Source of the DNA: a virus
Lineage: Duplodnaviria > Caudoviricetes
Reading direction: 5' to 3' (one strand)
Virus record (IMG/VR): IMGVR_UViG_3300037247_000747
Span: 1 to 61,457 of that record
DNA length: 61,457 nt
The notes beneath the pieces are model-generated. The model had not been told where the DNA came from and made no database searches. It saw nothing but the letters and a program-made list of their open reading frames with translations. The position numbers and the translations under genes are program-made. How positions within the stretch are numbered: the first letter of the stretch is position 1; the number at the start of each line of letters is the position of its first letter. Positions 1 to 61,457 of the stretch are shown piece by piece.

Positions 1-127
1 GATGAGAGTGTCCTGACAGCCGGTTATGGCATAGATGTCACTGATGCCGGTGGTGACGGTGGTGCTGTGACAGTTGCCGTGGATACAACAGAAATCAGTG
101 CAGACGGTACAGATACATGGTCAGACG
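1..127. repeat. 127-bp direct repeat identical to 61331-61457 (circular assembly overlap)
   Basis: The first 127 nt match the last 127 nt exactly, and an ORF reads through the join in frame. Confidence 0.95.
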
Positions 128-2028
128 GTTCTAATGCGTCGATTGTGTGGACATTCGATGTGTCTGGTACGGATCATTCTATGACAGCAGGGAATGGCCT
201 GATGACGTTCGGTGACGCTGTGACAGTCACAGACACATTGACCGCATTATCAGGTATAGACATGGGTACCAGCCAAACCATATCAGGGACAACCGCTATG
301 ACTTTGGGCGGTGGCTCAGAGACAATCGCAATTAACAGTTCTGATTGGGATATATCATCAACAGGTGTCATGACAGGTATCGGCGCTATTACCTCCAATG
401 GCGTGGTCACTTCAACAGGACTCACAATTGGGTCAGCGGCAATCATAGAAGCTGAATTAGAGATCATCGACGGTGCTACGCTAAACACCTCAGATATTAA
501 CATAATTGATGGTATTAGCGATTCGGGCAACCTAACAGCAGGAGAATTGCTGTATGTTGATGGTGTGACTTCTGCTATTCAAGCTCAATTAAATGCTAAA
601 GAGGGAACGCTTACAAACGAGGCTGGTTTGTATTCTGCGCTATCTGACGTTACCCTATTCCTTGAAGATCTTGTGGACGATACCACGCCATCATTAGGCG
701 GTGATCTGGCAATAGCAGCATACGAACTCCAAAGTACATCAAATATTGTCCTTCAGTTAGGAGATGCTGCCGGAGCAAACGTATTTGAGATTGAAGATTC
801 TGATGGTACTACCATATTTGATGCTGATTCAGACGGAAATGTGTATTTAGCAGGCAGTATATCATCTGAGGCTGTCAACAATCCATATTACAAGTTCGAT
901 GAAAACGATGGAACGGATTACTGGATGGGCATTTATGATACCACAACCGACAGGTTGGAATTCAGACGTTCTATAACCGTCGACACATCGGTCGATATGT
1001 ATCTTGATGCTAATGAGCTTCAGGTAAACGGGAATGTAGATGTTTCATCCGGCCATACATTCCAAATTAACGGAACACAGATAGCTCTTACAAACCTTTC
1101 AGATGGATTATCCCATAACGCAGGCCATGAACGGGCAGGAGCAGACGAGATAGACGGAGACCATCTGGGTATAGACTTTACCCCAAGTAATTATACACCA
1201 GCGACAACACCGGCAGAGGCAGCTAATGTTGACGATCTGGCAGCACATTTACAGGGGATTGATACCGTCCTTGGTGCATCTGGCACAGGTACGTTGGCAG
1301 GTATGACAGACACAACCATATCTTCACCGGCTGCTGGTCATCTTCTGATATGGGATGGTTCAGACTCCTGGGACAATAAAGCTGTGAGCGGTGATATTAC
1401 GATTGATTCTGCCGGGGTTGTCACATTAGCTGCAAATGCTGTTGATTCAGACAATTATGTTGATGGGTCAATAGACGTAGAACATCTATCAGCCAACTCT
1501 GTTGATTCCGATGCTTACGTTGACGCATCGATAGACCTGGCTCATATGTCAGCAGAAAGCGTTGACAGCGATCAGTATGTCGATGGTTCGATAGATAATG
1601 AGCATTTAGCTGGTAGCATAGATGTGAGTAAAACAGCATTGGCGGCTGGAAGATCATTAACATTGTCTACAAACACAATGAATGCCGATGCTGAATTATA
1701 TACTGATTCAAAATGTATTTACATTGAAGATCCGACAGCAGACGACGATCTGGAAAGCATATGGAGAACAAAAGATATTGCCGTAACCCTAACGAGTATA
1801 TGGGCCGAATCCGATCAGACGGTTAATTTTGATCTTCAAATAGACGATGGAAGCCCGGCTGATGTAAATGGATCAGATATAAGTCCAGCAGCCGGTGAAG
1901 CTGAGGATACTGATTTAGGAGGCGATACAGCAATGGCCGATGGCGATAGGCTTGATCTTGTAGTTACTTCTGTAAGCGGAGATCCAACATGGGTAAGTAT
2001 TTGCTGGACATATACAAAGGATGATTAA
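1..2028 (+). CDS. 3' part of a ~1037-aa tail-fibre-like protein that begins at 60245 and crosses the contig join
   Basis: Frame 1 is open from base 1 (DESVLTAGYG...) to TAA at 2028. It is G/T/S/D-rich, with VDSDxYVDGSIDxEHL repeats and a C-terminal beta-rich domain. Confidence 0.85.
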   Translation, partial: DESVLTAGYGIDVTDAGGDGGAVTVAVDTTEISADGTDTWSDGSNASIVWTFDVSGTDHSMTAGNGLMTFGDAVTVTDTLTALSGIDMGTSQTISGTTAMTLGGGSETIAINSSDWDISSTGVMTGIGAITSNGVVTSTGLTIGSAAIIEAELEIIDGATLNTSDINIIDGISDSGNLTAGELLYVDGVTSAIQAQLNAKEGTLTNEAGLYSALSDVTLFLEDLVDDTTPSLGGDLAIAAYELQSTSNIVLQLGDAAGANVFEIEDSDGTTIFDADSDGNVYLAGSISSEAVNNPYYKFDENDGTDYWMGIYDTTTDRLEFRRSITVDTSVDMYLDANELQVNGNVDVSSGHTFQINGTQIALTNLSDGLSHNAGHERAGADEIDGDHLGIDFTPSNYTPATTPAEAANVDDLAAHLQGIDTVLGASGTGTLAGMTDTTISSPAAGHLLIWDGSDSWDNKAVSGDITIDSAGVVTLAANAVDSDNYVDGSIDVEHLSANSVDSDAYVDASIDLAHMSAESVDSDQYVDGSIDNEHLAGSIDVSKTALAAGRSLTLSTNTMNADAELYTDSKCIYIEDPTADDDLESIWRTKDIAVTLTSIWAESDQTVNFDLQIDDGSPADVNGSDISPAAGEAEDTDLGGDTAMADGDRLDLVVTSVSGDPTWVSICWTYTKDD

Positions 2029-2029
2029 A

Positions 2030-2620
2030 ATGAAAAGATGTCTTATTACTTTATTCATAGCTTTATTCCTTCCCCTATATGTTTTTGCTGCAGAAGAATC
2101 TATTGTTCCTGACGGTAGAACTTCCGGGCAAACAATGACATATACTTCGGGTACTGATGGTTACGATATGATAGACGAAGGATATGCGTCTAAAGATGGT
2201 TATACAACCGTTGTAAGAAATGCATATGGAAGCTCAAACGAAATAGAGCAGTATAGCTTTGCTAATGTCTCAGTTATGGGTGGTGGTGACGAAACATCTC
2301 AGATTGTAATAAAGGTTTATGCGGGTGAGACTGGCGGGAGTGGTGCGCTTGATGATGCAGTGGGCATTAGATTATATATAGCAAGTAGCTGGGAAACACC
2401 GGATGGAGGGCAGTATCAGACATTACCGGAAACTCTAACAGATTTGACCTACACGTTTACAGGTGTGTGGACTCAAGGTGAAGTCAATGCTATGGACGTG
2501 GAATTGTCTTTGCGCGGTTTAGATGGGGATTATAACCCTGCATGTTCAACAATTGAGGCAGATATTACCTATGCTGCAGGCGGTGGCGGTGATCCAAGGA
2601 GGATAATGTTAATACAATGA
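2030..2620 (+). CDS. Signal-peptide-bearing beta-rich protein, putative fibre accessory/lectin subunit
   Basis: Sec-like N-terminus MKRCLITLFIALFLPLYVFA; Gly linker followed by a short RRIMLIQ tail. The track start is 2021, but 2030 has the better RBS spacing. Confidence 0.7.
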   Translation: MKRCLITLFIALFLPLYVFAAEESIVPDGRTSGQTMTYTSGTDGYDMIDEGYASKDGYTTVVRNAYGSSNEIEQYSFANVSVMGGGDETSQIVIKVYAGETGGSGALDDAVGIRLYIASSWETPDGGQYQTLPETLTDLTYTFTGVWTQGEVNAMDVELSLRGLDGDYNPACSTIEADITYAAGGGGDPRRIMLIQ

Positions 2621-4317
2621 GAAATATATTTATAACGATAAGTTTGTTTTTATTAGTTGCATTTCCAGTATTTGCGGAAGATGTTTACGTTGATTCAACC
2701 ATTGCTGATTGTACTACATATAGAGTCACGGAAAGGGATTGTGGTTCTGGTTCAGAACGAGCCTATAGTGCCATTCAAGAAGCAGTCGATTATGTTTCGA
2801 CCTCAGACGATATTTATATTCGTGGTGGTACATATAACGAAAACGTAACTATGGATAGTAATCAAGGCGCAAGTGGAATTGCTGAGGATTACGCAACAAT
2901 ACAGTCTTATCTTGGAGAGTGGGCGATCATAAATGCGTCTGGCGGGACTGCATTGGGTCGTACCTATAACGGGCGGGACGGTGGGAATGAATTTGAGTAT
3001 TTAACTATTCAAAGACTTGAAATTACAGGAGGTGGGTCTACTAATTCGGGGGGAGGCATTGGCATAGCTGGTGATTTCTTAGAGTTCAGATACCTCTATA
3101 TACATGACAATACGGCAAGCAATGGAAATGAAAACCCTGCCGGTATAAGAACTTATGCCCTACATGATAGTATTATAGAATATTGCTATTTTGACAATAA
3201 CGGGATGGACTCTGGCACGGACAACAATTCAGCTCATATCGCTATGTTTGGCGATTATGCATGGAACTCTATAGGCGAGAATGGATTTAATGGCACCGAG
3301 ACAAATGTAACAACCAGAAATACTATTCGATATAATTATTTCAATGATGCTCCGATTGCAATTAAGCATAAAGGCGGGCAGTTATTTACAGGTAGAAATA
3401 CTGGTGGTGCTGATTTTGTCGATACATATAAAACAATGGGTGATAAAATTCATCATAATCTTTTTCAGAACATCGCTGTGTACTGTATAAACGCCGAGCA
3501 AGATTTTTGTCAAATATACCAGAACATTTTCGATAATCCTAACTTTGCAATAGTCGTACATTATCAACCTGACTTTCAGCTATATAAAGTAACAATATAT
3601 AATAACACCATTTGGAATCCGGTCGACGCAGGGATAACGCGTTTTGGGTGTATCTATAGCGGTTTTAGCGGTTTTACTGAAAACCAGATTCATTATGGTT
3701 ATGACTGGAACAATATTTTTGATTCTGCTGATGTGCATTATACAAATGTAGATTCAATGGACTGGGGAACTACCACAGCGATAAATATCCTTTGGTACTC
3801 AGGCGGTAGCAGAACTCAATACTCATCACCTGACCTTATTACGGGGTATTATTCATCTGACAATTATTTTTACCGGCCCGATGATCCAGACCAATTCAGG
3901 ATGATTCAAAATAACTTTTTTACCGTATCGGAGTTTGAAGGGCAATCATTAACTCACACACCAAGAGATCAATATACTAATGCATATAGCGGTGGAGATT
4001 TACTGTACGTGGGAACTACTGGGGCAGATAAATTCGTAACCAGGGGGGCGCATGTTGTTGATGGCGCCACTACAATAGCAAATGGTGGGATCGGCGGGGC
4101 GCACCCTTATTTGAACGGTGTAACCATACCTTCTTTTGTCGGTGCAACAAACCCCAGTGACAATGATTGGGTTGATGGTTTATTGTCAGATTTAACAAGC
4201 ACAGCATGGCTTGAAGATCAGACAGGCGATCCAACATGGATTGAAGGTGCTGAGGCAGCATCCACACCATCAATGTCTGGCGTATCATTTAGCGGTGGTG
4301 GAAATGGTGGGGGTTAA
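2617..4317 (+). CDS. Signal-peptide-bearing parallel beta-helix (pectin lyase-like) protein, tailspike/depolymerase-like
   Basis: Signal MRNIFITISLFLLVAFPVFA; IQEAVD...IYIRGGTYNE start typical of beta-helix proteins; repeated IxxNxF/IYNNT rungs. Confidence 0.8.
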   Translation: MRNIFITISLFLLVAFPVFAEDVYVDSTIADCTTYRVTERDCGSGSERAYSAIQEAVDYVSTSDDIYIRGGTYNENVTMDSNQGASGIAEDYATIQSYLGEWAIINASGGTALGRTYNGRDGGNEFEYLTIQRLEITGGGSTNSGGGIGIAGDFLEFRYLYIHDNTASNGNENPAGIRTYALHDSIIEYCYFDNNGMDSGTDNNSAHIAMFGDYAWNSIGENGFNGTETNVTTRNTIRYNYFNDAPIAIKHKGGQLFTGRNTGGADFVDTYKTMGDKIHHNLFQNIAVYCINAEQDFCQIYQNIFDNPNFAIVVHYQPDFQLYKVTIYNNTIWNPVDAGITRFGCIYSGFSGFTENQIHYGYDWNNIFDSADVHYTNVDSMDWGTTTAINILWYSGGSRTQYSSPDLITGYYSSDNYFYRPDDPDQFRMIQNNFFTVSEFEGQSLTHTPRDQYTNAYSGGDLLYVGTTGADKFVTRGAHVVDGATTIANGGIGGAHPYLNGVTIPSFVGATNPSDNDWVDGLLSDLTSTAWLEDQTGDPTWIEGAEAASTPSMSGVSFSGGGNGGG

Positions 4318-4319
4318 TT

Positions 4320-6329
4320 ATGGTGGACTCTTTAGTACAATTCAGAACCAACGACCAGCTTGACCAGGATGAAAGGGAGGAAGTCGCCAAAAGGGATGCT
4401 GCACAGGTGCAGGCAAGCCCTTTAGTTTCTTCCCTGACATCTCATGTTTTAAAAAGATGGGAAGCTGCCAAGACTGCAAAGCTCGAAATTGAGCGGAAGC
4501 ATATGAGAATAAAACGTATGCTTAGGGGTGAATATGAGCCTGATAAGCTGGCTAAGATCAGAGCCAGGGGCGGTGCTTCAGTATATATGCGTTTGGCCGA
4601 TGAAAAATCTACGGCATTAAAAGCCTGGTTGATCGATATCTTGTTGCCGGCCGATGAAGAACCTTGGGGAGTATCACCGACTCCTGTGCCTGATCTTCCC
4701 CCCGAACAGCATCAAAGTATCGAGCAGTCGGTGTTGGCCCTGGTAGAGCAGGATATGGCAATTGGTGTAGAGGCCACACCCGAAGATGTGGTCAACAGAA
4801 TCCAGGGCATAGCCGGGGAGATACAGCAGCAGTTAGCGGAAGCAGCAAAAGAGGTTGAGCGCAAGGTAGAGACCAAGATTAAGGATGTTATTGTAGAATC
4901 GAATTGGCGCCAGGCACTTAAAGATTTTATTTTTAATTTGGTTGATTATAAAGCAAGTTTCCTTAAGGGGCCTGTCTTTCGCATGGGAAAAGAGATTGTC
5001 TGGGATGAGAACGGATCTCCGCAGGTTGTTGATAAGATCAATATGGAGTTTGAAGCTCCTAACCCAGTGGATATGTTTCCTTCTCCTTCCTCAAAAAATT
5101 GTAATGACGGATATCTGTTTCAAAAGCATTCCCTCACACGCAAGTCCCTGGTCGCAATGAAGGGTGTGAAAGGATATGACAGCCAGGCCATTGACAACGT
5201 CCTTAGGGATTACGGAAACGGTGGATTGAAAAGATGGATATACGAAACCAGACAGAATGAAGTTGACAGGCTATCAGAACGGCCTCATGCCGAGCTTGAC
5301 CCTGAAGGTACCATTGATGCCTTGCAGTTCTGGGGATCAATTCAAGGGCTCTCTTTGCTCGAACATGGTATAGAGGTAGAAAGAGTGCCTGATCTTTTCG
5401 CAGAGTATGAAGTGGAGGTCTGGCAGATAGGAAACTATGTAATCAAGGCAGAGCTTAACGGCAATCTTTTAGGTGACAGGGGTTACTATAAGGCGAGTTT
5501 CCGGAAGAAGACTGACCAGTTCTGGGGTGACAGTTTACCCGAAGTTATAGAAGACAACTGTGATGTGTGCAATGCGGCTGCAAGGAACATGGTCAATAAT
5601 GCAGGCATGATATCCGGGCCTCAAATCGGCGTGGATAAGAATGCAATGCCAGCCGGTGAAATTATTACCAATATCACGCCGTTGAAAGTATGGCAGTTCC
5701 ATTTAGCTGATGTAGCAAATGGTGGGAAACCGCCTATCTGGTTCTTTCAGCCCAAGAGCATGATTAATGATCTGATAAAGCTTTATGAGTTTTTCAGCGA
5801 CCAGGCTGACAACCGATCCGGTGTACCAAAATACAGCTATGGTCAATCTTCCGGGGGCGGTGCGATTAACACGGCAACCGGTTTCTCAATGATGATGTCC
5901 AATGCTTCAAGGGGGATTAAGCTGGTTATCAGCAATATCGATGAAGTTATAGAAGGATCTGTCAAGGGGGTTTATACCTTCCTGCGACTGAATGATCCTG
6001 ACCCGGTTTTAAGGATGGGTGACATTAAGCTTATACCCAAGGGTTCAAGTAGCCTTGTGGCAAAAGAGCAGACTCAAATAAGAAGGAATGAATTTCTACA
6101 AACTGCTTTGCATCCTTTACTGTCACAAATAATCGGGCCGGAGGGACTCGCAAAGATGACGCGAAAAGTCGCAAGCGGTCTGGATATGGGCGGGGAGGAT
6201 ATCGTACCATCGGATGAGGATCTTAAAAGGCTGGTGCTCCAACAGGCAGGGCCACAAAACAACGGCAAGGGAACAAACACTAATCCGGCAGGTGACAGGA
6301 TGGGAGGTCAGGATGCTCGAACAGTTTAA
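4320..6329 (+). CDS. Portal protein
   Basis: 669 aa between terL and capsid; FWGDSLPE, NAAARNMVNN and TATGFSMMM motifs typical of podovirus portals. Confidence 0.88.
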   Translation: MVDSLVQFRTNDQLDQDEREEVAKRDAAQVQASPLVSSLTSHVLKRWEAAKTAKLEIERKHMRIKRMLRGEYEPDKLAKIRARGGASVYMRLADEKSTALKAWLIDILLPADEEPWGVSPTPVPDLPPEQHQSIEQSVLALVEQDMAIGVEATPEDVVNRIQGIAGEIQQQLAEAAKEVERKVETKIKDVIVESNWRQALKDFIFNLVDYKASFLKGPVFRMGKEIVWDENGSPQVVDKINMEFEAPNPVDMFPSPSSKNCNDGYLFQKHSLTRKSLVAMKGVKGYDSQAIDNVLRDYGNGGLKRWIYETRQNEVDRLSERPHAELDPEGTIDALQFWGSIQGLSLLEHGIEVERVPDLFAEYEVEVWQIGNYVIKAELNGNLLGDRGYYKASFRKKTDQFWGDSLPEVIEDNCDVCNAAARNMVNNAGMISGPQIGVDKNAMPAGEIITNITPLKVWQFHLADVANGGKPPIWFFQPKSMINDLIKLYEFFSDQADNRSGVPKYSYGQSSGGGAINTATGFSMMMSNASRGIKLVISNIDEVIEGSVKGVYTFLRLNDPDPVLRMGDIKLIPKGSSSLVAKEQTQIRRNEFLQTALHPLLSQIIGPEGLAKMTRKVASGLDMGGEDIVPSDEDLKRLVLQQAGPQNNGKGTNTNPAGDRMGGQDARTV

Positions 6330-6927
6330 AAAACTATTGAAGATCAGGATGGGGATTAAAGAGTATTTTACAAATCTTCTAAAGAAAGAAATAGAGAAAG
6401 ATTCAAAGCCCGGCTTGAAAAACGCTGTAACGGTGGGTGATCAGGAAGTAACTTTACAGGAGCTTGAAAGCCAGACAGACCATCGCACCCTGGGGGAAAT
6501 TGAGGAAGATGAACAGGATCAATGGGTATACATTCAGAAGGATCTCAAGGATTACCGGTTTAATACGATGGAGGGTGCAGGGGTTTTTGTCGGGGAGTGT
6601 GTTGTCCAGGTTTTAAGGAAATGCGGTGTTGTCAATGAACTTGGCGCAAAGAAAATGGACGGGCGTTTGATATTTATGAATATGGTTAACAACGATAAGT
6701 TTGCCAAGGCGATGTATCAGAAGCATAAGGTAAGGTTCTCAAGGCATCGAGATAGCCAGGGTGACGAGTTTTGGGAGGCAGGAGCATACATATACAAAGA
6801 TAAGGAGTGTGTGGCCTTCATTTCGGACGGTAGCTTTGTGAAAAGTGAATATATCGTAGGCCCTGCTTTCTATGTTGTAAGAACAAATGTTCAGCTTCCT
6901 GGGGGGAAAGGGGTTAAGGCAGCATGA
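6313..6927 (+). CDS. Hypothetical protein
   Basis: GGAGG RBS precedes ATG 6313, in frame with the track ORF at 6214; ends KGVKAA. Confidence 0.65.
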   Translation: MLEQFKKLLKIRMGIKEYFTNLLKKEIEKDSKPGLKNAVTVGDQEVTLQELESQTDHRTLGEIEEDEQDQWVYIQKDLKDYRFNTMEGAGVFVGECVVQVLRKCGVVNELGAKKMDGRLIFMNMVNNDKFAKAMYQKHKVRFSRHRDSQGDEFWEAGAYIYKDKECVAFISDGSFVKSEYIVGPAFYVVRTNVQLPGGKGVKAA

Positions 6928-7325
6928 ATTTAGATATCAACGACTGCGAGAATTTCGGTCAGGTAATAGATGCCGTCACCGCCTTTGAGCTTCGTTATGA
7001 TGAGCGGCCACAAAGGCTGATAGTCAAAAGGCGTGTATTTGCGGGAATAAGAGAGAATGACCCCATTATCGGGGATCTCTATCGGCGTAAGGAGTCACCA
7101 TTTTATTTTTTCGAGAACGTTATAATTTACGAAGAAGATATTGTTATGTGGCAAAATATTCGAGAGGAATACGACCCTCTTGAATTTTGGTTACTCTATT
7201 GGGCATCTAAGGATAATATCTTCTTTGATCTGTTTGGGGAAAATGAAACGGTTAAAATAACAGGCATGAGCGATGTTAAGTATCCTGATCCACTTAAAGA
7301 AACTAAAGGAGTCAAAGCAGCATGA
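6924..7325 (+). CDS. Hypothetical protein with weak resemblance to an HK97 A-domain pattern
   Basis: ATGA-coupled on both sides; ends KGVKAA. Confidence 0.6.
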   Translation: MNLDINDCENFGQVIDAVTAFELRYDERPQRLIVKRRVFAGIRENDPIIGDLYRRKESPFYFFENVIIYEEDIVMWQNIREEYDPLEFWLLYWASKDNIFFDLFGENETVKITGMSDVKYPDPLKETKGVKAA

Positions 7326-7630
7326 TAGCGATGCCAAAGTGCGAAGACATCGGAACATTAGCGGTATTAAAACAGGTACGGGGTGATCCTGACCTTAAAC
7401 CGCTTAAGGACTTATTCCAGAGCGACCTGGATCATTTCAGAAGGAAGAACGATAAGGCAGTGGGGGATGTGCTTTCTCAGCAGCAGGGAGCCTGTCAGTA
7501 TATTGACGCACTTTTAGAGCGGATAGAAAGCTCTCCTGAGATTATTGAAAAGGTGAGGAGTGCAAAGCCAGCCCATCAAATGGGGGAAAATTTTAAGATG
7601 GAGCCTTTGAGTCCTCCGGAGGAACATTAA
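7322..7630 (+). CDS. Small helical head-module protein of the type usually found after podovirus portals
   Basis: Size, position and QQQG motif. Confidence 0.55.
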   Translation: MIAMPKCEDIGTLAVLKQVRGDPDLKPLKDLFQSDLDHFRRKNDKAVGDVLSQQQGACQYIDALLERIESSPEIIEKVRSAKPAHQMGENFKMEPLSPPEEH

Positions 7631-8115
7631 TGAACAGGCCAGATCATTTTAAGCCACACACAGAAGGACACAGAGAACTCTTTATGGATCTCCTTAATTG
7701 TGTGCCAGATGAAAATAGAGGCAATACGGCAGGTATTTGCTCTGCGATGTTTAATCTTGGGACTATAGAAGATCCGATTGAAATCAACAAAAACAATATC
7801 TTAGACTTAATAGTTGACATGGAGACTGTACTGGAGGAAAGATTTGAGTTTTGGGGTGAGCCAACAAAAGGTAAGTGGTGTTTGCTTTCTGCAGAATTTA
7901 TAGAAATGATAAGAAGAAGTGATTATAAAAATCTTCAGTATAGAGTTTCGAGTGGGTTTATGGGAGAAATCGATAATATGAATATTTATCTATCTCATAT
8001 GGTTCCAGAAACCTTGAGCCATGGCAAAATGGTGAAGCATATTCTATTTGGGTGTCCAGGAGCCATAAAAGCTGAAGGACTTGGCGTTTGTTGTGCTGTT
8101 AGAGGTGCTGCATGA
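7630..8115 (+). CDS. Truncated paralogue of the major capsid protein (A-domain region)
   Basis: NRGNTAGICSAMFNLGTIEDPIEINKNNILDLIVDMETVLEE aligns by eye with MCP NIGSTAGHESGSYNMGVSGTPKIISKENILEYTIDYGTILDE. Confidence 0.75.
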   Translation: MNRPDHFKPHTEGHRELFMDLLNCVPDENRGNTAGICSAMFNLGTIEDPIEINKNNILDLIVDMETVLEERFEFWGEPTKGKWCLLSAEFIEMIRRSDYKNLQYRVSSGFMGEIDNMNIYLSHMVPETLSHGKMVKHILFGCPGAIKAEGLGVCCAVRGAA

Positions 8116-8288
8116 ATGAGCCGGTCAACAGGTACAAACCAATGGAGGTACCTTTAACCAAGGATAATATTCTTGAGCATATTGTCGAATGTGCGAAGAT
8201 TTTTAACGAAGAACCAATTGCCACAGGAACGAGATATGTATGGCATCCCTTTCTTGAAGAGATGGTTGAGGTAGAGGTAAAAAAATGA
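8112..8288 (+). CDS. 58-aa capsid-fragment paralogue (not in the ORF track)
   Basis: TKDNILEHIVECAKIFNEEPIATGTRYVWHP aligns without gaps to MCP SKENILEYTIDYGTILDEHDVPDDSRWTTFP; ATGA-coupled. Confidence 0.65.
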   Translation: MNEPVNRYKPMEVPLTKDNILEHIVECAKIFNEEPIATGTRYVWHPFLEEMVEVEVKK

Positions 8289-8332
8289 ACAGACGACAAT
8301 TCATAAAGGGTATTCCCTGGGGGGTTGCATGA
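8285..8332 (+). CDS. 15-aa mini-ORF MNRRQFIKGIPWGVA with a twin-arginine-like motif
   Basis: GAGG RBS upstream; ATGA overlaps at both ends. Confidence 0.4.
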   Translation: MNRRQFIKGIPWGVA

Positions 8333-8706
8333 ACAAAGAAAGCTACAAATTGCTTGAAATGAGCGATCAGGATGAAGTGAAGTTTCACGTTGCCCGTGAT
8401 CCTCATTCTTTTCATAAAACATTAGTTATAGCTTGCCAAGATGTAGGAGATCCAAGGTATAGAAATCCGAACGTTAGGTATTTTGGCGAAATAATAATGC
8501 GCAGATATGAGAAGGGGGTGATGTTAGGGGCACCGGCAATGCATTTACACACCCGGCAGTCACAGCAACTTATGGATGAGCTTTGGAGCGCCGGGGTCAG
8601 ACCCACAGAAGGCCATGGCAGCACAGGCCAGATAGGCGCAACCGTGAAGCATTTAGACGATATGCGAACGATTGTTAACAAGATAATGGAGGTGGATTTG
8701 AAATGA
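8329..8706 (+). CDS. Hypothetical phage protein
   Basis: Coupled ORF with a QQLMDELWSAGVRP...HLDDMR motif. Confidence 0.65.
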   Translation: MNKESYKLLEMSDQDEVKFHVARDPHSFHKTLVIACQDVGDPRYRNPNVRYFGEIIMRRYEKGVMLGAPAMHLHTRQSQQLMDELWSAGVRPTEGHGSTGQIGATVKHLDDMRTIVNKIMEVDLK

Positions 8707-8921
8707 AAGCAATCGCTCTATTCATCTTCCTCTGCTTATCCGGCTGTAACTATATTGAGGACATGGCAGATGATGCAGCAGAAAACGCCATAGGGGATTG
8801 CCCCACTCAAGAACAGGTTGAGAGGATTATTCTTGATGCTATTGATGATGCGTTTGAGCATTACAGGTATGAGATGAAAGAGGATATGAAAGAAGTGTTG
8901 GAGGAAGTTATTAATGGATGA
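8703..8921 (+). CDS. Small putative lipoprotein
   Basis: Lipobox MKAIALFIFLCLSGC. Confidence 0.65.
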   Translation: MKAIALFIFLCLSGCNYIEDMADDAAENAIGDCPTQEQVERIILDAIDDAFEHYRYEMKEDMKEVLEEVING

Positions 8922-9027
8922 CAAGCCAGCAACAGTTGACAGCAGGCAGATAGCAAAAGCTTTGATAAGAGGGCTGAAACAGATCGTAGCTCTTTTAGAA
9001 AAAGTCTTGAAGGGTGAAAAAATATGA
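8914..9027 (+). CDS. 37-aa amphipathic peptide (not in the ORF track)
   Basis: GGAGG RBS; MDDKPATVDSRQIAKALIRGLKQIVALLEKVLKGEKI; ATGA-coupled to the next gene. Confidence 0.55.
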   Translation: MDDKPATVDSRQIAKALIRGLKQIVALLEKVLKGEKI

Positions 9028-9434
9028 GAGAGCAAAGATCGATAGCAGAACTATCAGTTACAAAGAATGCCAGGTTTAGAACTTTGGGAGGCTTAAGCAT
9101 CACCAAAAGCAGGGATCTTACCAATGATGATGTGAGGAACCAGAACTATGATAACTATGGTCAGGCAGCATCTATGACTATTTCCCTGTTTCCTTCCACC
9201 ATAGGAGCTGCTTTTCAGTTTTTTGTAAGTACGGCAAGCCAAACTACTGATTTCGAACCGCCTGCAGGTGAGAGCTTTCTTGTGGACGGTACGGCTTACA
9301 CGGCAGGCAACCATGCGGATATATCAAATTCCTATGGTGATAAGTTTATGTTTAAGAGGGAAAAGGACAGTTCCGGCAATGGTATCTGGGTTGCTTATAC
9401 GATCCAGGGAGGCGTAAGTGACGGAGGGGCGTAA
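9024..9434 (+). CDS. Putative head fibre/decoration protein
   Basis: Beta-rich, fibre-like C-terminal domain; lies in the head module. Confidence 0.5.
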   Translation: MREQRSIAELSVTKNARFRTLGGLSITKSRDLTNDDVRNQNYDNYGQAASMTISLFPSTIGAAFQFFVSTASQTTDFEPPAGESFLVDGTAYTAGNHADISNSYGDKFMFKREKDSSGNGIWVAYTIQGGVSDGGA

Positions 9435-9445
9435 AGGGGAGGTAA

Positions 9446-11026
9446 ATGGCTGAACTTCAAACAAATGGAGATTTTTCAGACATAACATTAGGCGCTGCAA
9501 AAGCTGTAACTCAGATTAGTAATGCTGATCCAGCAATCATCACGCTTGCGGCAAGTCATGGATATGTAGCTGGTAATTTTATTTATTTGGCAGATTTTGA
9601 CGAGTCTTTATTCCCTACTATTCTAAATGATCTGCCAGCAAGTCATGATTTTACTGGTGATGATACAGAAGATGGATGGACAATGCTTGGGTCACCCGCT
9701 ACCTGTGAAACGGATGCTGATAGTAAACTCACTGTCGTAGTGGATACAGTAGGTCAGGGTATTAATGTAGCACTGGATATTGTTGAGGGTACAATATATC
9801 GCATGTCTGTGCCTTTTACCATAACTGACAAAGAGAGTGGTAATGAGTGGGTAGCATTGTGGAGCGAGAACGATAATATTGAATTTTTATTCGGCACAAG
9901 TGACAATATATATGTCAATCGTAATGGTGACACTTGCTTTATTTTCTCAGGTAATGGAACCAAAGTTTTATATTTTAAAGCCCTTGACACAGTTATCGGG
10001 GAAACCCTTGTAATTGATTGTGATAAGGTGACAAACGGTTTTACATTTACTTTAGATAATCCCTTAATTCAAGAAGTTGCTAATCTTGATGGCAACGTAT
10101 ATGAATTAGGTACTTTTACTGGTGATACTGCTCCCTTGAGCAATTATGCTGGTGACTTAGATTTGTCTGGTTTAGCAGGAGTCACAAGCGCTGGAAACGC
10201 AAAACTTGTTACCCTTACTGATTGGACGGTAGGTGATGGTGTCGGGCCGTTTAGAAATGTTGGAGTAAAAAACTCTATCGACTTGCCTGTAAGTCATGAT
10301 TTTCTTGTGGCCGGTGATACTGGCGGTTGGAAGGTAGAGGAAAGTCCAACAGTGTGTGAAACGGATGCTGATGGAAAACTGTCTTTTACTCCATCTGCTT
10401 CTTGGGACGGAATTTGGACAAAAGTTTACATGACTCCGATGGATACACATCAACGCATAAGTTTTGATTTTACCATGTCCAATGCTAATGATGGCGAACT
10501 TGTGTTTGCATTTTGGGATGGTGGTTTTGAAATAACATCGGTAGCAGGGACAGGAGTTACACTTTCTGGCAACACTGTTATTTTAACTGAAAGTACCAGA
10601 GTAACTATTGATTGCAATTCTCCTTTTTTTGGGACTTGGACTCCTTTTAAGTTTTTAGCTTTTGGCTACGTAGATGGTTTCTCTTTTACAATTGCGAATT
10701 TTGTTACCGAGATAATATATGATCTAACTGTACAGGTCACAGGATCGCAATCCGCAGAGACAAGCTTATTGCAAGATGTGGCAGAAGTCAACGGCAAGAA
10801 ATACAAAATCTCTTTCGGTGTATCCGACCGCACAGCCGGGGGTGCAGCGCCCACAGCCGGTGGGGATGACGGTACAGAACAAATAGCAAACGGCTCGTAT
10901 AGTGAGGTTTTAACAGCAGTAGGGCCAGACAACTCGGGTCTAAAATTCTCAGATGGGTTTATTGGGAAAGTAGACGATTTATTAATCGAAAGCTTTGCGG
11001 GTGCAGCAATGCTATTGGGATTTTAA
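9446..11026 (+). CDS. Putative virion carbohydrate-binding protein with internally duplicated modules
   Basis: NGDF...W...GKKYKISF CBM-like frame; duplicated LPxSHDF...CETDADxKL modules; strong RBS. Confidence 0.65.
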   Translation: MAELQTNGDFSDITLGAAKAVTQISNADPAIITLAASHGYVAGNFIYLADFDESLFPTILNDLPASHDFTGDDTEDGWTMLGSPATCETDADSKLTVVVDTVGQGINVALDIVEGTIYRMSVPFTITDKESGNEWVALWSENDNIEFLFGTSDNIYVNRNGDTCFIFSGNGTKVLYFKALDTVIGETLVIDCDKVTNGFTFTLDNPLIQEVANLDGNVYELGTFTGDTAPLSNYAGDLDLSGLAGVTSAGNAKLVTLTDWTVGDGVGPFRNVGVKNSIDLPVSHDFLVAGDTGGWKVEESPTVCETDADGKLSFTPSASWDGIWTKVYMTPMDTHQRISFDFTMSNANDGELVFAFWDGGFEITSVAGTGVTLSGNTVILTESTRVTIDCNSPFFGTWTPFKFLAFGYVDGFSFTIANFVTEIIYDLTVQVTGSQSAETSLLQDVAEVNGKKYKISFGVSDRTAGGAAPTAGGDDGTEQIANGSYSEVLTAVGPDNSGLKFSDGFIGKVDDLLIESFAGAAMLLGF

Positions 11027-11048
11027 TATGTAAATAAAAAACATAACG

Positions 11049-11163
11049 ACCTGATACCTCCTTAATTGAACGTATCAGGTTAGGCCAGTCACGCGAAAGC
11101 CTCACTGGGATTCGATTAACACGACAAAATTCGTGCGGATTCCAGTGAGGCTTTTTTATTTTT
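11049..11163 (+). terminator. Structured intergenic RNA: hairpin plus branched terminator-like stem with U tract
   Basis: acctgatac/gtatcaggt; aaagcctcactgg/ccagtgaggcttt enclosing cacga/tcgtg; followed by a T-run. Confidence 0.65.
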
Positions 11164-11191
11164 AACCATAACAACAGGGAGGTGAGAAACA

Positions 11192-11986
11192 ATGAGACAT
11201 GAACAGTTATCAATCGGAATAGCAACTATCAGAAGGTTGTTTTTCGGCAGTCGGAACGGACTCGCAGGAGTAGAGGTATCGGAAGCAGACATTCTTCCTG
11301 ATATTGTCACCAAGGAAAAGTTTGATTGCGCTCCTGCATGCAACAACGTCACAGGTGCAGCATGTGCCGGAACCGATGGGGCGGGACATTCAATGGTTTT
11401 CCCACGGACAGGGTTTGAGTTTTATAACATCGGGACTCAGACAGTCCTATGCCCACAGCTTGTAGCAACAGGCTTGGCGGTCGGTCTTGACGAAACTGAG
11501 GATGAAGGGATTGAGGTAAACCAGGGGGTTACAGCAAGGTCAAGGTCTGCATTTGTCATCGGCACATCTCTGGCGTTTTATGCGAAATTAAAATTTATCT
11601 TAGCGACCGTAGCCGACACAGACGACTGTGCCTTTGGCTTCAGAAAAGCAGAACCGCATGACGCGGCACTGGTTAACTACCTCGATTATGCTGTCCTGAA
11701 TGTCATCTCCGGAGACATTAAAATCGAAACTGATTTGAATAACGGCGGAACACCTACGGTTACTGACACAACGGACGATTGGGCTGACACCGAAGAACAT
11801 ACCCTTGAAATCTATGTCAGTGCGGAAGGAGTTGTAACATACAAAATAGATGGAGCGCCCCCGACTGTCACGGCTGCGTTTACCTTTGATGATGGAGATA
11901 CAGTGGTTCCTTTTTTCTACTTTCTCCATGCATCAACACCAGGCTCAGGCCCAATATGGACCGAATGGGAGGTAGGGCTTCAATAA
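11192..11986 (+). CDS. Putative head decoration / concanavalin-like virion protein
   Basis: Beta-sandwich-like pattern (HTLEIYV...VTYKIDG); located before the scaffold gene. Confidence 0.55.
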   Translation: MRHEQLSIGIATIRRLFFGSRNGLAGVEVSEADILPDIVTKEKFDCAPACNNVTGAACAGTDGAGHSMVFPRTGFEFYNIGTQTVLCPQLVATGLAVGLDETEDEGIEVNQGVTARSRSAFVIGTSLAFYAKLKFILATVADTDDCAFGFRKAEPHDAALVNYLDYAVLNVISGDIKIETDLNNGGTPTVTDTTDDWADTEEHTLEIYVSAEGVVTYKIDGAPPTVTAAFTFDDGDTVVPFFYFLHASTPGSGPIWTEWEVGLQ

Positions 11987-12062
11987 CAATTTTTTAGGGT
12001 GAATACCTGAGTTCAGGGCTCTTTTTAAGAATACCCAGGGCGAAGGCTCACAGGAGGCAACA

Positions 12063-13163
12063 ATGAGTATACCAGATAAAGTAGCAGCGCAGCTCAAGAA
12101 AGCCCAGGAGCTGCAAAAGAACATTGCACCAAAAGGGAACACAGACAAAGACCCTCTCACGCCGGATGATAAGAATACCTCTCCTGAATTAAAACCGGGA
12201 GATGCTCTTAAACCGGATGAGAATAAGTCGCAACCTGCTCCTTTAGAACCAACAGCAGAACCACTATCACCAGAACCAACAGCAGAACCGATCAAACCCG
12301 TAGAGACACCTGCGCCGGCTGATGATGAAAACAGCCAAACGTGGAAGCAGAAGCACAATGTCATAAAAGGCAAGTATGAAGCCGAAGTTCCACGACTGAA
12401 TACGCAGGTGACTCATCTTACCGGGCAGGTCAATTTTTTAAGCAATGAAAATCTTGGAGTGAAACAGCAACTTGAAACGGCTAATCGGCAGAATGTTGAA
12501 CTGCAAGTGGCGAAACCGGCAGAGTCGGATACAGTTAAACCCGGAAAACTGGACCCTGAAGCGTTTCGGACATTCGGGGATGAATTTGTGGGGCTGGCAG
12601 AGACATTGAACAACCTTTCGGGATCAGTAGGAGACCTGGAAGGCTCTGTTGGCTCTGTTCAATCTGTTCAAGCGGACGGCCAGAAGAAAGAGCGAGTAAA
12701 GTATAGGGATAAACTTACTGCACGAATTAAGGGTTTTGATGCCATAAACGATAGTCCGGGCTTTATCGGATACTTGCAGGCTAACCCCGTAATAAATTCC
12801 CAATTGCAGAGCTACAACGATCAGATGAACCACATCGAAGTTGCAAAGATTTTCAAGGGATATACCGACCAGGCAGGGGATACAATTATCCCTCCTGTCG
12901 AAGATCCAAAACCAACCCCAAACCCAGCTCCAGACCCGAAACTTTCACTGGAAAAAGTGTCCATTACTCCTGATGGTTCAGCGAGTCAAAGCTCAGTTCC
13001 GGACACACAGAAGCAGACTTACACAAAGGCGCAGATCAGCAAGTTTTACAATGATCAGCGAGAGGGAAAGTTCAAGGGTAAAGAGGATCAGGCTTGGGTG
13101 AAAAAAACACAGGCTGACATTTTAGCGGCTACTCGTGATGGCCGCATAATCGATAACTACTAA
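12063..13163 (+). CDS. Capsid scaffolding protein
   Basis: Pro/Glu-rich N-terminus, WKQKHNVIKGKYEAEVPRL coiled coil, C-terminal helix ending DGRI; directly precedes the MCP. Confidence 0.8.
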   Translation: MSIPDKVAAQLKKAQELQKNIAPKGNTDKDPLTPDDKNTSPELKPGDALKPDENKSQPAPLEPTAEPLSPEPTAEPIKPVETPAPADDENSQTWKQKHNVIKGKYEAEVPRLNTQVTHLTGQVNFLSNENLGVKQQLETANRQNVELQVAKPAESDTVKPGKLDPEAFRTFGDEFVGLAETLNNLSGSVGDLEGSVGSVQSVQADGQKKERVKYRDKLTARIKGFDAINDSPGFIGYLQANPVINSQLQSYNDQMNHIEVAKIFKGYTDQAGDTIIPPVEDPKPTPNPAPDPKLSLEKVSITPDGSASQSSVPDTQKQTYTKAQISKFYNDQREGKFKGKEDQAWVKKTQADILAATRDGRIIDNY

Positions 13164-13206
13164 CTTAACCGCCTTTCCTGGTGGTTAAGAGGAAAGGAGA
13201 TAAACT

Positions 13207-14130
13207 ATGGTACCAGCAGCAGCAGGAACCCCGCAATACAGCGGTAATTTTATACCTGAAATTTGGTCAGGCAACCTTTTGGTGAAATACTACGCATTAT
13301 CCGTATTCCCAGGAATCGCCAATACCAAGTATGAAGGTGAGATCAAAGAGCAGGGCGACGTCATTAATATCAGGACAACGGCTGATGTCGTAATCAATAC
13401 GCACGTTAAAAATCAGAAGCTTGACTTACAGCATCCTGACAACCCAATGATTACTTTTCCGATCAGAAAAGCCCTGTCTTTCTCGTTTATCTGTAACGAC
13501 ATCGACAAGCACCAGTCTGATATCGACTTGATGGGAGACTGGTCCAGAGATGCCGGTGAGAAGATGAGGATTGCTATTGATGAGCTTGGCCTTGGCGATG
13601 TGTACGCTGATGCACATGCTGACAATATCGGATCTACGGCAGGTCATGAGTCCGGCAGTTACAACATGGGCGTTAGTGGTACTCCTAAAATCATATCTAA
13701 GGAGAACATCCTTGAATATACCATTGATTACGGGACCATACTTGATGAACATGATGTGCCGGATGATAGCCGTTGGACTACTTTCCCGGCGTGGATGTCC
13801 AACCTGCTCAAGAAGTCCGACATTAAAGACGTTTCCATGACCGGTGATTCCAAAAGTTCTATCCGTCATGGCCGTTTGGGTATGATCGATACCCTGGAGC
13901 TTTTCAAGTCAAACAAAATCAAAAAGGTAACGGATGGTAGCTATACTGTCTACTATCCCATGGCAGGCCATAAGGATGCGATCTCGTTTGCAGCCCAGAT
14001 GACCCAAATGGATACTTTGAAGGCACAGACCACATTCGGACAGATCGTGCGAGGCTTGAATGTGTTTGATTATAAGGTTCTCAAACCGGAAGCACTTGTG
14101 ACCGGATACGTGCGTAAAGGCACAGGTTAA
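13207..14130 (+). CDS. Major capsid protein (HK97 fold)
   Basis: FIPEIWS, YEGEIKxxGDxIxI and RGLNVFDYKVLKPEAL motifs; strong RBS. Confidence 0.9.
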   Translation: MVPAAAGTPQYSGNFIPEIWSGNLLVKYYALSVFPGIANTKYEGEIKEQGDVINIRTTADVVINTHVKNQKLDLQHPDNPMITFPIRKALSFSFICNDIDKHQSDIDLMGDWSRDAGEKMRIAIDELGLGDVYADAHADNIGSTAGHESGSYNMGVSGTPKIISKENILEYTIDYGTILDEHDVPDDSRWTTFPAWMSNLLKKSDIKDVSMTGDSKSSIRHGRLGMIDTLELFKSNKIKKVTDGSYTVYYPMAGHKDAISFAAQMTQMDTLKAQTTFGQIVRGLNVFDYKVLKPEALVTGYVRKGTG

Positions 14131-14162
14131 ACTTTAACCGTTTAGCATTAGGCTAACACCCT

Positions 14163-14182
14163 GGAGGGTGTAAAAGCCCTCC
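14163..14182 (+). terminator. Hairpin after the capsid gene (terminator or processing site)
   Basis: ggagggt...gccctcc stem; only a weak U tract follows. Confidence 0.4.
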
Positions 14183-14226
14183 ATGTTTCTTAGCTCTTAA
14201 CTCTTATAAGTATAAGGAGAAAAAAG

Positions 14227-14712
14227 ATGAGTGTTATCAATTTGACAGGAGGGCTCGGCAACGGCCTTCCATCTTCAGCGGAGGGTAGAACCTTCAAGCT
14301 GGTAAAAGAGATAGATTTTGCGGTGGCTCTTGTGGAAAAGGAGTCTGCCCTTGCAGCAGGAGACATTATTAATGTTTTTAATATTCCGGCAGGGACCATT
14401 GTTCAATTCGCCCAGATTATGCCGGTTAAAGACAATGCCGTGAGCCCTGCCAGCGCAATTGAGTTGGATCTTGGCTTTACATCTTCACCTGAATCCGACC
14501 CAGACAACTTTGTCGATGGGTATGATGCAACAGTGAATACCGCTCACGGTGTGCCTATTCTTACGGTGGCGGGGTACGCCTTGATAGACACAACTCTTGA
14601 CTTGGAAATTCAAGCCCTTACGGGTGTGCTTTCCACAGGCAAGGTTATGATAACGGCTCTTCTTGTTGATCTTGCCGTTACAGAGGCGCTCAAAGCGGGT
14701 TTAATCGCATAA
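14227..14712 (+). CDS. Capsid cement/decoration protein
   Basis: Follows the MCP; AAGDIINVFNIPAGTIV...LDLG jelly-roll-type pattern. Confidence 0.65.
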   Translation: MSVINLTGGLGNGLPSSAEGRTFKLVKEIDFAVALVEKESALAAGDIINVFNIPAGTIVQFAQIMPVKDNAVSPASAIELDLGFTSSPESDPDNFVDGYDATVNTAHGVPILTVAGYALIDTTLDLEIQALTGVLSTGKVMITALLVDLAVTEALKAGLIA

Positions 14713-14765
14713 CAAACATTTAACCAGGGGGAGCAATCCCCCTGCAATAAAAGAGGAAAGTAACC

Positions 14766-15308
14766 ATGGAAAAGAAGCGATATCTTAAAAAAGTAACAAA
14801 CGGTGTTGTGTTTACCTTTGACGCAACCCTTTCCAAACGGACAGACATGATTGAGATCCCACAGGCAGAGGCAGAATGGAGGATAGGAGGTTGCAAGGGG
14901 CAAGCTCCTACAATCATCAATCCGGCTGTTTCGCAGAGTGCTGTAGACATAGTCAACAGTATGGACGAACCCAGGCAAAAGGAAGTTTATAAACTGCTCA
15001 AAGCAAAATTTGAGCCTGCCCCTGCCCCTGAACTTATACCGGATGGAGATCCTGAAAGCCAGATTCCTGCGCCTCCGGAGGCTCCGCAGATCCTTGAGCC
15101 TGGTAAAGATGAAGACCTGGAAAAAAAGGCTGATTCCATCGACAAGCCTGTTGATGAAATGACTAAAGCAGAGCTTCAGGTTTATGCCCAGATCGTTCAC
15201 ACGACTAACCTTGACCCGGACACCATGAAAAAAGAACCAATGCTTGAGGCTGTTAAGGAACTGGATGTTAAAAAGGCAAAACGAGATGCAGCACAGGCAG
15301 CAGCATGA
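14766..15308 (+). CDS. Hypothetical head-module protein with a C-terminal Rho-N/SAP-like helix pair
   Basis: DEMTKAELQVYA...KKEPMLEAV pattern. Confidence 0.55.
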   Translation: MEKKRYLKKVTNGVVFTFDATLSKRTDMIEIPQAEAEWRIGGCKGQAPTIINPAVSQSAVDIVNSMDEPRQKEVYKLLKAKFEPAPAPELIPDGDPESQIPAPPEAPQILEPGKDEDLEKKADSIDKPVDEMTKAELQVYAQIVHTTNLDPDTMKKEPMLEAVKELDVKKAKRDAAQAAA

Positions 15309-15395
15309 TCGTCGAGATCCATCATCGATGGTTCTGGTGATTATGGCCAGCACCGCTAAAATTAACGAGTGGCGCCGGAAGGAAAAAAATAAATA

Positions 15396-16076
15396 ATGAA
15401 AGTATCCGAGTTAATCATAAGGGCCGCAAAAAAGTACGGGGATTATGACGAGAATGGCAGCACTGATGATGAGAAGTACGATAGGATAAAAGTCGAAGAC
15501 TGGCTTGAATATTATCTTGCTGCCCTCAGTCAGCTTGTCCTTGTACGTCCTGATGTCAACATAGCGACAGGCCCCATAAAGCTTGTTGCCGGCACAAAGC
15601 AAACCATTCCTTCAGACGGTTTAAGGTTTATCGATATATCAAGGAATTTGGGCGATGATGGCCTTACTCCCGGTACTCCTGTTACACCCATAGATCGATA
15701 TGTGATGGATGAACTTATTTCTACCTGGCATTCGGCCACAGGGGAAACCTCTATAGACAATTATATGTTTGACCTGAAAACACCCAAAATATTTTTTAAC
15801 ACACCTCCGGTTCATGCTACCACTGACGTTTATGTGGATATGAATTACTCAAAATCGTTCGATGAAGTCCTTATAGATGATATCGAGACAGATGATATTG
15901 AATGTGATGATACTTTCATCAACCCCGTAGAAGATTGGATGATGAAAAGCGCCTATGAGATCGATACGGATTCCCCGGTAAACTGGAACCGGTCTATCAA
16001 GTATGAGGAATCTTTTTACAGGGGCCTCGGCATTGAATTTAAATCGAGCGCAATGATATCTACAAAGAGGAAATAA
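15396..16076 (+). CDS. Head-tail adaptor (DUF6682-like)
   Basis: VRPD, LVAGTKQTIP and LRFIDISRN motifs; position after the head genes. Confidence 0.7.
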   Translation: MKVSELIIRAAKKYGDYDENGSTDDEKYDRIKVEDWLEYYLAALSQLVLVRPDVNIATGPIKLVAGTKQTIPSDGLRFIDISRNLGDDGLTPGTPVTPIDRYVMDELISTWHSATGETSIDNYMFDLKTPKIFFNTPPVHATTDVYVDMNYSKSFDEVLIDDIETDDIECDDTFINPVEDWMMKSAYEIDTDSPVNWNRSIKYEESFYRGLGIEFKSSAMISTKRK

Positions 16077-16726
16077 TGACTACCTTTGAGACTTTCAGGG
16101 AGTACCTGCAGGAATATGTTTTTAAATGCCCTAAATCAGTTGTTATTAAGGCTATTCGGAATGCCTGTATAGAGTTCTGCGATCGGACCTGGATTATAGA
16201 AACCGATGCAGACGATGTATCCGTTCTTGAGGATACTGATGAATATACCCTTTCTTTTGATGGTGCTTTATATACTCCCGTATCGATCCAAAAAGCCTTT
16301 ATGGATGAAACTCAGCTTCCGGTTACGTCTAAAAGGTTTCTGGATCAGACCGTACCAAACTGGGAGATCCTCACAGCAAAAACCATATCAGCCTGCTTTC
16401 TCACCATTCAAAACAAATTAAGAGTGTATCCAACCCCTGAGGAAGATCAGGATGATGATATCGACACTCTGAAAGTAATCGTCAAGCCCACGATTGCAGC
16501 AGTAGAGATAGATGATTTTATCTATGATGAATATCGTGAAGTTATCACATGGGGGGCTTTGGCAGAGCTTCAGGATGTGCCCGGAAAGCCATGGTCTAAG
16601 ATTAAAGATGCAGCAAAAAACAGGGTTAGGTTCAGCAAGGCCATGGACAACACATCAAGCAAGGTAACCAGGGGTAAAACAAACGCGAATGCTCTTGCCG
16701 ATTATTCGGGCAGTTCATTCTTTTAG
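16076..16726 (+). CDS. Second adaptor / tail tubular protein
   Basis: CPxxxxxxAIRNACIEFC, LRVYPTP and GKPWS motifs. Confidence 0.7.
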   Translation: MTTFETFREYLQEYVFKCPKSVVIKAIRNACIEFCDRTWIIETDADDVSVLEDTDEYTLSFDGALYTPVSIQKAFMDETQLPVTSKRFLDQTVPNWEILTAKTISACFLTIQNKLRVYPTPEEDQDDDIDTLKVIVKPTIAAVEIDDFIYDEYREVITWGALAELQDVPGKPWSKIKDAAKNRVRFSKAMDNTSSKVTRGKTNANALADYSGSSFF

Positions 16727-16735
16727 GGGGTTTTT

Positions 16736-17740
16736 ATGAATCAGCAAGTATTTGTAAATCATTTCAGCACGACTTTGGCTGCGGATATAAATTCTACTGT
16801 TACAGCTTTGCAGCTTACCTCTGCAACCGGAGCCCCCACAATCGCAAATGGTGATTGGTGGATGCTGCACCTGGTAGACACTGATGGAGCTAAAGAGATT
16901 GTCAAGGTAACTGCCAGAACGGGAGTAAATTGCACGATTGTAAGAGCCCAGGAGGGGACAACCAATGTTTCCCATACCCTTACGCCTGTGACTGTTGTTC
17001 AAAGCAGGCTTACGGCTGAAAGCACTCAAGACTTTGAGGATGCCAAAAGGCAAATATCAGACCTGGATGGTGATACAAAAATTCAGGTGGAAGAATCGGA
17101 TGATGAAGATGTTATCCGGCTTGACGTAGCAGGCTCAGAGATAGCCAAGGTGAATTCAACAGGGATAGTTCTTTCTCAAGGGAAAGCCATCACAGATAGT
17201 GATGGCGATACTAAAATCCAACTGGAAGAGGGTGCCGATGATGACACTATCAGGTTTGATGCAGCAGGCTCAGAGAAAGCAATAATCGATTCTGCCGGAA
17301 TGAAAGTAAATTCAAACAGGGTTATTGAGGGGGCCGCTATAGCTACACCCATAGTACAAAGAACTATTTCTGTTTACATACAAAATGGGGTAGGCGCGGC
17401 TACTCTTAAATGTACTGTGATTCCTCAATTTAATGGAGACAGTATAGCCACAAGTGGTGATATAGCAGTAGGGGGTGATGATGGGCATTATACACTTATT
17501 ACTGACGATATTTTAAGTATAGCATATGCAGGTCTTTCAGGTAAAGTATTAGGGGTATTATCCACAAATGTTTATTCAAACTGCGGAACAAATTTAGATT
17601 GTGATGCTTCGGACGTGGGTGATGATCTACAAATTAATTTTTATGCACCAGGTGACGCATCCGGATCAACCATTGATCTTACAACTTTAGTAGATACAGG
17701 AACTATAACTGTACTAATAACATATATAACAGATGCTTAA
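16736..17740 (+). CDS. Tail fibre protein
   Basis: N-terminal EIVKVTAR...IVRAQEGT adaptor-binding domain; two DxDGDTKIQxEE repeats. Confidence 0.8.
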   Translation: MNQQVFVNHFSTTLAADINSTVTALQLTSATGAPTIANGDWWMLHLVDTDGAKEIVKVTARTGVNCTIVRAQEGTTNVSHTLTPVTVVQSRLTAESTQDFEDAKRQISDLDGDTKIQVEESDDEDVIRLDVAGSEIAKVNSTGIVLSQGKAITDSDGDTKIQLEEGADDDTIRFDAAGSEKAIIDSAGMKVNSNRVIEGAAIATPIVQRTISVYIQNGVGAATLKCTVIPQFNGDSIATSGDIAVGGDDGHYTLITDDILSIAYAGLSGKVLGVLSTNVYSNCGTNLDCDASDVGDDLQINFYAPGDASGSTIDLTTLVDTGTITVLITYITDA

Positions 17741-19684
17741 ATGAAAATATCAATAAAAGCCTTTGACGGTGAAACACCACGTTTGACCGACAATCTACTC
17801 AATGCAACGGATGCTCAGATTGCAAGAAACTGCAATTTGGAAAAGGGGGATCTGCGATCATGGCGGGAAGCTGATATTGATACGGTTTTAACGGAATCAA
17901 GCGTTGAGTCTTTGAATGAATATGATGGCGCTTTCATTGTTGATGAAGATGATGTTGATTATGTTCGATCCCCAATAGCAAACGATCAGTATGAAAGGCT
18001 TTATTTTACCGGCAAAGACGAACCGAGGGTATATGTGAATGATCTTTCCTACCCTGATTATTACAAATTGGGTGTGCCTGCGCCCACATTACAGCCTGAC
18101 ACGGAGGTTAATTCAGGAGGGTCCGGTGCCGACGAGTCACGGATATACGCATATACAAGAGTTACAGCATACGGTGAAGAAGGGCCTCCTTGTCCTATTA
18201 CGGAACTGCCGGGAACACCTTATAAAGATGATGATACGGTGGACATTACTAAAATAGAAGCCATACCGGAAGATAGGCAGATAACCATATTAAGGCTTTA
18301 CCGGACAGCCGATGGAACAACCGGTGTTTCAGAATTTACATTCGTAAAGGATTACGACCTTCCTACTATCGCTGTGTTTGAATCAGGAGTTTCAGAAGCC
18401 GATGATGGCGAATACTGGTCATTTGATGACGGTGCAGATGACATTATATATAAATGTATTAATGACGGTACAACCGCTGATCCGGACGATGCGACAAACG
18501 GTGTGGGCGGTTCCGGTGATGATCATTGGGAATATTACACCCTTTTAGATGATGTTGATACTTCAGACCTGGGAACCGATGTTTGTCCTTCTGAAACATG
18601 GCTTGATCCTCCTGCCGGGTTAAAGGGTTTGATAAGTCTTTCAAACGGTATGTTTGCCGGATTTGTTGGAAATGAAGTCCTTTTTTCAGTGCCATACATA
18701 CCCCATGCCTGGCCTGATAAGACAGTTCCATCTAAGTATCCCATTATAGGATTGGGAGCTTTTGGGACAACCACAGTTGTGCTGACCGATGCTTTTCCTT
18801 TTTATATAATCGGTGATGCTCCTGAAACCATGACACCTATTGACATACAGGATTTTCAGCCGTGTGTTTCAAAAAAAGGTATCGTTTCTTCAAAGGCAGG
18901 GGTTTATTACCCTTCAGGCGAGGGGCTTTGTCGTATTGACCAGGACGGACTAAATGTTGATACCTACGAACGTTTAACCGTTGATAACTGGACAGCTATA
19001 CAACCGGCGTATCTTCACGGTTATGTTTTTGCCGGTAAATATTTTGGATTTAACACTCATGCTTCCGGCACGAGTTTTGTTTTCGGTTTAAGAACCAAAA
19101 ATTACACCAAGCTCTTAGGGGTTGTTTACGCCGCTTATCTTTCTTTTGCATCCGGAAAGTTTTACATCGTCCAGGAAGATCCCGAAGATGAAATTCTGAA
19201 AGTATATGAATGGGAAGGGGATGAATACAACTACAAGCAGTTTTTATGGAAGTCGAAAAAGTTTATCCTGCCCGGGCTTGTTAATTTTTCAGTGGCTAAA
19301 ATTATGCTCGATCCGGTTTTCTATCAAGCCGTTCTCGATGCAGCAGCAGACGCAAGCTATTTAGAGGGGCTTAATGCCGCTATTATAGCAGCAGGTGAAA
19401 CATTCGGAGCTATCGGAGAATCTTATATAGGGGAATACCCGATAGGCGGTGATGCTTTGTATGACGTAGGAAGTATCAGCATTACCGAAAATATAATATT
19501 TAAGTTATATGTGAATGGCGAAGAAGATGCATTTTATGAAAAACAGATATCTATCAACAAACCTTTCAAGCTGCCTGCCAGGAAAAAGTATCGGGCAGTT
19601 GAGGTTGAAGTATACGGGTATGTGCCGATTGATTCACTCGAAATGGCTACTTCCATGGAGGAACTAAATGAACCCTCTGGGTGA
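17741..19684 (+). CDS. Tail nozzle / stabilisation protein
   Basis: FDGETPR...ARNC start, YAYTxVTxYGEEGPP, FSVPYIPHAWP and WKSKKF motifs. Confidence 0.8.
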   Translation: MKISIKAFDGETPRLTDNLLNATDAQIARNCNLEKGDLRSWREADIDTVLTESSVESLNEYDGAFIVDEDDVDYVRSPIANDQYERLYFTGKDEPRVYVNDLSYPDYYKLGVPAPTLQPDTEVNSGGSGADESRIYAYTRVTAYGEEGPPCPITELPGTPYKDDDTVDITKIEAIPEDRQITILRLYRTADGTTGVSEFTFVKDYDLPTIAVFESGVSEADDGEYWSFDDGADDIIYKCINDGTTADPDDATNGVGGSGDDHWEYYTLLDDVDTSDLGTDVCPSETWLDPPAGLKGLISLSNGMFAGFVGNEVLFSVPYIPHAWPDKTVPSKYPIIGLGAFGTTTVVLTDAFPFYIIGDAPETMTPIDIQDFQPCVSKKGIVSSKAGVYYPSGEGLCRIDQDGLNVDTYERLTVDNWTAIQPAYLHGYVFAGKYFGFNTHASGTSFVFGLRTKNYTKLLGVVYAAYLSFASGKFYIVQEDPEDEILKVYEWEGDEYNYKQFLWKSKKFILPGLVNFSVAKIMLDPVFYQAVLDAAADASYLEGLNAAIIAAGETFGAIGESYIGEYPIGGDALYDVGSISITENIIFKLYVNGEEDAFYEKQISINKPFKLPARKKYRAVEVEVYGYVPIDSLEMATSMEELNEPSG

Positions 19685-20432
19685 TGTTCCCTTTAATATT
19701 CGACCACCAGGACTCAAGCCTTTTTTGGATAGGGTTAAAGCGGGACTTGAGGGGTTAAAGCGGACCACTTTCGATTTCTATAAATTTGATAATGACATAG
19801 TTGTACCAAAAGCGTCCGGAAAAGGGATAAAAGTAGACTTAGCAGCCCCCACTTTTGGCTTTGCAGACATAATTGGAGACCAGTTTACAAAAAACACAGG
19901 AGGAACTAAGCCTACACTTGCGGCATATAATGGGCCTATTAAAGCTTGGCAGTTTGGGAATGGGGATGAGGCTTATCTTACTTTTCATATCGGGCATGAT
20001 TATTTTAAAGGTTCGGATATTAATCTGCACATACATTGGAGCCAAAATAACGCAGGTACAACGGGAGGCACTGTAGATTTTAGATACTCAGCGATATATG
20101 CAAAAAGCCATAATCAAGTATCTGGCTCAACTTTTACAGCGACTCCAAAAACAGCTTTATTTTCCACCATTGATATAAATGATGGTGGTTCTGGGTTACT
20201 TCAATATCAGCAATTTTTAACAGAGGTTACTATTTCAGCAGCAGCAGCAACAGGAGCACTGTTCGACCAAGATGATTTTGAACCGGACGGAGTAATGGAA
20301 ATGACACTTGAAATGGATGCTACTAATTTAACTGGTACACCATCTTTGCCGTTTATTCATTACGTAGACCTTCATTACGAATCAACCGGTGTCATTGGAA
20401 CCAAGGCAAAGGCACCTGATTTTTATGCATAA
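19668..20432 (+). CDS. Tail-associated protein
   Basis: Overlaps the end of the nozzle gene; beta-rich C-terminal domain (HDYFKGSDINLHIHW). Confidence 0.55.
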   Translation: MNPLGDVPFNIRPPGLKPFLDRVKAGLEGLKRTTFDFYKFDNDIVVPKASGKGIKVDLAAPTFGFADIIGDQFTKNTGGTKPTLAAYNGPIKAWQFGNGDEAYLTFHIGHDYFKGSDINLHIHWSQNNAGTTGGTVDFRYSAIYAKSHNQVSGSTFTATPKTALFSTIDINDGGSGLLQYQQFLTEVTISAAAATGALFDQDDFEPDGVMEMTLEMDATNLTGTPSLPFIHYVDLHYESTGVIGTKAKAPDFYA

Positions 20433-20949
20433 AGATAGAATTATGATTGTAAAACTAAAACCATACACGGAAATAGACGGAATCCCCACCATGAGGGATT
20501 CTGAGGTTATATCTATGCTTGAAAAGGTAGAAAATGACGGAACCTGGAAAGACTGCTTTTTCGGAGATTCAAAGGCCACGAAAGAGAGTTTTCTATCTCG
20601 TATTAAATTTGAGCCAAGGACAATGTTTTTTGCGGTGGAGGTTGACCAGGCTCCTGCCGGATTCTGTTTTTTAGATAATATGTCATATCGACATGCACAA
20701 GGCCATTTCTGTGTATTTAAAGAGTTCTGGGGTAAAGAGAGTGTTGAAATAAGCAAGGAAGTTTACGGGCAGTTGCTTGAAAGAAGGTTTTCCGTTCTCA
20801 TTGGAATAATACCGGTAGAGTTAAAGCATGTTTTAGATTTTTGCGAAATGATCGGCATGAAAAAGAAATGCGTAATACCCGACTATTTTTATATTGACGA
20901 TGAAGATAGATACGTTGATGGCGTATTATTTACCATAAAGGAGGGATGA
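20425..20949 (+). CDS. GNAT-like acetyltransferase
   Basis: HFCVFKEFWG and FCEMIGMK GNAT pattern; typical slot before ejection proteins. Start is uncertain (20425 or 20443). Confidence 0.65.
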   Translation: MHKDRIMIVKLKPYTEIDGIPTMRDSEVISMLEKVENDGTWKDCFFGDSKATKESFLSRIKFEPRTMFFAVEVDQAPAGFCFLDNMSYRHAQGHFCVFKEFWGKESVEISKEVYGQLLERRFSVLIGIIPVELKHVLDFCEMIGMKKKCVIPDYFYIDDEDRYVDGVLFTIKEG

Positions 20950-21704
20950 TTATGAGTAGTGGCAGCGGTGGAGATAGTGTTGACTATGCATACAATGCTC
21001 GTATGGCAACCATTTCCGAGGAGCAGCAGGAATGGGCCAGGGAAGCTATGAACTTCTATAAGCATGGGGTGAATTACGATCCTACTGAGGAAGTAAAGGG
21101 TTATTATGGTGAGGGTGGTGCGTGGACTGAGGGCGATGCGCCTCATGCGTATAGTGGTAAACTGCCAACCATAGATGGTGGTTATACAGATATCAATACA
21201 CCACAATACGAACAAGTCACCCGAACCAGAGGAGAAATAGAAGGTTATGATCCCGATGCCACGACTTCCTATCAAGAGTTTGAAGGGGCACAGATAGGGG
21301 CAAACATGGAGTTGGTCAGGCCTCAAACAGATCTTGCATTGGCAGATATAGGATATCAAACCGAAGGAATAGCAGCCAAAAGAAAACTTTTGCCCCAGGT
21401 GACAGGCGTTGCCCAAGATTATTTTAAGCAAGCTAAACAGGGAATCGATGTCGGGAAAAGTGTGAACCAGGCCGGGGCAGATGTGACCAGTGCATTTAGC
21501 GGAGCATTGAAAACTCATAACCGCAACCTTTCAAGATTCGGTATAGACCCAAGCAGTGGAAGGGGCAAAAGCTCGCTTGATAAAACAAGTCTGAGTATGG
21601 GCAGGAGTCTTGCGGGAGCCAGATCCACGGCAAGGACACAGGCTATAGACACAAACTATAAACGATTACAGGACGCAACTCAGATAGCTGCATCTGCGAT
21701 TTAG
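20946..21704 (+). CDS. Putative DNA ejection / internal virion protein
   Basis: Ala/Gln-rich helical; RNLSRFGIDPSSGR motif. Confidence 0.7.
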   Translation: MIMSSGSGGDSVDYAYNARMATISEEQQEWAREAMNFYKHGVNYDPTEEVKGYYGEGGAWTEGDAPHAYSGKLPTIDGGYTDINTPQYEQVTRTRGEIEGYDPDATTSYQEFEGAQIGANMELVRPQTDLALADIGYQTEGIAAKRKLLPQVTGVAQDYFKQAKQGIDVGKSVNQAGADVTSAFSGALKTHNRNLSRFGIDPSSGRGKSSLDKTSLSMGRSLAGARSTARTQAIDTNYKRLQDATQIAASAI

Positions 21705-21713
21705 GAGGTTATC

Positions 21714-21977
21714 ATGCCAAAATACGGGATAGATCCACTGTTTAATGTCCAAAACCCTGCCGACCGCGCAATGGGTGGGATGGATTCAGCATCGAGAACC
21801 ATGGCAAGCCTGGACAAGAAAGGGCCGGAAGCACCAGGAAAGACAGTAGGCGGTGGTGTTATGAATGCAATGGGTGGGTATATGACAGGGAGCGCAATGA
21901 CGGCCGCTGGCATGGCTATACCCGGTGGTGCTCCTTTAATGGCAGGAGTAGCCGCAGCAGCTTATTTTCTATCATAA
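21714..21977 (+). CDS. Small Gly/Ala/Met-rich internal virion protein
   Basis: Glycine-zipper-like hydrophobic C-terminus; AGGAGG RBS. Confidence 0.65.
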   Translation: MPKYGIDPLFNVQNPADRAMGGMDSASRTMASLDKKGPEAPGKTVGGGVMNAMGGYMTGSAMTAAGMAIPGGAPLMAGVAAAAYFLS

Positions 21978-21987
21978 GGAGATTATC

Positions 21988-23394
21988 ATGCGAAACGGTG
22001 TTCCGGAATTTAGAGATTGGATGGGAATAGCCCAGGGGATTAACACAGTAGGGCAGATTAAGGACAGGACAGCATCCAGGGATGAGAAGAAAGGTATTGA
22101 AACGGGGTTGTCTCGTATCAATTCGTTGCCCGAAGGTGCTGATCCGTATAAAGAGAAAGTGCCTGAAGGCGGAGCCGTTCCATGGGGTAAAGCTCTTGTG
22201 CTGAACCACCAGCAGGGCCAAGACCAGATGCAGGAGTGGAGAGACAGGACACAAAAATCCCAGGTGGAAGCGGTGGGCTTTCTTAAAGACATTACGTTTG
22301 CGAGAAATAGCGGGGCTTCTAATGAGGATCTAATGAGGCAGGTTGAGATGTTCAAGGACGCAATAATACCAGACAGATCCTATTTGGTCGGGAAAAAAAC
22401 CGATAAAACAGGAAAGGTTATTCGTCAGTATGAGGGTAATGATCCAGGGGACAAATACGAGATCGGAGATGTGACGGTTGACCAGGCAATTCAAGCAATA
22501 GAACACTATGTAACAAACAAATGGGTAGACATCTCAGCAAAAGGCACAGCCGAAAGGAAAAAAGCAAATGAGAAAGAACTTCTTTCCGGTGGAAGGCTTT
22601 TTCAAAAAGACGGTCAACAAAGAACTATTTACAGGTTAGAAGACCGCAGTCAAGAGGGTAATTTCATTTCATATTTTGAGCGAGACCCCCAAACGAACGG
22701 ATTTAAAAAAGTAGACCTCAAGGGAATAACAGGCGAAGGCTGGGTTCCCACAGAAAAGAAAGACCTGGCACAGCTCAAGGAAGACCATAGGCAACTGGCA
22801 CTAAGAAAGAAAGAAATGCTAATGCAGTTGGGTATTGTTACCACAGCTAAAGATGGTGATGGTGTTATAATTGAAGAAGGAAGCGTACCCATAGATGAAG
22901 TATATGCCATAGCGCAGGGTAAGGATGGTTTGAAGAAAAAAATAGCGATACGATACCTTCAATTAGCGGTCCCGAAGATGTACGAGCAACTTATGCAGGA
23001 GCAGGCTGACCAGGCTGACCAGGATGACCCGTTTAAGATAGATCCAGGAGAACTTAACGATATGCTGCCAGAACAGCAACGAGACACTATGATGCCATCA
23101 CACAAACAGGGCATACAAACAAACCCTCAAACTCAACCCACCACAAGTCAGAATAATGACCCTCACCAGGTAGCAATCAATCCCTATGAAGGATATGAAA
23201 ACGCCAGAATCGAAGAGGATTGGGTAGTGGCATCCAAGGGGGGACAGGGTAGACGGCTGTTTAGGGTAGAAACACCAGAAACATCATATGGTACACGCAA
23301 ATATCCAAATCAAAATTATCCAGAGTATCTTAAAAAGCTCTATCAGGTTGGGATGATCAGTGATGAAGATTACCGAGCGCAACTAACCCCCTGA
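21988..23394 (+). CDS. Putative ejection protein
   Basis: Position between the ejection genes; AAGGAG RBS. Confidence 0.6.
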   Translation: MRNGVPEFRDWMGIAQGINTVGQIKDRTASRDEKKGIETGLSRINSLPEGADPYKEKVPEGGAVPWGKALVLNHQQGQDQMQEWRDRTQKSQVEAVGFLKDITFARNSGASNEDLMRQVEMFKDAIIPDRSYLVGKKTDKTGKVIRQYEGNDPGDKYEIGDVTVDQAIQAIEHYVTNKWVDISAKGTAERKKANEKELLSGGRLFQKDGQQRTIYRLEDRSQEGNFISYFERDPQTNGFKKVDLKGITGEGWVPTEKKDLAQLKEDHRQLALRKKEMLMQLGIVTTAKDGDGVIIEEGSVPIDEVYAIAQGKDGLKKKIAIRYLQLAVPKMYEQLMQEQADQADQDDPFKIDPGELNDMLPEQQRDTMMPSHKQGIQTNPQTQPTTSQNNDPHQVAINPYEGYENARIEEDWVVASKGGQGRRLFRVETPETSYGTRKYPNQNYPEYLKKLYQVGMISDEDYRAQLTP

Positions 23395-23416
23395 GTAAAT
23401 ATAACAAGGGAAAAAT

Positions 23417-26400
23417 ATGTTCAATATATCTCAATTTAGGCAACAAAACCCACAGTTTGCTGAAATGGACTCGTATGATCTTGCACACAAGGTCTACTCT
23501 GCTAATCCTGCGCTTCAAAATGCGGGTGTTACTTTTAATGATTTTGCCAAACAGTCGGGTGCGGATGAAGATTATTCCTCAAGAAATTCCGGGTTTGTCG
23601 ATACCGTTAAAGCAATTGGAGCTGGCTCAAAAACACTTTGGAGTCAGGTAAAAGGCTCTACTGCCTCTGCTATTCGTGGCGGTGATATCGATACCCAAGA
23701 GGGTTACGCCGATAAGGTTATCCGCGAGAATCAGGAAATCATCCAGGCTTATTTAGCAGAGTACGGGAAAAACAAGGGTGATTCCTTTCTTAACATTACT
23801 CCCAGTGATGTAGCCACAGCAATAAGCAATATGGGCTTTTCCGGTGTTGCAGCCGTTACGGGTTTAGCCGTGGGCGGTGCAACGGCGGCACTTCCTGTCC
23901 CTGGTGCAAGACCAGCGGCATACGCTACCGGTTCAGCAGCAATGGGAAAAGTAGCTTACAACATGGCAAGGGATCAGTTTACCCAGACATTCATGGATGC
24001 TGTAAATGAGGATCGAGCATCAAGGGGCACGCCTTCTTTAACAGAAGAAGAATGGCAACCAATGAAGGAAGGGCTTGACCAGAAAGCCCATGAATACGGT
24101 TTATGGGAAGCTATTCCCGAAGCAATAGGTGGTGCGGTGGGATTTAAGATCATTACTGCACCGCTGAAAGGCTTTTTAAAAAAATATTTAAAAGATGATA
24201 TTGGCAACAGAATGTTAGGCAAGCTCGTTAGTGGCGGTGCAAGGCTTGGCGCTACAACCGCAGAGCAACTTGTTGAGGAAACTATTACACAGTATGGGCA
24301 AGGCGGCATTGAGGCCGATGTTGGTTTAAGGGATGAAAGACCTACCTGGAAAGAAGCAGGCAAAGAGATTTACGGGCCAACAGTAGCATTGACAGCGATT
24401 ATGGCCGGTGGAGCTAAAGGCGCTCATATGGGGTATGAGGCCCTTACCAAAAAGAAAGCAATAACCACAAATGAACCAACAGACCTTTTAAAAGATGCTC
24501 CGATACCGGAAGCAGATCCTGGCCCTGTCCAGGACAGAGTACATGCCCCGGGTGATATTTCCGGTCCTACTCCGATGCAAGTACAGAACCAGGAAGAAAT
24601 CAACCAGGCCATGCCTGTGCATAGAAGTTCCGATCTTCTTAAAACCCATGAAGAAGAAGTAAGTGAAAAACAGGAAGCAGAACTCGAAAGTCTACAACAG
24701 TCCATGGACGATGAAAGGCAAGCTCAGGAATGGGAAGCTGAAATAACAGGACAGCAGCAGGCCGAAGCTCAAAGACAGGAAGAATTAAGGCGAGAAGAAA
24801 TTCAAAGACCGTATCCGGACACAAATGTTTCCGGGCAAATTCCAGACAAGGGTCTTGCTCATATTGTTTCCTCCGAAGTTAATGGTCAAAAAATTAAAGT
24901 TAATGTTACACCAACAGAAGCGCAAAAGCAAGCAGGAAATTATTTGAAAGGGGCAATTAATATCCAGGGCATGGAAATCTCTATTGAGAATCCAAAAGGA
25001 TCAGAGCGAACCGGTGTTGATGAAAACGGAAAAGACTGGTCTGTTACCATGAATCATCCTTATGGATACTTTAACAGAACTGAGGGCAAGGACGGTGAAC
25101 AAATCGATGTGATTGTGGGTCCCAATCCTGAAAGTGAGAAAGCATTCGTTGTAGATCAGATCAACCCAAACACCGGGAACTTCGATGAACACAAATCTTT
25201 GGTAGGATTTAAGGATAAAAATAGTGCCAGAGAAGGCTATCTATCCAATTATGAGGAAGGATGGAAAGGTCTTGGAGAAATAACTGAAACGCCTGTTGAT
25301 GAATTTAAGGCATGGATTGGTGACGGAAAAAGAAAGACATTGCCATATGCTGATCACATCGCCAAAAAAGACGAGCCTGCAGTTAAAGTGGGAGATATCA
25401 TTCATACCATGCCAGATGGATCTATTATGCCGGGTCCTGAACATAAAGGATCTGTACCCGGAAGTGAAAGAAAAGCTACTCAAGAAGATATTAATGCTCT
25501 TTTTGAACTTGGTGAACCAAAAAAGCCAAAGAAGACTCAAGGGGCCATACAAAGAAAGCTTACTGACAGCGAAATAGTAAAGACAGAAGATGTTGACGCT
25601 GTTGAAAAACTTAAAAAGAAAATTGACAAGCTTGTAAAGATTCAAGATTTAATGAATGCAGCGGATAAGATCGTTAATAAGAAAAATCTTTCATATGATG
25701 AGAAAGTAGCTGAACTTCTCGAAATAAAGGATCGAATACAAAGCATAGAGAAACAAAGAACTGAGAAGCAAGTTGAGACAAAGAAACCCTCAAAAGATGT
25801 CAAAAAACCGGAAAAACTCACCAAAAAACAAAAGGCCCTTCAGGAGTACCAGAATTATATAGGCGCTCTTTCCCCGGAACAAACAGAACTTGCCGGGGAT
25901 CTGGTTCAAGAAGACCCTAAGTATCCTTCAGGACAGGTGTTGAAGATTAAGAAGAGGTTGAAGGATGCTAAAAAACCTATTCCCAAGATAAAGCCCCTTA
26001 AGCAATCCACAAAAGGCGCAAACGTCCGAACTATCCGGGGCTATATAAACACTGTTTTAAGTGGCATAAACCCCGGAAACATGAAAGGTGAGGTTGAAGA
26101 GCTTCCTGTTGCTGCCAAGTTTCTATTTAGAAAGAGCGGTACACCCTTGGACCTGGCAGAAGAAGACCTTAAAGCAAATGGCTGGATGCATCCGGACGAA
26201 GACCTTTTATCAGAACTCCGTGACCCTGAATTTCTAAAGCGCAGGCCTATCACAAAAGAACTTGAGGACATTCCCGAAGCAGAGCTCACTAAAGCAGAAA
26301 AGGAAGTTCGAGATATCGGGAAGCAGGATATAGAAGCAGGAGAGACAGCCGAGTTTTTTGAGAAGAAAGGCTTTGAGATGGTCGGGGGCAAAGATATCAC

Positions 26401-29400
26401 TGTGGCTGACCTGAATGAAGGTGATAAAGTCTTTGCCGAGATAGATGGTGTTAAGGACGAATATACTGTCAATGGTTTGAATAAAGAAGGTGAAGTCATT
26501 TTCCAGAACGGTGTGCAAAAGGAAATCGATGTTTTTGATAAGATAAACATTGAGGCTATTAAGAGGGTTGAAGAACCAAAAGAGAGAGATTCCTTTACTG
26601 TTGAGCGGTATGATAAAGAAGCAGACGATATTGTTGACCTTGGGTTTAATCGTGGGGAATATGTAAAAGCCTTTATAAATAAAGAAAAATGGAGCAGGGG
26701 AGAAATACAGGGCATTTCTCATGCGAACAAACAAGCAAAAGTTAATAATCTTTGGTTTGGTTTTGGATCAATCTACAAAGCAAAGAAGCCCGCTGAAATA
26801 AAAAAGAAAAAAGTCCCACTATCCGAAGCAATAACCGCCGCCGAAAAAGCACCCCCTGGTGGTTTTAAAGAAGGTGATAAAGTACCCAAAGAACAAAAAC
26901 CCCTTCTTCCCCCAGAGAAACCCACTCTTTTAGAAAAACAAGTAAAGGAAGTTCCAAAACCAAAGCGTGAAAGAAAAGCCAAGGGTGTATCGGCTATTGA
27001 AGATCAACTTCTTCCTGGTATGGGGATGAACCAGAGAGGTTTGTTTGATAAGAAGAAACCAAAGGAACCGGTCAAAAAAGCTCCTGCGGTCGAAGAGAAA
27101 GAAACTCCGTTTGGCGAATCATCAAAAGAAGTTGTCGTGTCTCCATTTGAACAGGCAGTAGACAGAGTTAATAAAAAATATGCTAAAATAATCTCTCTTC
27201 CCGAAGTAACCACAAAATCTGATTTTTATTCGAAGATTGATGAATTTGAAGTCACGCCAAAGATGCTTGACACGTATCTAAAAGAATCGGATAATCCAGT
27301 TAAAGAAGCTAAAAACATTCAGTCTATTCTTGCTGATAGGGTAGGAGAATTAATTGAAACGCATAGATATGAAAGTGAAAAAGAAGGGGAGCAGTTTGAA
27401 AAAGAACTCGACGGCCTACTCAGTATTGCCAATGGTTACATATCCGAAAAGAAAGTGCGGGTTAAAACTGTACAGGCCGATACTAAAAAGAAACCCACAA
27501 AAGCCAAAGGATTACCCACAGATAGAAGAGTAGAGAAAGAAGGTGGCAGCACAGAACAATACTCCACCAGAAAAGGCGATGCTGCAGACCTTTCCCTTTC
27601 AGATATCCGATCAGCATTTAAAGGCCAGGAGGTAGGATTAGGCAAAGACGGTAATGTATGGGTTATAACGAAATCAGGCCACCGCCTTACAATAAAGAAT
27701 GTAGAATCAATCTCCGATAATGAAGCCGCTTATTCTATTGGTTATGGTAAAGCCCTGGGGGGTGATATAAAACCGAACATATCCGGATCATACCAGGCCG
27801 GTGTCATTAAGATAGTAAGATCCATAGGGGATAAGTTCACTCTTTCCCATGAGTCCGTACACTGGATGGAAGATGTAGGCATCCTTAATAAGATGGATCG
27901 GAACGTCCTTGATAATGCGGTTAAGAAAGCCGGATTTGGTAAAGGGCTCAGTGAACAGGAAGCAAGAGCCCAGTTTATAGAACAGGAGCTTATCAACCGG
28001 GATAAGTACAGAAAGACTCCTTTAGGCCGAGTATTACAAAAGATCCAAGACTTTATTGACGGATTTATCAACCTGGTCAAGAAAACCTCAAAAGGCCTGG
28101 TAAGAGAGATAGAATCAGGGAAGGTTTACGACCGTAAGGTAGGGGATAGAACATATAAAACCACTGTGCCTGCTTATTCAAAAACAGCCGGTAGGTGGTA
28201 TTCCCAGATGGAAAGGTTTCTATCTGAGAAGCTACCCGGGAAAGCCACTCCTGTCATACTCAAAGGTATGTTAAGCAACTGGGCGAAAAAGGGAGAGATT
28301 AAAGCAGAGGAATTGGAATGGAGCGGTGTTCTTGAGTGGCTGGATCAGCAGGAAGGTAAAGTCACAAAGCAACAGGTTCTTGACTTCCTGAAAGAAAACA
28401 ATGTTGAGGTTCAGGAGGTTGTTAAGGGTGATATTAAGCCTCTTGAATGGAAAGACGCTGTAAAAGGTGGAAAATTTACAGTTTCATCTAATCCAGATCT
28501 GAAAATTGAGCATCTGCCAAACGGGATGTTTACTCTTCACACCCCTGGTGGAACGAGAGATCTTCATAAAACAATCGATGCTGCAAAGCAGGCTGGGGAA
28601 AGAGTAAATAAAAACATAGCTGAGCCGGAAACCAAATTTTCTCAATACCAACTCCCAGGAGGCAAGAACTACAAAGAGCTAATACTAACCCTTAGGGGTG
28701 CTGACCTTGGGTATGTAACGCCTCAATTCCATCAGTATGGTGACGCTGCCGATAAAAATCGTTTGGCATGGGTTCGCTTCAATGAAAGAACAGACTCAGA
28801 AGGAAACAAGGTTCTTTTTATAGAGGAAATTCAGAGCGATTGGCACCAGGAGGGGAGGAAGAAGGGGTACGGAGAAACTGACACAACAGGCTGGAAAGTC
28901 CTTCAGGATGAAAGTGTTGAAGGTAAGTGGGATGTCTTCGATAAAGATGGGCGGGTAGTATATTCGGCTAGTGGCCTTGGTAAAGAAGAAACCCTTAGGC
29001 TTGGAAAAGCAAGCGCCTTACAACCTGGTGTCCCCGATGCCCCCTTCAAAAAAACATGGCCAATAATGACAATGAAAAGAATGGTCAGGCACGCTACTGA
29101 AAACGGGTTTGATAAGATAGCATGGACTACCGGAGAAATGCAGGCTGATAGGTATGATTTGAGTAAGCAGGTTACGAAAATAGAAACATTCGGTAGAACA
29201 GATGCCAAGACAGGAGAAAAAACAAAAACTGTCGAAATACTTCCTGTAGGGCGTGTGCTTCCAATAACTTTAGGTGTAGATAACAACGGGGTTATTGATA
29301 ATTCGCCAGAAGTCACAGCGTATTTGGGTAGACCGTTAGAAGAGGTTATAGGCAAAGAGCTGGCTGAAAAAATTATTAAGGGGCCACCGTACCAAGAATA

Positions 29401-32389
29401 TTCCGGCCTTGACCTCAAAGTCGGCGGTGAAGGCATGAAAGCCTTTTATGATAAGATCCTTCCGTCTATGGTCAATAAGTTTTTCAATAAGCCGGTGTGG
29501 GGGAAAGCGAAGGTTGGAACTACTGGTATTTTAACATCAGACATAACCATTGCGGAAACAATTAATGGCGATTATATCGTAGAAACTAAAGGCGATAGGT
29601 ATTTTTATACGGGAAAAAAAGAACAGCGCTGGTCTTCTCATGAAGAAGATGCGATGGTTTTCAATACCAAACCCGAGGCTATGGCAGAGTTGAAAATCGT
29701 TAATAAAGACATTGCTTATTCCGCAACCGTCCACTCCCTCCCCATAACCCCAGAAATGCGCTCCAAAGCATTACGTGAGGGCATGCCTCTATTCTCCATT
29801 AAAAAGCCGGATATCATTCAAGAGAAGTTTGGGAAATCAACAAAAAGCGCAGGGGAAAAGATAGGCGGCGCCCTGGACACCATAAAAACTAAAGATAAAA
29901 GATCCGATTTAAAGTCATCCATTATTACCAAAGTCTTTGACCGATTAGAGCCCATCAACAAACATGATCTGTCAAAGGTGTCCTACATGCTCCACAGGCT
30001 TGAAACAGGATTCCAGGCTACCTTTGCTATGTTCCTCGAGCATGGCAAGTTGTCATGGAAAGAAGATGCTATGACGGTCACAACAAAAAATAAAGGTGTT
30101 CTTCCTTTCCTCCGGAGTATAGGGCCGGATTGGGAAAAGCTGTTATACTGGACAGCAGCTAAAAGGGCAGAAGTTCTGGAAACTGAGGGCCGGGAAAAAT
30201 GGCTTGATAAAACCGCCCGAGACAAGATTTTTAAATGGACAAATGAGAAACATGATGATGCATATTGGGAAAAACAAAATAAAAAGCTTCAAGAGTTTAA
30301 TTCTAATGTATTGGACATTGCCCAGGAAGCCGGTCTTATTGATCCGTTAAGCCGTAATGCCTGGCAGCAGGATTTCTATATTCCTTTTTACAGGATATTT
30401 GAAGATGAAGCGGCAAGACAGGAATTTCTATCTGCTCCCAGGTGGTCGAAGAAAAATATAACTTCCGGTATAAAAAGACTTAAAGGCGCCGAACAAACCA
30501 TAGGCGATCCTGTTGAAAACATCCTGCATAACTGGATGCACCTAATACATGAGTCTATGAGAAATAAAGCCAGGGCAGAGGCTTTTGATTCAGCCATAGC
30601 CACTGACAACACAAGCATTACTCCTGTCGATGAAGTGTTTTCTAATAAGAATTTAAGAAAGATGGCAAGAGACAAGGGAGCCTGGAAGCAGGGAATGAAA
30701 CGCCCGGAATTGATTGAGGCTGTCTTTGGTGATCCTGACTATGAACTTCCAAACCCATGGGCCACACAGAAGCAACGTGAAGCGGATAACGTCCTGACTT
30801 TCAGAAGGGAAGGCAAGCCGGTATATTTCAAGGTTAACGATCCTGAACTGTTCAATGCCCTTTCAAATCTTGATACTTCCAAGATGGATAACATCTTACT
30901 GAGGATGATGGGCAAATCAAAACAGCTACTTTCCTTTGGAGCTACTTTCAGCGCAGGCTTTAGGATTGCAAACCTTTTAAGGGATACGCTCCACACATCT
31001 ATTGTTTCCAAAGACTTTACACCCTTTCTTGATTCTGCAAAGGGCTTTGTGAAATCCATGAGGGAAGATCAGGACTTTATAGAGTTCATGGCTTCCGGGG
31101 CAGGGTTTGGTTCCTCCTATGTTCATTCAGACGATCCGAACATAGGGGCAAAGTATATTAAGCGGGTTTTAAAGAGTGAAATGAGCGCAAGCCACATACT
31201 CGATACGCCTAAGAAGCTGTGGGACTTCTGGGAAAAACTCGGTTCCGCTTCTGAAAATGCTGCAAGGGTCATGCTTTATAAGAACAGTTTGGAAAGAGGT
31301 AAAACCAACCTGGAAGCTGCATTTGAAGCAAGGGACATTATGGACTTTACAATGAAGGGTGGGTCCGGGACTGTTCAATTCCTGATTCAGACAATTCCTT
31401 TTTTAAATGCCAGGATGCAGGGTATATACCGATTAGGCCGGGGCTTTCAAGAGGACAGGAAGTCTTTTACAATTAAAGGTTTAATGCTGACAGCAGCCTC
31501 ATTGTCTTTATGGGCTCTTTTTAAAGATGATGATAGATACAAGGAGTTGGAGGATTGGGACAAACGAGCATATTATCATTTCTGGATTGGTGAGATGCAT
31601 TACAAAATACCAAAGCCTTTTGAAACAGGTGTGATCTTTTCATCCTTTCCGGAAGAACTTGGAAACATTATAAACGGGACCGATGATGGAAAGCATATCA
31701 TGGACTTTTTAGGGTATGCTTTAAACGATGTTTTCAGGCTTGAATTTCCCCAGGCCGTTAAACCCATAATCGAACAATGGGCTAATAAATCTTTCTTTAC
31801 TGACCGGCCAATAATAGGAAGGGGTATGGAAGGATTAGAGCCAGGACAGCAGTACACGCCATGGACAAGTAAATCCTTAAGGGTATTAGGGGATAAGCTG
31901 AACGTATCTCCTAAACGTGCTGAGGCTCTTGTGAACGGGTATACTGCGGCATTCGGTACATTTGTATTGTACGGTGCTGATAAACTCGCATATTACCTTT
32001 ATGACTTTCCGGAAGATCCTGAGAAATCAATAAGCGATGTGGAAGGCATAGGCCGGTTTGTAAAAGAGGGACCGGCAAGGCATACAAAATATGCAACTGC
32101 ATTCTATGAAACCGCGCGGGAAGTTGACATGCTGGCTAAAACTATCAGGCACTATCAAGTGACAGGCCAGCACTTGAAGGCCAAAAGCCTTAAAGAAAAG
32201 AATAAAGACCTGCTCAAAATCCGGAAAGGGTTAAACAGGACCAGGAAAACACTTTCTAAAATAAATAAGCAGATCCGGTTTATATCAGTGGGTAATCTAT
32301 CTCCTAAAGAAAAAAGACAGAGGATAGATAAGCTGACTGAGAAAAGGAATGAATTGGTTAAGAGGGTTTGGGAGGTTGTGCATTCTTAA
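23417..32389 (+). CDS. Giant polyvalent internal virion protein (InPase, HExxH metallopeptidase-like and C-terminal LPD38-like domains)
   Basis: IENPKGSER...YGY...GKDGEQIDV...FDEHK; HESVH; EEIQSDW; IPFLNARMQG...IPKPFETG...NKSFFTDRPI. Confidence 0.85.
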   Translation: MFNISQFRQQNPQFAEMDSYDLAHKVYSANPALQNAGVTFNDFAKQSGADEDYSSRNSGFVDTVKAIGAGSKTLWSQVKGSTASAIRGGDIDTQEGYADKVIRENQEIIQAYLAEYGKNKGDSFLNITPSDVATAISNMGFSGVAAVTGLAVGGATAALPVPGARPAAYATGSAAMGKVAYNMARDQFTQTFMDAVNEDRASRGTPSLTEEEWQPMKEGLDQKAHEYGLWEAIPEAIGGAVGFKIITAPLKGFLKKYLKDDIGNRMLGKLVSGGARLGATTAEQLVEETITQYGQGGIEADVGLRDERPTWKEAGKEIYGPTVALTAIMAGGAKGAHMGYEALTKKKAITTNEPTDLLKDAPIPEADPGPVQDRVHAPGDISGPTPMQVQNQEEINQAMPVHRSSDLLKTHEEEVSEKQEAELESLQQSMDDERQAQEWEAEITGQQQAEAQRQEELRREEIQRPYPDTNVSGQIPDKGLAHIVSSEVNGQKIKVNVTPTEAQKQAGNYLKGAINIQGMEISIENPKGSERTGVDENGKDWSVTMNHPYGYFNRTEGKDGEQIDVIVGPNPESEKAFVVDQINPNTGNFDEHKSLVGFKDKNSAREGYLSNYEEGWKGLGEITETPVDEFKAWIGDGKRKTLPYADHIAKKDEPAVKVGDIIHTMPDGSIMPGPEHKGSVPGSERKATQEDINALFELGEPKKPKKTQGAIQRKLTDSEIVKTEDVDAVEKLKKKIDKLVKIQDLMNAADKIVNKKNLSYDEKVAELLEIKDRIQSIEKQRTEKQVETKKPSKDVKKPEKLTKKQKALQEYQNYIGALSPEQTELAGDLVQEDPKYPSGQVLKIKKRLKDAKKPIPKIKPLKQSTKGANVRTIRGYINTVLSGINPGNMKGEVEELPVAAKFLFRKSGTPLDLAEEDLKANGWMHPDEDLLSELRDPEFLKRRPITKELEDIPEAELTKAEKEVRDIGKQDIEAGETAEFFEKKGFEMVGGKDITVADLNEGDKVFAEIDGVKDEYTVNGLNKEGEVIFQNGVQKEIDVFDKINIEAIKRVEEPKERDSFTVERYDKEADDIVDLGFNRGEYVKAFINKEKWSRGEIQGISHANKQAKVNNLWFGFGSIYKAKKPAEIKKKKVPLSEAITAAEKAPPGGFKEGDKVPKEQKPLLPPEKPTLLEKQVKEVPKPKRERKAKGVSAIEDQLLPGMGMNQRGLFDKKKPKEPVKKAPAVEEKETPFGESSKEVVVSPFEQAVDRVNKKYAKIISLPEVTTKSDFYSKIDEFEVTPKMLDTYLKESDNPVKEAKNIQSILADRVGELIETHRYESEKEGEQFEKELDGLLSIANGYISEKKVRVKTVQADTKKKPTKAKGLPTDRRVEKEGGSTEQYSTRKGDAADLSLSDIRSAFKGQEVGLGKDGNVWVITKSGHRLTIKNVESISDNEAAYSIGYGKALGGDIKPNISGSYQAGVIKIVRSIGDKFTLSHESVHWMEDVGILNKMDRNVLDNAVKKAGFGKGLSEQEARAQFIEQELINRDKYRKTPLGRVLQKIQDFIDGFINLVKKTSKGLVREIESGKVYDRKVGDRTYKTTVPAYSKTAGRWYSQMERFLSEKLPGKATPVILKGMLSNWAKKGEIKAEELEWSGVLEWLDQQEGKVTKQQVLDFLKENNVEVQEVVKGDIKPLEWKDAVKGGKFTVSSNPDLKIEHLPNGMFTLHTPGGTRDLHKTIDAAKQAGERVNKNIAEPETKFSQYQLPGGKNYKELILTLRGADLGYVTPQFHQYGDAADKNRLAWVRFNERTDSEGNKVLFIEEIQSDWHQEGRKKGYGETDTTGWKVLQDESVEGKWDVFDKDGRVVYSASGLGKEETLRLGKASALQPGVPDAPFKKTWPIMTMKRMVRHATENGFDKIAWTTGEMQADRYDLSKQVTKIETFGRTDAKTGEKTKTVEILPVGRVLPITLGVDNNGVIDNSPEVTAYLGRPLEEVIGKELAEKIIKGPPYQEYSGLDLKVGGEGMKAFYDKILPSMVNKFFNKPVWGKAKVGTTGILTSDITIAETINGDYIVETKGDRYFYTGKKEQRWSSHEEDAMVFNTKPEAMAELKIVNKDIAYSATVHSLPITPEMRSKALREGMPLFSIKKPDIIQEKFGKSTKSAGEKIGGALDTIKTKDKRSDLKSSIITKVFDRLEPINKHDLSKVSYMLHRLETGFQATFAMFLEHGKLSWKEDAMTVTTKNKGVLPFLRSIGPDWEKLLYWTAAKRAEVLETEGREKWLDKTARDKIFKWTNEKHDDAYWEKQNKKLQEFNSNVLDIAQEAGLIDPLSRNAWQQDFYIPFYRIFEDEAARQEFLSAPRWSKKNITSGIKRLKGAEQTIGDPVENILHNWMHLIHESMRNKARAEAFDSAIATDNTSITPVDEVFSNKNLRKMARDKGAWKQGMKRPELIEAVFGDPDYELPNPWATQKQREADNVLTFRREGKPVYFKVNDPELFNALSNLDTSKMDNILLRMMGKSKQLLSFGATFSAGFRIANLLRDTLHTSIVSKDFTPFLDSAKGFVKSMREDQDFIEFMASGAGFGSSYVHSDDPNIGAKYIKRVLKSEMSASHILDTPKKLWDFWEKLGSASENAARVMLYKNSLERGKTNLEAAFEARDIMDFTMKGGSGTVQFLIQTIPFLNARMQGIYRLGRGFQEDRKSFTIKGLMLTAASLSLWALFKDDDRYKELEDWDKRAYYHFWIGEMHYKIPKPFETGVIFSSFPEELGNIINGTDDGKHIMDFLGYALNDVFRLEFPQAVKPIIEQWANKSFFTDRPIIGRGMEGLEPGQQYTPWTSKSLRVLGDKLNVSPKRAEALVNGYTAAFGTFVLYGADKLAYYLYDFPEDPEKSISDVEGIGRFVKEGPARHTKYATAFYETAREVDMLAKTIRHYQVTGQHLKAKSLKEKNKDLLKIRKGLNRTRKTLSKINKQIRFISVGNLSPKEKRQRIDKLTEKRNELVKRVWEVVHS

Positions 32390-32813
32390 AGAGAGTTTTA
32401 AAGAGAATTTCCCGCCTTGCCGACATAAGCCATTCTTCTGATGGTGGTTCAAGTAATATCAAATAGCAAGAAAAACCACAGGCACAAACAATATGGCACC
32501 GGTCATCAATTGGGGATGTTTGCCGAGCATCTGATAAGAATACTTCTATCTTGTCGGACCGGCAGGAGGGGCAATATTTCAGGTTTTCAATCGCATTAGA
32601 ATTTTCAGCAGCTTTCCATGCATCCTTGGCAATCTGTTCTGCCGTTGCCGGAAAATCAACCAAGACGCACTCGGGATCGTCTATTCCTGTAATCTGGTTG
32701 TATGGTTTCCACCAATCTTCAAAGCTCATTTTCTTATAACCTGTGTTTTTAAGCTTAATTGGCTCTGATTTTTCAGGATGCTTGCCTTTGAAGTCTTTAA
32801 TTTCGGTTTTCAT
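32358..32813 (-). CDS. Hypothetical protein with Zn ribbon
   Basis: CPSC...CACG; last gene of the leftward arm. Confidence 0.55.
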   Translation of the reverse strand: MKTEIKDFKGKHPEKSEPIKLKNTGYKKMSFEDWWKPYNQITGIDDPECVLVDFPATAEQIAKDAWKAAENSNAIENLKYCPSCRSDKIEVFLSDARQTSPIDDRCHIVCACGFSCYLILLEPPSEEWLMSARREILFKTLFKNAQPPKPS

Positions 32814-32835
32814 CTTCTTCCCCTTTTTTATCCAT

Positions 32836-33072
32836 CTACCTATTAAATACTAATGTATACCCACCACCATCCCCATTAACGCTATTATCATTATCAGGCT
32901 TTGTGCTTGTTTCAAGTTCGCCACATTCATATGACACAAGAGGTTTTTTGCCAACTCTAACAGCAAGTTTTTTTAAAATAGCTTCATCCTCTTTAGTGTC
33001 AGCAACTATCTCAGTTCCCCACCAATGTCCTCTCCAATGCATAATCTCCCCCTTCTTAAACATCATCTTCAA
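32836..33072 (-). CDS. Hypothetical protein
   Basis: Co-oriented and tightly packed; the start may lie downstream. Confidence 0.5.
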   Translation of the reverse strand: MKMMFKKGEIMHWRGHWWGTEIVADTKEDEAILKKLAVRVGKKPLVSYECGELETSTKPDNDNSVNGDGGGYTLVFNR

Positions 33073-33411
33073 TTAAATTCCCATACCCCACATACTTTTA
33101 TGTTGTAATCTTGCCACTTCTGTTTCTGCAACATTCGGGGAAGTCTTTTCCTCCTTTAATACCTCTATCTTTGTCTGATAATGTTCCTTTTTCAGACTGA
33201 TGGTTTGAATGCTTGAGCCTGTGTTAATTATTACGGCAGGGACTTGAAAAAACTGTGTGTCATCTATGTCTCCCTGGTAGAAGGCTTCAACAGTTTGCGC
33301 CCAAGCTATGACATCTCCCTCATGTTCTGCGTAATACTGGTGTCCAGTTACTTTTATTTTTATTTTCACATCTCCCCCCTTTATCCTTCTATCTGGCAAA
33401 GTCTCACGCAT
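33073..33411 (-). CDS. Hypothetical protein
   Basis: Co-oriented; the likely start is the GTG near 33369. Confidence 0.5.
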   Translation of the reverse strand: MRETLPDRRIKGGDVKIKIKVTGHQYYAEHEGDVIAWAQTVEAFYQGDIDDTQFFQVPAVIINTGSSIQTISLKKEHYQTKIEVLKEEKTSPNVAETEVARLQHKSMWGMGI

Positions 33412-33439
33412 ACCAAACAGGCTTTTCTATTTGGCCATA

Positions 33440-34598
33440 CTCGTTATTTTTAGCGATATCCCAGGGGGCGGTACCGCATCTCTGATTTTGCCGATACCGG
33501 CCGGAATCACCGGTTATGGCGATGGGATATCGTTTAGACCAGTGCAAACCACTCACCATCTATCATCCCTAAAATAAATAAAGTACAATCAATGTCTTTT
33601 TCTTCAGATGATAGAGCTGTTTTCTTTAAAGTTTGATTGGCTTCATGATATGTTTCAAATTCACCGATTTGTCTATTGCTACCGTAAGGAATGAACTTTA
33701 CTACTTTGAAAGCTTTCGTTGGCATATTGTTTTCTCCTTCAGGCTTCACCGTCATTTTTAACGAGTGTGGCCATTAATAGATTCTAAAATTGCCCTACGT
33801 TCCAAAGCAGGCAGTTTCTTTAATCTGTTTGTCCATCTTTTGATTTTGCGCGTAATTCTTTCTCTTTCCCGGAAGTTTTTTCCCAAAAAAGAATAATCAT
33901 GTAGCTCTTTTGGTTTTGGGTAATTCATCCATACCCATTCGGTTGCAGGTCCTTGTCTTGTTTGGGCTGTGAATGAATGAGTGTTCCAGCCTTGAAGCAT
34001 GTCATTGTATAGTTCTGAATAATAGCCGGAGATCATGACCATGCAGGAAAGAGTTTTTAAGGTTTCAAGTAGTTTGACATGATCGCCTTCGGTGTACTCG
34101 AAATTATATAGTTTGCCGCCCTTCCTTGTTTCCATGAGGTAGGGTGGGTCTGAATAGATAAACTCGTTCCCGGCAAAATTTAATTTTTTTAGAAAGCTGC
34201 TTGCATCGACATTTTTAAAGTTGCGATACCAGGATTCATCGGTATTTTTAACGATCGGTGTTCTGGACGCATCGTTATTTTTGTCGAGTTTGGATCCCAT
34301 CGGTGAAAGTGGCGATCCCGTACGGAAGCAATCGCCAGAAATGCCGATATTACCTCGAGTTTTCCAGAGCTCAATAACATCTGGATCAATATCTATTCCG
34401 ATATTGTATTTTGCAGGCTTTTTGTACCGCATTATGGCCCCACCGCCTAAATGTGTTTCAATATATACTTCATGGGGCGGTATCAGATTGATTAATGTTT
34501 GATAAACACCGGCACCGCCTTTGCCTCCTGGATACCTCCAGGATGTATCGCCATTTTTGCCGGGGTGGTACCTCGGTGGCATCGACATATTTGATGGT
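33440..34598. repeat. Dispersed degenerate 18-bp palindromes, consensus ATCG-N10-CGAT (about 11 copies)
   Basis: Copies start at 33440, 33478, 33506, 33748, 34205, 34238, 34271, 34299, 34331, 34547 and 34581. Confidence 0.7.
33534..33755 (-). CDS. Hypothetical protein
   Basis: AAGGAG RBS precedes the internal MPTKAF start. Confidence 0.5.
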   Translation of the reverse strand: MTVKPEGENNMPTKAFKVVKFIPYGSNRQIGEFETYHEANQTLKKTALSSEEKDIDCTLFILGMIDGEWFALV

Positions 34599-34645
34599 TC
34601 AGGATCCGGCATAGATTTAATTATGCTGCCAGCAAGGACTTGCAA
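33758..34645 (-). CDS. DNA N6-adenine methyltransferase (Dam/D12 class)
   Basis: YPGGK, ETHLGGGA and YSDPPY motifs. Confidence 0.9.
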   Translation of the reverse strand: MQVLAGSIIKSMPDPEPSNMSMPPRYHPGKNGDTSWRYPGGKGGAGVYQTLINLIPPHEVYIETHLGGGAIMRYKKPAKYNIGIDIDPDVIELWKTRGNIGISGDCFRTGSPLSPMGSKLDKNNDASRTPIVKNTDESWYRNFKNVDASSFLKKLNFAGNEFIYSDPPYLMETRKGGKLYNFEYTEGDHVKLLETLKTLSCMVMISGYYSELYNDMLQGWNTHSFTAQTRQGPATEWVWMNYPKPKELHDYSFLGKNFRERERITRKIKRWTNRLKKLPALERRAILESINGHTR

Positions 34646-35985
34646 AGAGCTTCTGCGATCCTTACCGGTACAGCGTTTCCTATCTGTCTGACCTTATCTG
34701 TTTTTGTGCCTGCAAACTCATAGTCCTGGTCAAAGGACATTGCGGCTGCAAGTTCGTGTGGCTCCAACATTCTTAATGTGATATCAAGGTGTCCTGTAAG
34801 TTCCCCCTGGACAAGTCCGAAACGATCCTTTGTCGTGATGGTATCAAGGGGGTTATTGACAGGCTGGCTTTCACTACGTCCATAATATTTGATAAGGAAG
34901 GGCTCACAGAGGTACAAATGTGGATTTGTCGTGACTGTTGGCAACGGAGAGCTGATATCTCTGGTTTTGCTTTGACCTTTCATTATGGTTAGAAAAGGCT
35001 GAACAAGCGCCTCTGCGCCTGCGGTTGTGATTGTCGGCATAGGTTTCTCCAGGGAACAAACCCGAAGCTGATCTTTTCTGCCTCCTTGTTGTGGTAAAAG
35101 AAAAGGCTCACATAAAGCTATGTGCTGCCCATTTGCCGTGATGGTAGGAAGCGGCCTTTTGATGCTGCGTGAATTTCCTGTACCATAAAGCATGACAAGA
35201 AACGGATCTACATTTATCCCACTGTATTTTTTTAAACCATGGGCTATGCGGTCAATAGTGCGTTTTGCAAGGGGCTTTTTCCGGTTAAAGATGGATTTGC
35301 CCTTGATAGACCAGTCAATAATTTCTCTTGCCGGCTTCCACTTTTTTGTGGAGCCAAACAGTTCTTTTAATCCGTCCTGGCTGTGTGTTATTTCCGGCCA
35401 TTTAATTTTCCGGTTTCCCCTTCTGGCTATCATAAAGAATCTTCGCCTGGTTGTAGGATCACCATAATTAGCAGCATTGAGGATAGCCCAGTCTGTTTTA
35501 TATCCCAAAGACTCTAAGGCGTTTCTGAATGCCATAAAAGTGGCACCCTTTTTGGATTTCATGGGTTTGCCGTTTGCGCCGATAGGCCCCCAGTCAACAA
35601 ACTCTTTGACATTTTCTATGAGGATATTGTCAACATAAAGAGCCTCTGCCCACCTCAGGATATGCCATGCTGTTGACCTTGATTGATCTGAACAGGGTTT
35701 CCCCCCTCGAGCTATGCTGTGGTGAGTGCATTCAGGTGATGCGACAAGCAGATCCAGCCTGCCTCCTGGCACAACAACCCTTGGATTGATATTGTCCAGG
35801 GATTCACAGAAGTGTCTTGCCCCAGGGTGATTCCTGTTGTGTGTTTTAATGGCTATGTCCCAGTGGTTTATAGCCAGGAGGTCAACGTCCATACCTAATG
35901 ACCGGCAAGCCCGAATGAGTCCCGATGATGTTCCACCGGCTCCGCAGAAAAGGTCTGCAGCATAAATTATGTTTCCTTTTTTCAT
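34621..35985 (-). CDS. DNA C5-cytosine methyltransferase
   Basis: DLFCGAGG, ASPEC, ENV, RRRF and QIGNAV motifs. Confidence 0.93.
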   Translation of the reverse strand: MKKGNIIYAADLFCGAGGTSSGLIRACRSLGMDVDLLAINHWDIAIKTHNRNHPGARHFCESLDNINPRVVVPGGRLDLLVASPECTHHSIARGGKPCSDQSRSTAWHILRWAEALYVDNILIENVKEFVDWGPIGANGKPMKSKKGATFMAFRNALESLGYKTDWAILNAANYGDPTTRRRFFMIARRGNRKIKWPEITHSQDGLKELFGSTKKWKPAREIIDWSIKGKSIFNRKKPLAKRTIDRIAHGLKKYSGINVDPFLVMLYGTGNSRSIKRPLPTITANGQHIALCEPFLLPQQGGRKDQLRVCSLEKPMPTITTAGAEALVQPFLTIMKGQSKTRDISSPLPTVTTNPHLYLCEPFLIKYYGRSESQPVNNPLDTITTKDRFGLVQGELTGHLDITLRMLEPHELAAAMSFDQDYEFAGTKTDKVRQIGNAVPVRIAEALCKSLLAA

Positions 35986-36004
35986 TCCCCCTCCGATCCG
36001 GTTG

Positions 36005-36376
36005 CTACCACTTAATCAAATAACCTGTGAATGGTAGGCCGTGATTGTTTATGAAAAATTGTCTGAAATCTTGCACTGAGCTAAAACCATCAGCCAAAGC
36101 TAAATCTATCATTTCATTACAAAATAGTAATTTATTACAAGATAGTAATTTACCAGAAACAGCAATATAAGCAAAACCAATAGTTATAAGATCACTACTT
36201 TTACAGGTAGCCTCTCCAAGCTTTCGACATTGCTTTGTCCTCATGCCGGTATAGAGATAAAGCGTTTGCCCCGGCTTTGGATCACGATAATCTTTCCTGC
36301 AAGCTCTTATGGTTTGTTTCTTTTCACCAGATTCAACCATTGGTGCAAATTGTTTTTTAAAGTTTAGTGCTGGCAT
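36005..36376 (-). CDS. ASCH-domain protein
   Basis: GEKKQTIR, LYTGMRTK and LALADGF motifs. Confidence 0.8.
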   Translation of the reverse strand: MPALNFKKQFAPMVESGEKKQTIRACRKDYRDPKPGQTLYLYTGMRTKQCRKLGEATCKSSDLITIGFAYIAVSGKLLSCNKLLFCNEMIDLALADGFSSVQDFRQFFINNHGLPFTGYLIKW

Positions 36377-36623
36377 TTATACCCCTTCGTATTACAGCCC
36401 TAAAATGAGTTACGGTTTCATCGATATATTTGACTTTTTCCCAATGACCTTTAACTTTATTTGACTTTCCACGGTGTTTAAGCTGGTGTACAGTCAAACA
36501 CATACATTTATCACCTATTTTTGTTTTACCTGATTTAATTTGTGTCCAGCCTTTCGGAACAGGTAAAATACATTCCCAGGGGCCTCCGTTACCGTGATCC
36601 CATCCTTCATATTTTGCTTTCAT
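36357..36623 (-). CDS. Hypothetical protein
   Basis: Co-oriented and packed within the operon. Confidence 0.5.
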   Translation of the reverse strand: MKAKYEGWDHGNGGPWECILPVPKGWTQIKSGKTKIGDKCMCLTVHQLKHRGKSNKVKGHWEKVKYIDETVTHFRAVIRRGINASTKL

Positions 36624-36753
36624 TCTTCATCCTCATTAAATAAACCGCAGTCAACACACAGCCACCGGCCACTTTCTTCATATTCTAAGCATGTTTCACA
36701 TTCACAAAGGTGTGTTGCTTTATTGCCACATAGTTCGCATATTTCGTCTGGCA

Positions 36754-37698
36754 TCATTCATCCCCTGGAAACTCATCCCATGTTCTACCGTCTAAAAGCC
36801 TGCCTGCTTTCTTTTTGGAAGCTCTTTTGAAATATACTACCCTGTCACCATGAAAGCCTATCCCACCTTCAAGATTTATACGGCAAATGTTTTTGCTCTC
36901 CCTTGGTATCTTTCTCCAATCAGGATCGTCTTTACCTCTGTCATAGAATGGATACCATGAGCCCCATTGTTTAAAGAAAAAAGGCACACAGGCATCCTGG
37001 CACTGATCCCGCAGCGATCTTGCCCAGTCTGGATGCATTGGCCTTGCTTTGGAGCCGCTCTCACCGCCAACAACAAACCAGCGAGGGAGTTTTTTGTGTT
37101 TACTAAAATCAATGGGGCCGAGTAAAGGTTCTCCGGATACGAATAAATTAGTTATAGGAATTTGGGAGGCAATCTCCCACCTATCATCATATTGTTGCTG
37201 GTTTTCAGCGGTTATGCCGAGCCATATATTACTTGACCAATAGCCGGGATGTTTGGCATAAAATGAATGATAGAAACGTAGCATGTTTTCAGGACGCTTT
37301 GTCAATATTAAGAATGTACTCTGCCAGCAATGACGCATCATTAAAAAAGCTTGATCTAAAAATGATTCAGGATTGCACAGGCTTGGCTTGAGGCATTCCA
37401 TTACTTTAGGATGAAACAGATCATTCCACACAGCCCAAACAGTTGGTTTTCTAACTCGTGCTGGCTTTTCAAGATCATTATGCATCAACCTGACTCTACC
37501 AGACCATTCGCCGCCTTCATGCGTCAAACCAGCATAGCGAGCTTTTATCTTCGGGTTGTTTTGGTGAGATCTTGTTTCAGTTGCTTTTGCACTCCAACAA
37601 TTATCACAGCCGGGAGAAACGGGACTGCAGCCCTCAACAATTGATAGCGCCCGATCCCAGTACATTCCTTTTTCTATTCTTTTAGGGTCTGCTTTCAT
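36754..37698 (-). CDS. Phage Gp37/Gp68 (DUF5131) family protein
   Basis: GCSPVSPGCDNCW, DLFH, LTKRP, EPLLG, VGGESG and FFFKQWG motifs. Confidence 0.9.
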   Translation of the reverse strand: MKADPKRIEKGMYWDRALSIVEGCSPVSPGCDNCWSAKATETRSHQNNPKIKARYAGLTHEGGEWSGRVRLMHNDLEKPARVRKPTVWAVWNDLFHPKVMECLKPSLCNPESFLDQAFLMMRHCWQSTFLILTKRPENMLRFYHSFYAKHPGYWSSNIWLGITAENQQQYDDRWEIASQIPITNLFVSGEPLLGPIDFSKHKKLPRWFVVGGESGSKARPMHPDWARSLRDQCQDACVPFFFKQWGSWYPFYDRGKDDPDWRKIPRESKNICRINLEGGIGFHGDRVVYFKRASKKKAGRLLDGRTWDEFPGDE

Positions 37699-37949
37699 TT
37701 CTTCCCCTTTTTCTTTTCCTTCGGTTTTGGGGGAGTCAGTCTCTTGATCTCCAAGACATTTTTCTGAATCCGCTTTTGCAGTTCGACATACTGAAGCTGC
37801 ATTGTTTCAGCCTTACTTGTCAACGCAAGACCTACCGCCTGTGCTGCTCTGAGATTTGCTGCGTCTAGGTCTGCTTGCGTTATTTTTTTCTTTGCCCCTG
37901 CCGATGTTGCCATTAAAACAATTGCCGCGATGATAATCAGTCTTTTCAT
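37695..37949 (-). CDS. Small exported/coiled-coil protein
   Basis: Signal-like N-terminus MKRLIIIAAIVLMATSAGA. Confidence 0.55.
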   Translation of the reverse strand: MKRLIIIAAIVLMATSAGAKKKITQADLDAANLRAAQAVGLALTSKAETMQLQYVELQKRIQKNVLEIKRLTPPKPKEKKKGKK

Positions 37950-37950
37950 T

Positions 37951-38484
37951 TTATCTCCTTATAGATAAAGATTCATTAGATTTGCATTTTGGACATTTAG
38001 TACATTTTAATACGCTTTTAAATTTATGGCCGCATTTATTGCACTTAATATCTGACCAGTTTGTTGTTGTTCCTCCATTATTAAGAATCTCTGTTGATAA
38101 ATCAAAAGCACAACGGGCAACCTCGGCAAAAATACATGCCTTTTTTTCTTCTATAACTGATTTGTGAAAAGGGCGTCGTGTATGACCCACCTCATGAGCA
38201 AGAAGACTAATCACGTCTTTCAACTTGGCCGATTTCCTGACAAACAGATGAATTGTTTCTTTGCCTTCGACCCACCCCCAAGCACTGAGTTTCCTAATAT
38301 CTTTTATAGCATCCTTATTAGCACATATATCTTCCGTTCCATCGGCACTCATGAATTTCCACTTACCTTCAAGGGTGTCAAGATCCTTAACGTCACAACA
38401 AAAATATGCTGCCATACATGCGTTTATTGTTTTATATTGAACTACTGGGACTTCTTTTACTTTCATGCCATTTTCTCCAAACAA
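37951..38484 (-). CDS. HExxH metallopeptidase-like protein with a C-terminal Zn ribbon
   Basis: LAHEVGH; CNKC...CPKC. Confidence 0.6.
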   Translation of the reverse strand: MFGENGMKVKEVPVVQYKTINACMAAYFCCDVKDLDTLEGKWKFMSADGTEDICANKDAIKDIRKLSAWGWVEGKETIHLFVRKSAKLKDVISLLAHEVGHTRRPFHKSVIEEKKACIFAEVARCAFDLSTEILNNGGTTTNWSDIKCNKCGHKFKSVLKCTKCPKCKSNESLSIRR

Positions 38485-40286
38485 GGATCATCAACCTGGG
38501 CTTCTTTTATAAACCTTGATACCGGGGTGACTTTGAGTTGACCTTTATATTTTGATGCTTCCGGTCTTACTGTCAGCATTAGTCTGCTTTCTGCGCGAGT
38601 TATCGCCACGTACATTAAGCGCCTCTCCGATTCCACATCATCCTGGGCGATAGATCGTTTGTCAGGAAGTATCCCCTCATTGCATCCGGCTATTATTACA
38701 ATGGGGAATTCCAGCCCTTTTGCGGCATGGATTGTCATTAGCTGAATGCCTTTGGTGTCGTTTTTTATTTCTTCCTGAAGGTCGTATGTTGCAAGCCAGT
38801 TGAGGTAGTCTATCGTTGTTCCCTTGGGATTATCTTTAACCCAGTTAGTAGCGAATCCCAAAGATGGGGCAAAATCAAACGGGGGTTTATGGTCAGTATC
38901 CCCAAGCCAGTCACTTAATGAGGGATACCATATCGATTCTAAATTGCCAACGGTGCTTTCAAAGTCCCATTGCTCAATAGAATCGTAGAATTGGATAAAG
39001 ATTTTGTTGTTGTCAAGAACAACAAAGGAGTTGTACCACACCTGAAAATGACTCTTTCCCTCCTGTGATGCCTTGTACCGGATATCTGCGTAATCCGCTT
39101 TTGATAATCCAACAAGGTCACTGATCAGGAGAAAGGAAAAATTATCATACGGATTGACGATCAGTTTCAGGAATGCGTGAAATCGTCTAAATTCCTCTGA
39201 TTTTGTAAGGGCGCTTTCCTTTCCTACATAGGTGTGCTTGATTTTCTGTTCTTCCATTAACCGAGACATTTTGTTTAGAAAGACGTGGTTACGGGCAAGG
39301 ATGCAGATATCTTCATCAACAAATACTTTTGACAGTTTTACTATTCCTTCGCTGTCTGTATCCTTTACAACAAATACCTGGTTGCCTTCATCAAACTGGT
39401 GTGCCTTCATGTCTTTGTCCAGGCGGTCAGAGTTGTGCTGTATGAGGCTGTTTGCTGCCCTGACTATTCCCGGTTTTGAACGGTAATTAGTTTCGAGTTT
39501 GAATATGTCAAAACTGTCTTTGTTTCGGAGTAAATACCCAACATCGGCCCCACGCCATCCATAAATGGCTTGATCCGGGTCTGCAACGGCAAACAGAGAC
39601 GCATTGCAGTAGTCTTTCATTGTATGAATCAACTCCCACTGTAGCTTATCCGTATCGTGCGCTTCGTCTACAACCATGTGTTTCCAGTTCAGGTATTGTT
39701 TTATTTGGGGTAAAAGAAGTTTTAACCCTGTAAGCAGGCTCCCGTAAGTATAACTGTTATTTTCTCGACAACGGGCAATGAAAGCTTTGAATATGCCATA
39801 GGCAGGATCTTCTTTGTCTGGCTCCACACCTTCTTGGTAATACTTGGCGAACACAGCACTGATTTCTTTCTTTTTAATTCCTTTCCAGGTTTTACCGTTG
39901 TGAAGCCCCAATTCCTTTGCGATCTCTTTTAAAAGAAATTGTTCCTCCCAGTCTCCATAGACTGTGCAGTTTTGTTTCTGAAATCCAACAAGCTCACCGA
40001 AACGATGGAGAAGGTCTAAGGCAACGGCGTGAAAGGTGCCAATAGTTATTTTGTGTGCCCCGTTGCCGATGCGTTCTTGAATACGCTCACGCATTTCACC
40101 GGCAGCTTTGCGGGTAAATGTCAGGAGGCATAATTCGAACGGTGACACCTTGCAGTTTTCTATAAGGTGTGCTGCACGTTCAACTATAACTCTGGTTTTC
40201 CCAGCCCCAGGCCCAGCTAATACAAGGACCTGTTCTGATTCTGACGTAACGGCATTCTGTTGCTGTTGATCTAATGAAATATTCAT
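38463..40286 (-). CDS. UvrD/PcrA-family (SF1) DNA helicase
   Basis: AGPGAGKT, TFTRKAA, VDEAHD, NYRS, TIHAAKGLEF and ERRLMYVAITRA; RBS before ATG 40286. Confidence 0.93.
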   Translation of the reverse strand: MNISLDQQQQNAVTSESEQVLVLAGPGAGKTRVIVERAAHLIENCKVSPFELCLLTFTRKAAGEMRERIQERIGNGAHKITIGTFHAVALDLLHRFGELVGFQKQNCTVYGDWEEQFLLKEIAKELGLHNGKTWKGIKKKEISAVFAKYYQEGVEPDKEDPAYGIFKAFIARCRENNSYTYGSLLTGLKLLLPQIKQYLNWKHMVVDEAHDTDKLQWELIHTMKDYCNASLFAVADPDQAIYGWRGADVGYLLRNKDSFDIFKLETNYRSKPGIVRAANSLIQHNSDRLDKDMKAHQFDEGNQVFVVKDTDSEGIVKLSKVFVDEDICILARNHVFLNKMSRLMEEQKIKHTYVGKESALTKSEEFRRFHAFLKLIVNPYDNFSFLLISDLVGLSKADYADIRYKASQEGKSHFQVWYNSFVVLDNNKIFIQFYDSIEQWDFESTVGNLESIWYPSLSDWLGDTDHKPPFDFAPSLGFATNWVKDNPKGTTIDYLNWLATYDLQEEIKNDTKGIQLMTIHAAKGLEFPIVIIAGCNEGILPDKRSIAQDDVESERRLMYVAITRAESRLMLTVRPEASKYKGQLKVTPVSRFIKEAQVDDPCLEKMA

Positions 40287-40297
40287 ATCCCTCCTTT

Positions 40298-40861
40298 TTA
40301 TGGGCATGTGATGTGTGACCATGTAATGCCCCTGTTTATATGATTTATTGTTGCGAAATGGACTTTAAACATTTTCGCTATAGCTCTCTGCGTAACTACT
40401 TTATTTGCAAGAAGTTTTTTTATTAACCAAACCTCATTGTTTTTTAGTTTCGAATTGAATGACGTTTCTCCAAGGCCGTTATCTTTCAATCCAATCCTGT
40501 GTGCGTGAAGTTCATTTTCAGAATGTGTCACCCATTCCAAATTAATTAAATTGTTGTTTGCTTTGTCTCCATCGATATGATTACAGCCATCCTTGTCTTT
40601 TGGCCTTTTACTGACAAAGGCTTCAAGCACTAATCTGTGAGCTGTTCGCCACACTTTCTTTTTCTTATCGGTTTTATTTGGATCGCTATGTGAGAGTTGT
40701 GCGATTACATAACCAAATTTGTTTTTTCTTAACTTAAGCATTCTCCCTGGATATGTATTAACACCATCTTTTAATCTTTTTACCCTTCCGAGGTTTGAGA
40801 CAGCATACTCCGGAACATCTTCGATGGCTTTCCATTCTTCCTGTTGTGGGTCTAGGTTCAT
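40298..40861 (-). CDS. NUMOD4-HNH homing endonuclease
   Basis: YAVSNLGRV, HRLV...F and NHIDGDKANN...NLEW motifs. Confidence 0.9.
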   Translation of the reverse strand: MNLDPQQEEWKAIEDVPEYAVSNLGRVKRLKDGVNTYPGRMLKLRKNKFGYVIAQLSHSDPNKTDKKKKVWRTAHRLVLEAFVSKRPKDKDGCNHIDGDKANNNLINLEWVTHSENELHAHRIGLKDNGLGETSFNSKLKNNEVWLIKKLLANKVVTQRAIAKMFKVHFATINHINRGITWSHITCP

Positions 40862-41149
40862 AGTATCTCCTTTCTATAAAAAATTAATTCCTAAAAATTT
40901 GATCGTTGCCAAGGCGAAAAAATAACCAAACCAGAACCAAAAATTAACTAAGTATAATAATTCCCATGTTTTTTGTTCTATCATTCCCATGACAACCTCC
41001 AAAATAAAAATCCCATGGTATACTTTGCGCTGAGAACGCCCCGGACATTGCTGTTGCCGGATACCATAGGATGATTTATAATTTTATTCTCAGTCAAAGT
41101 GTTTCCCTTTTTAGCATAAATTCAAATAGGTGTCAACCATCAGATGCCG

Positions 41150-41413
41150 TCATGATTCCGTTTTCCCTCTATACAAGGAAGTTTTATGCTGCAGTAGTTT
41201 GATGACAAGCCGGTCAAAAGTTCCTTGTGGCAAGGAATTGTAAAGGGCATCGGCTATCAGGTCTGCTTGATCTTCGTAATATACTGCCATATCCTTCATT
41301 GACCTGTGGTCATTGTTGCTGAGGCCTGGGTTATCTTCTGTAATAGATATAACAGTGTCCTCGGCTGTTTCCTGGTGAAGCGGGTCGAATTTTGCAATCT
41401 TGATTGTTTTCAT
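41150..41413 (-). CDS. Hypothetical protein
   Basis: Co-oriented with an RBS. Confidence 0.55.
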   Translation of the reverse strand: MKTIKIAKFDPLHQETAEDTVISITEDNPGLSNNDHRSMKDMAVYYEDQADLIADALYNSLPQGTFDRLVIKLLQHKTSLYRGKTES

Positions 41414-41443
41414 TTCAAATAACCCTCTATCCTATACTATATA

Positions 41444-41656
41444 TTAATTTTTATAGTCCTTGAGAGAATAAACATAATGCGCTTTAGTTCTGCCCGTTGT
41501 GCCGCAAGCCTTACACATTACTGTTGAATAATCCGAAAAGGTTTTATGGTATCCTGAAAAGGCTGAGTGGTGACAATTCCGTTGTAGTACAACCCATTTT
41601 CTTTTTTCAGGTGGTTTTTTTCTCTCTTCACATTTACATCCAAATGAAACGCTCAT
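41444..41656 (-). CDS. Small Cys/His-rich protein
   Basis: AGGAG RBS; CxC and CxxC motifs. Confidence 0.5.
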   Translation of the reverse strand: MSVSFGCKCEERKKPPEKRKWVVLQRNCHHSAFSGYHKTFSDYSTVMCKACGTTGRTKAHYVYSLKDYKN

Positions 41657-41710
41657 ATTTTTTCTCCTAAATGTTTTTCTATCCTATACCAATATCTTTC
41701 AAGAACATCA

Positions 41711-41956
41711 TCAACCAATATCTTTGGGTTTCCAGTTCGGAAATTCATCATGGCAATCACAACAGATTATATGCATATCTTCTTTCCTGTCCTGCCCACC
41801 TTGTGAAACCTTGGGGGAGTGATGCGGCGGAGCTTCGGTCCAATGTCCACAAATTTCACATATGTTATCACCATCTGCCAATACCTCAGCTTGAAGCTTT
41901 TCGTATGCCTTGCCTTTTTTCCTGATTATTGGCGTTTTGAAATAGGTTTTATGCAT
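41711..41956 (-). CDS. Small HNH-like nuclease
   Basis: CEICG...HH...GG...CCDCH. Confidence 0.65.
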   Translation of the reverse strand: MHKTYFKTPIIRKKGKAYEKLQAEVLADGDNICEICGHWTEAPPHHSPKVSQGGQDRKEDMHIICCDCHDEFPNWKPKDIG

Positions 41957-41966
41957 ATCCCCTCTA

Positions 41967-42527
41967 TTAAAAAAAATCCTCTATCCTTCTGCATCTTGTC
42001 GGATGCCTTAACTTTCTTAATGCCCTATTTTCAATCTGCCTTATTCTTTCTTTTGTTACCCCGAGAAGATTCCTAACATCTTCAAGCGTCCAGCCAAGCC
42101 AAAACCTAAGACGTATTGTTAACCGTTCTCTTTTTCTTAAGGTCATCAATGCCCTTTTGATCAATTCTTTTAAGAACATATCGTCTACATCTTTGGGCAT
42201 TCTTGAATGTGTAATATCTAATGTCTGGTCGTCGGTTAACGCTGTCCACCTTCTGATATCGCAAATATCTCTGGGGAATAGCTGCGAAAGAGTGGCCTTT
42301 AGAACCTTACATATTTTTAAAACTAGTGGTTTTGGCTCTCCGTATGTTATCCCTTTCTCATAGATAGGGGCTGTCATGCCAGACTGTAGCCTGTAAATAA
42401 AATCTATTGAGCAACCAATATCTTCCGCAAGTCGTTTTGCCGTATAGCCTTCCTCAATGCGTATCTTGGCAAGATTATTCTCCCAGTCTTTTGTTTCATC
42501 GAAGCGCAGTGCATTTCTGTAACGCAT
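41967..42527 (-). CDS. XRE-type HTH fused to a sigma70 region-4 HTH
   Basis: N-terminal GYTAKRLAEDIG; C-terminal TLEDVRNLLGVTKERIRQIENRALRKLRHP. Confidence 0.8.
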   Translation of the reverse strand: MRYRNALRFDETKDWENNLAKIRIEEGYTAKRLAEDIGCSIDFIYRLQSGMTAPIYEKGITYGEPKPLVLKICKVLKATLSQLFPRDICDIRRWTALTDDQTLDITHSRMPKDVDDMFLKELIKRALMTLRKRERLTIRLRFWLGWTLEDVRNLLGVTKERIRQIENRALRKLRHPTRCRRIEDFF

Positions 42528-42550
42528 TACAAAATCCTCTAGGATACGAT

Positions 42551-42958
42551 TTAAAAACCGCCCCCCCGTTTTTCGATTTGCATATTTAAAAAGTCGGATG
42601 CAAACATTCTTACCTTTAGGGTGAATTCTTCTTTTTCCTGTGTGGTTGTGTCGGCTTTTTTTGAGAACATACTTTTTATGATGATAAAACCCTTCTTGTC
42701 AACACGGCTTGAATATTTGAGCTTCATATTCTCATGGACTGTTTCAACAGAATTACCCGTTTCTGCTGCTATCGGGGTGGCTACGCATTTAAAATAGTAT
42801 TTTCTTAATGCATCATTACCATCTTCCCGGTATTCCTCAACTGTAACTTCAAGTTGAGCTCCATCTTTAAGATTTTTAATAAACTTATCAAAGACCGCCA
42901 GGTCCAGAAGAACAAGGCGGTCCTCTTTCTTTATTCCAAACCCATGATAAGTTTTCAT
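42551..42958 (-). CDS. NinB-like recombination accessory protein
   Basis: RKYYF...IAAETG...VHE.MK pattern. Confidence 0.55.
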   Translation of the reverse strand: MKTYHGFGIKKEDRLVLLDLAVFDKFIKNLKDGAQLEVTVEEYREDGNDALRKYYFKCVATPIAAETGNSVETVHENMKLKYSSRVDKKGFIIIKSMFSKKADTTTQEKEEFTLKVRMFASDFLNMQIEKRGGGF

Positions 42959-43182
42959 GGGTTACATTCGCAATCTTTTTTCATTTCTCCGCAATTGTCG
43001 CACATTTCTTCTCTCATGCGCTTTTGCCCGACTTCACAATCGCAGTAACCCTCAATATGGGCATCAATTCCACAATCTATTTCACCGACATTAATCATTG
43101 TAAGGCCGGTATCGTCACATTCCAGGCAGGTCATAACGACACCGCATTCCAGCCTTTCGGTATCATAGCCGGGGGGTGGCAT
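42955..43182 (-). CDS. Small Cys-rich protein
   Basis: CxxCxDTG...CxC pattern; start uncertain. Confidence 0.45.
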   Translation of the reverse strand: MPPPGYDTERLECGVVMTCLECDDTGLTMINVGEIDCGIDAHIEGYCDCEVGQKRMREEMCDNCGEMKKDCECNP

Positions 43183-43676
43183 GAGTTGACAATTACCTGC
43201 TTGTTGAGCGAGGTGAGCTTTTCTATCACTTGAAGCAGAAAGTTTTTATCAAGCTCCGCAGATTCCTGAACGATAATACCGCAACCAAGAGCTTGATCCA
43301 GGGCAGAGTCAAAGGTGACTTTTTCCCCTCCTGATAATCCCGAATATGCCCGAAGGCTTCCGTCTTTTTTCCAGCCGATTAAGAACCTGCCATCCGTGAT
43401 ATCAAGGATGGCTTCACCTTCGGGCAGAACTTCACCCATTTTTTCTGCCAGGGCGGTTATGGTACCGGCTACAGCTTCATTCTTTTCGGTGATTTTTAGT
43501 GCAAGATCCTTCGTGATTTTTACCAATTCAGATTCTTCAGCAATGATCTCCTTTTGAGATTTGGCAATTCTTTCATCAAGGCCTTGCGCTTTAAGGAAAA
43601 GAGCTTCTTTCTCACGCAACTTCTTTCCTGCTGCCACTAATCCGTCATGTTGATTTTGAAGTATCTGTAAATCCAT
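43131..43676 (-). CDS. C-terminal half of a Rad50/SbcC-like ABC ATPase
   Basis: Coiled coil, then LSGGEK signature, degenerate Walker B/D-loop (IIVQESAELD) and H-loop (QVIVNSCH). Confidence 0.7.
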   Translation of the reverse strand: MDLQILQNQHDGLVAAGKKLREKEALFLKAQGLDERIAKSQKEIIAEESELVKITKDLALKITEKNEAVAGTITALAEKMGEVLPEGEAILDITDGRFLIGWKKDGSLRAYSGLSGGEKVTFDSALDQALGCGIIVQESAELDKNFLLQVIEKLTSLNKQVIVNSCHPPAMIPKGWNAVSL

Positions 43677-43685
43677 GGGTTCCTC

Positions 43686-44789
43686 CTATGCTGTTTTGGG
43701 ATTGGTTTGCTGGTGTTTTTTACGTTCTCTCTTGGAAACAGTTAAGGCGAAGCAGGAGGAACATCCCTCACAGGTAGCAGCCATTTTCTCTATGGCAGCT
43801 ATCACAGGCGAATCCATGGGATTTGCAGTGGGTGTTTGCTTCGCCCTTGCTATATGGGCACTTAGCGTGGCTTCGGCAGATTCCTGAACGATCTGTTTCG
43901 CAGTATCGCTCATAAGGGGCTTGCTTGAGGGAGCGGTGGCAAGACTGTCCTCATGTGCACTGTAGCTATGGATAACCTGCTGTGGGGGTTCTCTGGTCTC
44001 TCCTTCTGCCACTATCTCCTTTGCTGTTTCCCTGGCCTTTCTTTCTCTTTTCTCTCTTTCCAGGGTGGCTTTCTTTTCCTGCCTTTCCTTTTCTTCCTTT
44101 GTTGCCTTGGCTTTTGCCTGGGCTATCTTTTCATCTTCTATCTGGTCCCGAACTCCCATAACCTTCTTTGTGGTCGTTTCGATTTCCCCCTGGACTTCTG
44201 CAAGTGTGCCTGCCGGTAGGTCGAGTTCTGCCTTTTCCTTGATCTCTTTGCCGGTAAGTACGTTTGCGATTCTGATGTTTTCCTGCAGGTTGTTTTTCTT
44301 TTCGGTGAGATTATCGATATCACCATTCAGCTTTTTCAGATCACCTGCAGGCGGGAATAGATAAAAGATAGCGTCAATCTTTTTTTGGTCTGACTTTCCC
44401 AAGAAATCCTGACGGTCAAAAATCGTTGGTATGCGTGACAGGGCTACTTCAAATTCAGCTTGGCTGGCTTTTCGTTTGTCTATCCGGAGGCGCTGGCTTG
44501 CAGTGCCTTTTGATGATAGGGAAAAACTTCGCTCAAACTCTGTGATTACACCCTTGTCGTCAGTATATTCACAGCCCACAACCATCCTTGAGACTCCGGG
44601 TGCGTATGCAGCCATAATGTCCATGGGCCGCTTTCCAGTTCCATTAATTTGTCCCATCAAGGTCAGGACAAGAGCCTGACTTCTGACCGACTTTCCTGAA
44701 CCGTTTGGCCCCAAGAACATATCTTTCCCCGTAAGGTCTTGAGAAAAGCTAAAACTCTTGAAGTCTTTTGCAAATACTTTTGTGATCAT
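43686..44789 (-). CDS. N-terminal half of a Rad50/SbcC-like ABC ATPase
   Basis: ITKVFAKDFKS, Walker A GPNGSGKS, coiled coil and terminal CEGCSSC. Confidence 0.8.
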   Translation of the reverse strand: MITKVFAKDFKSFSFSQDLTGKDMFLGPNGSGKSVRSQALVLTLMGQINGTGKRPMDIMAAYAPGVSRMVVGCEYTDDKGVITEFERSFSLSSKGTASQRLRIDKRKASQAEFEVALSRIPTIFDRQDFLGKSDQKKIDAIFYLFPPAGDLKKLNGDIDNLTEKKNNLQENIRIANVLTGKEIKEKAELDLPAGTLAEVQGEIETTTKKVMGVRDQIEDEKIAQAKAKATKEEKERQEKKATLEREKRERKARETAKEIVAEGETREPPQQVIHSYSAHEDSLATAPSSKPLMSDTAKQIVQESAEATLSAHIARAKQTPTANPMDSPVIAAIEKMAATCEGCSSCFALTVSKRERKKHQQTNPKTA

Positions 44790-44798
44790 GGTGCCCTC

Positions 44799-46121
44799 CT
44801 ATTGTGTGTCAATAATTTCGTTGACTTTGGCTATGATTTGTTCTGCTTCGTAAGGGGTGATATCTTCTGTGAAGCCCAGATGTTTACAGGCCTGGGCTGT
44901 TTCTTCGGGAAAGCCCTCAGATGTAAGCTTATAGCTTGTGATTATCTTTGCGTCTTTTTCTGACACTTCTGTCGGTTTGATTGATGGGGCAACATTGCCG
45001 GTTACAGTCTGGCCTTCGGGACCGGCAGGAGGAAGATTGTCCGGTATGTGGATTCCTTGCTTTTCCTGGGGCGCAGGGGCTTGCTCCTGAGTCTGTACAT
45101 CAATCGCTTCCTGTTGTTCATCTTGACCGTTGCCGTTATCAGGCTCATCTGTTAGATTGGCATTCGGAAGATCAATATCAATGACATGCTGAAAATTTTG
45201 AGCTTGACCGTTTTCAAGGCTGCTCTCCAAAGCTACTGCCTGTTGTAGCTCAGGGCTTTGGGGGATTCTTTTTGCAAGCCTCCGGATAGCAGTTTTTACC
45301 CACATTGCCGGTTCGTCCATAGAATTATTCCATGGGGAGCTGTTACTGTTTTTTGCAGGAGACCTGCTCTTTGCTTCCATAGCAATCCTGTGATTGACAA
45401 CTTCAAAGTCATACCCACCATGCCTGTAATTGACTACTGCATAGGCGTATTTTAAAGCTCCTGGATCTCCATCGTCATATGGTCTATGTGTTAAGTTCTG
45501 TTGAATACCATAGCTATAATGGAAATCATCTTTTTCAAAAACCGGATGCCCGGAAAAATTTGCTATCTGGCCTGATCTATACCCCAAGCACATAAGTCCC
45601 TTGTATTCGACAATAAGCTGTGCCTCGTTCTGTTTTGTCTGGTTATTATAGAATGGAACTAACGCGCATTGTCCAAGGGGGCCACCTATTTCAAGGCCGA
45701 TCATTGATGCCTCAATCACGGAGTTCATAAGCGACATTTGGCTGCATCGGGCAAGCTTGGGGTTTTTAGTCATGGCGGTATAAGCGATTCGCAAAATGCG
45801 CTCAGGGGTTAAGTGCTTTGGCAATACGCTCTGTATCGCCTTGATGTTGTTTTTGAGTAAGGACTTTAATCCTTTTTCCTCCTGTACTGTCAATGCCTTG
45901 GTCATTTCAACCTCTCTTTCGAATTTAATTTGTTCATCGTAATATTTTAATGCTTCTTCGTGAGAACTGTTGATCCAAAGCAGCATCACTTCATCCATTG
46001 GGTAGGCTCCCCAGGCTCCTGGCTCCGTTGGCTTGCCATCTGCGATAGGTAAAAGCTTGAAAGCCTGGGGAAACTCCTGTCCTTTAAGTAAAGCCGTTTC
46101 TTTGTCCATAATTTTCCTCAT
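44799..46121 (-). CDS. recT: RecT-family single-strand annealing protein (probable internal start at 45905)
   Basis: LPKHLTPER, NPKLARC, LVPF...AQLIVEYKG and SPW...MWVKTAIRRLAK motifs. Confidence 0.9.
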   Translation of the reverse strand: MRKIMDKETALLKGQEFPQAFKLLPIADGKPTEPGAWGAYPMDEVMLLWINSSHEEALKYYDEQIKFEREVEMTKALTVQEEKGLKSLLKNNIKAIQSVLPKHLTPERILRIAYTAMTKNPKLARCSQMSLMNSVIEASMIGLEIGGPLGQCALVPFYNNQTKQNEAQLIVEYKGLMCLGYRSGQIANFSGHPVFEKDDFHYSYGIQQNLTHRPYDDGDPGALKYAYAVVNYRHGGYDFEVVNHRIAMEAKSRSPAKNSNSSPWNNSMDEPAMWVKTAIRRLAKRIPQSPELQQAVALESSLENGQAQNFQHVIDIDLPNANLTDEPDNGNGQDEQQEAIDVQTQEQAPAPQEKQGIHIPDNLPPAGPEGQTVTGNVAPSIKPTEVSEKDAKIITSYKLTSEGFPEETAQACKHLGFTEDITPYEAEQIIAKVNEIIDTQ

Positions 46122-46137
46122 ATTGCTGCTCTAAACG

Positions 46138-46419
46138 TTATACATCCAACATTACATGGACAAAACCGCCCCTTTCTGAGCATTGGTTCCTTTCCGGCAT
46201 GCCTTTCAATGCATTATCACCTTCTTTTCTGATAAGCCAGCCATTCGTTGTGCCACATGGGTTTTCTTTTTCTGCAAAAGCAATTATTTGCTGATTGCCC
46301 CAATCTTTAGGAACACAAACTTGCATACTGAAACCGCTTGTGCCCGTTACTACTGGCTCGAAAGCTTCTTTAATCGTGTCTCCCATTTCATCCTTCCTTT
46401 TTTTAGAAAAATAAGGCAT
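46138..46419 (-). CDS. Hypothetical phage protein
   Basis: MQVCVP...NPCGTTNGW pattern; co-oriented. Confidence 0.55.
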   Translation of the reverse strand: MPYFSKKRKDEMGDTIKEAFEPVVTGTSGFSMQVCVPKDWGNQQIIAFAEKENPCGTTNGWLIRKEGDNALKGMPERNQCSERGGFVHVMLDV

Positions 46420-46487
46420 AAAAGTGTGGAGCCTGGTTGATGATATTGATTATTACCAGCACCACTACGGCTATGGTTAACGCTTGT

Positions 46488-46703
46488 TCAAGCGGACAGC
46501 TTTTCTTTTTGTTTTCCATTGTCTGCATAGATTTGTTCTCCCAGTGCTTCTTTGATTTGGATTTGACAGAAGGAAATGTCTACTTCCTCGTCGCAAAACA
46601 GTTGCCAAAGGGGCGTACCTACTGTGACCGCACCCATACGCTCAGCCATCTTTTTTAGGATGCGGTCTACATTCTTTATGCGCTCTGTCTCTTTTTTGTT
46701 CAT
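46488..46703 (-). CDS. Hypothetical protein
   Basis: Co-oriented and packed. Confidence 0.5.
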   Translation of the reverse strand: MNKKETERIKNVDRILKKMAERMGAVTVGTPLWQLFCDEEVDISFCQIQIKEALGEQIYADNGKQKEKLSA

Positions 46704-46709
46704 GATTGC

Positions 46710-47444
46710 CTATGCTATGATGGTTACGTTTAACTTCTTAGCTTTCAGCCACACTTTAATGCTCTGAATAGCCTGTAGTTTCCACATTCCTCCGGATGCC
46801 TCAAACAATGCACACAGAGGGGGTTTTCCCTCTCCGGCTGATTGGAGTCGGAAAACAAAAGATGATTCCGGTTGCTCAACTTCGAGGAATGTACGGAAGG
46901 GCTTCAATGCTACGGGATTTGGGACATCGGCCTCTTTTATCAGCGATGATCCAATGCTTTTCCTGGCGGTAACGCTTTGAGCAACTCCGGTGTCCTTATA
47001 GTCCTGGCCTTCCTCCGCTTTAATGTCGGAAACAAATTCAAGTACCATCTTAAGGTCGTCGTTAACAATAAAGCCGCTTTGCAGAGCGATAATGAAACTA
47101 TGGATGCTGTGCCAGTGTCCAAACTCAAACCCTTTTTCCAGGATATTTGAGCAGTCTGAATTAATGTGAATTGTGCGCTGTTTAACATCTCCAATAACTT
47201 TAGAGATTAATGATACACAGTCGTGGGAGAAGATGTGTAGTGTGCTGGTTTTAAGTTCAAGCTTGTCGTGGTTGGCCTTGATGTAATCCACGATTCCGGT
47301 AAGAGTGTTGATATTCAGGGGGTCAGCTATGGATTCGACAAATTTGACAGGATGAAGTCCTTTTGAAGTATACTTATGTCCATCAATGTCAAATTGTTCA
47401 ACCATGCCCAGGCTTAAAATCTTTTCAATTGCCTCTTTAATCAT
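46710..47444 (-). CDS. Conserved phage protein (DUF2303-like)
   Basis: TLTGIVDYI and PNPVALKPFRTFLEVEQPES motifs. Confidence 0.65.
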   Translation of the reverse strand: MIKEAIEKILSLGMVEQFDIDGHKYTSKGLHPVKFVESIADPLNINTLTGIVDYIKANHDKLELKTSTLHIFSHDCVSLISKVIGDVKQRTIHINSDCSNILEKGFEFGHWHSIHSFIIALQSGFIVNDDLKMVLEFVSDIKAEEGQDYKDTGVAQSVTARKSIGSSLIKEADVPNPVALKPFRTFLEVEQPESSFVFRLQSAGEGKPPLCALFEASGGMWKLQAIQSIKVWLKAKKLNVTIIA

Positions 47445-47797
47445 TTTTCAGTTTTCCTTTCATTGATTGGGGTTACGTTCTGGGGTAGTTCCTGCTGTAT
47501 GAACGGTATGATTTCATGCGCCACACCGTTGCCTTTAACGTCTTTATCAACCACGGCTTTTCCGACCACAGAAGATAGTGGGGCAAGCTTTGGAACCACA
47601 TTGGCAGAATAGGCAATGAGATCCCTGTCCAGAGAAGGCTTTATTTTTACCTTCACGGTGATTTCCCTTACAGCATCAGCATCGCAGTTGAGGTTATGGA
47701 CATTATCAAGGACTTCCTGCAAAACAATGTCGAAACGCTCAACTACTGCCCCCTGCAAAAGATTTGTTAATGATAGCCGTTCTTCATTTGTCTTCAT
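47441..47797 (-). CDS. Conserved phage protein, usual partner of the DUF2303-like gene
   Basis: GAVVERF...VLDN...REITVKVKIKP pattern. Confidence 0.6.
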   Translation of the reverse strand: MKTNEERLSLTNLLQGAVVERFDIVLQEVLDNVHNLNCDADAVREITVKVKIKPSLDRDLIAYSANVVPKLAPLSSVVGKAVVDKDVKGNGVAHEIIPFIQQELPQNVTPINERKTEK

Positions 47798-47952
47798 AAG
47801 CTCTCCTTATAAATGTGGTTAAAGTCAAAGCGGCCTTGCATCGCTTTCTGCATGAAATGTATATCCCCTTGCGCTCACGAGCGTTGCTTGGTTGGCTGGG
47901 TTTAGCCGCATAAACCCCTGAAGGACGCGCAAGGGCGGGTTGTTTAAAATAG

Positions 47953-48333
47953 TTAGCCATGTTGTTTACTAAATCCTTGTCGTTTAAATCCTGTCATTTC
48001 ATGATATTCTTTTAGCAATTCATTCATATTATCTTCAGGATTTACGCAATATTTTAATTCAATTAGATTCATTGCTATTTCAGCACATTTTTCACAGTGA
48101 TAATATGGCGCAATTTGTACAATATCACCGGAAATCCTTTCTTCTATATCAGAAAGAGGACGCCTACACCTTTCGAATTCGATACAGCAAGCTCCTATAT
48201 CTATTAGTTCATCACAGCTCTTACATCTTTTTCTCCGCTTCCTATTCAAAGTTGTAAAATCATCAGGATAATAATACCATTCCTCAAAATCATCTTGATC
48301 TTGATCAAAATCACAACTGCATGATAAACTCAT
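47953..48333 (-). CDS. Cys-rich hypothetical protein
   Basis: CSC, CKSC and CEKC motifs; AAGGA RBS. Confidence 0.6.
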   Translation of the reverse strand: MSLSCSCDFDQDQDDFEEWYYYPDDFTTLNRKRRKRCKSCDELIDIGACCIEFERCRRPLSDIEERISGDIVQIAPYYHCEKCAEIAMNLIELKYCVNPEDNMNELLKEYHEMTGFKRQGFSKQHG

Positions 48334-48375
48334 AACAATTCCTTAAACATACCTTTCCTCCTGATTTTTAAAGGT

Positions 48376-48509
48376 TGGGCCAACAAGAGATTCGAACTCC
48401 TAACCTTCTTCAAAACGGTCTTACAGAGAGCCTACCTTGTAAGAATGGATTTTTTAAGGCTATCCATGTATACAGTTTACTCAAAGGCCTGCACCGAGCA
48501 TGTTGACCC
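48376..48509 (-). ncRNA. tRNA-like RNA with extra arms
   Basis: Acceptor-like stem GGGTCAAC/GTTGGCCC, T-arm AGGAG-TTCGAAT-CTCTT and three internal hairpins. Confidence 0.65.
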
Positions 48510-48674
48510 ATATGTATTGTTTAATCAGATTAATAATCACCCTTTACTGATCCGCTATATAATAGCAGATGCTTCAAGGATTGCCAATTTTCCAGAGTTT
48601 ACATTACAACACTTTCTGTTGAGATAACTGTTCGGGCCTGTACTTTGGCTTGATTACTTTTGATCATGTGTGTC

Positions 48675-48702
48675 AGTTTACATCATGTTAACGTGATGTC
48701 AA
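48675..48702 (-). promoter_or_regulatory. Leftward sigma70-type promoter overlapping a near-palindromic operator
   Basis: TTGACA-16-TAAACT on the minus strand; the spacer is part of acatcatgttaacgtgatgt. Confidence 0.7.
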
Positions 48703-48730
48703 GTACAAAATAGCATGTTGTTAATATTTC

Positions 48731-48759
48731 TTGACATGCTTTTATTTGTGTTTTAGGAT
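48731..48759 (+). promoter_or_regulatory. Rightward sigma70-type promoter (probably leaderless transcript)
   Basis: TTGACA-17-TAGGAT, with only 6 nt before ATG 48766. Confidence 0.75.
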
Positions 48760-48765
48760 CTGCCT

Positions 48766-48951
48766 ATGAAATTTCATAAATACGTAAAACAAACAGGAAA
48801 GAAGCGATCTGTTGTGGCCAAGGAACTTAATATCTCAAAACCATACTTATCTATGCTTTTAAACGGCAAGAGAAAGCCCTCAGCAGATCTATGCGTAAGG
48901 ATAGAGGACTGGTCAAAGATGGACGTCATTTCCCGGGAACTAAGAAGATAA
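48766..48951 (+). CDS. Cro-like XRE HTH regulator
   Basis: VAKELNISKPYLSMLLNGKRKPS. Confidence 0.85.
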   Translation: MKFHKYVKQTGKKRSVVAKELNISKPYLSMLLNGKRKPSADLCVRIEDWSKMDVISRELRR

Positions 48952-49607
48952 TGCAAAAGATGTTTCGCTGTATAAAACTTGATCACAGCCCTTTGATGCG
49001 TAAGAGATGCATTGAAAGGCAGGAAATCAACCTCTTCCAAATTAAATACCCTTTTTTACAGGTGCTTTACCCTGAATGCACTAAAAAGTGTGAGCAGGGA
49101 AAAACCATTAGAGAAGAATTGGGGATTAAAAAAATTATGGCAAAAGATCAATGTAAAGAGCCAGAATGTGATGCGCCGGCAGAATTAAAAGGGCGGTGTA
49201 AGAAATGTTACCACAAAAAACGCTACAAGGAGAAGAAAGCTATGGAAAAATCAAAAGAAGACCGCAAAAAATCTATGTCTCTGCTGAACGATTTAGAGAA
49301 AGAGATTGATGGTGTTGATGAAGAGTTTCCTCGTCTTAATGAAGAGTTTCTTTCAGATAAAACATCTTCGCATGAAGAAAAGGGAAAAATTATGCATGAG
49401 TCTAACCAAACACTTTCCGAAAGAAGGACAGTGCTGAAAGTCCCAGCTGGGAGAGTGATCATTGTGGATTTCGATTATCTCAAGCGCCCTGAACTATATG
49501 ATGCATTGCTCAAGATAGCAGAAAAGAACCTACGGCCCCCAGATATGCATCTGGCCAAAATGGTTGAGGACAGTATTTTGATAAATAAAGATCCAGATTT
49601 CACCTAA
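48951..49607 (+). CDS. Hypothetical Cys-containing protein
   Basis: TAATG-coupled to the HTH gene; CxxxxC...CxxC motif. Confidence 0.55.
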   Translation: MQKMFRCIKLDHSPLMRKRCIERQEINLFQIKYPFLQVLYPECTKKCEQGKTIREELGIKKIMAKDQCKEPECDAPAELKGRCKKCYHKKRYKEKKAMEKSKEDRKKSMSLLNDLEKEIDGVDEEFPRLNEEFLSDKTSSHEEKGKIMHESNQTLSERRTVLKVPAGRVIIVDFDYLKRPELYDALLKIAEKNLRPPDMHLAKMVEDSILINKDPDFT

Positions 49608-49781
49608 ACCACTGTGGTGAGTTGTGAAATACAAAGAGATAAAGACCATCATCTGTGAGCCCTGCTTAAAAGGTGAGGGTGAAATGTGCGATTCTCATTG
49701 CTGTGCTTTATTTTTACATAAAGTTGATATTCCCATCCATGAAAAAGTTTATGAAGTTGTGAGAGAGTTTGAGGATGTTTA

Positions 49782-50615
49782 ATGAAGGGTGATAAAGGTA
49801 AGGCTCCTACATTCCAGTTTTATGTAAAAGACTGGCTCAGTGATGAAAAACTCATGGCTGCATCTTTCTCAACTCAAGCGATTTGGTTAAAAATAATGTT
49901 CTTCATGTGGCTCGATAATAAATCACACGAATTAAAAAGAAAACCTAAACATCTTATCAATATGCTCGGGTGTACAAAAGAAACGTTGGATGAATTTTTT
50001 ATGGATGCCATAGATTTGAATTTTTGTGATATTAAATTTGATTTTTTTAAAGAAAACGATAAATTTTCTATTGATAATGTCCACCTTGTCCGTATGGTGT
50101 CCAGGCGTTTTAAAAAAGACAATTTAAAACGTGCAAAGTGGGCAGTACAAAAGGCTGGACAGAGGAAGGATGATGATAAAAAAGAAGATGTCCAGGGTGT
50201 GTCTGATGAAAGTCCACCCTTACCTCCTATTCCACCTCCTATTCCACCTGCAAAGATAAAAGATATACATATGTGCCCTTACCTCCAAATAATCGAAATT
50301 TACCACACAACACTTCCGAGCCTACCTGAAGTTAGTTTAAGCGATAATTTAAAAAAGAGAATCAAGGCCAGATGGAAAGAGCACAAAGTTCTTTCTTGGT
50401 GGCAATGGTACTTCGATGGTGTTTCAGAATGTCCTTACCTCATAGGCAAGGTTAACGACTGGGCAGCTAACTTTCATTGGCTACTCGGACCCAAAAATAT
50501 GACAAAGGTTTTAAACGGTCAGTATGTAGACCGCAAGAATATGAAAGAGAAACAGATTTTTGATAATTTTGATAAATGGCTTAAGGAGCGTGCAAATGGA
50601 ATTTCAGGACAATGA
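49782..50615 (+). CDS. Replication initiator (YdaU/DUF1376-like N-terminus)
   Basis: PTFQFYVKDWLSD N-terminus and FHWLL...KVLNGQY C-terminus; internal repeats. Confidence 0.75.
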   Translation: MKGDKGKAPTFQFYVKDWLSDEKLMAASFSTQAIWLKIMFFMWLDNKSHELKRKPKHLINMLGCTKETLDEFFMDAIDLNFCDIKFDFFKENDKFSIDNVHLVRMVSRRFKKDNLKRAKWAVQKAGQRKDDDKKEDVQGVSDESPPLPPIPPPIPPAKIKDIHMCPYLQIIEIYHTTLPSLPEVSLSDNLKKRIKARWKEHKVLSWWQWYFDGVSECPYLIGKVNDWAANFHWLLGPKNMTKVLNGQYVDRKNMKEKQIFDNFDKWLKERANGISGQ

Positions 50616-51198
50616 GAGATTTAAGGCTGCAATAAAGACACTTGCCCTAAATGCCGGAGTTGAGATCGAGGAAGATAAGCTTAAAATCTATTTTATGGCA
50701 TTAGAAGAATTTGAGATTGATCAGGTTGAAAAATCCTGCGCTATGATCCTGCGTACCTGGAAATATAACACCATGCCCACTGTAGCGCATATCATCGAAG
50801 GCGTGGAGGGACAGCAGCCTAATCTTGAGGATAAGGCAATGGTCTGCGCCAATAAAGTGATTGAGCACTTAAGGATACATGGGAGAACAAAAGAGCTTGA
50901 GGGAGCTCTTGATGATCCTGTAGCCATGCAGCTTATGACAAGACGCTGGCCGTATTACAATTGGGCTCAAATAATTTTAGAAGAGGATCTTAAGTGGTGG
51001 GTAAAAGATTTTTGCGCAGCTTATGTAGCTGAGGTAAAGTCTGACAACATTGAAATACCTCATACCGCTAAACCGTTAATCGATAATTTGACCAAAAAAG
51101 TAGAAGAAAAAAAAGATAAGTGTAAGAAATGTCATGGACTCCATAAGAGCGGTGTTTCCTGTAAAGAATACGCCGCCGCTGTGGCTGGAAAAGTTTAA
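50596..51198 (+). CDS. Putative helicase loader/inhibitor-like partner of the initiator
   Basis: IYFMALEEF...MPTVAHI pattern; follows the initiator. Confidence 0.55.
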   Translation: MEFQDNERFKAAIKTLALNAGVEIEEDKLKIYFMALEEFEIDQVEKSCAMILRTWKYNTMPTVAHIIEGVEGQQPNLEDKAMVCANKVIEHLRIHGRTKELEGALDDPVAMQLMTRRWPYYNWAQIILEEDLKWWVKDFCAAYVAEVKSDNIEIPHTAKPLIDNLTKKVEEKKDKCKKCHGLHKSGVSCKEYAAAVAGKV

Positions 51199-51233
51199 GA
51201 GCCTGGCAGGTAAATTGACAAAGGAGATTTGAG

Positions 51234-51419
51234 ATGAATGAAAAACTTACAGATGAATATCTCAATAAGGCTATCTATGTTTGCGATGTTTGCTTGCAGG
51301 CAAGTTGCCTACAAGGCATATTTATGTGTGAACAGGCTTATGGTGCTGGCATGACCACAAGAACACGTAGTGAATTAATAAAATTAGGTAAAGAGAATGA
51401 AGATTACATGCATAACTGA
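51234..51419 (+). CDS. Small Cys-rich protein
   Basis: VCDVCLQASCLQGIFMC; GGAG RBS. Confidence 0.55.
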   Translation: MNEKLTDEYLNKAIYVCDVCLQASCLQGIFMCEQAYGAGMTTRTRSELIKLGKENEDYMHN

Positions 51420-51465
51420 TTGAGAAGCCAAATTAAAGCGTTATTATCAAACATAGGAGAGAAAA

Positions 51466-51672
51466 TTGCCTGAATTAAAAGCAAATCCAAATTGGGTGAA
51501 CCTAAACTACCAAAACATAATTTTTGCCATGATTTCAAAAGCGGTTAATGGTGTTCAGGATGAGCCGTTCCCCAGAGAAAAACAGGAGTTAGTTAATACC
51601 GCTGCTTCATGTGTGCAAGAGCTTTATTTTATTCTTGAGAAGGAGGCGGGCCTTCCGGAGGGAAAACTATGA
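51466..51672 (+). CDS. Hypothetical protein
   Basis: AGGAG RBS with a TTG start. Confidence 0.5.
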   Translation: MPELKANPNWVNLNYQNIIFAMISKAVNGVQDEPFPREKQELVNTAASCVQELYFILEKEAGLPEGKL

Positions 51673-52007
51673 AGGAAGAATTGAGGTTAAAAGTTTTTAA
51701 TAAGTATTCTGGAAGGTGCGCTTATTGTGGTTGCAAAATAACCATAAAGAATTTTCAAGTAGATCATATTTGGCCTCAACATATTGCACATCATCAAGCA
51801 GGGCTAAGCTCTCACAGGTTTGAAAATCTAAATCCATCTTGCCGTAAATGTAATAACTACAAACACGGGATGAGGCTTGAAGAATTTAGAGTAGAGTTGG
51901 GATTGCAGATTTCAAGGCTTAAAAGACATGCTCAGTTTGATAGGGCTTTAAGATATGGCCAGGTAAAAATAACAGAATCGCCAATAATTTTTTATTTTGA
52001 AAGGTAG
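51669..52007 (+). CDS. HNH endonuclease
   Basis: GRCAYCG...VDH...NLNPSCRKCN. Confidence 0.85.
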   Translation: MKEELRLKVFNKYSGRCAYCGCKITIKNFQVDHIWPQHIAHHQAGLSSHRFENLNPSCRKCNNYKHGMRLEEFRVELGLQISRLKRHAQFDRALRYGQVKITESPIIFYFER

Positions 52008-52010
52008 TCT

Positions 52011-52286
52011 ATGAATCGTGACGTAGAAGACTTCCACCGGCAAACAGACCAGATGAACGGGGAAGAACCGGAAACCCATACAGAGCATTTTGACAAGTTT
52101 ATATCCAAACCAGAATGGAAATCATACGGGTTTGGATATGAGAACGTCAAGGAGTTGGTGTTCATCCCCAAAAAGATGGTGAAGGACGGACGGATCACAG
52201 TTGCCAGGCTGGACAATGACCAGGGGTTTGATGTGACTATGCCGTTATGGTTGGCGAAAGATAAGGGGTTGGTGAACTCAAAATGA
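52011..52286 (+). CDS. Hypothetical protein
   Basis: FIPK...MPLWLAKDKGL pattern. Confidence 0.55.
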   Translation: MNRDVEDFHRQTDQMNGEEPETHTEHFDKFISKPEWKSYGFGYENVKELVFIPKKMVKDGRITVARLDNDQGFDVTMPLWLAKDKGLVNSK

Positions 52287-52436
52287 AAATATTAATAATT
52301 TTAATAGTCGCTTTAGGTTTTTGGCTTATATCAGCAGCCCGCTGCAAGTATGTTGAAAATATAGAAAACTTTAAATACGAACAGCGCAAAGAAATGTATA
52401 GAAATATGAGAAGGGCGAACCGAAAGGAGAATAGTT

Positions 52437-52649
52437 ATGATGCTTGATTTTGATGGTATAAAATCACTGTTTAAATTGTTTAATTCGGGCAAGATGATTG
52501 AACGTGGTGGCCTGGATTATGTGGGTGGTAAAAGCAAGGTGTTCGGAAAGAACAGGCGCAAGGAGCTTAAGCTTTCCTGCAAGCGCAAAATGAGGAAACT
52601 GGCAAGCCGAAGGAATAACGGGCACAGCAGAAAAAGGAGATATGCTTGA
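52437..52649 (+). CDS. Small basic protein
   Basis: AAGGAG RBS. Confidence 0.45.
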   Translation: MMLDFDGIKSLFKLFNSGKMIERGGLDYVGGKSKVFGKNRRKELKLSCKRKMRKLASRRNNGHSRKRRYA

Positions 52650-53089
52650 AAGAAACAGTCTACCCCATAATCCCAATGAAACCATCAATCCTAACAATCA
52701 ACATCCCCGGCACTCTCCGCATAAAGAAAAACAGCAAGCGGATATTTAAGAATAAGTGGCGTAAGGGCTATAAGGTGCTGCCTTCAAAGGCTTATGAACG
52801 ATGGAATGATAGGGCTCGGCTACTTATACAAGACACTTTGATTAGGCAGCAATGCAGATTATATAATGTGTTTCCGCTTGAAGGCTTATTGAGTGTTGAG
52901 GTCCACGTTTATTACAAGGGGCCGCAGATGGATTTGAGCGGAACCCTTGAGTCAATAGGCGACACCCTCGAGGGTCTTATCTGGAAAAATGACAAACAAA
53001 TAATGTCCTGGGATGGCTCAAGGCTGCATCATGATAAAGAGAATCCGAGGACCGAGGTATTCGTGGGGGGTTTTGAGTGGAACAATTAG
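52646..53089 (+). CDS. rusA: RusA-like Holliday junction resolvase
   Basis: KKNS, DLxxxxxxxxDxL...NDxQI and NPRTEV motifs. Confidence 0.75.
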   Translation: MKETVYPIIPMKPSILTINIPGTLRIKKNSKRIFKNKWRKGYKVLPSKAYERWNDRARLLIQDTLIRQQCRLYNVFPLEGLLSVEVHVYYKGPQMDLSGTLESIGDTLEGLIWKNDKQIMSWDGSRLHHDKENPRTEVFVGGFEWNN

Positions 53090-53484
53090 AACTCGACGTA
53101 ATAAAATTAGGAGGTTGTAAAATGTTCTATTGTGAAAGCTGCAGGAAAGAGAAGAAGTGGCCTCAAAGCATGTCTTTAAGTACCGGCGCATGTGAACTGT
53201 GTAAAGAAATAGGGACTTGTTATGATATTCCGAGCAAATATTTACCGGAACCAAAAACCCAAAAACCATGCTCAATGGAAGAATTTAATCGGAAATGGCA
53301 GAAGGCTATTGATGATAGAGCAAAAAGAATCAAGTTATGTAAATGGCTTACCAAAACATACAAAGAGTTGATAGATAACCATAAAATGTGCAATCACAAC
53401 AAAAGAGTTATGATAAAACCAAACCCACCTCCCAGGTATGATGACGTTTACTTTGATGGAGTGGCTTGGTTGGATAAACAATAA
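53077..53484 (+). CDS. Hypothetical Cys-containing protein
   Basis: Co-oriented; AGGAGG precedes the internal MFYC start. Confidence 0.5.
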   Translation: MEQLELDVIKLGGCKMFYCESCRKEKKWPQSMSLSTGACELCKEIGTCYDIPSKYLPEPKTQKPCSMEEFNRKWQKAIDDRAKRIKLCKWLTKTYKELIDNHKMCNHNKRVMIKPNPPPRYDDVYFDGVAWLDKQ

Positions 53485-53672
53485 TGGAATATATTTTAGT
53501 TCCAGACAACGATTCCCACTGGTATGTTATACCCCTTGAAAAACATACTGAGTGGGATAAGTGGTGTTGCCTTGATGAAAACGATGAAAAATCATGGGTT
53601 GTGCCAGAATATGCAGAGCAGGTTGGCGGGCCTCCTTTTTTGGTTAAATTTAAGCAATATCGGATTGAATAA
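53484..53672 (+). CDS. Hypothetical protein
   Basis: DNDSHWYVIP motif; TAATG-coupled. Confidence 0.55.
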   Translation: MEYILVPDNDSHWYVIPLEKHTEWDKWCCLDENDEKSWVVPEYAEQVGGPPFLVKFKQYRIE

Positions 53673-53682
53673 TGAATAAACT

Positions 53683-53965
53683 TTTTAGGTTAAAAACTGC
53701 CCAGGAACGGCATGGCATCCCAAAGGCCCCGCAGCTTAACGGCGTACCGGTCGGTCTGAGGTATCGACAGCCATGAGGCTCTTTGGTGCAATCCCAATAC
53801 GAGGTAATGTAGCGAGTGAAGTGAGAGAATGTGGTGGATGATATTAGCGTTGCTTTCTATTTATTTTTCATAGTCATCTGTATTACCTAACGCTGCACAA
53901 TATCATTTATCCATCTCTTACAATGCCCCTGGCCTACAATATCCTGGGCAGTTTTTAACTTAAAA
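53683..53965 (+). ncRNA. Fold-back structured element closed by a long inverted repeat
   Basis: Perfect 18-bp inverted repeat at 53689-53706 / 53942-53959, plus nested stems. Confidence 0.6.
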
Positions 53966-53977
53966 CAGGAGAATCAA

Positions 53978-54382
53978 ATGAAACCGATAGTTGAACTTAT
54001 CCGTCTGGAAGAAAGCAGCCAGGGAACATTTGGAGTGCTGAAAATTAATAAAGAGGTTTTCTGTGTGACGCTTGAGCCTGAAGATAGGTTAAATGTCGAA
54101 AATGTAAGCAGCATACCAGCACAGCAGTATATATGTGACCTGCACCATTCTCCTAACTTTGGTTTAACGTGGAAAGTAACAGATGTACCGGGGCGTACAG
54201 ATGTTTTATTTCATTCCGGCAACTGGGCCAGGGATACAGAGGCTTGTATCTTACTGGCCCAGTATTGGGGAAAACTCCAAGGGCATAGGGCTGTGCTTAA
54301 TTCCGGCAAAACCTTTAAACAGTTCATGGCTATCATGGACCCGTTTAGCCATTTCCATTTAACGATTAGAGAGGTTTATTAA
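53978..54382 (+). CDS. DUF5675-like protein, probable endolysin
   Basis: TFGVL...TLE, IPAxxY and VPGRTDVLFHSGN...TEACIL motifs. Confidence 0.7.
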   Translation: MKPIVELIRLEESSQGTFGVLKINKEVFCVTLEPEDRLNVENVSSIPAQQYICDLHHSPNFGLTWKVTDVPGRTDVLFHSGNWARDTEACILLAQYWGKLQGHRAVLNSGKTFKQFMAIMDPFSHFHLTIREVY

Positions 54383-54485
54383 TGCCAGAAAAGCTGATTT
54401 TGTAACTGGCTGAAATTATAACACCAAAGTCTCACCCGCTAACGGAGCGGTGACAACTAACCTTAACACTGAAAAGGAGAAACTA

Positions 54486-54746
54486 ATGGACAACCACCAA
54501 GGAGGCAAAACATGTGAGGGACCGTTAAAACTTTATGTGGGGACAAAGATTATCCAAGGGACCGAGATGGACGAGGTGACATTTTTAAAGGTTGTAAAAG
54601 GTCTACCAGTTCCAGAGACACAGGAAAGCAGGCCTGGTTACAAAGTTACATATCCAGACGGATATATATCCTGGTCCCCCAAAGAGGTTTTTGAAAACGC
54701 ATACAGGGAAATAACGCTCTCAGAGTTTGAAATGCTCGGAGTGTAA
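54486..54746 (+). CDS. Small protein resembling the N-terminal domain of DUF2829-type proteins
   Basis: YVGTKII...GYKVTYPDGYISWSPKEVFENAY; AAGGAG RBS before ATG 54486. Confidence 0.65.
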   Translation: MDNHQGGKTCEGPLKLYVGTKIIQGTEMDEVTFLKVVKGLPVPETQESRPGYKVTYPDGYISWSPKEVFENAYREITLSEFEMLGV

Positions 54747-54780
54747 AAGCATTCTTTAATAATTCATAGCACACAAAAAC

Positions 54781-54820
54781 CGGTAGGCCATAACCCACTG
54801 TGTTGTGGTCTGCCGTTTTT
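54781..54820 (+). terminator. Intrinsic terminator-like hairpin
   Basis: 14-bp stem cggtaggccataac/gttgtggtctgccg followed by TTTTT. Confidence 0.6.
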
Positions 54821-54840
54821 AACTGAAAAGGAGAATTAAA

Positions 54841-55161
54841 GTGAAACTTTTTATTATCGCTGTAATTGCTATCCATATCATATTTGGATTGGTACCAATA
54901 GTGGTGTGTGACGCTAAGGTCGTGTTGAAAGATAATGCAAAAAAAGAAGTCAAGTATGAAGTAACAATCAGCCTCACCTATAACGCCATATCAGCCAAGG
55001 ATGTGCGGGAAAAGATTGAGCAAGTCTTAAAAGATCATAAGGATACCTGTAAGACAGAGGTTAAAATTAAGAAGGGGGATAACATCGTCCAAGCTGGTGA
55101 TGGATGGACAAGCCAACCCTATCCCATTATTGATAGTGGTAATGTGCTCACATTTGACTAA
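54841..55161 (+). CDS. Membrane-anchored or exported protein
   Basis: Hydrophobic N-terminus; GTG start with AAGGAG RBS. Confidence 0.6.
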   Translation: MKLFIIAVIAIHIIFGLVPIVVCDAKVVLKDNAKKEVKYEVTISLTYNAISAKDVREKIEQVLKDHKDTCKTEVKIKKGDNIVQAGDGWTSQPYPIIDSGNVLTFD

Positions 55162-55176
55162 TGGAGGCGGGTAGTT

Positions 55177-55377
55177 ATGACAAACAAAAGCTATCTAAGC
55201 GGTGCAAAAGAAATCTGTGATTATATCCATGAGGACCGGCGCAAGATCACAGCCCTGAAACTGCAAAAAGGCCTTCCAGTTTTCCGCACAAGCGATGGTC
55301 GGAAAGCAATCTGGAAGGCCCTGGTTGCTGATCTGGATGAATGGATTTTAAAGCAGAGGAATAAGCATCTTATTTGA
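55177..55377 (+). CDS. Xis/HTH_17-like DNA-binding protein
   Basis: LSGAKEICDYI...GLPV...WKA...LDEWI winged-HTH pattern. Confidence 0.7.
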   Translation: MTNKSYLSGAKEICDYIHEDRRKITALKLQKGLPVFRTSDGRKAIWKALVADLDEWILKQRNKHLI

Positions 55378-55564
55378 TTCTATCAATCTTCTCAATAATA
55401 GCCCTGTAAACAAACTGGCTTTCAGAGATATCAAGCTTTCTGACAATCTTTGCTAAAAGTTCAGCCCGCCCAGGAGTAAGAATATAGCTTTTTTTAACTG
55501 TCCGTTTTTCAGAAGGTGCCAGCGGCTTCCGGCCAGCACCTTTTCTTTTACCGCCTCTTGTCAT
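55370..55564 (-). CDS. AT-hook plus ribbon-helix-helix DNA-binding protein
   Basis: RGGKRKGAGRKP followed by KSYIL...ISESQFVYRAI. Confidence 0.7.
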   Translation of the reverse strand: MTRGGKRKGAGRKPLAPSEKRTVKKSYILTPGRAELLAKIVRKLDISESQFVYRAIIEKIDRIK

Positions 55565-55575
55565 GCAAACCTCCT

Positions 55576-55797
55576 TTATAAAATCTCGTATTCAGCATCG
55601 TGGCTGTCCGAATCCGTCCTCACGCCTGGACCCAACATTTTTTCAAGAATGAATTGGTTGAAATCAACCTCACTCATATTACACATTTTATCTATGAGTT
55701 CCTGAGACATGCTAGCAATGCGTTCATAGCGTATAGTTTTGGTTATATTTAGCCTTACTGCTTTCATTTCTACCTCCTTTGGGTTAATATTAAACAC
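55576..55797 (-). CDS. Hypothetical protein
   Basis: AGGAGG precedes the internal MKAVR start. Confidence 0.5.
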   Translation of the reverse strand: MFNINPKEVEMKAVRLNITKTIRYERIASMSQELIDKMCNMSEVDFNQFILEKMLGPGVRTDSDSHDAEYEIL

Positions 55798-55838
55798 TCT
55801 TGTACCGGCCCAACAGAGTCAGGCCGTAACAGGAAGGT

Positions 55839-56102
55839 TTAAACTTCCTCCATATCCGGTCCGAATGAATCTATAAACTGTCTCTTAAGTGAGGCCACAC
55901 GCTTCTGTAGACACTTAGGGCAAGACTTTAGCACATGGTCTATGTCTCTAATCACAATTACCGCTTCGTCATATGTGTATCTGTGCCACCCCTTAAAGAC
56001 GATATCCATAGACACACCAACGTTTGAACCAGTAACTATATCAAATAGACTGGACTCTATAAAGATTGTAGATTCCATGTCTTTTAATTTTTGATCAAAC
56101 AT
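55839..56102 (-). CDS. Hypothetical protein, first gene of a small leftward cassette
   Basis: AAGGAG RBS before ATG 56102; lies downstream of a strong promoter. Confidence 0.55.
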   Translation of the reverse strand: MFDQKLKDMESTIFIESSLFDIVTGSNVGVSMDIVFKGWHRYTYDEAVIVIRDIDHVLKSCPKCLQKRVASLKRQFIDSFGPDMEEV

Positions 56103-56143
56103 TTCATTCTCCTTGGTTAAGGTTAAAACTACTATTAAGCCCA

Positions 56144-56171
56144 ATTATACGTATGTTTTTGATAAAGTCAA
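56144..56171 (-). promoter_or_regulatory. Leftward sigma70-type promoter
   Basis: TTGACT-16-TATAAT on the minus strand. Confidence 0.7.
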
Positions 56172-56218
56172 CCATTAAATCAAATAAAAGGGTAAACACC
56201 CCTGTCAATAAGTATTCT

Positions 56219-56286
56219 TGTCGCCTCATGTCGTTTAGTGTCGTTTAATGTCGTTTAATGCCAAACCCAAAACCCCATGTTAGGAT
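56219..56286 (+). promoter_or_regulatory. Four 10-bp direct repeats followed by an extended -10 element (putative late promoter)
   Basis: TGTCGCCTCA TGTCGTTTAG TGTCGTTTAA TGTCGTTTAA, then TGtTAGGAT at 56278-56286. Confidence 0.65.
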
Positions 56287-56309
56287 AAAAGAAAACAAAA
56301 ACCCCTTTC

Positions 56310-56747
56310 ATGGAGGCGCTTATGGTATTTGATCCCCTTTCTGTAGTCTCAGCGATTTCATCTGTTGTTCAAACCGGTCTTAATAAATTTCTCCCCGACA
56401 AAATGGACGAAGCAGACAAGGCCAAGCTTCAAGCCAGCTTGCAGCAGTATGTCATGGAGAACGCGCTCAAGGAGGATTCAGACTTCCGTAACTTTGTTTT
56501 GCAGTATGAAGGCAAGGCAGAGGATGTGCCTAAGATTATCGTGCTCATACGGTCATTGATACGACCAGGGATCACGATTGCGGTCACAGGCGCATATATC
56601 CATGGGTGGCTTAATCCTTTAGCTTTTACTGTTGAGCAGATGATGGTGCTTAAACCTGCGCTATTGATTTGTCTCATATTCTGGTTTGGTGACAGAGCCC
56701 TGCAAAAGAGCGGCATTCTTGATGTGCTGAAAGGGAAGAAGCAATGA
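56310..56747 (+). CDS. Putative holin (3TM type)
   Basis: RSLIRP motif, two C-terminal hydrophobic segments and FWFGDR. The real start is probably ATG 56322. Confidence 0.7.
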   Translation: MEALMVFDPLSVVSAISSVVQTGLNKFLPDKMDEADKAKLQASLQQYVMENALKEDSDFRNFVLQYEGKAEDVPKIIVLIRSLIRPGITIAVTGAYIHGWLNPLAFTVEQMMVLKPALLICLIFWFGDRALQKSGILDVLKGKKQ

Positions 56748-56998
56748 CAAAAGGCCTCGGTCAAGATCAGGTGAAGTGGCTCACATATCTGGTTTATCTT
56801 CTCATTACAATCCTGACTGTCATTACTGGTTGGCACACAGTAACAATCGCAAACATGCCAAAGGAATATGTAAGGCTTGAAAGGTATCAATGCGATACCA
56901 GACGAGTTGAAAAGAAGATGGACAAGCTTGGCGGTAAACTTGACAGACTATTTGAGGGGCAACCGTGGAACAGTGCCCGATCTGCAATAAGCCCGTAA
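56744..56998 (+). CDS. Single-TM coiled-coil protein (lysis module)
   Basis: TM segment followed by EYVRLERY...KMDKL. Confidence 0.55.
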   Translation: MTKGLGQDQVKWLTYLVYLLITILTVITGWHTVTIANMPKEYVRLERYQCDTRRVEKKMDKLGGKLDRLFEGQPWNSARSAISP

Positions 56999-57024
56999 CA
57001 AGGCCAATTACCATGGGAGGGTAG

Positions 57025-57243
57025 ATGACACGAACGTGGGACATTCTTGCAATAGAAGAGCCTGACACTTATCCAGAATTTTATGCTTTGCGGCTTGCGA
57101 CAGGTAACGAAAAGGACAGACAAGCTATTATCAGATTATCGTACGAGGAAGTTAATAATCTCTTTTTGATTCTGTCAGTTATTTCAATAACACCGGAGCA
57201 ATACAAAAACGACATTAAAGAGAATAGAAAAAAAGAACTATGA
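57025..57243 (+). CDS. Hypothetical protein
   Basis: GGAGG RBS. Confidence 0.5.
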   Translation: MTRTWDILAIEEPDTYPEFYALRLATGNEKDRQAIIRLSYEEVNNLFLILSVISITPEQYKNDIKENRKKEL

Positions 57244-57761
57244 AAGCAGGGGAAAATAACAAACAGCATGGCATAACCTACTTCACAAAAATAACGCCCC
57301 TGCATAAAGAAATTTTAAACCGACGGTTTTTAAGAATAATGAAGAAAAGTTATTTTTATAATTTGGCTTTTGAGAAGTGCTATCGCTATGAAGAAAAAGA
57401 AAAAGAAATATATTAAACCTGAATGTAAGCTGGTAAAAAATATGATGTTTATGTTCGATAATATTAAGAAAAAACACTCTAAAATTGCTTGCAGACAATG
57501 CTCATCCTGCCATGGATGTAGGTGAATATGAAGATTGAGGACTTTTGAATGAAACGGCGTTTAAAGAAAATTCATCAAGCTAAAAGGCGTAAGAGGATAC
57601 TGTCGAGCGGTATATGCCCAAACTGTGGTGAGAAAGGGGCGCATTTTGTGCCACCGGGGTTTGGAGATAATGGGTTTTTCTCTTGTAAGGGTAATGGGGT
57701 CTTAGCCCTACAGAGTACAGAGTAATGAGACTAAGTTTAAGAAAAACAGGTTGTTGAAAAA

Positions 57762-58331
57762 ATGGCAAAGAAACAAAAACTCACGGATAAACAAAAGGCA
57801 TTTGTAAATGAATACTTGGTTGATTTCAATGCAACTCAGGCCGCTATTCGTGCGAAATACTCTAAAAAGACAGCAAAAGTAATCGGTCCTGAAAACTTGT
57901 CAAAACCTTACATCCAAGAAGCGATTGCGGAAAAGCGAAAACAACTTGCAAAGAAAGAGAATATAGCCTCAGTCGAAGAAATAATGGAAGGCTATACAAG
58001 AGATATCCGGTTTGATCCAAGAAAATTATATGGCGATGATGGCCACCTGAAAGATGTACCTGATTTGGATGATGATACGGCTCTGGGCCTTGCAGGTTTG
58101 AAAGTCACTGAAACTGTAGTCCTGAGTGACAAGAAAACGAAAGTAATTAAAAGAGTGTATGAGTATAAATTACCGGATAAGAAAGCTAATCGTGATTCTA
58201 TGAAGAAAGTCTTTGGAATGGATGCTCCTGAGAAAATTAACCACGGGTTAGACTCTGACAGCACACAGGCCATAATTGATGCAACAAAGAGCATTTTAGG
58301 TGAGGTTGATGGGCGAACCCGCAACAAATGA
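57762..58331 (+). CDS. terS: Terminase small subunit
   Basis: LTDKQKAFVNEYLVDFNATQAAIRAKYS. Confidence 0.93.
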   Translation: MAKKQKLTDKQKAFVNEYLVDFNATQAAIRAKYSKKTAKVIGPENLSKPYIQEAIAEKRKQLAKKENIASVEEIMEGYTRDIRFDPRKLYGDDGHLKDVPDLDDDTALGLAGLKVTETVVLSDKKTKVIKRVYEYKLPDKKANRDSMKKVFGMDAPEKINHGLDSDSTQAIIDATKSILGEVDGRTRNK

Positions 58332-59832
58332 TTTATCCAGAAATGAAGCAGTAGAGAACCTTTCTGACAAATGGTGGAGGATGGATAACCTCTACATGAT
58401 TTTGGATAAAATCGGAAAATCGGTCAGGTTCAAGATGAATCCGATTCAGGAAAATTTCTTTGAAGCCCTGCACTATCTCAACCTCATATTGAAAGCAAGA
58501 CAGCTTGGATTTACTACATTTATTGATATCTACATGCTCGATGAATGTATTTTTAACAGCAATATTGAAGCCGGGATTATCGCACACAACAAAGACGATG
58601 CTCAGAAGATATTCCGGAGAAAGATTAAATACCCCTGGGATCACATCAATGAAAACATAAGAGCAGCCAGGCCGACCGTAATAGAATCTAAGTCAGAGCT
58701 CGGATGGGACAATGATTCCATTATCTCTGTTGGTACCTCCATGAGATCCGGAACACTTCAGATGTTGCATATCAGTGAGTTCGGAAAGATATGCGCTAAA
58801 TACCCTGAGAAAGCAAGAGAGGTTGTTACAGGATCGTTACAGGCTGTCCAGGCAGGCCAGGAAGTCTTTATTGAAAGTACAGCAGAGGGCAGGTCAGGAA
58901 AGTTCTATGATATGTGTATGGAGGCTGAAAAGCTCAAGATAGAGGTAGATGCCGGCAGACGCATTTATAACAGGATGGATTACAAGTTTCATTTCTTTGC
59001 CTGGTGGCAGGAGCAGGGGAATGTTCTCGATGATCCTGTGCCTATCTCAACCAGGCTGTCAACGTATTTTGAAAAGATTGAAAAACAAATAGGCCGGAAG
59101 TTCACGCTAAAGCAAAAGTATTGGTATGTTCAAAAAGACAAGGTGCTTGGCACCGATATGAAGCAAGAGCATCCTTCAACGCCTAAAGAAGCCTTTGAGC
59201 AATCAATTGAAGGTGCCTACTTCTCTTCACAGTTTGAGAAGCTTAGAGAAGGCGGTCACATCTGTAAAGTACCTATTGATAATGATGCCATAGTAAGCAC
59301 CTGGTGGGATCTTGGCATGGACGATATTAACGCTATCTGGTTCACACAGGACGTAGGCCGTGAGATTCATGTAATTGATTATTACCAGAACAGCGGTGAA
59401 GGATTGGAGTTCTATTCCAAGATTCTTGAAAAAAAAGAATATCGTTACAGCGAACACGTTGCGCCGCATGATATCTCTGTCCGAGAGCTTGGCCCAGGAG
59501 TTTCCAGGATGAAAACAGCGCTGAAATACGGTCTTAAGTTCAGAAAAATACCCAGAGTAAAAGTTAAACTCGACTCAATCGCTGCCGCAAGACAAATGCT
59601 TGGGTCCGGTCGAGTCTTTTTTGATGAAGAACGATGTGATGAAGGTATTAAGATGCTGGAAGGATACAGAAAAGAATGGAATGAGGACTTAGCAACTTAC
59701 AGGACAAGCCCTTTACATAATGTTTGCAGCAATGGGGCAGATGCCTTTCAAACCTTAGCTATGGGGCACAAGTTTAGTCCAAAGCATATATTTCAACCAG
59801 TACAAATAGAAGATCCAGAGGGGTGGACATAA
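58300..59832 (+). CDS. terL: Terminase large subunit
   Basis: LKARQLGFTT, LHISEFG, ESTAEG, WDLG and ADAF motifs. Confidence 0.93.
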   Translation: MRLMGEPATNDLSRNEAVENLSDKWWRMDNLYMILDKIGKSVRFKMNPIQENFFEALHYLNLILKARQLGFTTFIDIYMLDECIFNSNIEAGIIAHNKDDAQKIFRRKIKYPWDHINENIRAARPTVIESKSELGWDNDSIISVGTSMRSGTLQMLHISEFGKICAKYPEKAREVVTGSLQAVQAGQEVFIESTAEGRSGKFYDMCMEAEKLKIEVDAGRRIYNRMDYKFHFFAWWQEQGNVLDDPVPISTRLSTYFEKIEKQIGRKFTLKQKYWYVQKDKVLGTDMKQEHPSTPKEAFEQSIEGAYFSSQFEKLREGGHICKVPIDNDAIVSTWWDLGMDDINAIWFTQDVGREIHVIDYYQNSGEGLEFYSKILEKKEYRYSEHVAPHDISVRELGPGVSRMKTALKYGLKFRKIPRVKVKLDSIAAARQMLGSGRVFFDEERCDEGIKMLEGYRKEWNEDLATYRTSPLHNVCSNGADAFQTLAMGHKFSPKHIFQPVQIEDPEGWT

Positions 59833-60242
59833 TGGCAAGTTCAGTCGTGGCAACAAGTAAGCTTACGGGGACCGGAGCAGAAATACTGACTTTGGTAGTC
59901 ACTGGCGATTCAGGGGATGGGACTGTTGATGATTATCTATTACCGGTAGATGTGCTCAATTACCTAAAAGAAACCGGGTGCTATTTGAGCCAGATGAAGC
60001 AGATTCCGGGTTCGACACCAATGACTGCAGAGTTCAATGTGTATGTGAAAGACAGTCTCGATTACGACATTCTGGGCGGTAATGGTGAGGATTTGGGTAT
60101 TACTGCTCCCGAAATTGTGCAACCTGCAGACGGTCCTCAACCGATTGATGACACATCATTGACATTGAGCATTGATGACACCACGGATGTGTCCGGCGTG
60201 GTCACGCTGCAATTTAATTTTGCGAAGTATGAGGGGAGTTAA
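59832..60242 (+). CDS. Small beta-rich putative virion protein
   Basis: TAATG-coupled to terL; acidic and beta-rich. Confidence 0.6.
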   Translation: MASSVVATSKLTGTGAEILTLVVTGDSGDGTVDDYLLPVDVLNYLKETGCYLSQMKQIPGSTPMTAEFNVYVKDSLDYDILGGNGEDLGITAPEIVQPADGPQPIDDTSLTLSIDDTTDVSGVVTLQFNFAKYEGS

Positions 60243-60244
60243 AA

Positions 60245-61457
60245 ATGAAAAGAATCTTATTGTGGTTTTTCGTTTTATGGTTATTCATTGTGCTGTTTGC
60301 CAAGGTTGCCAATGTATACGCAGGGCCGTTTTTTAATCCCATTCCGAAACAGAAGGGACACTCGGGAGAGTATCTTACGACAAATGGTAAGAAATTAAAC
60401 TTTGAGTCTGTTGCTCCTGGTACCGGCGCTGATGCTGGCGCGTCATATCTGACAAGGGATGCTGAGGCAGGGCTTACAGACGAAGAAGTTGTCACGGCTA
60501 ACGGCCTGGCTATTGTGCAGGCTGCGAACTATGCGGCTATGAAAGTGCTGCTTGACCTTGAAATCGGAACAGACATACAGGCCTGGGACGCTTTTCTCGA
60601 TGATATTGCGGCTTTGACCGATCCAGGGAGGGACCGCATCGTCTTTTGGGACGATACTTCAGGAAATATTGTGTGGCTCGACGTTGGAACCGGTTTGGAT
60701 ATTACCGGAACAACCTTGACTGCAACAGGAGGTTCCGGGACTGGTGATCTGCTTGCCGATGGAACTGTACCTCTTACAGCCAATTGGGATGTGGGGCCGT
60801 ACACAGTAACAGCCTTACGGTTTATATCCGACATAGCGATAGGAACTTCCCCTTTTGCCGTAACATCGACAACGGTTGTTTCTAATCTCAATGCAGATCT
60901 TCTTGACGGTACGGAGCTTTCCGCACTTACCACCGACGCAGAACTGGCAGCGTGGGTTGGATCTGCCAATATTACCACGTTGGGAACGATTGGGACAGGA
61001 ACATGGGAAGGAGATGATATTGTTACTGGTAAGCTGGAAAATTATGGTTCATGGACAATGGAAGCGTTGGGTGCAACCCTAACATTGTCAGATGGGGACA
61101 TTATAGATTTTTCAGGGATTACACACTCCGAAGGAGTTGATGAGGGTATTGTCCTTCCAGCATATGTGAACGTGGCTCCCGCAACTGTAGCAAAGCATTT
61201 CATGGCATATGATCCTGCTAATAATGCGATAATGGTACGAGAAACAGGGGGGTGGGTTGACACCTCTGCCGGAACAGGGGCAGCAACCTCTTTGAATTTC
61301 GTTGTTACCGCAGCAGAAGGGTCTCTTTCAGATGAGAGTGTCCTGACAGCCGGTTATGGCATAGATGTCACTGATGCCGGTGGTGACGGTGGTGCTGTGA
61401 CAGTTGCCGTGGATACAACAGAAATCAGTGCAGACGGTACAGATACATGGTCAGACG
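60245..61457 (+). CDS. 5' part of the ~1037-aa fibre-like protein (continues through the join to 2028); N-terminal signal peptide
   Basis: GAGGGGAG RBS; MKRILLWFFVLWLFIVLFAKVANVYA; fibre motifs GHSGEYLTTNG and GTSPFAVTSTTVVSNLNADLLDG; no stop before the end. Confidence 0.85.
   Translation, partial: MKRILLWFFVLWLFIVLFAKVANVYAGPFFNPIPKQKGHSGEYLTTNGKKLNFESVAPGTGADAGASYLTRDAEAGLTDEEVVTANGLAIVQAANYAAMKVLLDLEIGTDIQAWDAFLDDIAALTDPGRDRIVFWDDTSGNIVWLDVGTGLDITGTTLTATGGSGTGDLLADGTVPLTANWDVGPYTVTALRFISDIAIGTSPFAVTSTTVVSNLNADLLDGTELSALTTDAELAAWVGSANITTLGTIGTGTWEGDDIVTGKLENYGSWTMEALGATLTLSDGDIIDFSGITHSEGVDEGIVLPAYVNVAPATVAKHFMAYDPANNAIMVRETGGWVDTSAGTGAATSLNFVVTAAEGSLSDESVLTAGYGIDVTDAGGDGGAVTVAVDTTEISADGTDTWSD
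61331..61457. repeat. Second copy of the 127-bp terminal overlap
   Basis: Identical to 1-127. Confidence 0.95.

What the first reader, a model, noticed from the sequence alone, without database searches (positions are those of the whole stretch)
1..4317. Three consecutive fibre/tailspike-like genes all carry Sec-type signal peptides: a possible exported phage appendage system
Seen: between terL and the portal gene sit a ~1037-aa fibre-like protein (60245 through the join to 2028; N-terminus MKRILLWFFVLWLFIVLFAKVANVYA), a 196-aa beta-rich protein (MKRCLITLFIALFLPLYVFA) and a 566-aa beta-helix protein (MRNIFITISLFLLVAFPVFA). Each has a basic n-region, a hydrophobic core and a VxA end. The only two cysteines I see in the fibre bracket its C-terminal domain (SKCIY...SICWTY), and the beta-helix has a close Cys pair (DCTTYRVTERDC). 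Known: tailed-phage virions assemble in the cytoplasm, and fibres normally lack signal peptides, as the fibre at 16736 does. Inference: these proteins are exported and disulfide-folded outside the cytoplasm, then either dock on virions at lysis or are displayed on the infected cell for adhesion, surface remodelling or superinfection exclusion.
Basis: partly seen in the sequence, partly recalled or inferred. Interest (0 to 1): 0.85.

Follow-up and report, generated by a model that had tools for sequence, protein, structure and literature searches.

The report
Exported phage fibre-and-depolymerase cassette
An uncultured short-tailed phage puts bacterial secretion signals on a long fibre, a small sugar-binding-like protein and a sugar-cutting enzyme related to its host's own slime-making genes, so these host-surface tools very probably mature outside the cytoplasm, where tailed phages are thought to build all their parts.

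Summary
Observation confirmed. The window is a circular 61,330-bp podovirus-like genome. The three co-oriented genes between terL and portal are a 1037-aa fibre-like protein, a 196-aa beta-sandwich and a 566-aa right-handed beta-helix. Each begins with a Sec-type leader: a basic start, a 13-16-residue hydrophobic core, and VYA or VFA.

The leaders are conserved in 98 of 120 beta-helix homologues and in 8 of 9 distinct phage copies.

New here:
- In bacteria the beta-helix family sits inside exopolysaccharide (EPS) synthesis clusters (18 of 38 genome loci).
- Its nearest relative (about 50% identity) is such a gene in a gammaproteobacterial MAG.
- Phage and cellular copies interleave on the tree.
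- Sister phages (portal 54-57% identical) fill the same slot with other, non-homologous leader-bearing fibre and beta-helix sets. Three of four also keep a separate leaderless tail fibre.

Export is well supported (about 0.85). What follows export is open. I favour a periplasm-matured, EPS-directed module whose enzyme works in soluble form (0.45). Late docking on particles is a strong rival (0.33). It is helped by Cellulophaga phage phi18:3, whose three leader-bearing proteins are annotated as structural from MS/MS.

The scan has noted leader-bearing phage fibres before on other DNA (103 notes). No experiment exists for this phage.

The parts
60245..61457 (+). First part of the 1037-aa fibre-like gene. 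The predicted Sec leader is residues 1-26 (60245-60322). The ORF runs through the circular join.
   Evidence: Residues 188-239 are 54-75% identical to short segments in four phage records, two of them annotated 'distal tail fiber protein' (Thermus phages).
128..2028 (+). Rest of the fibre-like gene: shaft repeats and a C-terminal tip domain of about 130 aa bracketed by C934 and C1030.
   Evidence: The tip domain aligns with P0185, P0188, P0210 and P0233, all leader-bearing.
2030..2620 (+). 196-aa leader-bearing beta-sandwich protein (leader is residues 1-20), possibly carbohydrate-binding.
2617..4317 (+). 566-aa leader-bearing right-handed beta-helix (leader is residues 1-20), of polysaccharide-lyase-like fold. 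It belongs to a family found in bacterial EPS clusters.
59823..60242 (+). 139-aa leaderless ORF between terL and the fibre gene. Its homologue in a sister phage (L059, 181 aa, 25% identity) carries a leader.
58300..59832 (+). Large terminase, the upstream boundary of the slot.
4320..6329 (+). Portal protein, the downstream boundary of the slot.
16736..17740 (+). Canonical leaderless tail fibre (334 aa) in the tail module. The N-terminal part is conserved in sister phages and the C-terminal part is variable.
1..127 (.). 127-nt terminal overlap, identical to 61331-61457. It marks a circularly closed assembly.

Best explanation
The three genes form a Sec-exported module aimed at the host's surface polysaccharide. 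They are transcribed with the late packaging and head genes.

Inferred steps:
1. All three proteins cross the inner membrane unfolded.
2. They lose their leaders after VYA or VFA.
3. They fold in the periplasm, with a disulfide in the enzyme's first rungs and one around the fibre tip.

The 566-aa beta-helix is a glycan-cutting enzyme recruited from, or exchanged with, the host's own EPS-synthesis locus. Its relatives in those loci are themselves leader-bearing. It has no particle-binding domain. I therefore read it as a soluble depolymerase. It would cut the host polymer in the envelope of the infected cell and, once lysis frees it, in the surrounding matrix, clearing the way for progeny.

The fibre, probably trimeric, and the beta-sandwich are glycan-binding partners of the same module.

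The slot between terL and portal is a swappable cassette in this phage lineage. It always holds leader-bearing proteins, but different ones in each phage.

Shown: the leaders, their conservation, the folds, the EPS-locus kinship and the cassette swapping.
Inferred: actual export, cleavage, disulfides, the substrate, and that the enzyme acts free and not mounted on the particle.
For: Leaders and operon.
- Leaders and tight operon structure. No excess of promoter- or terminator-like sites inside the block at 1-7000.

Leader conservation in the beta-helix family.
- 196 homologues at E<=1e-3, best 120 listed. 98 of 120 are leader-like, with the leader ending just before the conserved start of the mature protein.
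- 8 of 9 distinct viral copies are leader-bearing.
- Extracellular add-ons occur in homologues: Por_Secre_tail in P0061, CBM96 in P0053.

Fold.
- Right-handed beta-helix, pLDDT 86.9.
- Best PDB matches are PL6 alginate lyases, chondroitinase B, Pel9A and RbmB, at TM about 0.4.

Cellular context.
- 47 loci in MAGs of many phyla.
- In 18 of the 38 loci examined (L012-L049, L025 being the reference) the gene lies beside homologues of one EPS gene set, and 13 have three or more of those genes.
- Pfam names the set: GT4, GT2, sugar-transfer ATP-grasp, AMP-ligase, polysaccharide deacetylase and UDP-GlcNAc 2-epimerase.
- 0 of 11 viral loci have these genes.

Tree.
- The window's protein is sister to the EPS-locus gene of L014 (51% identity, SH-aLRT 99).
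- At least 5 viral/cellular switches are forced by well-supported branches.

No anchor domain.
- The mature enzyme starts at the first rung.
- The one leaderless viral copy (L005, 1033 aa) has a long N-terminal extension instead.

Separate virion fibre.
- A separate leaderless tail fibre exists, with its N-terminus conserved in 3 of 4 sister records.

Sister phages.
- They carry different leader-bearing sets in the same slot.
- A more distant relative (L066) has terL abutting the portal with no cassette.

Precedents in print.
- Periplasmic VexL, a beta-helix lyase of a capsule locus, degrades the polymer from the periplasm (PMC6003464, abstract).
- Soluble phage depolymerases are a recognised form (PMC10792971, passage).
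Against: - A free fibre of 1037 aa has no obvious job. The recurring set of fibre, small protein and beta-helix, swapped between sister phages, looks like a host-recognition module of a virion.
- The fibre's shaft segments are shared with genuine leaderless tail fibres, including ones with a T7-type tail-attachment domain.
- In the viral structure library, annotated phage tailspikes match the beta-helix model as well as bacterial lyases do in the PDB. The fold therefore does not tell the two apart.
- A cultured analogue has three consecutive leader-bearing proteins annotated as structural from MS/MS.
- No other depolymerase candidate was found in the tail module. A virion facing an EPS-coated host would lack one.
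- A Sec leader alone takes a protein only as far as the periplasm of a diderm host.
- Host, substrate and activity are all unknown.
- The leader calls rest on a home-made screen.
Confidence: 0.45

Rival explanations
1. Export, then dock. All three proteins, or at least the fibre, mature in the periplasm. They are mounted on finished particles once the holin has breached the inner membrane and before, or as, the outer membrane gives way. The cassette would then be the lineage's real, swappable host-recognition gear.
For: - The slot upstream of the portal is variable among sister phages and always holds long fibres and beta-helices, as receptor-binding modules do.
- The same three-part architecture recurs on unrelated phage backbones: L007, L008, L010 and L001.
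- Shaft segments are shared with true tail fibres.
- The genes are co-expressed with terL and portal.
- Cellulophaga phage phi18:3 gp085-087 are three consecutive proteins with leader-like N-termini. They are annotated 'structural protein' from MS/MS in record KC821620.
- Earlier notes of this scan read other phages the same way. Those notes are unchecked apart from the phi18:3 lead.
Against: - The mature beta-helix has no N-terminal anchor.
- The mature fibre N-terminus matches no tail-attachment family.
- This phage and its sisters keep a leaderless fibre with a conserved anchor.
- Four fibre homologues have lipoprotein signals, which would tether them to a membrane.
- The phi18:3 proteins are not detectably homologous to the window's fibre. 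Co-purification with envelope debris is also not excluded.
Confidence: 0.33
2. Display on the infected cell. The proteins stay in or on the envelope of the infected cell, anchored by an uncleaved leader or by partners. There they strip or mask the receptor polysaccharide to exclude superinfecting phages, or they tie the cell to neighbours so that progeny are released next to new hosts.
For: - The fibre's 16-residue hydrophobic core could act as a signal anchor.
- Lipoprotein-type leaders followed by proline-rich linkers occur in 4 of the 48 leader-bearing fibre homologues.
- Lambda Lom is a leader-bearing envelope protein encoded among tail genes (PMC12309495, passage).
- Exported phage-like fibres sit on the surface of Bdellovibrio (PMC10769870, passages).
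Against: - The genes lie in a late lytic operon with no sign of separate expression.
- Exclusion brings little gain minutes before lysis.
- No outer-membrane anchor or secretion domain was found in the three proteins.
- None of the window's three proteins has a lipobox (sequence; the script tested only the fibre homologues).
Confidence: 0.12
3. Not exported. The hydrophobic N-termini are not working export signals. They could be relics of captured bacterial genes, membrane tethers used during cytoplasmic assembly, or wrong start calls. The proteins would then fold in the cytoplasm like ordinary phage parts.
For: - No signal-peptide predictor could be run.
- The beta-helix was plausibly captured from a bacterial locus together with its leader.
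- Leaderless versions of all three families exist.
Against: - Leaders are kept across phage copies that are only 30-44% identical, and in non-homologous proteins of the same slot in sister phages. A relic would have decayed.
- The starts have ribosome-binding motifs, and one search lists no shorter ORF in these frames.
- The Cys pair tends to go with the leader.
Confidence: 0.07

Closest known systems
VexL, the periplasmic lyase of Vi-antigen capsule loci (PMC6003464; abstract read)
   Same: - A right-handed beta-helix enzyme encoded inside a polysaccharide-synthesis locus.
- It is located in the periplasm and degrades the locus's own polymer there.
- The cellular relatives of the window's 566-aa protein have the same setting.
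   Different: - No sequence relation was shown: the window protein matches no Pfam family at E<=0.01.
- The window's copy is in a phage late operon.
- Its activity and substrate are unknown.
WceF of Pantoea stewartii (PMC7949094; passages read)
   Same: An exported, EPS-cluster-encoded glycanase with a tailspike-like beta-helix. It shows that traffic of such folds between phages and EPS loci is real.
   Different: - WceF uses a Tat leader.
- It is a trimer with a P22-like head domain.
- The window protein has a Sec-type leader and no head domain. Its oligomeric state was not tested.
Soluble (non-virion) phage depolymerases (PMC10792971; one passage read)
   Same: A phage-encoded polysaccharide-degrading enzyme that is not part of the particle. 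This is my preferred reading of the 566-aa protein.
   Different: The passage does not mention secretion signals. Here the enzyme carries a conserved leader and comes with a leader-bearing fibre and a leader-bearing beta-sandwich.
Cellulophaga phage phi18:3 gp085-gp087 (GenBank KC821620)
   Same: - Three consecutive large proteins with leader-like N-termini in a cultured podovirus.
- They lie apart from the main structural block and upstream of a gene annotated glycosyl hydrolase.
- They carry fibre-type repeats.
   Different: - They are annotated as structural from MS/MS, evidence that does not exist for the window.
- No detectable homology to the window's fibre and no Pfam hit.
- The host is a Bacteroidota species.
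- I did not read the paper behind the annotation.
Mosaic adhesive trimer (MAT) fibres of Bdellovibrio (PMC10769870; passages read)
   Same: - Phage-tail-fibre-like trimers that carry signal peptides and work outside the cytoplasm.
- One tip domain holds a single disulfide.
   Different: - They are encoded by a bacterium, not by a phage.
- They share a conserved domain of about 130 aa after the leader, and many have an S74 domain. No S74 match was found in the window.
Canonical podovirus tailspikes and fibres (P22 gp9 type, T7 gp17 type; recalled)
   Same: Beta-helix enzyme and modular fibre shaft. Shaft segments are shared with fibres that bear the T7 tail-fibre N-domain.
   Different: Those proteins are leaderless and begin with a particle-binding domain. 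The window's proteins begin with a leader and lack such a domain.
Lambda Lom (PMC12309495; one passage read)
   Same: A leader-bearing envelope protein encoded among virion genes.
   Different: Lom is a small beta-barrel expressed in lysogens. Here there are three large late-operon proteins of fibre and enzyme type.

Membership tests
Sec (signal peptidase I) signal peptides | Basic n-region, hydrophobic h-region, and small residues at -3 and -1 | tested here: met
   Read from the sequence: MKR or MR starts, cores of 13-16 residues, and VYA|G, VFA|A, VFA|E. The screen is home-made. The fibre's core is long for a cleaved leader.
Sec (signal peptidase I) signal peptides | Leader conserved in homologues and abutting the conserved mature start | tested here: met
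   - Beta-helix family: 98 of 120.
- Fibre relatives: 48 of 120, the rest being mostly classic leaderless fibres.
- 196-aa family: 6 of the 10 aligned members.
Sec (signal peptidase I) signal peptides | Export and cleavage shown, or scored by a trained predictor | not testable with these tools
   No SignalP-type tool was available, and there are no proteomic data for this phage.
Lipoprotein (signal peptidase II) leaders | Lipobox ending in Cys at +1 | tested here: not met
   None in the three window proteins (read from the sequence). Found only in the homologues P0139, P0147, P0148 and P0165.
Right-handed beta-helix polysaccharide lyases/hydrolases (PL6, PL9, chondroitinase B type) | Parallel beta-helix fold | tested here: met
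   AF2 pLDDT 86.9. Foldseek E of 3e-6 to 1e-4 to PL6 lyases, Pel9A and chondroitinase B, at TM about 0.4.
Right-handed beta-helix polysaccharide lyases/hydrolases (PL6, PL9, chondroitinase B type) | Sequence membership in a curated family, and catalytic residues | tested here: not met
   No Pfam-A hit at E<=0.01 and no NCBIfam hit at E<=0.001. At E<=1 only a chance-level FAINT match appeared. Catalytic or metal-binding sites were not examined.
EPS-locus periplasmic glycanases (the logic of VexL, WceF, AlgL) | Gene embedded in a polysaccharide-synthesis cluster | tested here: inconclusive
   Met for cellular homologues: 18 of 38 loci, including the nearest relative L014. Not met for the window's own copy, which lies in a phage operon.
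Phage tailspikes (P22 gp9 type) | N-terminal particle-binding domain ahead of the beta-helix | tested here: not met
   The mature protein starts at the first rung. The leaderless viral copy L005 has an N-terminal extension instead.
Phage tailspikes (P22 gp9 type) | Homotrimer present on the virion | not tested
   Three copies exceed the size limit of the complex tool. There are no virion data.
Phage tail fibres (T7 gp17 type) | N-terminal tail-attachment domain | tested here: not met
   No Pfam or PHROG match in the first 404 aa. The leaderless 334-aa protein at 16736 does match tail-fibre PHROGs over residues 8-191.
Phage tail fibres (T7 gp17 type) | Modular shaft shared with known fibres | tested here: met
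   54-75% identity over 35-52 residues to segments in four phage records, two annotated as distal tail fibres. 240 homologues at E<=1e-5, some with the PF03906 or PF13884 domains.
Carbohydrate-binding modules (for the 196-aa protein) | Beta-sandwich fold with a sugar-binding site | tested here: inconclusive
   Beta-sandwich, pLDDT 73.8. Weak Foldseek matches (TM 0.3-0.47) to CBM35, CBM6, CBM22 and CBM29, among many unrelated sandwiches. No PDB sequence match.

The most novel reading that the evidence does not exclude
A lineage of short-tailed phages builds its swappable host-recognition gear (long fibre, small adhesin, polysaccharide-cutting spike) in the periplasm via the host Sec pathway. 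It mounts that gear on cytoplasm-built particles only in the moments after the holin opens the inner membrane. This would be a two-compartment assembly route that I found described for no tailed phage in the listings of four searches.
Probability: 0.33. Interest if true: 0.9.

Novelty: new variant of a known kind. Interest (0 to 1): 0.64.

Why it matters
Textbook tailed-phage assembly is wholly cytoplasmic, and tools that look for host-recognition proteins or depolymerases assume leaderless virion parts. Here a whole slot of a phage lineage is given over to secreted fibre and enzyme proteins.

The enzyme can be traced to the host's own slime-synthesis loci. That gives three things:
- a concrete route by which phages acquire depolymerases of the right specificity;
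- a way to guess hosts and substrates of uncultured phages from EPS-locus relatives;
- a reason why such enzymes may need an oxidising compartment to fold, which matters for making them recombinantly.

If the proteins turn out to be mounted on particles, it would add a new assembly step to phage biology. A cultured system, Cellulophaga phage phi18:3, exists in which the question can be tested.

Tried and rejected
Searches that found nothing or little:
- The 566-aa protein has no match in 50,697 GenBank phage records by tblastn.
- The 196-aa protein has no relative in viral contigs, and only itself in the word-indexed protein search.
- Pfam, PHROGs and NCBIfam give nothing for the three proteins at the thresholds used, apart from one weak, irrelevant PHROG hit on the fibre.
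- ESM Atlas look-ups gave only unnamed viral clusters.

Middle genes are not one family:
- I tested whether the roughly 200-aa middle genes of other cassettes belong to the family of the window's 196-aa protein. Profile-profile comparison aligned only the leaders. The middle position is therefore shared in architecture, not in homology.

Docking test:
- I folded the C-terminal part of the leaderless fibre (three copies) with the mature N-terminus of the leader-bearing fibre (three copies). Verdict: 'no answer', score 0.00, controls not run. This says nothing either way.

Other dead ends:
- PHROG scans named no holin, endolysin or spanin. A DUF5675 protein is the only candidate. I therefore dropped an argument based on holin type.
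- The fold could not tell bacterial lyase from phage tailspike.
- One literature search was wasted on too-general terms.
- The idea that the EPS clusters are of the PEP-CTERM/exosortase type was considered. Only weak, below-cutoff NCBIfam matches were seen, so I do not claim it.

Full report
WHAT IS THERE

The first and last 127 bases of the window are identical, so the record is a closed circle of 61,330 bp. Read through the join, the 3'-open ORF at 60245 (404 aa) and the 5'-open ORF ending at 2028 (675 aa) make one gene of 1037 aa. It is followed by a 196-aa gene (2030-2620) and a 566-aa gene (2617-4317).

Upstream lie a terminase large subunit (58300-59832; PHROG hits to 2e-75) and a 139-aa ORF. 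Downstream lies the portal (4320-6329; SU10_portal). All these genes abut or overlap by a few bases. Each of the three has a Shine-Dalgarno-like motif. The block 1-7000 shows no excess of promoter- or terminator-like sites. The scan of 55000-61457 found 13 terminator-like sites against 5.2 expected. I therefore read the three genes as part of a late operon.

The rest of the genome looks like a short-tailed phage:
- major head protein;
- head-tail adaptor-like portal region;
- internal virion protein;
- a 2990-aa polyvalent protein;
- a 334-aa tail fibre.

There is no tRNA. The terminase is 44-46% identical to those of phages of Proteobacteria.

THE LEADERS

Each of the three proteins begins with one or two basic residues, a hydrophobic run of 13-16 residues, and VYA or VFA. 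No signal-peptide predictor was on hand, so I used a crude hydrophobicity screen. It flagged 7 of 86 ORFs:
- the three genes of the finding;
- one probably spurious antisense ORF;
- three small ORFs.

None of the other virion genes was flagged. The fibre's 16-residue core is long for a cleaved leader and could be a signal anchor.

THE LEADERS ARE CONSERVED, WHICH IS THE MAIN ARGUMENT FOR EXPORT

The 566-aa protein has at least 196 homologues; the best 120 were listed, at 32-50% identity. Of those 120, 98 have a leader-like N-terminus that ends just before the conserved start of the mature protein. The other 22 are truncated entries, entries just under my threshold, and five full-length leaderless forms with other short N-termini. 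Some homologues add a T9SS sorting domain or a CBM96.

Ten viral loci carry the gene; two of the eleven loci in hand are duplicates. Of the nine distinct copies, eight are leader-bearing. The ninth (L005) has a long N-terminal extension instead.

For the fibre, 48 of the best 120 relatives of its C-terminal 675 residues are leader-bearing. Four of those have a lipoprotein-type lipobox. The rest are mostly ordinary leaderless tail fibres, some with the T7 tail-fibre N-domain. The fibre's tip domain aligns with four proteins, all leader-bearing.

The 196-aa protein has only 15 relatives among 1.84 billion representatives. The domain occurs in three forms:
- alone with a leader;
- alone without one;
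- at the C-terminus of longer leader-bearing proteins.

CYSTEINES

The fibre has exactly two cysteines, bracketing the tip. In the five aligned tips the two positions are both Cys (2 of 5) or both something else (3 of 5), as a disulfide would predict.

The N-terminal pair of the beta-helix occurs in 61 of 98 leader-bearing homologues and in 0 of 5 leaderless full-length ones (Fisher p = 0.01). Counting P0034, which starts exactly at the mature N-terminus and may be a truncated call, gives 1 of 6 (p = 0.04). These counts ignore relatedness and are only suggestive.

FOLDS

The 566-aa protein models as a right-handed beta-helix (pLDDT 86.9).
- In the PDB its best matches are PL6 alginate lyases, chondroitinase B, pectate lyase Pel9A and the Vibrio matrix lyase RbmB.
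- In the viral library, annotated tailspikes match equally well.
- All TM-scores are about 0.4, so the fold does not separate lyase from tailspike.

The 196-aa protein is a beta-sandwich (pLDDT 73.8) with weak likeness to several carbohydrate-binding modules among other sandwiches.

WHERE THE ENZYME COMES FROM

A scan of one genome per prokaryotic species found 47 loci in MAGs of many phyla. I made gene maps of L012-L049 and did not examine the weaker matches L050-L058.

In 18 of these 38 loci, counting the reference locus L025, the gene lies beside homologues of one gene set. Thirteen loci have three or more of those genes. Pfam identifies the set as two GT4 glycosyltransferases, a GT2, a sugar-transfer ATP-grasp, an AMP-ligase, a polysaccharide deacetylase and UDP-GlcNAc 2-epimerase. 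That is an exopolysaccharide-synthesis cluster. None of the 11 viral loci has these genes.

I built a maximum-likelihood tree of 43 copies. I left out the duplicates L002, L009 and L019 and every ORF aligned over fewer than 400 query residues.
- The window's protein pairs with the EPS-locus gene of a gammaproteobacterial MAG (L014; 51% identity, SH-aLRT 99).
- Well-supported branches force at least five switches between viral and cellular settings.

The phage enzyme is therefore kin to the leader-bearing glycanases that bacteria keep in their own EPS loci. Published counterparts are the periplasmic lyase VexL (PMC6003464, abstract) and the Tat-exported, tailspike-like WceF (PMC7949094, passages).

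THE SLOT IS A SWAPPABLE CASSETTE

Phages with a portal 54-57% identical to the window's carry other, non-homologous leader-bearing proteins just upstream of the portal:
- L059: three of three slot ORFs, one of them a leader-bearing homologue of the window's leaderless 139-aa ORF.
- L060: six of eight.
- L061/L062: five of seven, including a 1303-aa protein and a 592-aa Beta_helix/NosD protein.

A more distant relative (L066, portal 43% identical) has the terminase abutting the portal with nothing between.

The three-part pattern of leader-bearing fibre, small protein and beta-helix also occurs on unrelated phage backbones and at other positions: L007, L008, L010 and L001. The middle genes are not homologous to each other.

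The window's leaderless 334-aa fibre matches tail-fibre PHROGs over its first 190 residues. Its N-terminal 100-120 residues are 41-46% identical in three of four sister records, while the rest varies.

WHAT HAPPENS AFTER EXPORT

For the enzyme I favour a soluble role, for four reasons:
- it has no particle-binding domain;
- its relatives work in the envelope;
- soluble phage depolymerases are a known form (PMC10792971, passage);
- the phage has its own leaderless fibre.

Against this, a free 1037-aa fibre has no obvious use, and the swapped fibre-plus-spike sets look like host-recognition modules.

In record KC821620, gp085, gp086 and gp087 are consecutive, are annotated 'structural protein' from MS/MS, and begin with leader-like N-termini. 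They are not detectably homologous to the window's fibre. I did not read the underlying paper, and co-purified envelope material is not excluded. Still, this keeps export-then-dock alive at about one in three.

A fold of the leaderless fibre's C-terminal part with the mature N-terminus of the exported fibre gave no verdict. I do not count it either way.

IS IT IN PRINT?

Four full-text searches (listings and starts of abstracts only, plus the passages named above) showed no paper that describes secretion signals on tailed-phage fibres or tailspikes as an assembly or export route.

The nearest items are:
- lambda Lom;
- WceF;
- VexL;
- the exported fibres of Bdellovibrio (PMC10769870).

The scan itself holds 103 earlier notes in at least 97 other genomes on leader-bearing phage fibres. 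It holds none on this genome or on this protein.

VERDICT

Export is very likely. The fate of the proteins after export is open.

Noticed in passing
window 23417-32389 (+): A 2990-aa protein with an InPase domain (residues 501-634, E 2e-54) and an LPD38 'large polyvalent protein' domain (residues 2705-2876). PHROG matches include DarB-like antirestriction and virion proteins. It is probably an injected polyvalent protein.
   Followed up: partly
window 59823-60242 (+) and L059:6337-6882: The leaderless 139-aa ORF just upstream of the fibre gene is 25% identical (E 1e-4) to a 181-aa protein in the same position in a sister phage. That protein does carry a leader-like N-terminus.
   Followed up: partly
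window 17066-17166 and 17201-17301: Two copies of a 101-nt direct repeat (70% identity) inside the leaderless 334-aa tail-fibre gene, which gives a repeated unit of about 34 aa in its variable part.
   Followed up: no
window 53978-54382 (+): A DUF5675 protein (E 2e-30). It is the only hint of a lysis enzyme. PHROG scans named no holin, endolysin or spanin, although small ORFs with membrane segments lie nearby (54841-55161, 56310-56747, 56744-56998).
   Followed up: partly
L012-L049 (for example L025:2012-13296): An uncharacterised leader-bearing beta-helix family, with no NCBIfam or Pfam match, is a recurrent member of one EPS-synthesis gene set in Thermodesulfobacteriota, Fibrobacterota, Gammaproteobacteria, Acidobacteriota and others.
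   Followed up: partly
L017:999-12939 (Altiarchaeota MAG contig): The beta-helix homologue and five further consecutive ORFs all have leader-like N-termini (a seventh lies two ORFs upstream), on a contig binned to an archaeon. The 196-aa family also has a member (P0130) with a C-terminal membrane tail of archaeal sorting-signal type.
   Followed up: no
L003:8905-16732: A viral contig with six consecutive leader-bearing proteins (606, 538, 492, 180, 630 and 152 aa), right after a small lipoprotein-like ORF and a 151-aa ORF.
   Followed up: no
L059:4707-6374: The sister phage with the most similar full-length portal match (57% identity) has a 555-aa ORF in the terminase position that shows no BLAST similarity to the window's terminase. 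The packaging module is therefore mosaic.
   Followed up: no

What the first reader, a model, noticed from the sequence alone, without database searches (positions are those of the whole stretch)
7630..8115. Stand-alone truncated paralogue of the phage's own major capsid protein
Seen: the 161-aa ORF matches the central part of the MCP (NRGNTAGICSAMFNLGT/NIGSTAGHESGSYNMGV; KNNILDLIVDMETVLEE/KENILEYTIDYGTILDE; GFMGEIDNMNIYLS/GRLGMIDTLELFKS). It lacks the MCP N-terminal ~110 residues and most of the C-terminal strands. Known: this region corresponds roughly to the HK97 A-domain, and capsid proteins are triggers for defences such as CapRel(SJ46) and Lit. Inference: a capsid mimic acting as a decoy for capsid-sensing immunity, an assembly modulator, or an inhibitor of competing phages. 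It is intact, diverged and translationally coupled, so it does not look like debris.
Basis: partly seen in the sequence, partly recalled or inferred. Interest (0 to 1): 0.8.

Follow-up and report, generated by a model that had tools for sequence, protein, structure and literature searches.

The report
Phage-encoded stand-alone capsid A-domain protein
A marine phage carries, beside its normal major capsid protein gene, a small intact gene for just the central (axial) domain of such a capsid protein, a rare accessory gene that may mimic the capsid protein to other proteins, though its function is untested.

Summary
Observation confirmed. The 161-aa ORF (7630-8115, +) is homologous to the phage's 307-aa HK97-fold major capsid protein (MCP, 13207-14130): BLASTP E 6e-13, 26% over 125 aa. 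An exhaustive HMMER search found 111 proteins, mostly about 300-aa MCPs.

Two AlphaFold models (pLDDT 87 and 89) show that it keeps the A-domain plus the last strand. It lacks the N-arm, E-loop, most of the spine helix and the 33-residue P-domain hairpin.

It is not a recent copy of the phage's own MCP. Its nearest relatives are other short MCP derivatives (47% and 41% identity). These sit beside the portal gene in distantly related metagenomic phages (G001, L030, L039), and G001 also has a full MCP. The seven relatives whose portal-to-MCP stretch is on record lack the gene. Here it lies in a 3.5-kb insertion.

A second, 58-aa MCP-like fragment follows directly.

Conserved core residues are kept and one MCP loop is freed from constraint, which argues against debris.

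Function is untested. My best guess is a capsid mimic acting as a counter-defence decoy (about 0.3). The rivals are an assembly modulator, inter-phage interference and a relic. The closest known analogues are the Family 4 'A-domain encapsulins'.

The parts
7630..8115 (+). orf161: stand-alone HK97 A-domain protein ('mini-MCP'), 161 aa
   Evidence: BLASTP to own MCP E 6e-13. 111 HMMER hits, mostly MCPs. AF2 pLDDT 87.3, pTM 0.83. Foldseek BFVD best hit E 8.7e-9, TMq 0.76, named hits are major capsid proteins. PDB hits are all HK97-fold capsids or encapsulins, best E 2.7e-3.
7618..7623 (+). GGAGGA ribosome-binding site, 6 nt upstream of the orf161 ATG; the orf102 stop overlaps the start (TAATG, 7628-7632)
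   Evidence: read directly from the sequence
8112..8288 (+). orf58: second, shorter MCP-derived fragment (A-domain helix plus the following strand); its ATG overlaps the orf161 stop (ATGA)
   Evidence: hhalign of orf58 against the 97-row MCP/mini alignment: probability 90.7%, E 1.3e-6, 35 columns (orf58 12-46 against orf161 49-87). tblastn of MCP P0008 residues 170-203 onto 8148-8249, E 0.002. Pairwise BLASTP to orf161 is not significant (E 0.33).
7630..11026 (+). accessory block (orf161, orf58, orf125, orf72, orf136, orf526) inserted between two genes that are adjacent in the nearest relative
   Evidence: In L009 the orf102 homologue ends at 2686 and the orf264 homologue starts at 2700. No ORF of the block was found between portal and MCP in any of L003-L009; the only hit was orf136 in L004, about 6 kb upstream of the portal. 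GC3 of orf161 is 0.315 and of orf526 0.294, against 0.43-0.52 for portal, orf102, orf264, scaffold and MCP.
7322..7630 (+). orf102: conserved upstream neighbour, which bounds orf161 on its 5' side
   Evidence: 49% identical homologue at the syntenic place in L009; 28% in L005-L007
11192..11986 (+). orf264: conserved gene downstream of the insertion
   Evidence: 56-58% identical homologues in L003, L008 and L009
4320..6329 (+). portal protein gene; mini-MCP genes lie near it in all four lineages seen
   Evidence: Pfam SU10_portal E 1.5e-10; phrog_332 and phrog_1216
12063..13163 (+). probable scaffolding protein gene directly upstream of the MCP
   Evidence: position, and homologues in the same place in L003-L009; phrog_13678, unknown function. 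The scaffold role is inferred.
13207..14130 (+). full-length HK97-fold major capsid protein, 307 aa
   Evidence: phrog_267 E 8e-41. 397 phage records matched, annotated MCP. Profile hits the solved MCP of phage Che8 (8e16) at E 2e-39. AF2 pLDDT 89.3.

Best explanation
Identity (about 0.9 confident). orf161 is an expressed-looking, selectively maintained gene for an isolated HK97 A-domain. It belongs to a rare set of short MCP derivatives that sit next to the portal gene in a group of marine or metagenomic tailed phages. Here it lies in an accessory insertion of the head module.

Mechanism (inferred, about 0.3 confident). Made late together with the MCP, it acts as a molecular mimic of the MCP's A-domain, the part that forms the penton/hexon interface. 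It lacks the N-arm, E-loop and P-domain, so it cannot be built into a shell. It could still occupy whatever reads that face. The most likely reader is a host immune sensor that recognises unassembled MCP through the A-domain, as is reported for Avs7, Avs8 and Avs10. Binding without the P-domain and E-loop contacts would engage the sensor without closing it, so the protein would act as a competitive decoy.

Shown: homology, domain content, gene context, sporadic distribution and the pattern of constraint. Inferred: expression, any binding partner, and the counter-defence role.
For: Homology and fold.

Domain-exact truncation. The orf161 elements H14-23, E50-52, H57-75, E82-86, H88-96, four strands at 110-141, and E151-158 map onto the MCP elements: the end of spine helix H108-135, E161-163, H168-181, E189-193, H195-203, strands 223-255, and the last strand 297-304. 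MCP 1-124 and the hairpin E259-272/E278-291 are absent.

Constraint. All 7 short forms keep N29, A34, G35, S38, L43, G44, P49, N56 and E70. Six of 7 keep G109, G112, Y120 and S122. Per-column entropy correlates with that of 96 regular MCPs (rho 0.40, p 7e-7; the largest of 1000 permutations was 0.25).

Accessory character. None of the 7 related loci that cover the portal-to-MCP stretch has it. It is present in distant lineages: G001 (TerL-mini-portal, plus its own full MCP), L039 (portal-mini) and L030. It is absent from 50,697 GenBank phage records when searched with orf161, P0002 and P0113. Its GC3 is low.

Plausibility of the target. [quoted passage not shown]
Against: There is no direct evidence of expression, binding or any defence phenotype. 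The host and its defences are unknown.

A decoy has to compete with a very abundant MCP, and an A-domain alone might trigger a sensor instead of blocking it.

No phage-encoded capsid-mimic decoy appeared among the 42 papers listed by three literature searches (titles and abstracts only, apart from passages of three papers).

The loop that is conserved in regular MCPs (orf161 87-107) is not conserved in the short forms, so part of the MCP surface is not mimicked.

The constant position beside the portal gene, and the weak co-fold signal with the MCP (ipSAE 0.42 against a best control of 0.01, graded weak by the tool), fit an assembly role at least as well.

The size series 296 > about 230 > about 160 > about 90 aa could also be read as stages of decay.
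Confidence: 0.3

Rival explanations
1. Assembly factor or minor capsid component. orf161 binds the phage's own MCP, or the portal vertex, through the retained capsomer-forming helices. It could cap or chaperone MCP monomers, tune the start of procapsid assembly at the portal, or sit in the shell as an accessory subunit.
For: It keeps the two A-domain helices that passages of PMC8346489 call the main interfaces between subunits of a pentameric facet. The co-fold with the MCP scored ipSAE 0.42 (runs 0.44, 0.42, 0.41) against a best control of 0.01, with contacts agreeing in at least 46% and partner pLDDT of at least 72. The tool grades this weak, and it may reflect memory of solved capsids. Mini-MCP genes lie next to, or a few genes from, the portal gene in all four contexts seen, and are translationally coupled to head genes.
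Against: Relatives whose MCPs are 55-64% identical have no such gene, so it is not needed for this capsid type. It is only 26% identical to the MCP it would partner, and 28% identical to the G001 mini where the two MCPs are 43% identical, so it evolves faster than the capsid. The conserved MCP loop after the second A-domain helix is lost. The portal-to-scaffold stretch is a variable hot spot in these phages, so position alone says little.
Confidence: 0.25
2. Inter-phage weapon. It acts as a dominant-negative A-domain that joins the capsomers of co-infecting related phages (or satellites) and blocks their shell assembly, while the phage's own MCP is insensitive.
For: The distribution is sporadic, divergence is fast, and the gene lies in an accessory insertion. 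The domain cannot make inter-capsomer contacts, so it would end assembly if it were incorporated. From my own recall, not from any call: capsid-derived dominant-negative factors exist in animals (Fv1, enJS56A1), and satellites redirect helper capsids using HK97-type or scaffold-like proteins.
Against: No target is known. The one co-fold that was run used the phage's own MCP and was weakly positive, which is the opposite of the insensitivity this reading needs. No integrase or immunity module was looked for, so the phage's lifestyle is unknown.
Confidence: 0.12
3. Decaying relic. orf161 and orf58 are what is left of a second or former MCP gene that is being lost, and they are kept open by chance or by the needs of translational coupling.
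For: Two MCP-derived pieces lie in tandem, and orf58 is only a 35-column remnant. There is a graded series of lengths among relatives. Entropy correlation with regular MCPs (0.40) is well below that of equal-sized sets of regular MCPs (0.73 +/- 0.04). MCP genes of this phage group are often disrupted by inserts, which shows turnover at capsid genes.
Against: Both deletions fall on domain boundaries and leave a complete A-domain that folds with high confidence. Nine core residues are invariant in 7 of 7 short forms that are only about 31% identical on average, which neutral decay would not allow. The ORFs are intact, with a ribosome-binding site and coupling. Clusters of near-identical variants keep the same length: 214 aa in 4 members, 236-238 aa in 6, 155 aa in 2. 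The micro family of 87-94 aa shares its own conserved C-terminal part.
Confidence: 0.1

Closest known systems
Family 4 'A-domain encapsulins' (Pfam PF08967/DUF1884; PDB 2PK8), Andreas & Giessen 2021, PMC8346489 (passages read)
   Same: Both are HK97-fold proteins cut down to the A-domain alone, with the N-arm, E-loop and P-domain lost. [quoted passage not shown]
   Different: The Family 4 proteins are cellular (hyperthermophilic archaea and two Bacteroidetes genera), about 100 aa, and sit in two-gene operons with enzymes. orf161 is phage-encoded, 161 aa, lies in a head module beside a full MCP, and derives from a different MCP family. It gave no Pfam hit at E<=0.1, and 2PK8 is not among the 35 rows printed.
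PF25209 (Phage_capsid_4) / phrog_267 major capsid proteins; solved relative Mycobacterium phage Che8 gp6 (8e16)
   Same: Clear sequence homology over the A-domain. The conserved motif N-x-G-x-T-A-G ... N-L-G ... P ... N-x-L-D ... V-L-x-E is shared. The fold is the same.
   Different: orf161 has about half the length. It has no N-arm, E-loop, P-domain hairpin or most of the spine helix. One loop conserved in MCPs is not conserved. From this I infer that it cannot form a shell.
T4 gp24 vertex protein, a paralogue of MCP gp23 (my own knowledge; 1yue appears among the fold hits)
   Same: A second HK97-derived gene in the same phage as the MCP.
   Different: gp24 is a full-length HK97 fold that forms pentons. 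orf161 is one domain only and is absent from close relatives of its phage.
Capsid-sensing defence systems: Avs7, Avs8, Avs10, CapRel, Lit (preprint 10.64898/2026.01.04.697583, passages read; PMC9712102 seen only in a search listing)
   Same: They provide a known class of partners that read the part of the MCP which orf161 retains.
   Different: These are host proteins. No phage-encoded mimic that antagonises them was found in my searches, and no link to orf161 has been shown.

Membership tests
HK97-fold major capsid protein (PF25209 Phage_capsid_4 / phrog_267) | Significant sequence similarity to family members | tested here: met
   BLASTP to own MCP E 6e-13. phmmer gave 111 hits, mostly about 300-aa MCPs. 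phrog_267 E 0.01. The local Pfam scan gave no hit for orf161, nor for the MCP itself. The PF25209 label comes from precomputed annotation of homologues and from the Atlas.
HK97-fold major capsid protein (PF25209 Phage_capsid_4 / phrog_267) | Complete HK97 fold: N-arm, E-loop, P-domain (spine helix plus long beta-hairpin) and A-domain | tested here: not met
   The secondary-structure elements of the two AF2 models and the alignments show only the A-domain, the end of the spine helix and the last strand.
HK97-fold major capsid protein (PF25209 Phage_capsid_4 / phrog_267) | Forms capsomers and a closed shell | not testable with these tools
   One co-fold with the MCP gave weak support (ipSAE 0.42, best control 0.01). 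No oligomer model was run.
Family 4 A-domain encapsulins (PF08967) | A-domain-only architecture | tested here: met
   family definition from passages of PMC8346489
Family 4 A-domain encapsulins (PF08967) | Sequence membership in PF08967/DUF1884 | tested here: not met
   hmmscan against Pfam-A found 0 families at E<=0.1. The profile of short forms found no PDB relative by sequence.
Family 4 A-domain encapsulins (PF08967) | Cellular two-component operon with an enzyme (hydrogenase, OsmC, GAPDH or DeoC) | tested here: not met
   The gene lies in the head module of a complete phage record, between portal-associated genes and scaffold/MCP.
Phage counter-defence decoy or mimic (functional class, not a sequence family) | Binds and neutralises a host sensor of the mimicked molecule | not testable with these tools
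   The host and its sensors are unknown. The only background is that Avs7, Avs8 and Avs10 bind the A-domain interface.
Phage counter-defence decoy or mimic (functional class, not a sequence family) | Accessory gene: variable presence among close relatives, in a variable genome region | tested here: met
   Absent from the portal-to-MCP stretch of all 7 related loci that cover it; lies in a 3.5-kb insertion; low GC3.

The most novel reading that the evidence does not exclude
Tailed phages have repeatedly cut their capsid protein down to the A-domain, or to just its first loop and helix, and kept these pieces as accessory genes beside the portal gene. There they serve as capsid mimics that blunt host immune sensors reading the penton/hexon-forming face of unassembled MCP. 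This would be the first protein-mimic decoy of a phage structural protein, and a counterpart to Avs7/8/10-type sensing.
Probability: 0.25. Interest if true: 0.85.

Novelty: new variant of a known kind. Interest (0 to 1): 0.62.

Why it matters
Capsid proteins are now known to be major triggers of bacterial immunity, and several sensor families read the A-domain. A phage gene that encodes only that domain is a ready-made candidate antagonist, or a candidate regulator of capsid assembly.

It can be tested with ordinary co-expression assays. It also shows that A-domain-only HK97 derivatives, known so far from archaeal and Bacteroidetes 'Family 4 encapsulins', arise in phages as well. They do so probably more than once, and in sizes from about 90 to about 235 aa.

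If the gene has no such role, the finding still records an unusual accessory gene family and a hot spot of gene turnover in the head module of a little-studied group of marine phages.

Tried and rejected
**Searches for more copies or contexts**
- The word-based homologue search with orf161 found only itself (1 of 12 candidates).
- A viral-contig scan with orf161 found nothing.
I then used single proteins and tighter alignments.
- The scan with A3 (orf161, P0002, P0003) returned 16 loci, all with MCP-type ORFs: 15 of 285-352 aa, and one of 216 aa that looks like a split or mis-started MCP.
- The scan with the micro-family alignment returned 7 loci, all regular MCPs.
- The scan with P0116 found nothing.
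- The genome-contig scan with the Tat-type proteins found nothing.
- The profile search with the short forms mostly returned regular MCPs (1074 at E<=1e-5; of the 120 listed, the only short forms were 3 query members).

**Origin of the gene**
- The quick tree (111 rows; P0060 and P0095, both over 450 aa, were left out) split 15 short or odd rows from 96 regular MCPs at SH-aLRT 98.
- The careful 45-row tree placed P0074 among the regular MCPs.
- The AU tests reject nothing: orf161 with its own MCP p 0.065; P0074 with its own MCP p 0.31; all 7 minis as one clade p 0.33. Single or multiple origin is therefore left open.

**Readings rejected**
- orf161 as the tail of a frameshifted full MCP: rejected, because the upstream gene orf102 is conserved in relatives that lack the mini, and tblastn with 11 MCP or mini queries found no N-terminal MCP piece in the window.
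- A silent cassette for gene conversion of the MCP: rejected by reasoning, since 26% protein identity leaves no DNA homology.
- A link to a homing endonuclease: no such gene lies among the neighbours.

**Other blanks**
- Promoter and terminator scans around the gene were at or near the number expected by chance.
- The junction motif GCAGCATGA occurs exactly at three gene ends, but 15 matches against 8 expected is not significant.
- The search of earlier findings returned nothing.
Full report
**What is there**

The window is a complete viral record of 61,457 bp with direct terminal repeats. The only sequencing run found to hold it is a marine sediment metagenome, which may be its source.

The head module on the + strand runs as follows:
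- a 566-aa ORF
- portal (4320-6329; SU10_portal E 1.5e-10)
- orf237, orf133, orf102
- orf161 (7630-8115)
- orf58, orf125, orf72, orf136, orf526, orf264
- a 366-aa scaffold-like protein
- a 307-aa major capsid protein (MCP, 13207-14130; phrog_267 E 8e-41)

The MCP profile finds the solved MCP of mycobacteriophage Che8 (8e16) at E 2e-39. tblastn finds MCP genes in 397 phage records; the best are Rhizobium phages of the RHph_TM3_14A group, at 36.5% identity.

- orf161 aligns to the MCP over 125 columns (orf161 28-146 against MCP 139-259): 26% identity, E 6e-13.
- Within its own genome it matches only itself and the MCP.
- Against GenBank phages it hits 4 records, each inside an annotated MCP gene.
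- An exhaustive phmmer search of 1.84 billion representatives gave 111 proteins at E<=1e-3. Most are about 300-aa MCP-type proteins matched at their residues 130-270.
- The frame is open for only 172 codons.
- The gene has a GGAGGA site 6 nt upstream. Its start overlaps the orf102 stop (TAATG), and its stop overlaps the orf58 start (ATGA).

**Anatomy**

AlphaFold2 with a 97-row alignment gives a confident compact model: pLDDT 87.3, pTM 0.83. The MCP model is equally confident: pLDDT 89.3.

Laying the two sets of secondary-structure elements on the alignments gives this picture:
- orf161 keeps the last turns of the spine helix, the whole helix-and-sheet core of the A-domain (MCP 161-255), and the C-terminal strand (MCP 293-305).
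- It lacks MCP 1 to about 124, which holds the N-arm, the E-loop region, the first P-domain strands and most of the spine helix.
- It also lacks, through a separate internal deletion, MCP 260-292. That is the long P-domain hairpin (E259-272 and E278-291).

So two independent deletions both fall on domain borders and leave one complete domain.

Fold searches agree:
- BFVD: best hit E 8.7e-9, TMq 0.76, rmsd 2.9 A; 3 hits at E<=1e-3. The named rows are largely major capsid proteins; the other named rows read 'uncharacterized' or 'capsid protein', and the best hit itself has no name.
- PDB: every row printed is an HK97-fold capsid or encapsulin, but none reaches E<=1e-3 (best 2.7e-3, TMq 0.37-0.51).
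- ESM Atlas: its own model matches PF25209 (Phage_capsid_4) clusters at TM 0.63-0.67 over residues about 20-161.

**It is not alone**

The best phmmer hits are not MCPs but other short proteins:

| Protein | Length | Identity to orf161 | Note |
|---|---|---|---|
| P0002 | 229 aa | 47% | |
| P0003 | 234 aa | 41% | |
| P0004 | 214 aa | not computed | 4 near-identical variants, all 214 aa |
| P0014 | 238 aa | not computed | 6 variants, 236-238 aa |
| P0022 | 155 aa | not computed | 2 variants |
| P0074 | 162 aa | 28% | |

- P0002 ends in almost the same C-terminal peptide as orf161.
- P0002, P0003 and P0014, together with two 296-aa proteins (P0009, P0011), share a roughly 17-residue deletion in the P-domain segment.
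- A still smaller 'micro' family of 87-94 aa (P0045, P0061, P0064, P0065, P0081) consists of the first A-domain loop and helix followed by its own conserved tail. A 131-aa protein, P0077, groups with it.

**Contexts that could be recovered**

- P0074 lies in G001, a complete 64-kb viral record, between the large terminase and the portal. The portal is 32% identical to the window's. G001 also has its own full MCP, 43% identical to the window's.
- A P0113-type 215-aa form overlaps the stop codon of the portal gene in L039.
- P0003 lies downstream of orf237- and orf102-like genes in L030.

So in four lineages the short gene sits in the portal-proximal part of the head module, never next to the MCP gene.

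**Sporadic, accessory distribution**

- Eight loci with portals 43-63% identical to the window's were fetched. Seven of them cover the portal-to-MCP stretch.
- In these loci orf161 matches only inside the MCP gene (4 loci) or not at all.
- In the nearest locus (L009) the orf102 and orf264 homologues are 14 bp apart. In the window they are separated by 3.56 kb holding orf161 to orf526, and none of these ORFs has a syntenic counterpart in the relatives.
- GC3 of orf161 is 0.315 and of orf526 0.294, against 0.43-0.52 for the conserved neighbours.
- tblastn with orf161, P0002 and P0113 finds no short form in 50,697 GenBank phage records.

The title 'paralogue of the phage's own MCP' therefore overstates the case. 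orf161 is a homologue of that MCP family that probably arrived as an accessory gene.

The trees cannot settle the origin:
- A quick 111-row tree separates 15 short or odd rows from 96 regular MCPs (SH-aLRT 98, with a long-branch caveat).
- A careful 45-row tree puts P0074 among the regular MCPs.
- The AU tests reject neither a single clade of the seven minis (p 0.33), nor P0074 with its own MCP (p 0.31), nor, formally, orf161 with its own MCP (p 0.065).

**Debris or gene?**

Evidence that it is a gene:
- Across the seven short forms, which average 31% pairwise identity, nine core residues are invariant: N29, A34, G35, S38, L43, G44, P49, N56 and E70. Four more (G109, G112, Y120, S122) are kept in 6 of 7.
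- Per-column entropy in the short forms correlates with that in 96 regular MCPs: rho 0.40, p 7e-7; the largest of 1000 permutations was 0.25.

Evidence of weaker or changed constraint:
- That correlation is well below the 0.73 +/- 0.04 shown by random sets of seven regular MCPs.
- The loss is local. The segment after the second A-domain helix (orf161 87-107) is 77-94% conserved at seven positions in regular MCPs and holds the one poorly modelled loop of the MCP (217-221). It is shortened and unconserved in the short forms.
- The minis also diverge faster than the capsids: orf161 against P0074 is 28%, where the two MCPs are 43%.

This is the pattern of a retained but re-purposed domain, not of neutral decay.

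Against that, a second piece follows directly. orf58 matches the MCP/mini profile over 35 columns covering the helix and the next strand (hhalign probability 90.7%, E 1.3e-6). It may be a decayed tandem copy, so some birth-and-death turnover is likely.

**How it might work**

The retained part includes the two A-domain helices. According to passages of PMC8346489, these form the main interfaces between the subunits of an HK97 pentameric facet. The missing parts are those that, by general knowledge of the HK97 fold, tie capsomers together.

The protein should therefore be able to present, or bind to, the capsomer-forming face, but not build a shell.

Passages of a 2026 preprint (10.64898/2026.01.04.697583) report two relevant things:
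- In the SeAvs7 structure, the two lobes of the TPR sensor clamp together around the whole MCP.

On that basis, and given the accessory, fast-evolving and sporadic character of the gene, I rank a counter-defence decoy first (about 0.3). The rivals are:
- binding to the phage's own MCP or portal vertex as an assembly modulator or minor capsid component (0.25)
- a dominant-negative weapon against related phages (0.12)
- a relic (0.10)

The only direct computation is a co-fold of the MCP with orf161. It scored ipSAE 0.42 (runs 0.44, 0.42, 0.41) against a best control of 0.01, with contacts agreeing in at least 46% and partner pLDDT of at least 72. The tool grades this 'weak support', and it could reflect memory of solved capsids. 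No expression data exist.

**Comparison with what is known**

The nearest described thing is the Family 4 'A-domain encapsulins' (PF08967; about 100 aa; archaea and two Bacteroidetes genera; PDB 2PK8). The architecture is the same, but orf161 does not meet the tests for membership: it gave no Pfam hit, it has no enzyme operon, and it lies in a phage.

It is also not an MCP in the functional sense, because the full fold is not present. Nor is it a gp24-type vertex paralogue, which is a full-length HK97 protein.

Three full-text searches listed 42 papers in all. I saw their titles and abstract starts, and read passages of three of them. None describes a phage-encoded stand-alone A-domain or a capsid-mimic decoy.

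**Verdict**

This is a real and unusual feature: a phage-borne, domain-exact truncation of the capsid protein, belonging to a rare and diverse set of such genes. Its function is open but can be tested directly.

Novelty: a new variant of a known kind. Interest: 0.62.

Noticed in passing
window 8112-8288 (+): orf58, directly downstream of orf161 and overlapping its stop codon, is a second MCP-derived fragment covering the A-domain helix and the next strand (hhalign probability 90.7%, E 1.3e-6). It may be a decayed tandem copy of a mini-MCP or a separate micro-protein.
   Followed up: partly
L004-L007 (MCP split at residue 44/45 by about 260-900 bp), L012 (G001 MCP exon 1 and exon 2 about 1 kb apart), L031 1795-3416: MCP genes of this phage group are often interrupted. 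In L031 a regular MCP ORF stops after about 205 aligned residues and is followed by a 282-aa ORF with an LGDG motif and cysteine clusters, which to my eye looks like a LAGLIDADG-type homing endonuclease; no family search was run on it. The interruptions are probably introns or inteins in the capsid gene.
   Followed up: partly
proteins P0009 and P0011 (296 aa each; short Logan contigs of 1.5-2 kb): Two near-full-length MCP-like proteins that group with the short forms begin with twin-arginine (Tat) signal-like peptides (RRTF[FL]K followed by a hydrophobic stretch). Pfam TAT_signal scores are E 3.5e-3 and 5e-4, below the gathering cut-off. An exported HK97-like protein would be odd. No context could be fetched.
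   Followed up: partly
proteins P0045, P0061, P0064, P0065, P0081 (87-94 aa) and P0077 (131 aa): A 'micro' family that consists of the first A-domain loop and helix of the MCP plus its own conserved C-terminal part. Their genomic contexts were not recoverable.
   Followed up: partly
window 9446-11026 (+), orf526: This ORF contains two internal repeats of about 230 aa, seen by eye in the translation (similar stretches starting near residues 63 and 282). Its N-terminal 52 residues are 40% identical to a stretch near residues 78-129 of a 581-aa ORF in G001 (L011 15508-15663). This suggests a shared anchoring module on different fibre or decoration proteins. There is a weak hit to phrog_584 'major tail protein' at residues 14-50.
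   Followed up: no
window 6918-6927, 7316-7325, 15299-15308 (+): Three genes (orf237, orf133 and the 180-aa ORF 14766-15308) end in the same '...K/Q-A-A stop' with the junction GCAGCATGA overlapping the next start. orf161 ends in a similar GCTGCATGA. Overall the motif is not enriched (15 matches against 8 expected; 3 of 100 shuffles reach 15).
   Followed up: yes
window 23417-32389 (+): A single 2,990-aa ORF lies in the structural region, perhaps a giant internal or ejected virion protein. It was not analysed.
   Followed up: no
window 6214-6927 (+), orf237: As listed, this ORF overlaps the 3' end of the portal gene by 116 nt in another frame. It is conserved directly after the portal in all seven relatives that cover the region (37-44% identity), and no family is known for it. 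The true start is probably an internal Met.
   Followed up: no

What the first reader, a model, noticed from the sequence alone, without database searches (positions are those of the whole stretch)
48376..48509. 134-nt tRNA-like RNA with an 8/5 acceptor-T fold, extra arms and possible kissing loops
Seen on the minus strand: GGGTCAAC pairs with GTTGGCCC followed by A, directly after a canonical T-arm (AGGAG TTCGAAT CTCTT). Between them are three hairpins: tgctcgg/ttgagta (D-arm-like), atggat/atccat and tcttaca/tgtaaga. The loops of the last two carry complementary AGCCT and AGGCT. There is no normal 7-nt anticodon loop and no encoded CCA. It is the first clear element after the leftward promoter, where a repressor gene would usually be. 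Known: an 8/5 fold occurs in bacterial tRNA-Sec; RNase P-processed phage RNAs (P4 CI, P1 C4) mediate immunity; YrlA RNAs mimic tRNA. Inference: a new tRNA mimic acting as a decoy for anticodon nucleases or tRNA-targeting toxins, or as a regulatory RNA.
Basis: partly seen in the sequence, partly recalled or inferred. Interest (0 to 1): 0.78.

Follow-up and report, generated by a model that had tools for sequence, protein, structure and literature searches.

The report
Anticodon-less tRNA-like leader RNA in phage
At the start of a phage's early gene block lies a 133-base element that keeps the upper half of a transfer RNA but has no anticodon, so it is probably cut out by the host's tRNA-trimming enzymes and does not decode.

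Summary
On the minus strand at 48509..48377 an 8-bp acceptor-like helix (GGGTCAAC/GTTGGCCC) directly abuts a canonical T-arm (AGGAG-TTCGAAT-CTCTT). The three inner hairpins exist. There is no 7-nt anticodon loop and no encoded CCA.

The acceptor plus T-arm combination occurs once in the window, against 0.017 expected per simulated window. ARAGORN and Rfam, including the tRNA model at E<=10, do not call it.

No sequence homolog was found. Two positional analogs turned up in other uncultured phages that carry the same neighbouring zinc-ribbon gene: L070 and G007. Both are 106-nt elements that ARAGORN misses and Rfam's tRNA model scores at 33 to 37 bits. L070 shares TTGAAGAAG just before the T-arm and the same order of modules. 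G007 shares the G-1:C73 end typical of tRNA-His.

The kissing loops are not conserved, and their complementarity is near chance.

My best reading, at confidence 0.4, is a tRNA-derived, non-decoding element co-transcribed at the head of the leftward early operon and cut by RNase P and RNase Z or E. Decoy or mimic, relic and chance remain as rivals. No expression data exist.

The parts
48559..48587 (-). Promoter-like site TTGGCA-17-TATTAT with a TG extension. The transcript would start about 43 nt before the element.
   Evidence: This is a consensus match only; there are no transcript data.
48377..48509 (-). The tRNA-like element, from G-1 to C73 (133 nt).
48502..48509 (-). 5' strand of the acceptor-like helix, GGGTCAAC. 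The first G pairs with C73, which is a tRNA-His-type G-1:C73 end.
   Evidence: G-1/C73 occurs in 2 of 95 ARAGORN-called tRNAs of my loci.
48479..48499 (-). D-arm-like hairpin GCTC / GAGT with a 13-nt loop that contains GG. It extends to 7 pairs if G.U pairs are counted.
   Evidence: Ensemble pair probability is 0.22-0.31.
48445..48467 (-). Hairpin H1, ATGGAT / ATCCAT, with the 11-nt loop AGCCTTAAAAA.
   Evidence: Pair probability is 0.27.
48419..48444 (-). Hairpin H2, TCTTACA / TGTAAGA, with the 12-nt loop AGGTAGGCTCTC. It abuts H1 with no linker.
   Evidence: Pair probability is 0.52.
48405..48413 (-). TTGAAGAAG motif, 3 nt before the T-stem. L070 has it in the same place, and so do L217 and a canonical tRNA-Pro.
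48385..48401 (-). T-arm AGGAG TTCGAAT CTCTT.
   Evidence: Pair probability is 0.78.
48377..48384 (-). 3' strand of the acceptor-like helix, GTTGGCCC. The last C is the discriminator C73. No CCA follows; the DNA reads AACC.
48357..48362 (-). Shine-Dalgarno AGGAGG, 14 nt after the element.
48330..48350 (-). Six-codon mini-ORF, MFKELL*. Its stop overlaps the ATG of the next gene (ATGA).
47953..48333 (-). First long gene of the leftward operon: a 126-aa Cys-rich (zinc-ribbon-like) protein of a family confined to uncultured phages.
   Evidence: No Pfam family.
48766..48951 (+). Divergent 61-aa HTH_3 (Cro-like) gene at the head of the rightward operon.

Best explanation
The element is a tRNA-derived RNA that no longer decodes. 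It keeps the upper half of a tRNA: an acceptor helix with a G-1:C73 end, the T-arm and a D-stem. Two hairpins stand where the anticodon arm should be.

It is transcribed from the leftward early promoter as the first part of the mRNA that continues into the 126-aa gene and the recombination and replication genes.

The enzymes that trim tRNA ends read only the upper half. I therefore infer that host RNase P cuts at its 5' side, and that RNase Z, or RNase E plus exonucleases, cuts at its 3' side, 14 nt before the Shine-Dalgarno sequence.

That would remove the leader, set the 5' end of the early mRNA, and release a stable RNA of about 130 nt. I take this cis 'punctuation' role as primary. A trans role of the released RNA is the main rival.

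Shown: the sequence features, their rarity by chance, the position and orientation, the absence of an anticodon loop, and two analogs in the same kind of place. Inferred: transcription, cleavage by RNase P and RNase Z or E, and any effect on the mRNA.
For: 1. The upper half is intact and rare by chance. The descriptor gives 1 hit in the window against 0.017 expected per simulated window. Ensemble pair probabilities are 1.00 for the acceptor and 0.78 for the T-stem.

2. It does not decode.
- ARAGORN finds nothing, with or without introns.
- Rfam's tRNA, tRNA-Sec and tmRNA models give nothing at E<=10.
- Only 1 of 4288 single-deletion variants is called a tRNA.

3. Placement.
- It is on the same strand as, and downstream of, TTGGCA-17-TATTAT.
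- No terminator-like site precedes the next gene.
- AGGAGG lies 14 nt after C73.
- The ORFs on the opposite strand have no PHROG family.

4. Analogs among phages that carry the same 126-aa gene family.
- L070:1929-2035 is 106-107 nt, ARAGORN-negative, and scores 33.3 bits on RF00005. It lies between a divergent HTH gene and the operon that holds the 126-aa homolog.
- L070 has TTGAAGAAG in the same place. Of the 89 elements in my loci that were not themselves fetched through a search for that motif, L070 is the only one that carries it exactly.
- G007:52497-52602 is 106 nt and scores 36.7 bits, with a 44-nt structured insert in place of the anticodon loop. It stands at the head of a plus-strand gene block, 12-15 nt before GAGGG-ATG.
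- All 12 acceptor and T pairs are kept in both analogs. Against the window, 7 of them (L070) and 10 of them (G007) are changed on both sides.

5. The same theme recurs in the nearest early-region relative and in another record.
- L032 has a 142-nt Leu-like element 32 nt before an HTH_3 ORF.
- G034 has a 115-nt element just before AGGAG and an ORF.

6. A known precedent for the mechanism exists. [quoted passage not shown]
Against: - There is no RNA evidence at all. No RNA run holds the stretch.
- No sequence homolog of the window's element was found.
- The single-sequence covariance model scores L070 at only 16.4 bits (E 0.041), barely above a canonical tRNA-Leu at 14.5 bits.
- Homology of the window's element with L070 and G007 therefore rests on position, module order and one 9-mer.
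- G007 lacks that 9-mer, and its link to the 126-aa gene is loose: 4.9 kb away, with an opposite-strand gene in between.
- The HTH genes next to the elements are not detectably related to each other.
- The inner fold is thermodynamically ambiguous, and the whole-element z-score is -1.72.
- tRNA genes embedded in phage operons are common, so lying next to a Shine-Dalgarno sequence may mean only a compact genome.
- About a dozen further long tRNA-like genes that ARAGORN misses sit inside ordinary phage tRNA clusters. Long inserts alone do not imply a leader function.
- Position 8 is A rather than U, and the D-loop is atypical. RNase P recognition is inferred, not tested.
Confidence: 0.4

Rival explanations
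1. Trans-acting tRNA mimic. After processing, the released RNA is the product that matters. It would be an anticodon-less tRNA-His look-alike (G-1:C73) that binds or is charged by histidyl-tRNA synthetase. Alternatively it would soak up a host factor or anti-phage nuclease that reads the acceptor/T half or the 3' end of tRNAs.
For: - It is the first thing transcribed from the early promoter, which is the timing expected of counter-defence.
- G-1/C73 is present in the window and in G007, but in only 2 of 95 ARAGORN-called tRNAs of my loci, one of them tRNA-His(GUG).
- L070 becomes tRNA-His(AUG) in 105 of its 131 ARAGORN-positive deletion variants. The anticodon loop UUAUGAA is native in those variants whose deletion lies wholly in the variable region.
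- From established knowledge (recalled): G-1:C73 is the main identity mark for bacterial HisRS, and minihelices carrying it are charged.
- Phage tRNAs that neutralise tRNA-cutting defences are in print, as are defences that cut tRNA 3' tails. I saw only titles and the first lines of the abstracts for PMC11464382 and PMC12851939.
Against: - Its G-1:C73 is therefore partly ascertainment, and the independent case is G007 alone.
- L070 has U-1/A73, the commonest pair (30 of 95), and its anticodon stem has only 4 native pairs.
- Most known anti-phage tRNA nucleases read the anticodon loop, which is absent here (recalled).
- No CCA is encoded.
- No tRNA-related enzyme gene was seen among the ORFs scanned.
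- Nothing was tested.
Confidence: 0.25
2. Decaying tRNA gene. This would be a relic of a phage tRNA, perhaps one that already carried a long insert. It would have lost its anticodon arm and now have no function. The analogs would be independent relics or odd but working tRNAs.
For: - There is no Rfam tRNA score at all, whereas L070, G007 and L217 still pass the cut-off.
- There is no homolog by sequence.
- A8 replaces the near-universal U8.
- The H1 loop contains CTTAAAA, which reads like the remains of a Leu(UAA) anticodon loop (my reading).
- Long tRNA-like genes that ARAGORN misses are common in phage tRNA clusters.
Against: - Neutral decay should hit all stems alike. Here all 13 acceptor and T pairs and the T-loop consensus are intact, while only the lower half is remodelled. 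The remodelled part consists of two perfect Watson-Crick hairpins of 6 and 7 bp.
- The same pattern, with the upper half kept and the lower half replaced, is seen in G007.
- Compact phage genomes seldom keep 130 nt of dead DNA between a promoter and its first ribosome site.
Confidence: 0.2
3. Chance plus DNA-level signals. The inverted repeats would be operator-like protein-binding sites in the divergent control region, and the acceptor/T look would be coincidence.
For: - The element lies in the 432-nt control region between divergent operons.
- Short words recur there: AGTTTACAT twice, CAGTTTAC twice, AGCATGTTG twice.
- The folding z-score is only -1.72.
Against: - 0.017 expected against 1 found for the acceptor plus T-arm descriptor, before counting strand and place.
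- The three palindromes differ from each other, unlike repeated operators.
- Positional analogs exist.
Confidence: 0.05
4. Attachment-site remnant. The 3' part would be a copy of the 3' end of a host tRNA or tmRNA, kept as a phage attP.
For: Phage attP sites often hold the T-arm and 3' acceptor strand of a host tRNA (established knowledge, recalled).
Against: - There is no tyrosine integrase or serine recombinase in the window.
- The record is complete, with direct terminal repeats.
- The 24-mer spanning the T-arm and acceptor has no exact match in one genome of each of 185,579 species.
- A matching 5' acceptor strand is present, which an attP does not need.
Confidence: 0.03

Closest known systems
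Plant-mitochondrial t-elements (and, recalled, the mascRNA module of MALAT1): tRNA-like structures inside longer transcripts, used as RNase P / RNase Z cleavage signals
   Same: It is a tRNA-like fold without decoding capacity, embedded in an mRNA next to a coding region, and its upper half is the conserved part. Role of t-elements as stated in the abstract of PMC1920247.
   Different: It is in a bacteriophage, at the 5' head of an early operon. Cleavage is not shown. It has a G-1:C73 end and two extra hairpins. There is no sequence relation.
Bacterial tRNA-His (8-bp acceptor helix through G-1:C73) and tRNA-Sec (8/5 fold)
   Same: There are 8 + 5 stacked pairs. G-1 pairs with C73, as in tRNA-His.
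   Different: There is no GUG or UCA anticodon and no anticodon arm. It has neither the 6-bp D-stem nor the 4-nt D-loop of tRNA-Sec. No Rfam tRNA or tRNA-Sec hit.
Insert-bearing tRNA-like genes of uncultured phages found here (L070, G007, L217, L032, G034 and members of tRNA clusters in L140, L172, L221)
   Same: They are 95-150 nt long and have an intact acceptor and T-arm. ARAGORN misses them, and a structured insert occupies the lower half. L070 and G007 share the leader position.
   Different: Those that were scanned with RF00005 and are reported as hits score 29.7-46.8 bits on it (L070, G007, L217, G034), and several encode CCA or sit in tRNA clusters. The window's element scores nothing and stands alone in its genome.
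tmRNA, YrlA/Y RNAs, and the RNase P-processed phage RNAs P4 CI and P1 C4
   Same: They are tRNA mimicry or RNase P substrates carried by bacteria and phages (recalled).
   Different: - Nothing in Rfam release 15 matched at E<=10 in the 501-nt region, and ARAGORN's tmRNA search finds nothing.
- There is no tag reading frame.
- The ends are at the acceptor. In YrlA they are at the opposite pole (recalled).
- No Ro/Rsr-like gene was seen among the scanned ORFs.
Phage T4 'species 1' and 'species 2' stable RNAs of the tRNA cluster (recalled; my search did not retrieve them)
   Same: They are phage-encoded stable RNAs of about 120-140 nt with tRNA-like ends, processed with the tRNAs, of unknown function.
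   Different: They lie in a tRNA cluster, not in an operon leader. I could not compare sequences.

Membership tests
Canonical tRNA (Rfam RF00005 / ARAGORN) | 7-bp acceptor stem followed directly by a 5-bp T-stem with a 7-nt T-loop (TTCRANN, G53-C61) | tested here: met
Canonical tRNA (Rfam RF00005 / ARAGORN) | Anticodon arm with a 5-bp stem and a 7-nt loop carrying U33 and R37 | tested here: not met
   No splice of the 54-nt insert gives U33 (my reading). Only 1 of 4288 deletion variants is called, and that one in a shifted register.
Canonical tRNA (Rfam RF00005 / ARAGORN) | Score at or above the family threshold | tested here: not met
   ARAGORN finds 0 genes. RF00005 has no match at E<=10. 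The 14 control genomes all ring.
tRNA-Sec | 8/5 acceptor/T fold | tested here: met
tRNA-Sec | UCA anticodon, 6-bp D-stem with a 4-nt loop, long variable arm, family score | tested here: not met
   No UCA in either loop, and the D-loop is 9-13 nt. No Rfam hit.
tRNA-His-type acceptor end | G-1 paired with C73 | tested here: met
   Background is 2 of 95.
tRNA-His-type acceptor end | GUG anticodon; charging by HisRS | tested here: not met
   The anticodon is absent. Charging cannot be tested with these tools.
tmRNA | tRNA-like domain plus a tag reading frame and pseudoknots; family score | tested here: not met
   ARAGORN -m finds none, even at a lowered threshold. Rfam finds none.
YrlA / bacterial Y RNA | Family score; 5'/3' ends forming a Ro-binding stem; an rsr gene nearby | tested here: not met
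   Nothing in Rfam matches. The ends here form the acceptor helix. No Ro-like family appeared among the ORFs scanned, but not all ORFs were scanned.
P1 C4 / P4 CI immunity RNAs | Family score; antisense match to downstream target sites; a lysogenic phage | tested here: not met
   Nothing in Rfam matches. No integrase or resolvase. Only a 7-nt match between the H1 loop and the mini-ORF, which is chance level (my reading).
t-element-like processing signal | Cleavage by RNase P at the 5' side and RNase Z at the 3' side, within an mRNA | not testable with these tools
   Only the position within a likely transcript is shown.
attP / tRNA 3' fragment | Identity to a host tRNA 3' end, plus an integrase | tested here: not met
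Leader tRNA-like elements of phages carrying the 126-aa gene (proposed here: window, L070, G007) | Intact upper half, no ARAGORN call, structured lower-half insert, position at the head of a gene block on the same strand | tested here: met
Leader tRNA-like elements of phages carrying the 126-aa gene (proposed here: window, L070, G007) | Common descent shown by sequence or covariation in the inner part | tested here: inconclusive
   TTGAAGAAG is shared with L070 only. The covariance model gives 16.4 bits, E 0.041. MAFFT alignments of the three are poor in the middle.

The most novel reading that the evidence does not exclude
A small family of phage 'leader tRNA mimics'. These would be anticodon-less derivatives of tRNA-His (G-1:C73) made as the very first product of early transcription. 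They would be cut out by RNase P, given CCA, and charged or bound by HisRS, or by another protein that reads the tRNA upper half. They would act as a decoy or regulator during takeover, not as an adaptor. This would be the phage counterpart of the histidine-accepting tRNA-like ends of plant RNA viruses.
Probability: 0.15. Interest if true: 0.8.

Novelty: new variant of a known kind. Interest (0 to 1): 0.5.

Why it matters
tRNA genes of phages are usually read as codon-usage helpers or as spare parts against anticodon nucleases. An element that keeps only the enzyme-recognition half of a tRNA, and sits between an early promoter and its first ribosome site, points to a different use. That use would be the host's tRNA-trimming machinery acting as an mRNA-processing or RNA-release device, or a tRNA look-alike acting without decoding.

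The same searches also showed that long tRNA-like genes missed by ARAGORN are not rare in uncultured phages: about a dozen beside 120 called tRNAs in 1.9 Mb. Standard annotation therefore undercounts them.

I found no description of such leader elements in phages in the papers searched. These are full-text keyword searches of open-access papers and bioRxiv only.

Tried and rejected
**Searches for homologs or relatives**
- No DNA homolog in 50,697 phage records, for the window element or for L070.
- The 126-aa protein has no tblastn match there either.
- The exact 25-mer is absent from viral contigs, and the 24-mer is absent from genome contigs.
- Close relatives of the 126-aa and 244-aa proteins: none in viral contigs. 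None for an alignment of the 126-aa family in genome contigs.
- Terminase relatives (48% identity; five proviruses fetched in full) share no early genes and hold no tRNA or element.
- nhmmer with the element against the 50 loci of the 126-aa family found nothing.
- Covariance model R1 over the 50 whole records gave 0 matches at E<=1. L070 itself was not reported either, so this search had little power.

**Motif scans**
None of the 80 loci returned had both a 5-bp T-stem and a 7-bp acceptor partner.
- The ...RAMTC scan gave 41 hits. Three had both a T-arm and an acceptor: L203 (= L070), L217, and L229, a canonical tRNA-Pro.
- The ...RAKTC scan gave 41 hits, none with a convincing acceptor partner; the one 7-bp partner found (L265) lies 254 nt upstream.
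- L264 and L272 share a related hairpin after what looks like a split DNA-polymerase ORF. They have no Rfam hit, and I dropped them as not tRNA-like.
- The metagenome scan gave 20 hits. Only L236 has a T-arm. It is cut by the contig start and has a weak tmRNA-model match of 12.9 bits.

**Ideas dropped**
- Intron-bearing tRNA: rejected.
- Link between the 126-aa gene and tRNAs: not more than expected from my rough count, so dropped.
- The HTH genes next to the elements are not related pairwise.

**Tools and data that gave nothing**
- No RNA holder was listed for the stretch. The single run is a DNA run that may be the source.
- Supplements of papers were not consulted.
- tRNAscan-SE is not available here.
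Full report
**Setting**

The window is a complete 61,457-bp virus record with direct terminal repeats. The only sequencing run listed as holding it is a marine-sediment metagenome DNA run that may be its source.

Gene content:
- Terminase, a portal or adaptor and internal virion proteins lie on the plus strand.
- A leftward block on the minus strand, from about 48.3 kb down to 32.4 kb, holds RecT, an SMC-like ATPase, a sigma-like factor, an HNH nuclease, a helicase and DNA methyltransferases.
- A rightward block opens with a 61-aa HTH_3 protein and a replication initiator.
- No integrase or resolvase is present.

The finding lies in the 432-nt gap between the two divergent blocks.

**The observation**

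- An 8-bp helix, GGGTCAAC/GTTGGCCC, has one U.G pair.
- It is contiguous with the T-arm AGGAG-TTCGAAT-CTCTT, which has one G.U pair.
- The T-loop carries the universal G53, T54, T55, C56, R57, A58 and C61.
- The three inner hairpins and the complementary AGCCT and AGGCT loop words are there.
- There is no 7-nt anticodon loop. After C73 the DNA reads AACC, not CCA.

Read in the usual tRNA frame, the helix is a 7-bp acceptor stem plus a G-1:C73 pair. That is the arrangement of bacterial tRNA-His (established knowledge), as well as the 8/5 count of tRNA-Sec.

A descriptor for 'T-arm plus adjacent 8-bp acceptor partner within 40-260 nt' hits once in the window. It hits 0.017 times per window in 300 Markov simulations, and the T-arm alone is expected 0.31 times.

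The inner part is much less certain.
- The minimum-energy fold pairs it differently. The z-score is -1.72, with 11 of 200 shuffles as good.
- Ensemble pair probabilities are 1.00 for the acceptor and 0.78 for the T-stem. They are only 0.27 for H1, 0.52 for H2 and 0.22-0.31 for the D-hairpin.
- An alternative helix that uses AGCCU/AGGCU as ordinary stem pairs reaches 0.38.
- The cloverleaf-like structure I wrote for it has -25.4 kcal/mol, against -38.3 for the minimum.

**What it is not**

- ARAGORN finds no tRNA or tmRNA in the window. It finds none with introns allowed, and only implausible folds at lowered thresholds.
- Rfam release 15 gives no match at gathering scores.
- In the 501-nt region at E<=10 it gives five weak, unrelated matches and no tRNA, tRNA-Sec or tmRNA match, nor any other family related to tRNA.
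- RF00005 over the whole record gives nothing at E<=10, while all 14 control genomes ring.
- Removing any single internal piece does not restore a tRNA. 1 of 2610 variants, and 1 of 4288 in a wider scan, is called by ARAGORN. That one uses a shifted acceptor register and a 4-bp T-stem.
- It is not an attachment-site copy as far as I could test. There is no recombinase, and the T-arm/acceptor 24-mer has no exact match in one genome for each of 185,579 species.
- The two ORFs on the opposite strand have no PHROG family.

**Context**

- A promoter-like site, TTGGCA-17-TATTAT with TG, lies upstream on the same strand (48587-48559). No terminator-like site follows on that strand.
- Fourteen bases after C73 comes AGGAGG. 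Then comes a six-codon ORF (MFKELL) whose stop overlaps the ATG of a 126-aa Cys-rich protein.
- That protein belongs to a family of 24 other sequences, all starting M(S/G)LSC-C. It was found on 50 loci of viral contigs, and it is absent from the 50,697 deposited phage records.

**Search for relatives of the RNA**

No sequence homolog was found. Terminase relatives share no early genes.

The strict descriptor was then run over 596 kb of fetched loci, including the 50 loci of the 126-aa family. It gave four hits. Two were canonical tRNAs: L048 (Leu), and L060 (Met), which lies 23 nt before the family gene. The other two are long elements that ARAGORN does not call: L032 (142 nt) and L070 (106 nt).

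*L070* lies between a divergent Cro/C1-type HTH gene and a plus-strand operon of an ATP-grasp gene and the 126-aa homolog, which is 40% identical.
- It carries TTGAAGAAG 1 nt before its T-stem. The window has the same word 3 nt before its own.
- Among 91 distinct tRNA or tRNA-like elements in all my loci, three have that exact word there. Two of them, L217 and L229, were fetched through the word itself. Among the other 89 elements L070 is the only one.
- The order of modules is the same in both:

| Module | Window | L070 |
|---|---|---|
| Linker after the D-hairpin | 11 nt | 8 nt |
| Tail from the second hairpin to the T-arm, holding the motif | 17 nt | 18 nt |

  In both, the full order is acceptor, 2 nt, small D-hairpin, linker, two neighbouring hairpins, tail, T-arm.
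- Rfam's tRNA model scores L070 at 33.3 bits, above its cut-off of 29.

*RF00005 over the 50 whole records* found 15 records with matches. Among them were three long ones: L070 again, G007:52497-52602 (106 nt, 36.7 bits) and G034:36483-36597 (115 nt, 29.7 bits).

*G007* holds the closest homolog of the 126-aa gene (57-58%).
- Its element has a 44-nt structured insert where the anticodon loop should be.
- It stands after two small opposite-strand ORFs, 36 nt downstream of a TTGACA hexamer and 12-15 nt before GAGGG-ATG. The promoter scan did not call a site there.
- The 126-aa homolog is 4.9 kb further on, beyond an opposite-strand gene.

*Comparison of the ends*:

| Element | Base at -1 | Base at 73 |
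|---|---|---|
| Window | G | C |
| G007 | G | C |
| L070 | U | A |
| L217 | C | A |

All 12 acceptor and T pairs are kept. Against the window, 7 (L070), 10 (G007) and 8 (L217) of them are changed on both sides. That is expected of any tRNA-like pair I selected for pairing, so it is not independent proof.

Among 95 distinct ARAGORN-called tRNAs of my loci, U-1/A73 occurs 30 times. G-1/C73 occurs twice, once in a tRNA-His(GUG).

*Hidden anticodon in L070.* In the deletion scan, 131 of 2412 L070 variants are called by ARAGORN, and 105 of those are called tRNA-His(AUG). The loop UUAUGAA is native in those variants whose deletion lies wholly in the variable region. L070 may therefore be a tRNA-His-like gene with a long extra arm. 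G007 gives 266 of 2412 positive variants with no consistent anticodon.

*Nearest relative of the early region.* This is the 8.9-kb fragment L032. It shares the 118-aa, 244-aa, 212-aa, 126-aa and RusA-like genes at 40-57% identity. Its 142-nt Leu-like element lies 32 nt before an HTH_3 ORF. G034's element lies just before AGGAG and an ORF.

**Limits of the family claim**

- The single-sequence covariance model gives L070 only 16.4 bits (E 0.041 in 342 kb). That is little above a canonical tRNA-Leu at 14.5 bits.
- The same model finds nothing in the 50 whole records, not even L070.
- Alignments of the three elements are poor in the middle.
- The HTH neighbours are unrelated pairwise.
- Motif scans of viral contigs and metagenome contigs added only L217 and the truncated L236. 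L217 is a member of a tRNA cluster, has an encoded CCA and a 33-nt insert, and scores 46.8 bits.
- In 1.94 Mb of loci, ARAGORN tRNAs, and about a dozen further long acceptor/T elements go uncalled. Most of these sit inside tRNA clusters. So insert-bearing tRNA-like genes are a wider phenomenon, and the window's element is its most derived example that I saw.

**Mechanism**

Three things point to a role that needs only the upper half: what is conserved (the upper half), what is free (the lower half), and where the elements sit (between a promoter or upstream gene and the next ribosome site).

RNase P, RNase Z, the CCA-adding enzyme and the T-loop modifiers read that half (established knowledge, recalled). 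Plant-mitochondrial t-elements are the known case of such structures serving as mRNA end-forming signals (PMC1920247, abstract).

I therefore commit, at 0.4, to co-transcription and excision by the host's tRNA-end enzymes. This would set the 5' end of the early-left mRNA and release an RNA of about 130 nt.

The rivals:
- Trans-acting mimic, 0.25.
- Relic, 0.2.
- Chance or operator palindromes, 0.05.
- attP remnant, 0.03.

The kissing-loop idea is not supported. The hairpins abut, the match is near chance, and the analogs lack it.

**Novelty**

Keyword searches of open-access papers and bioRxiv turned up phage tRNAs used against tRNA-cutting defences, and t-elements. They turned up no description of anticodon-less tRNA-like leaders in phages. 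For all papers I saw only listings and abstract openings, except PMC1920247, for which I read the abstract. I rate the finding a new variant of a known kind, with moderate interest until RNA ends or more relatives are in hand.

Noticed in passing
window 47953-48333 (-); loci L029-L078: The 126-aa protein belongs to a Cys-rich family with invariant C5, C7, C37, C40, C80 and C83, and N-terminus M-S/G-L-S-C-x-C. It has no Pfam family. It occurs in many uncultured phages and in none of the 50,697 deposited phage genomes. Its function is unknown.
   Followed up: partly
window 48330-48350 (-): A six-codon ORF (MFKELL) lies behind a strong AGGAGG. Its stop overlaps the start of the 126-aa gene (ATGA). 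It may be a coupling or leader peptide.
   Followed up: no
window 48363-48374 and 48448-48459: A 12-nt direct repeat, 11 of 12 identical. The H1 loop plus the start of its stem (CCTTAAAAAATC on the minus strand) recurs as CCTTTAAAAATC in the trailer, between the element and the Shine-Dalgarno sequence.
   Followed up: no
window 48596-48604, 48675-48683, 48473-48480; also 48497-48505 and 48712-48720: Short words recur in the control region: AGTTTACAT twice, CAGTTTAC twice and AGCATGTTG twice on the plus strand. Two of the copies lie inside the element. They may be operator half-sites for the HTH protein.
   Followed up: no
window 48731-48759 (+): The promoter-like TTGACA-17-TAGGAT ends 7 nt before the ATG of the HTH_3 gene (48766). 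That mRNA may be leaderless.
   Followed up: no
L172:1943-2037, 5107-5203, 5214-5316; L221:10466-10590, 12774-12906, 13003-13152; L140:8591-8688 (-): Phage tRNA clusters hold 95-150-nt genes with an intact acceptor and T-arm and often a canonical D-arm, which ARAGORN does not call. Several carry CCA. They look like tRNAs with 25-80-nt inserts of unknown fate.
   Followed up: partly
L032:4256-4397 (-) and L274:1484-1598 (-) (= G034:36483-36597): Two related Leu-like elements begin with the class II D-arm GGCGGAATTGGTAGACG and carry long inserts. Each lies just upstream of a ribosome site and a small ORF, which is an HTH_3 gene in L032.
   Followed up: partly
L264:636-700 (+) and L272:1790-1850 (-): A shared element, ATATT(T)GAAGAAG..GTGGTTCGATTCCACA, lies after an ORF that ends just past a DNA-polymerase-like KTINFG motif in L264. 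It may be part of an intron. There is no Rfam match.
   Followed up: partly
window 23417-32389 (+): A single 2990-aa ORF lies in the structural block. I did not examine it.
   Followed up: no
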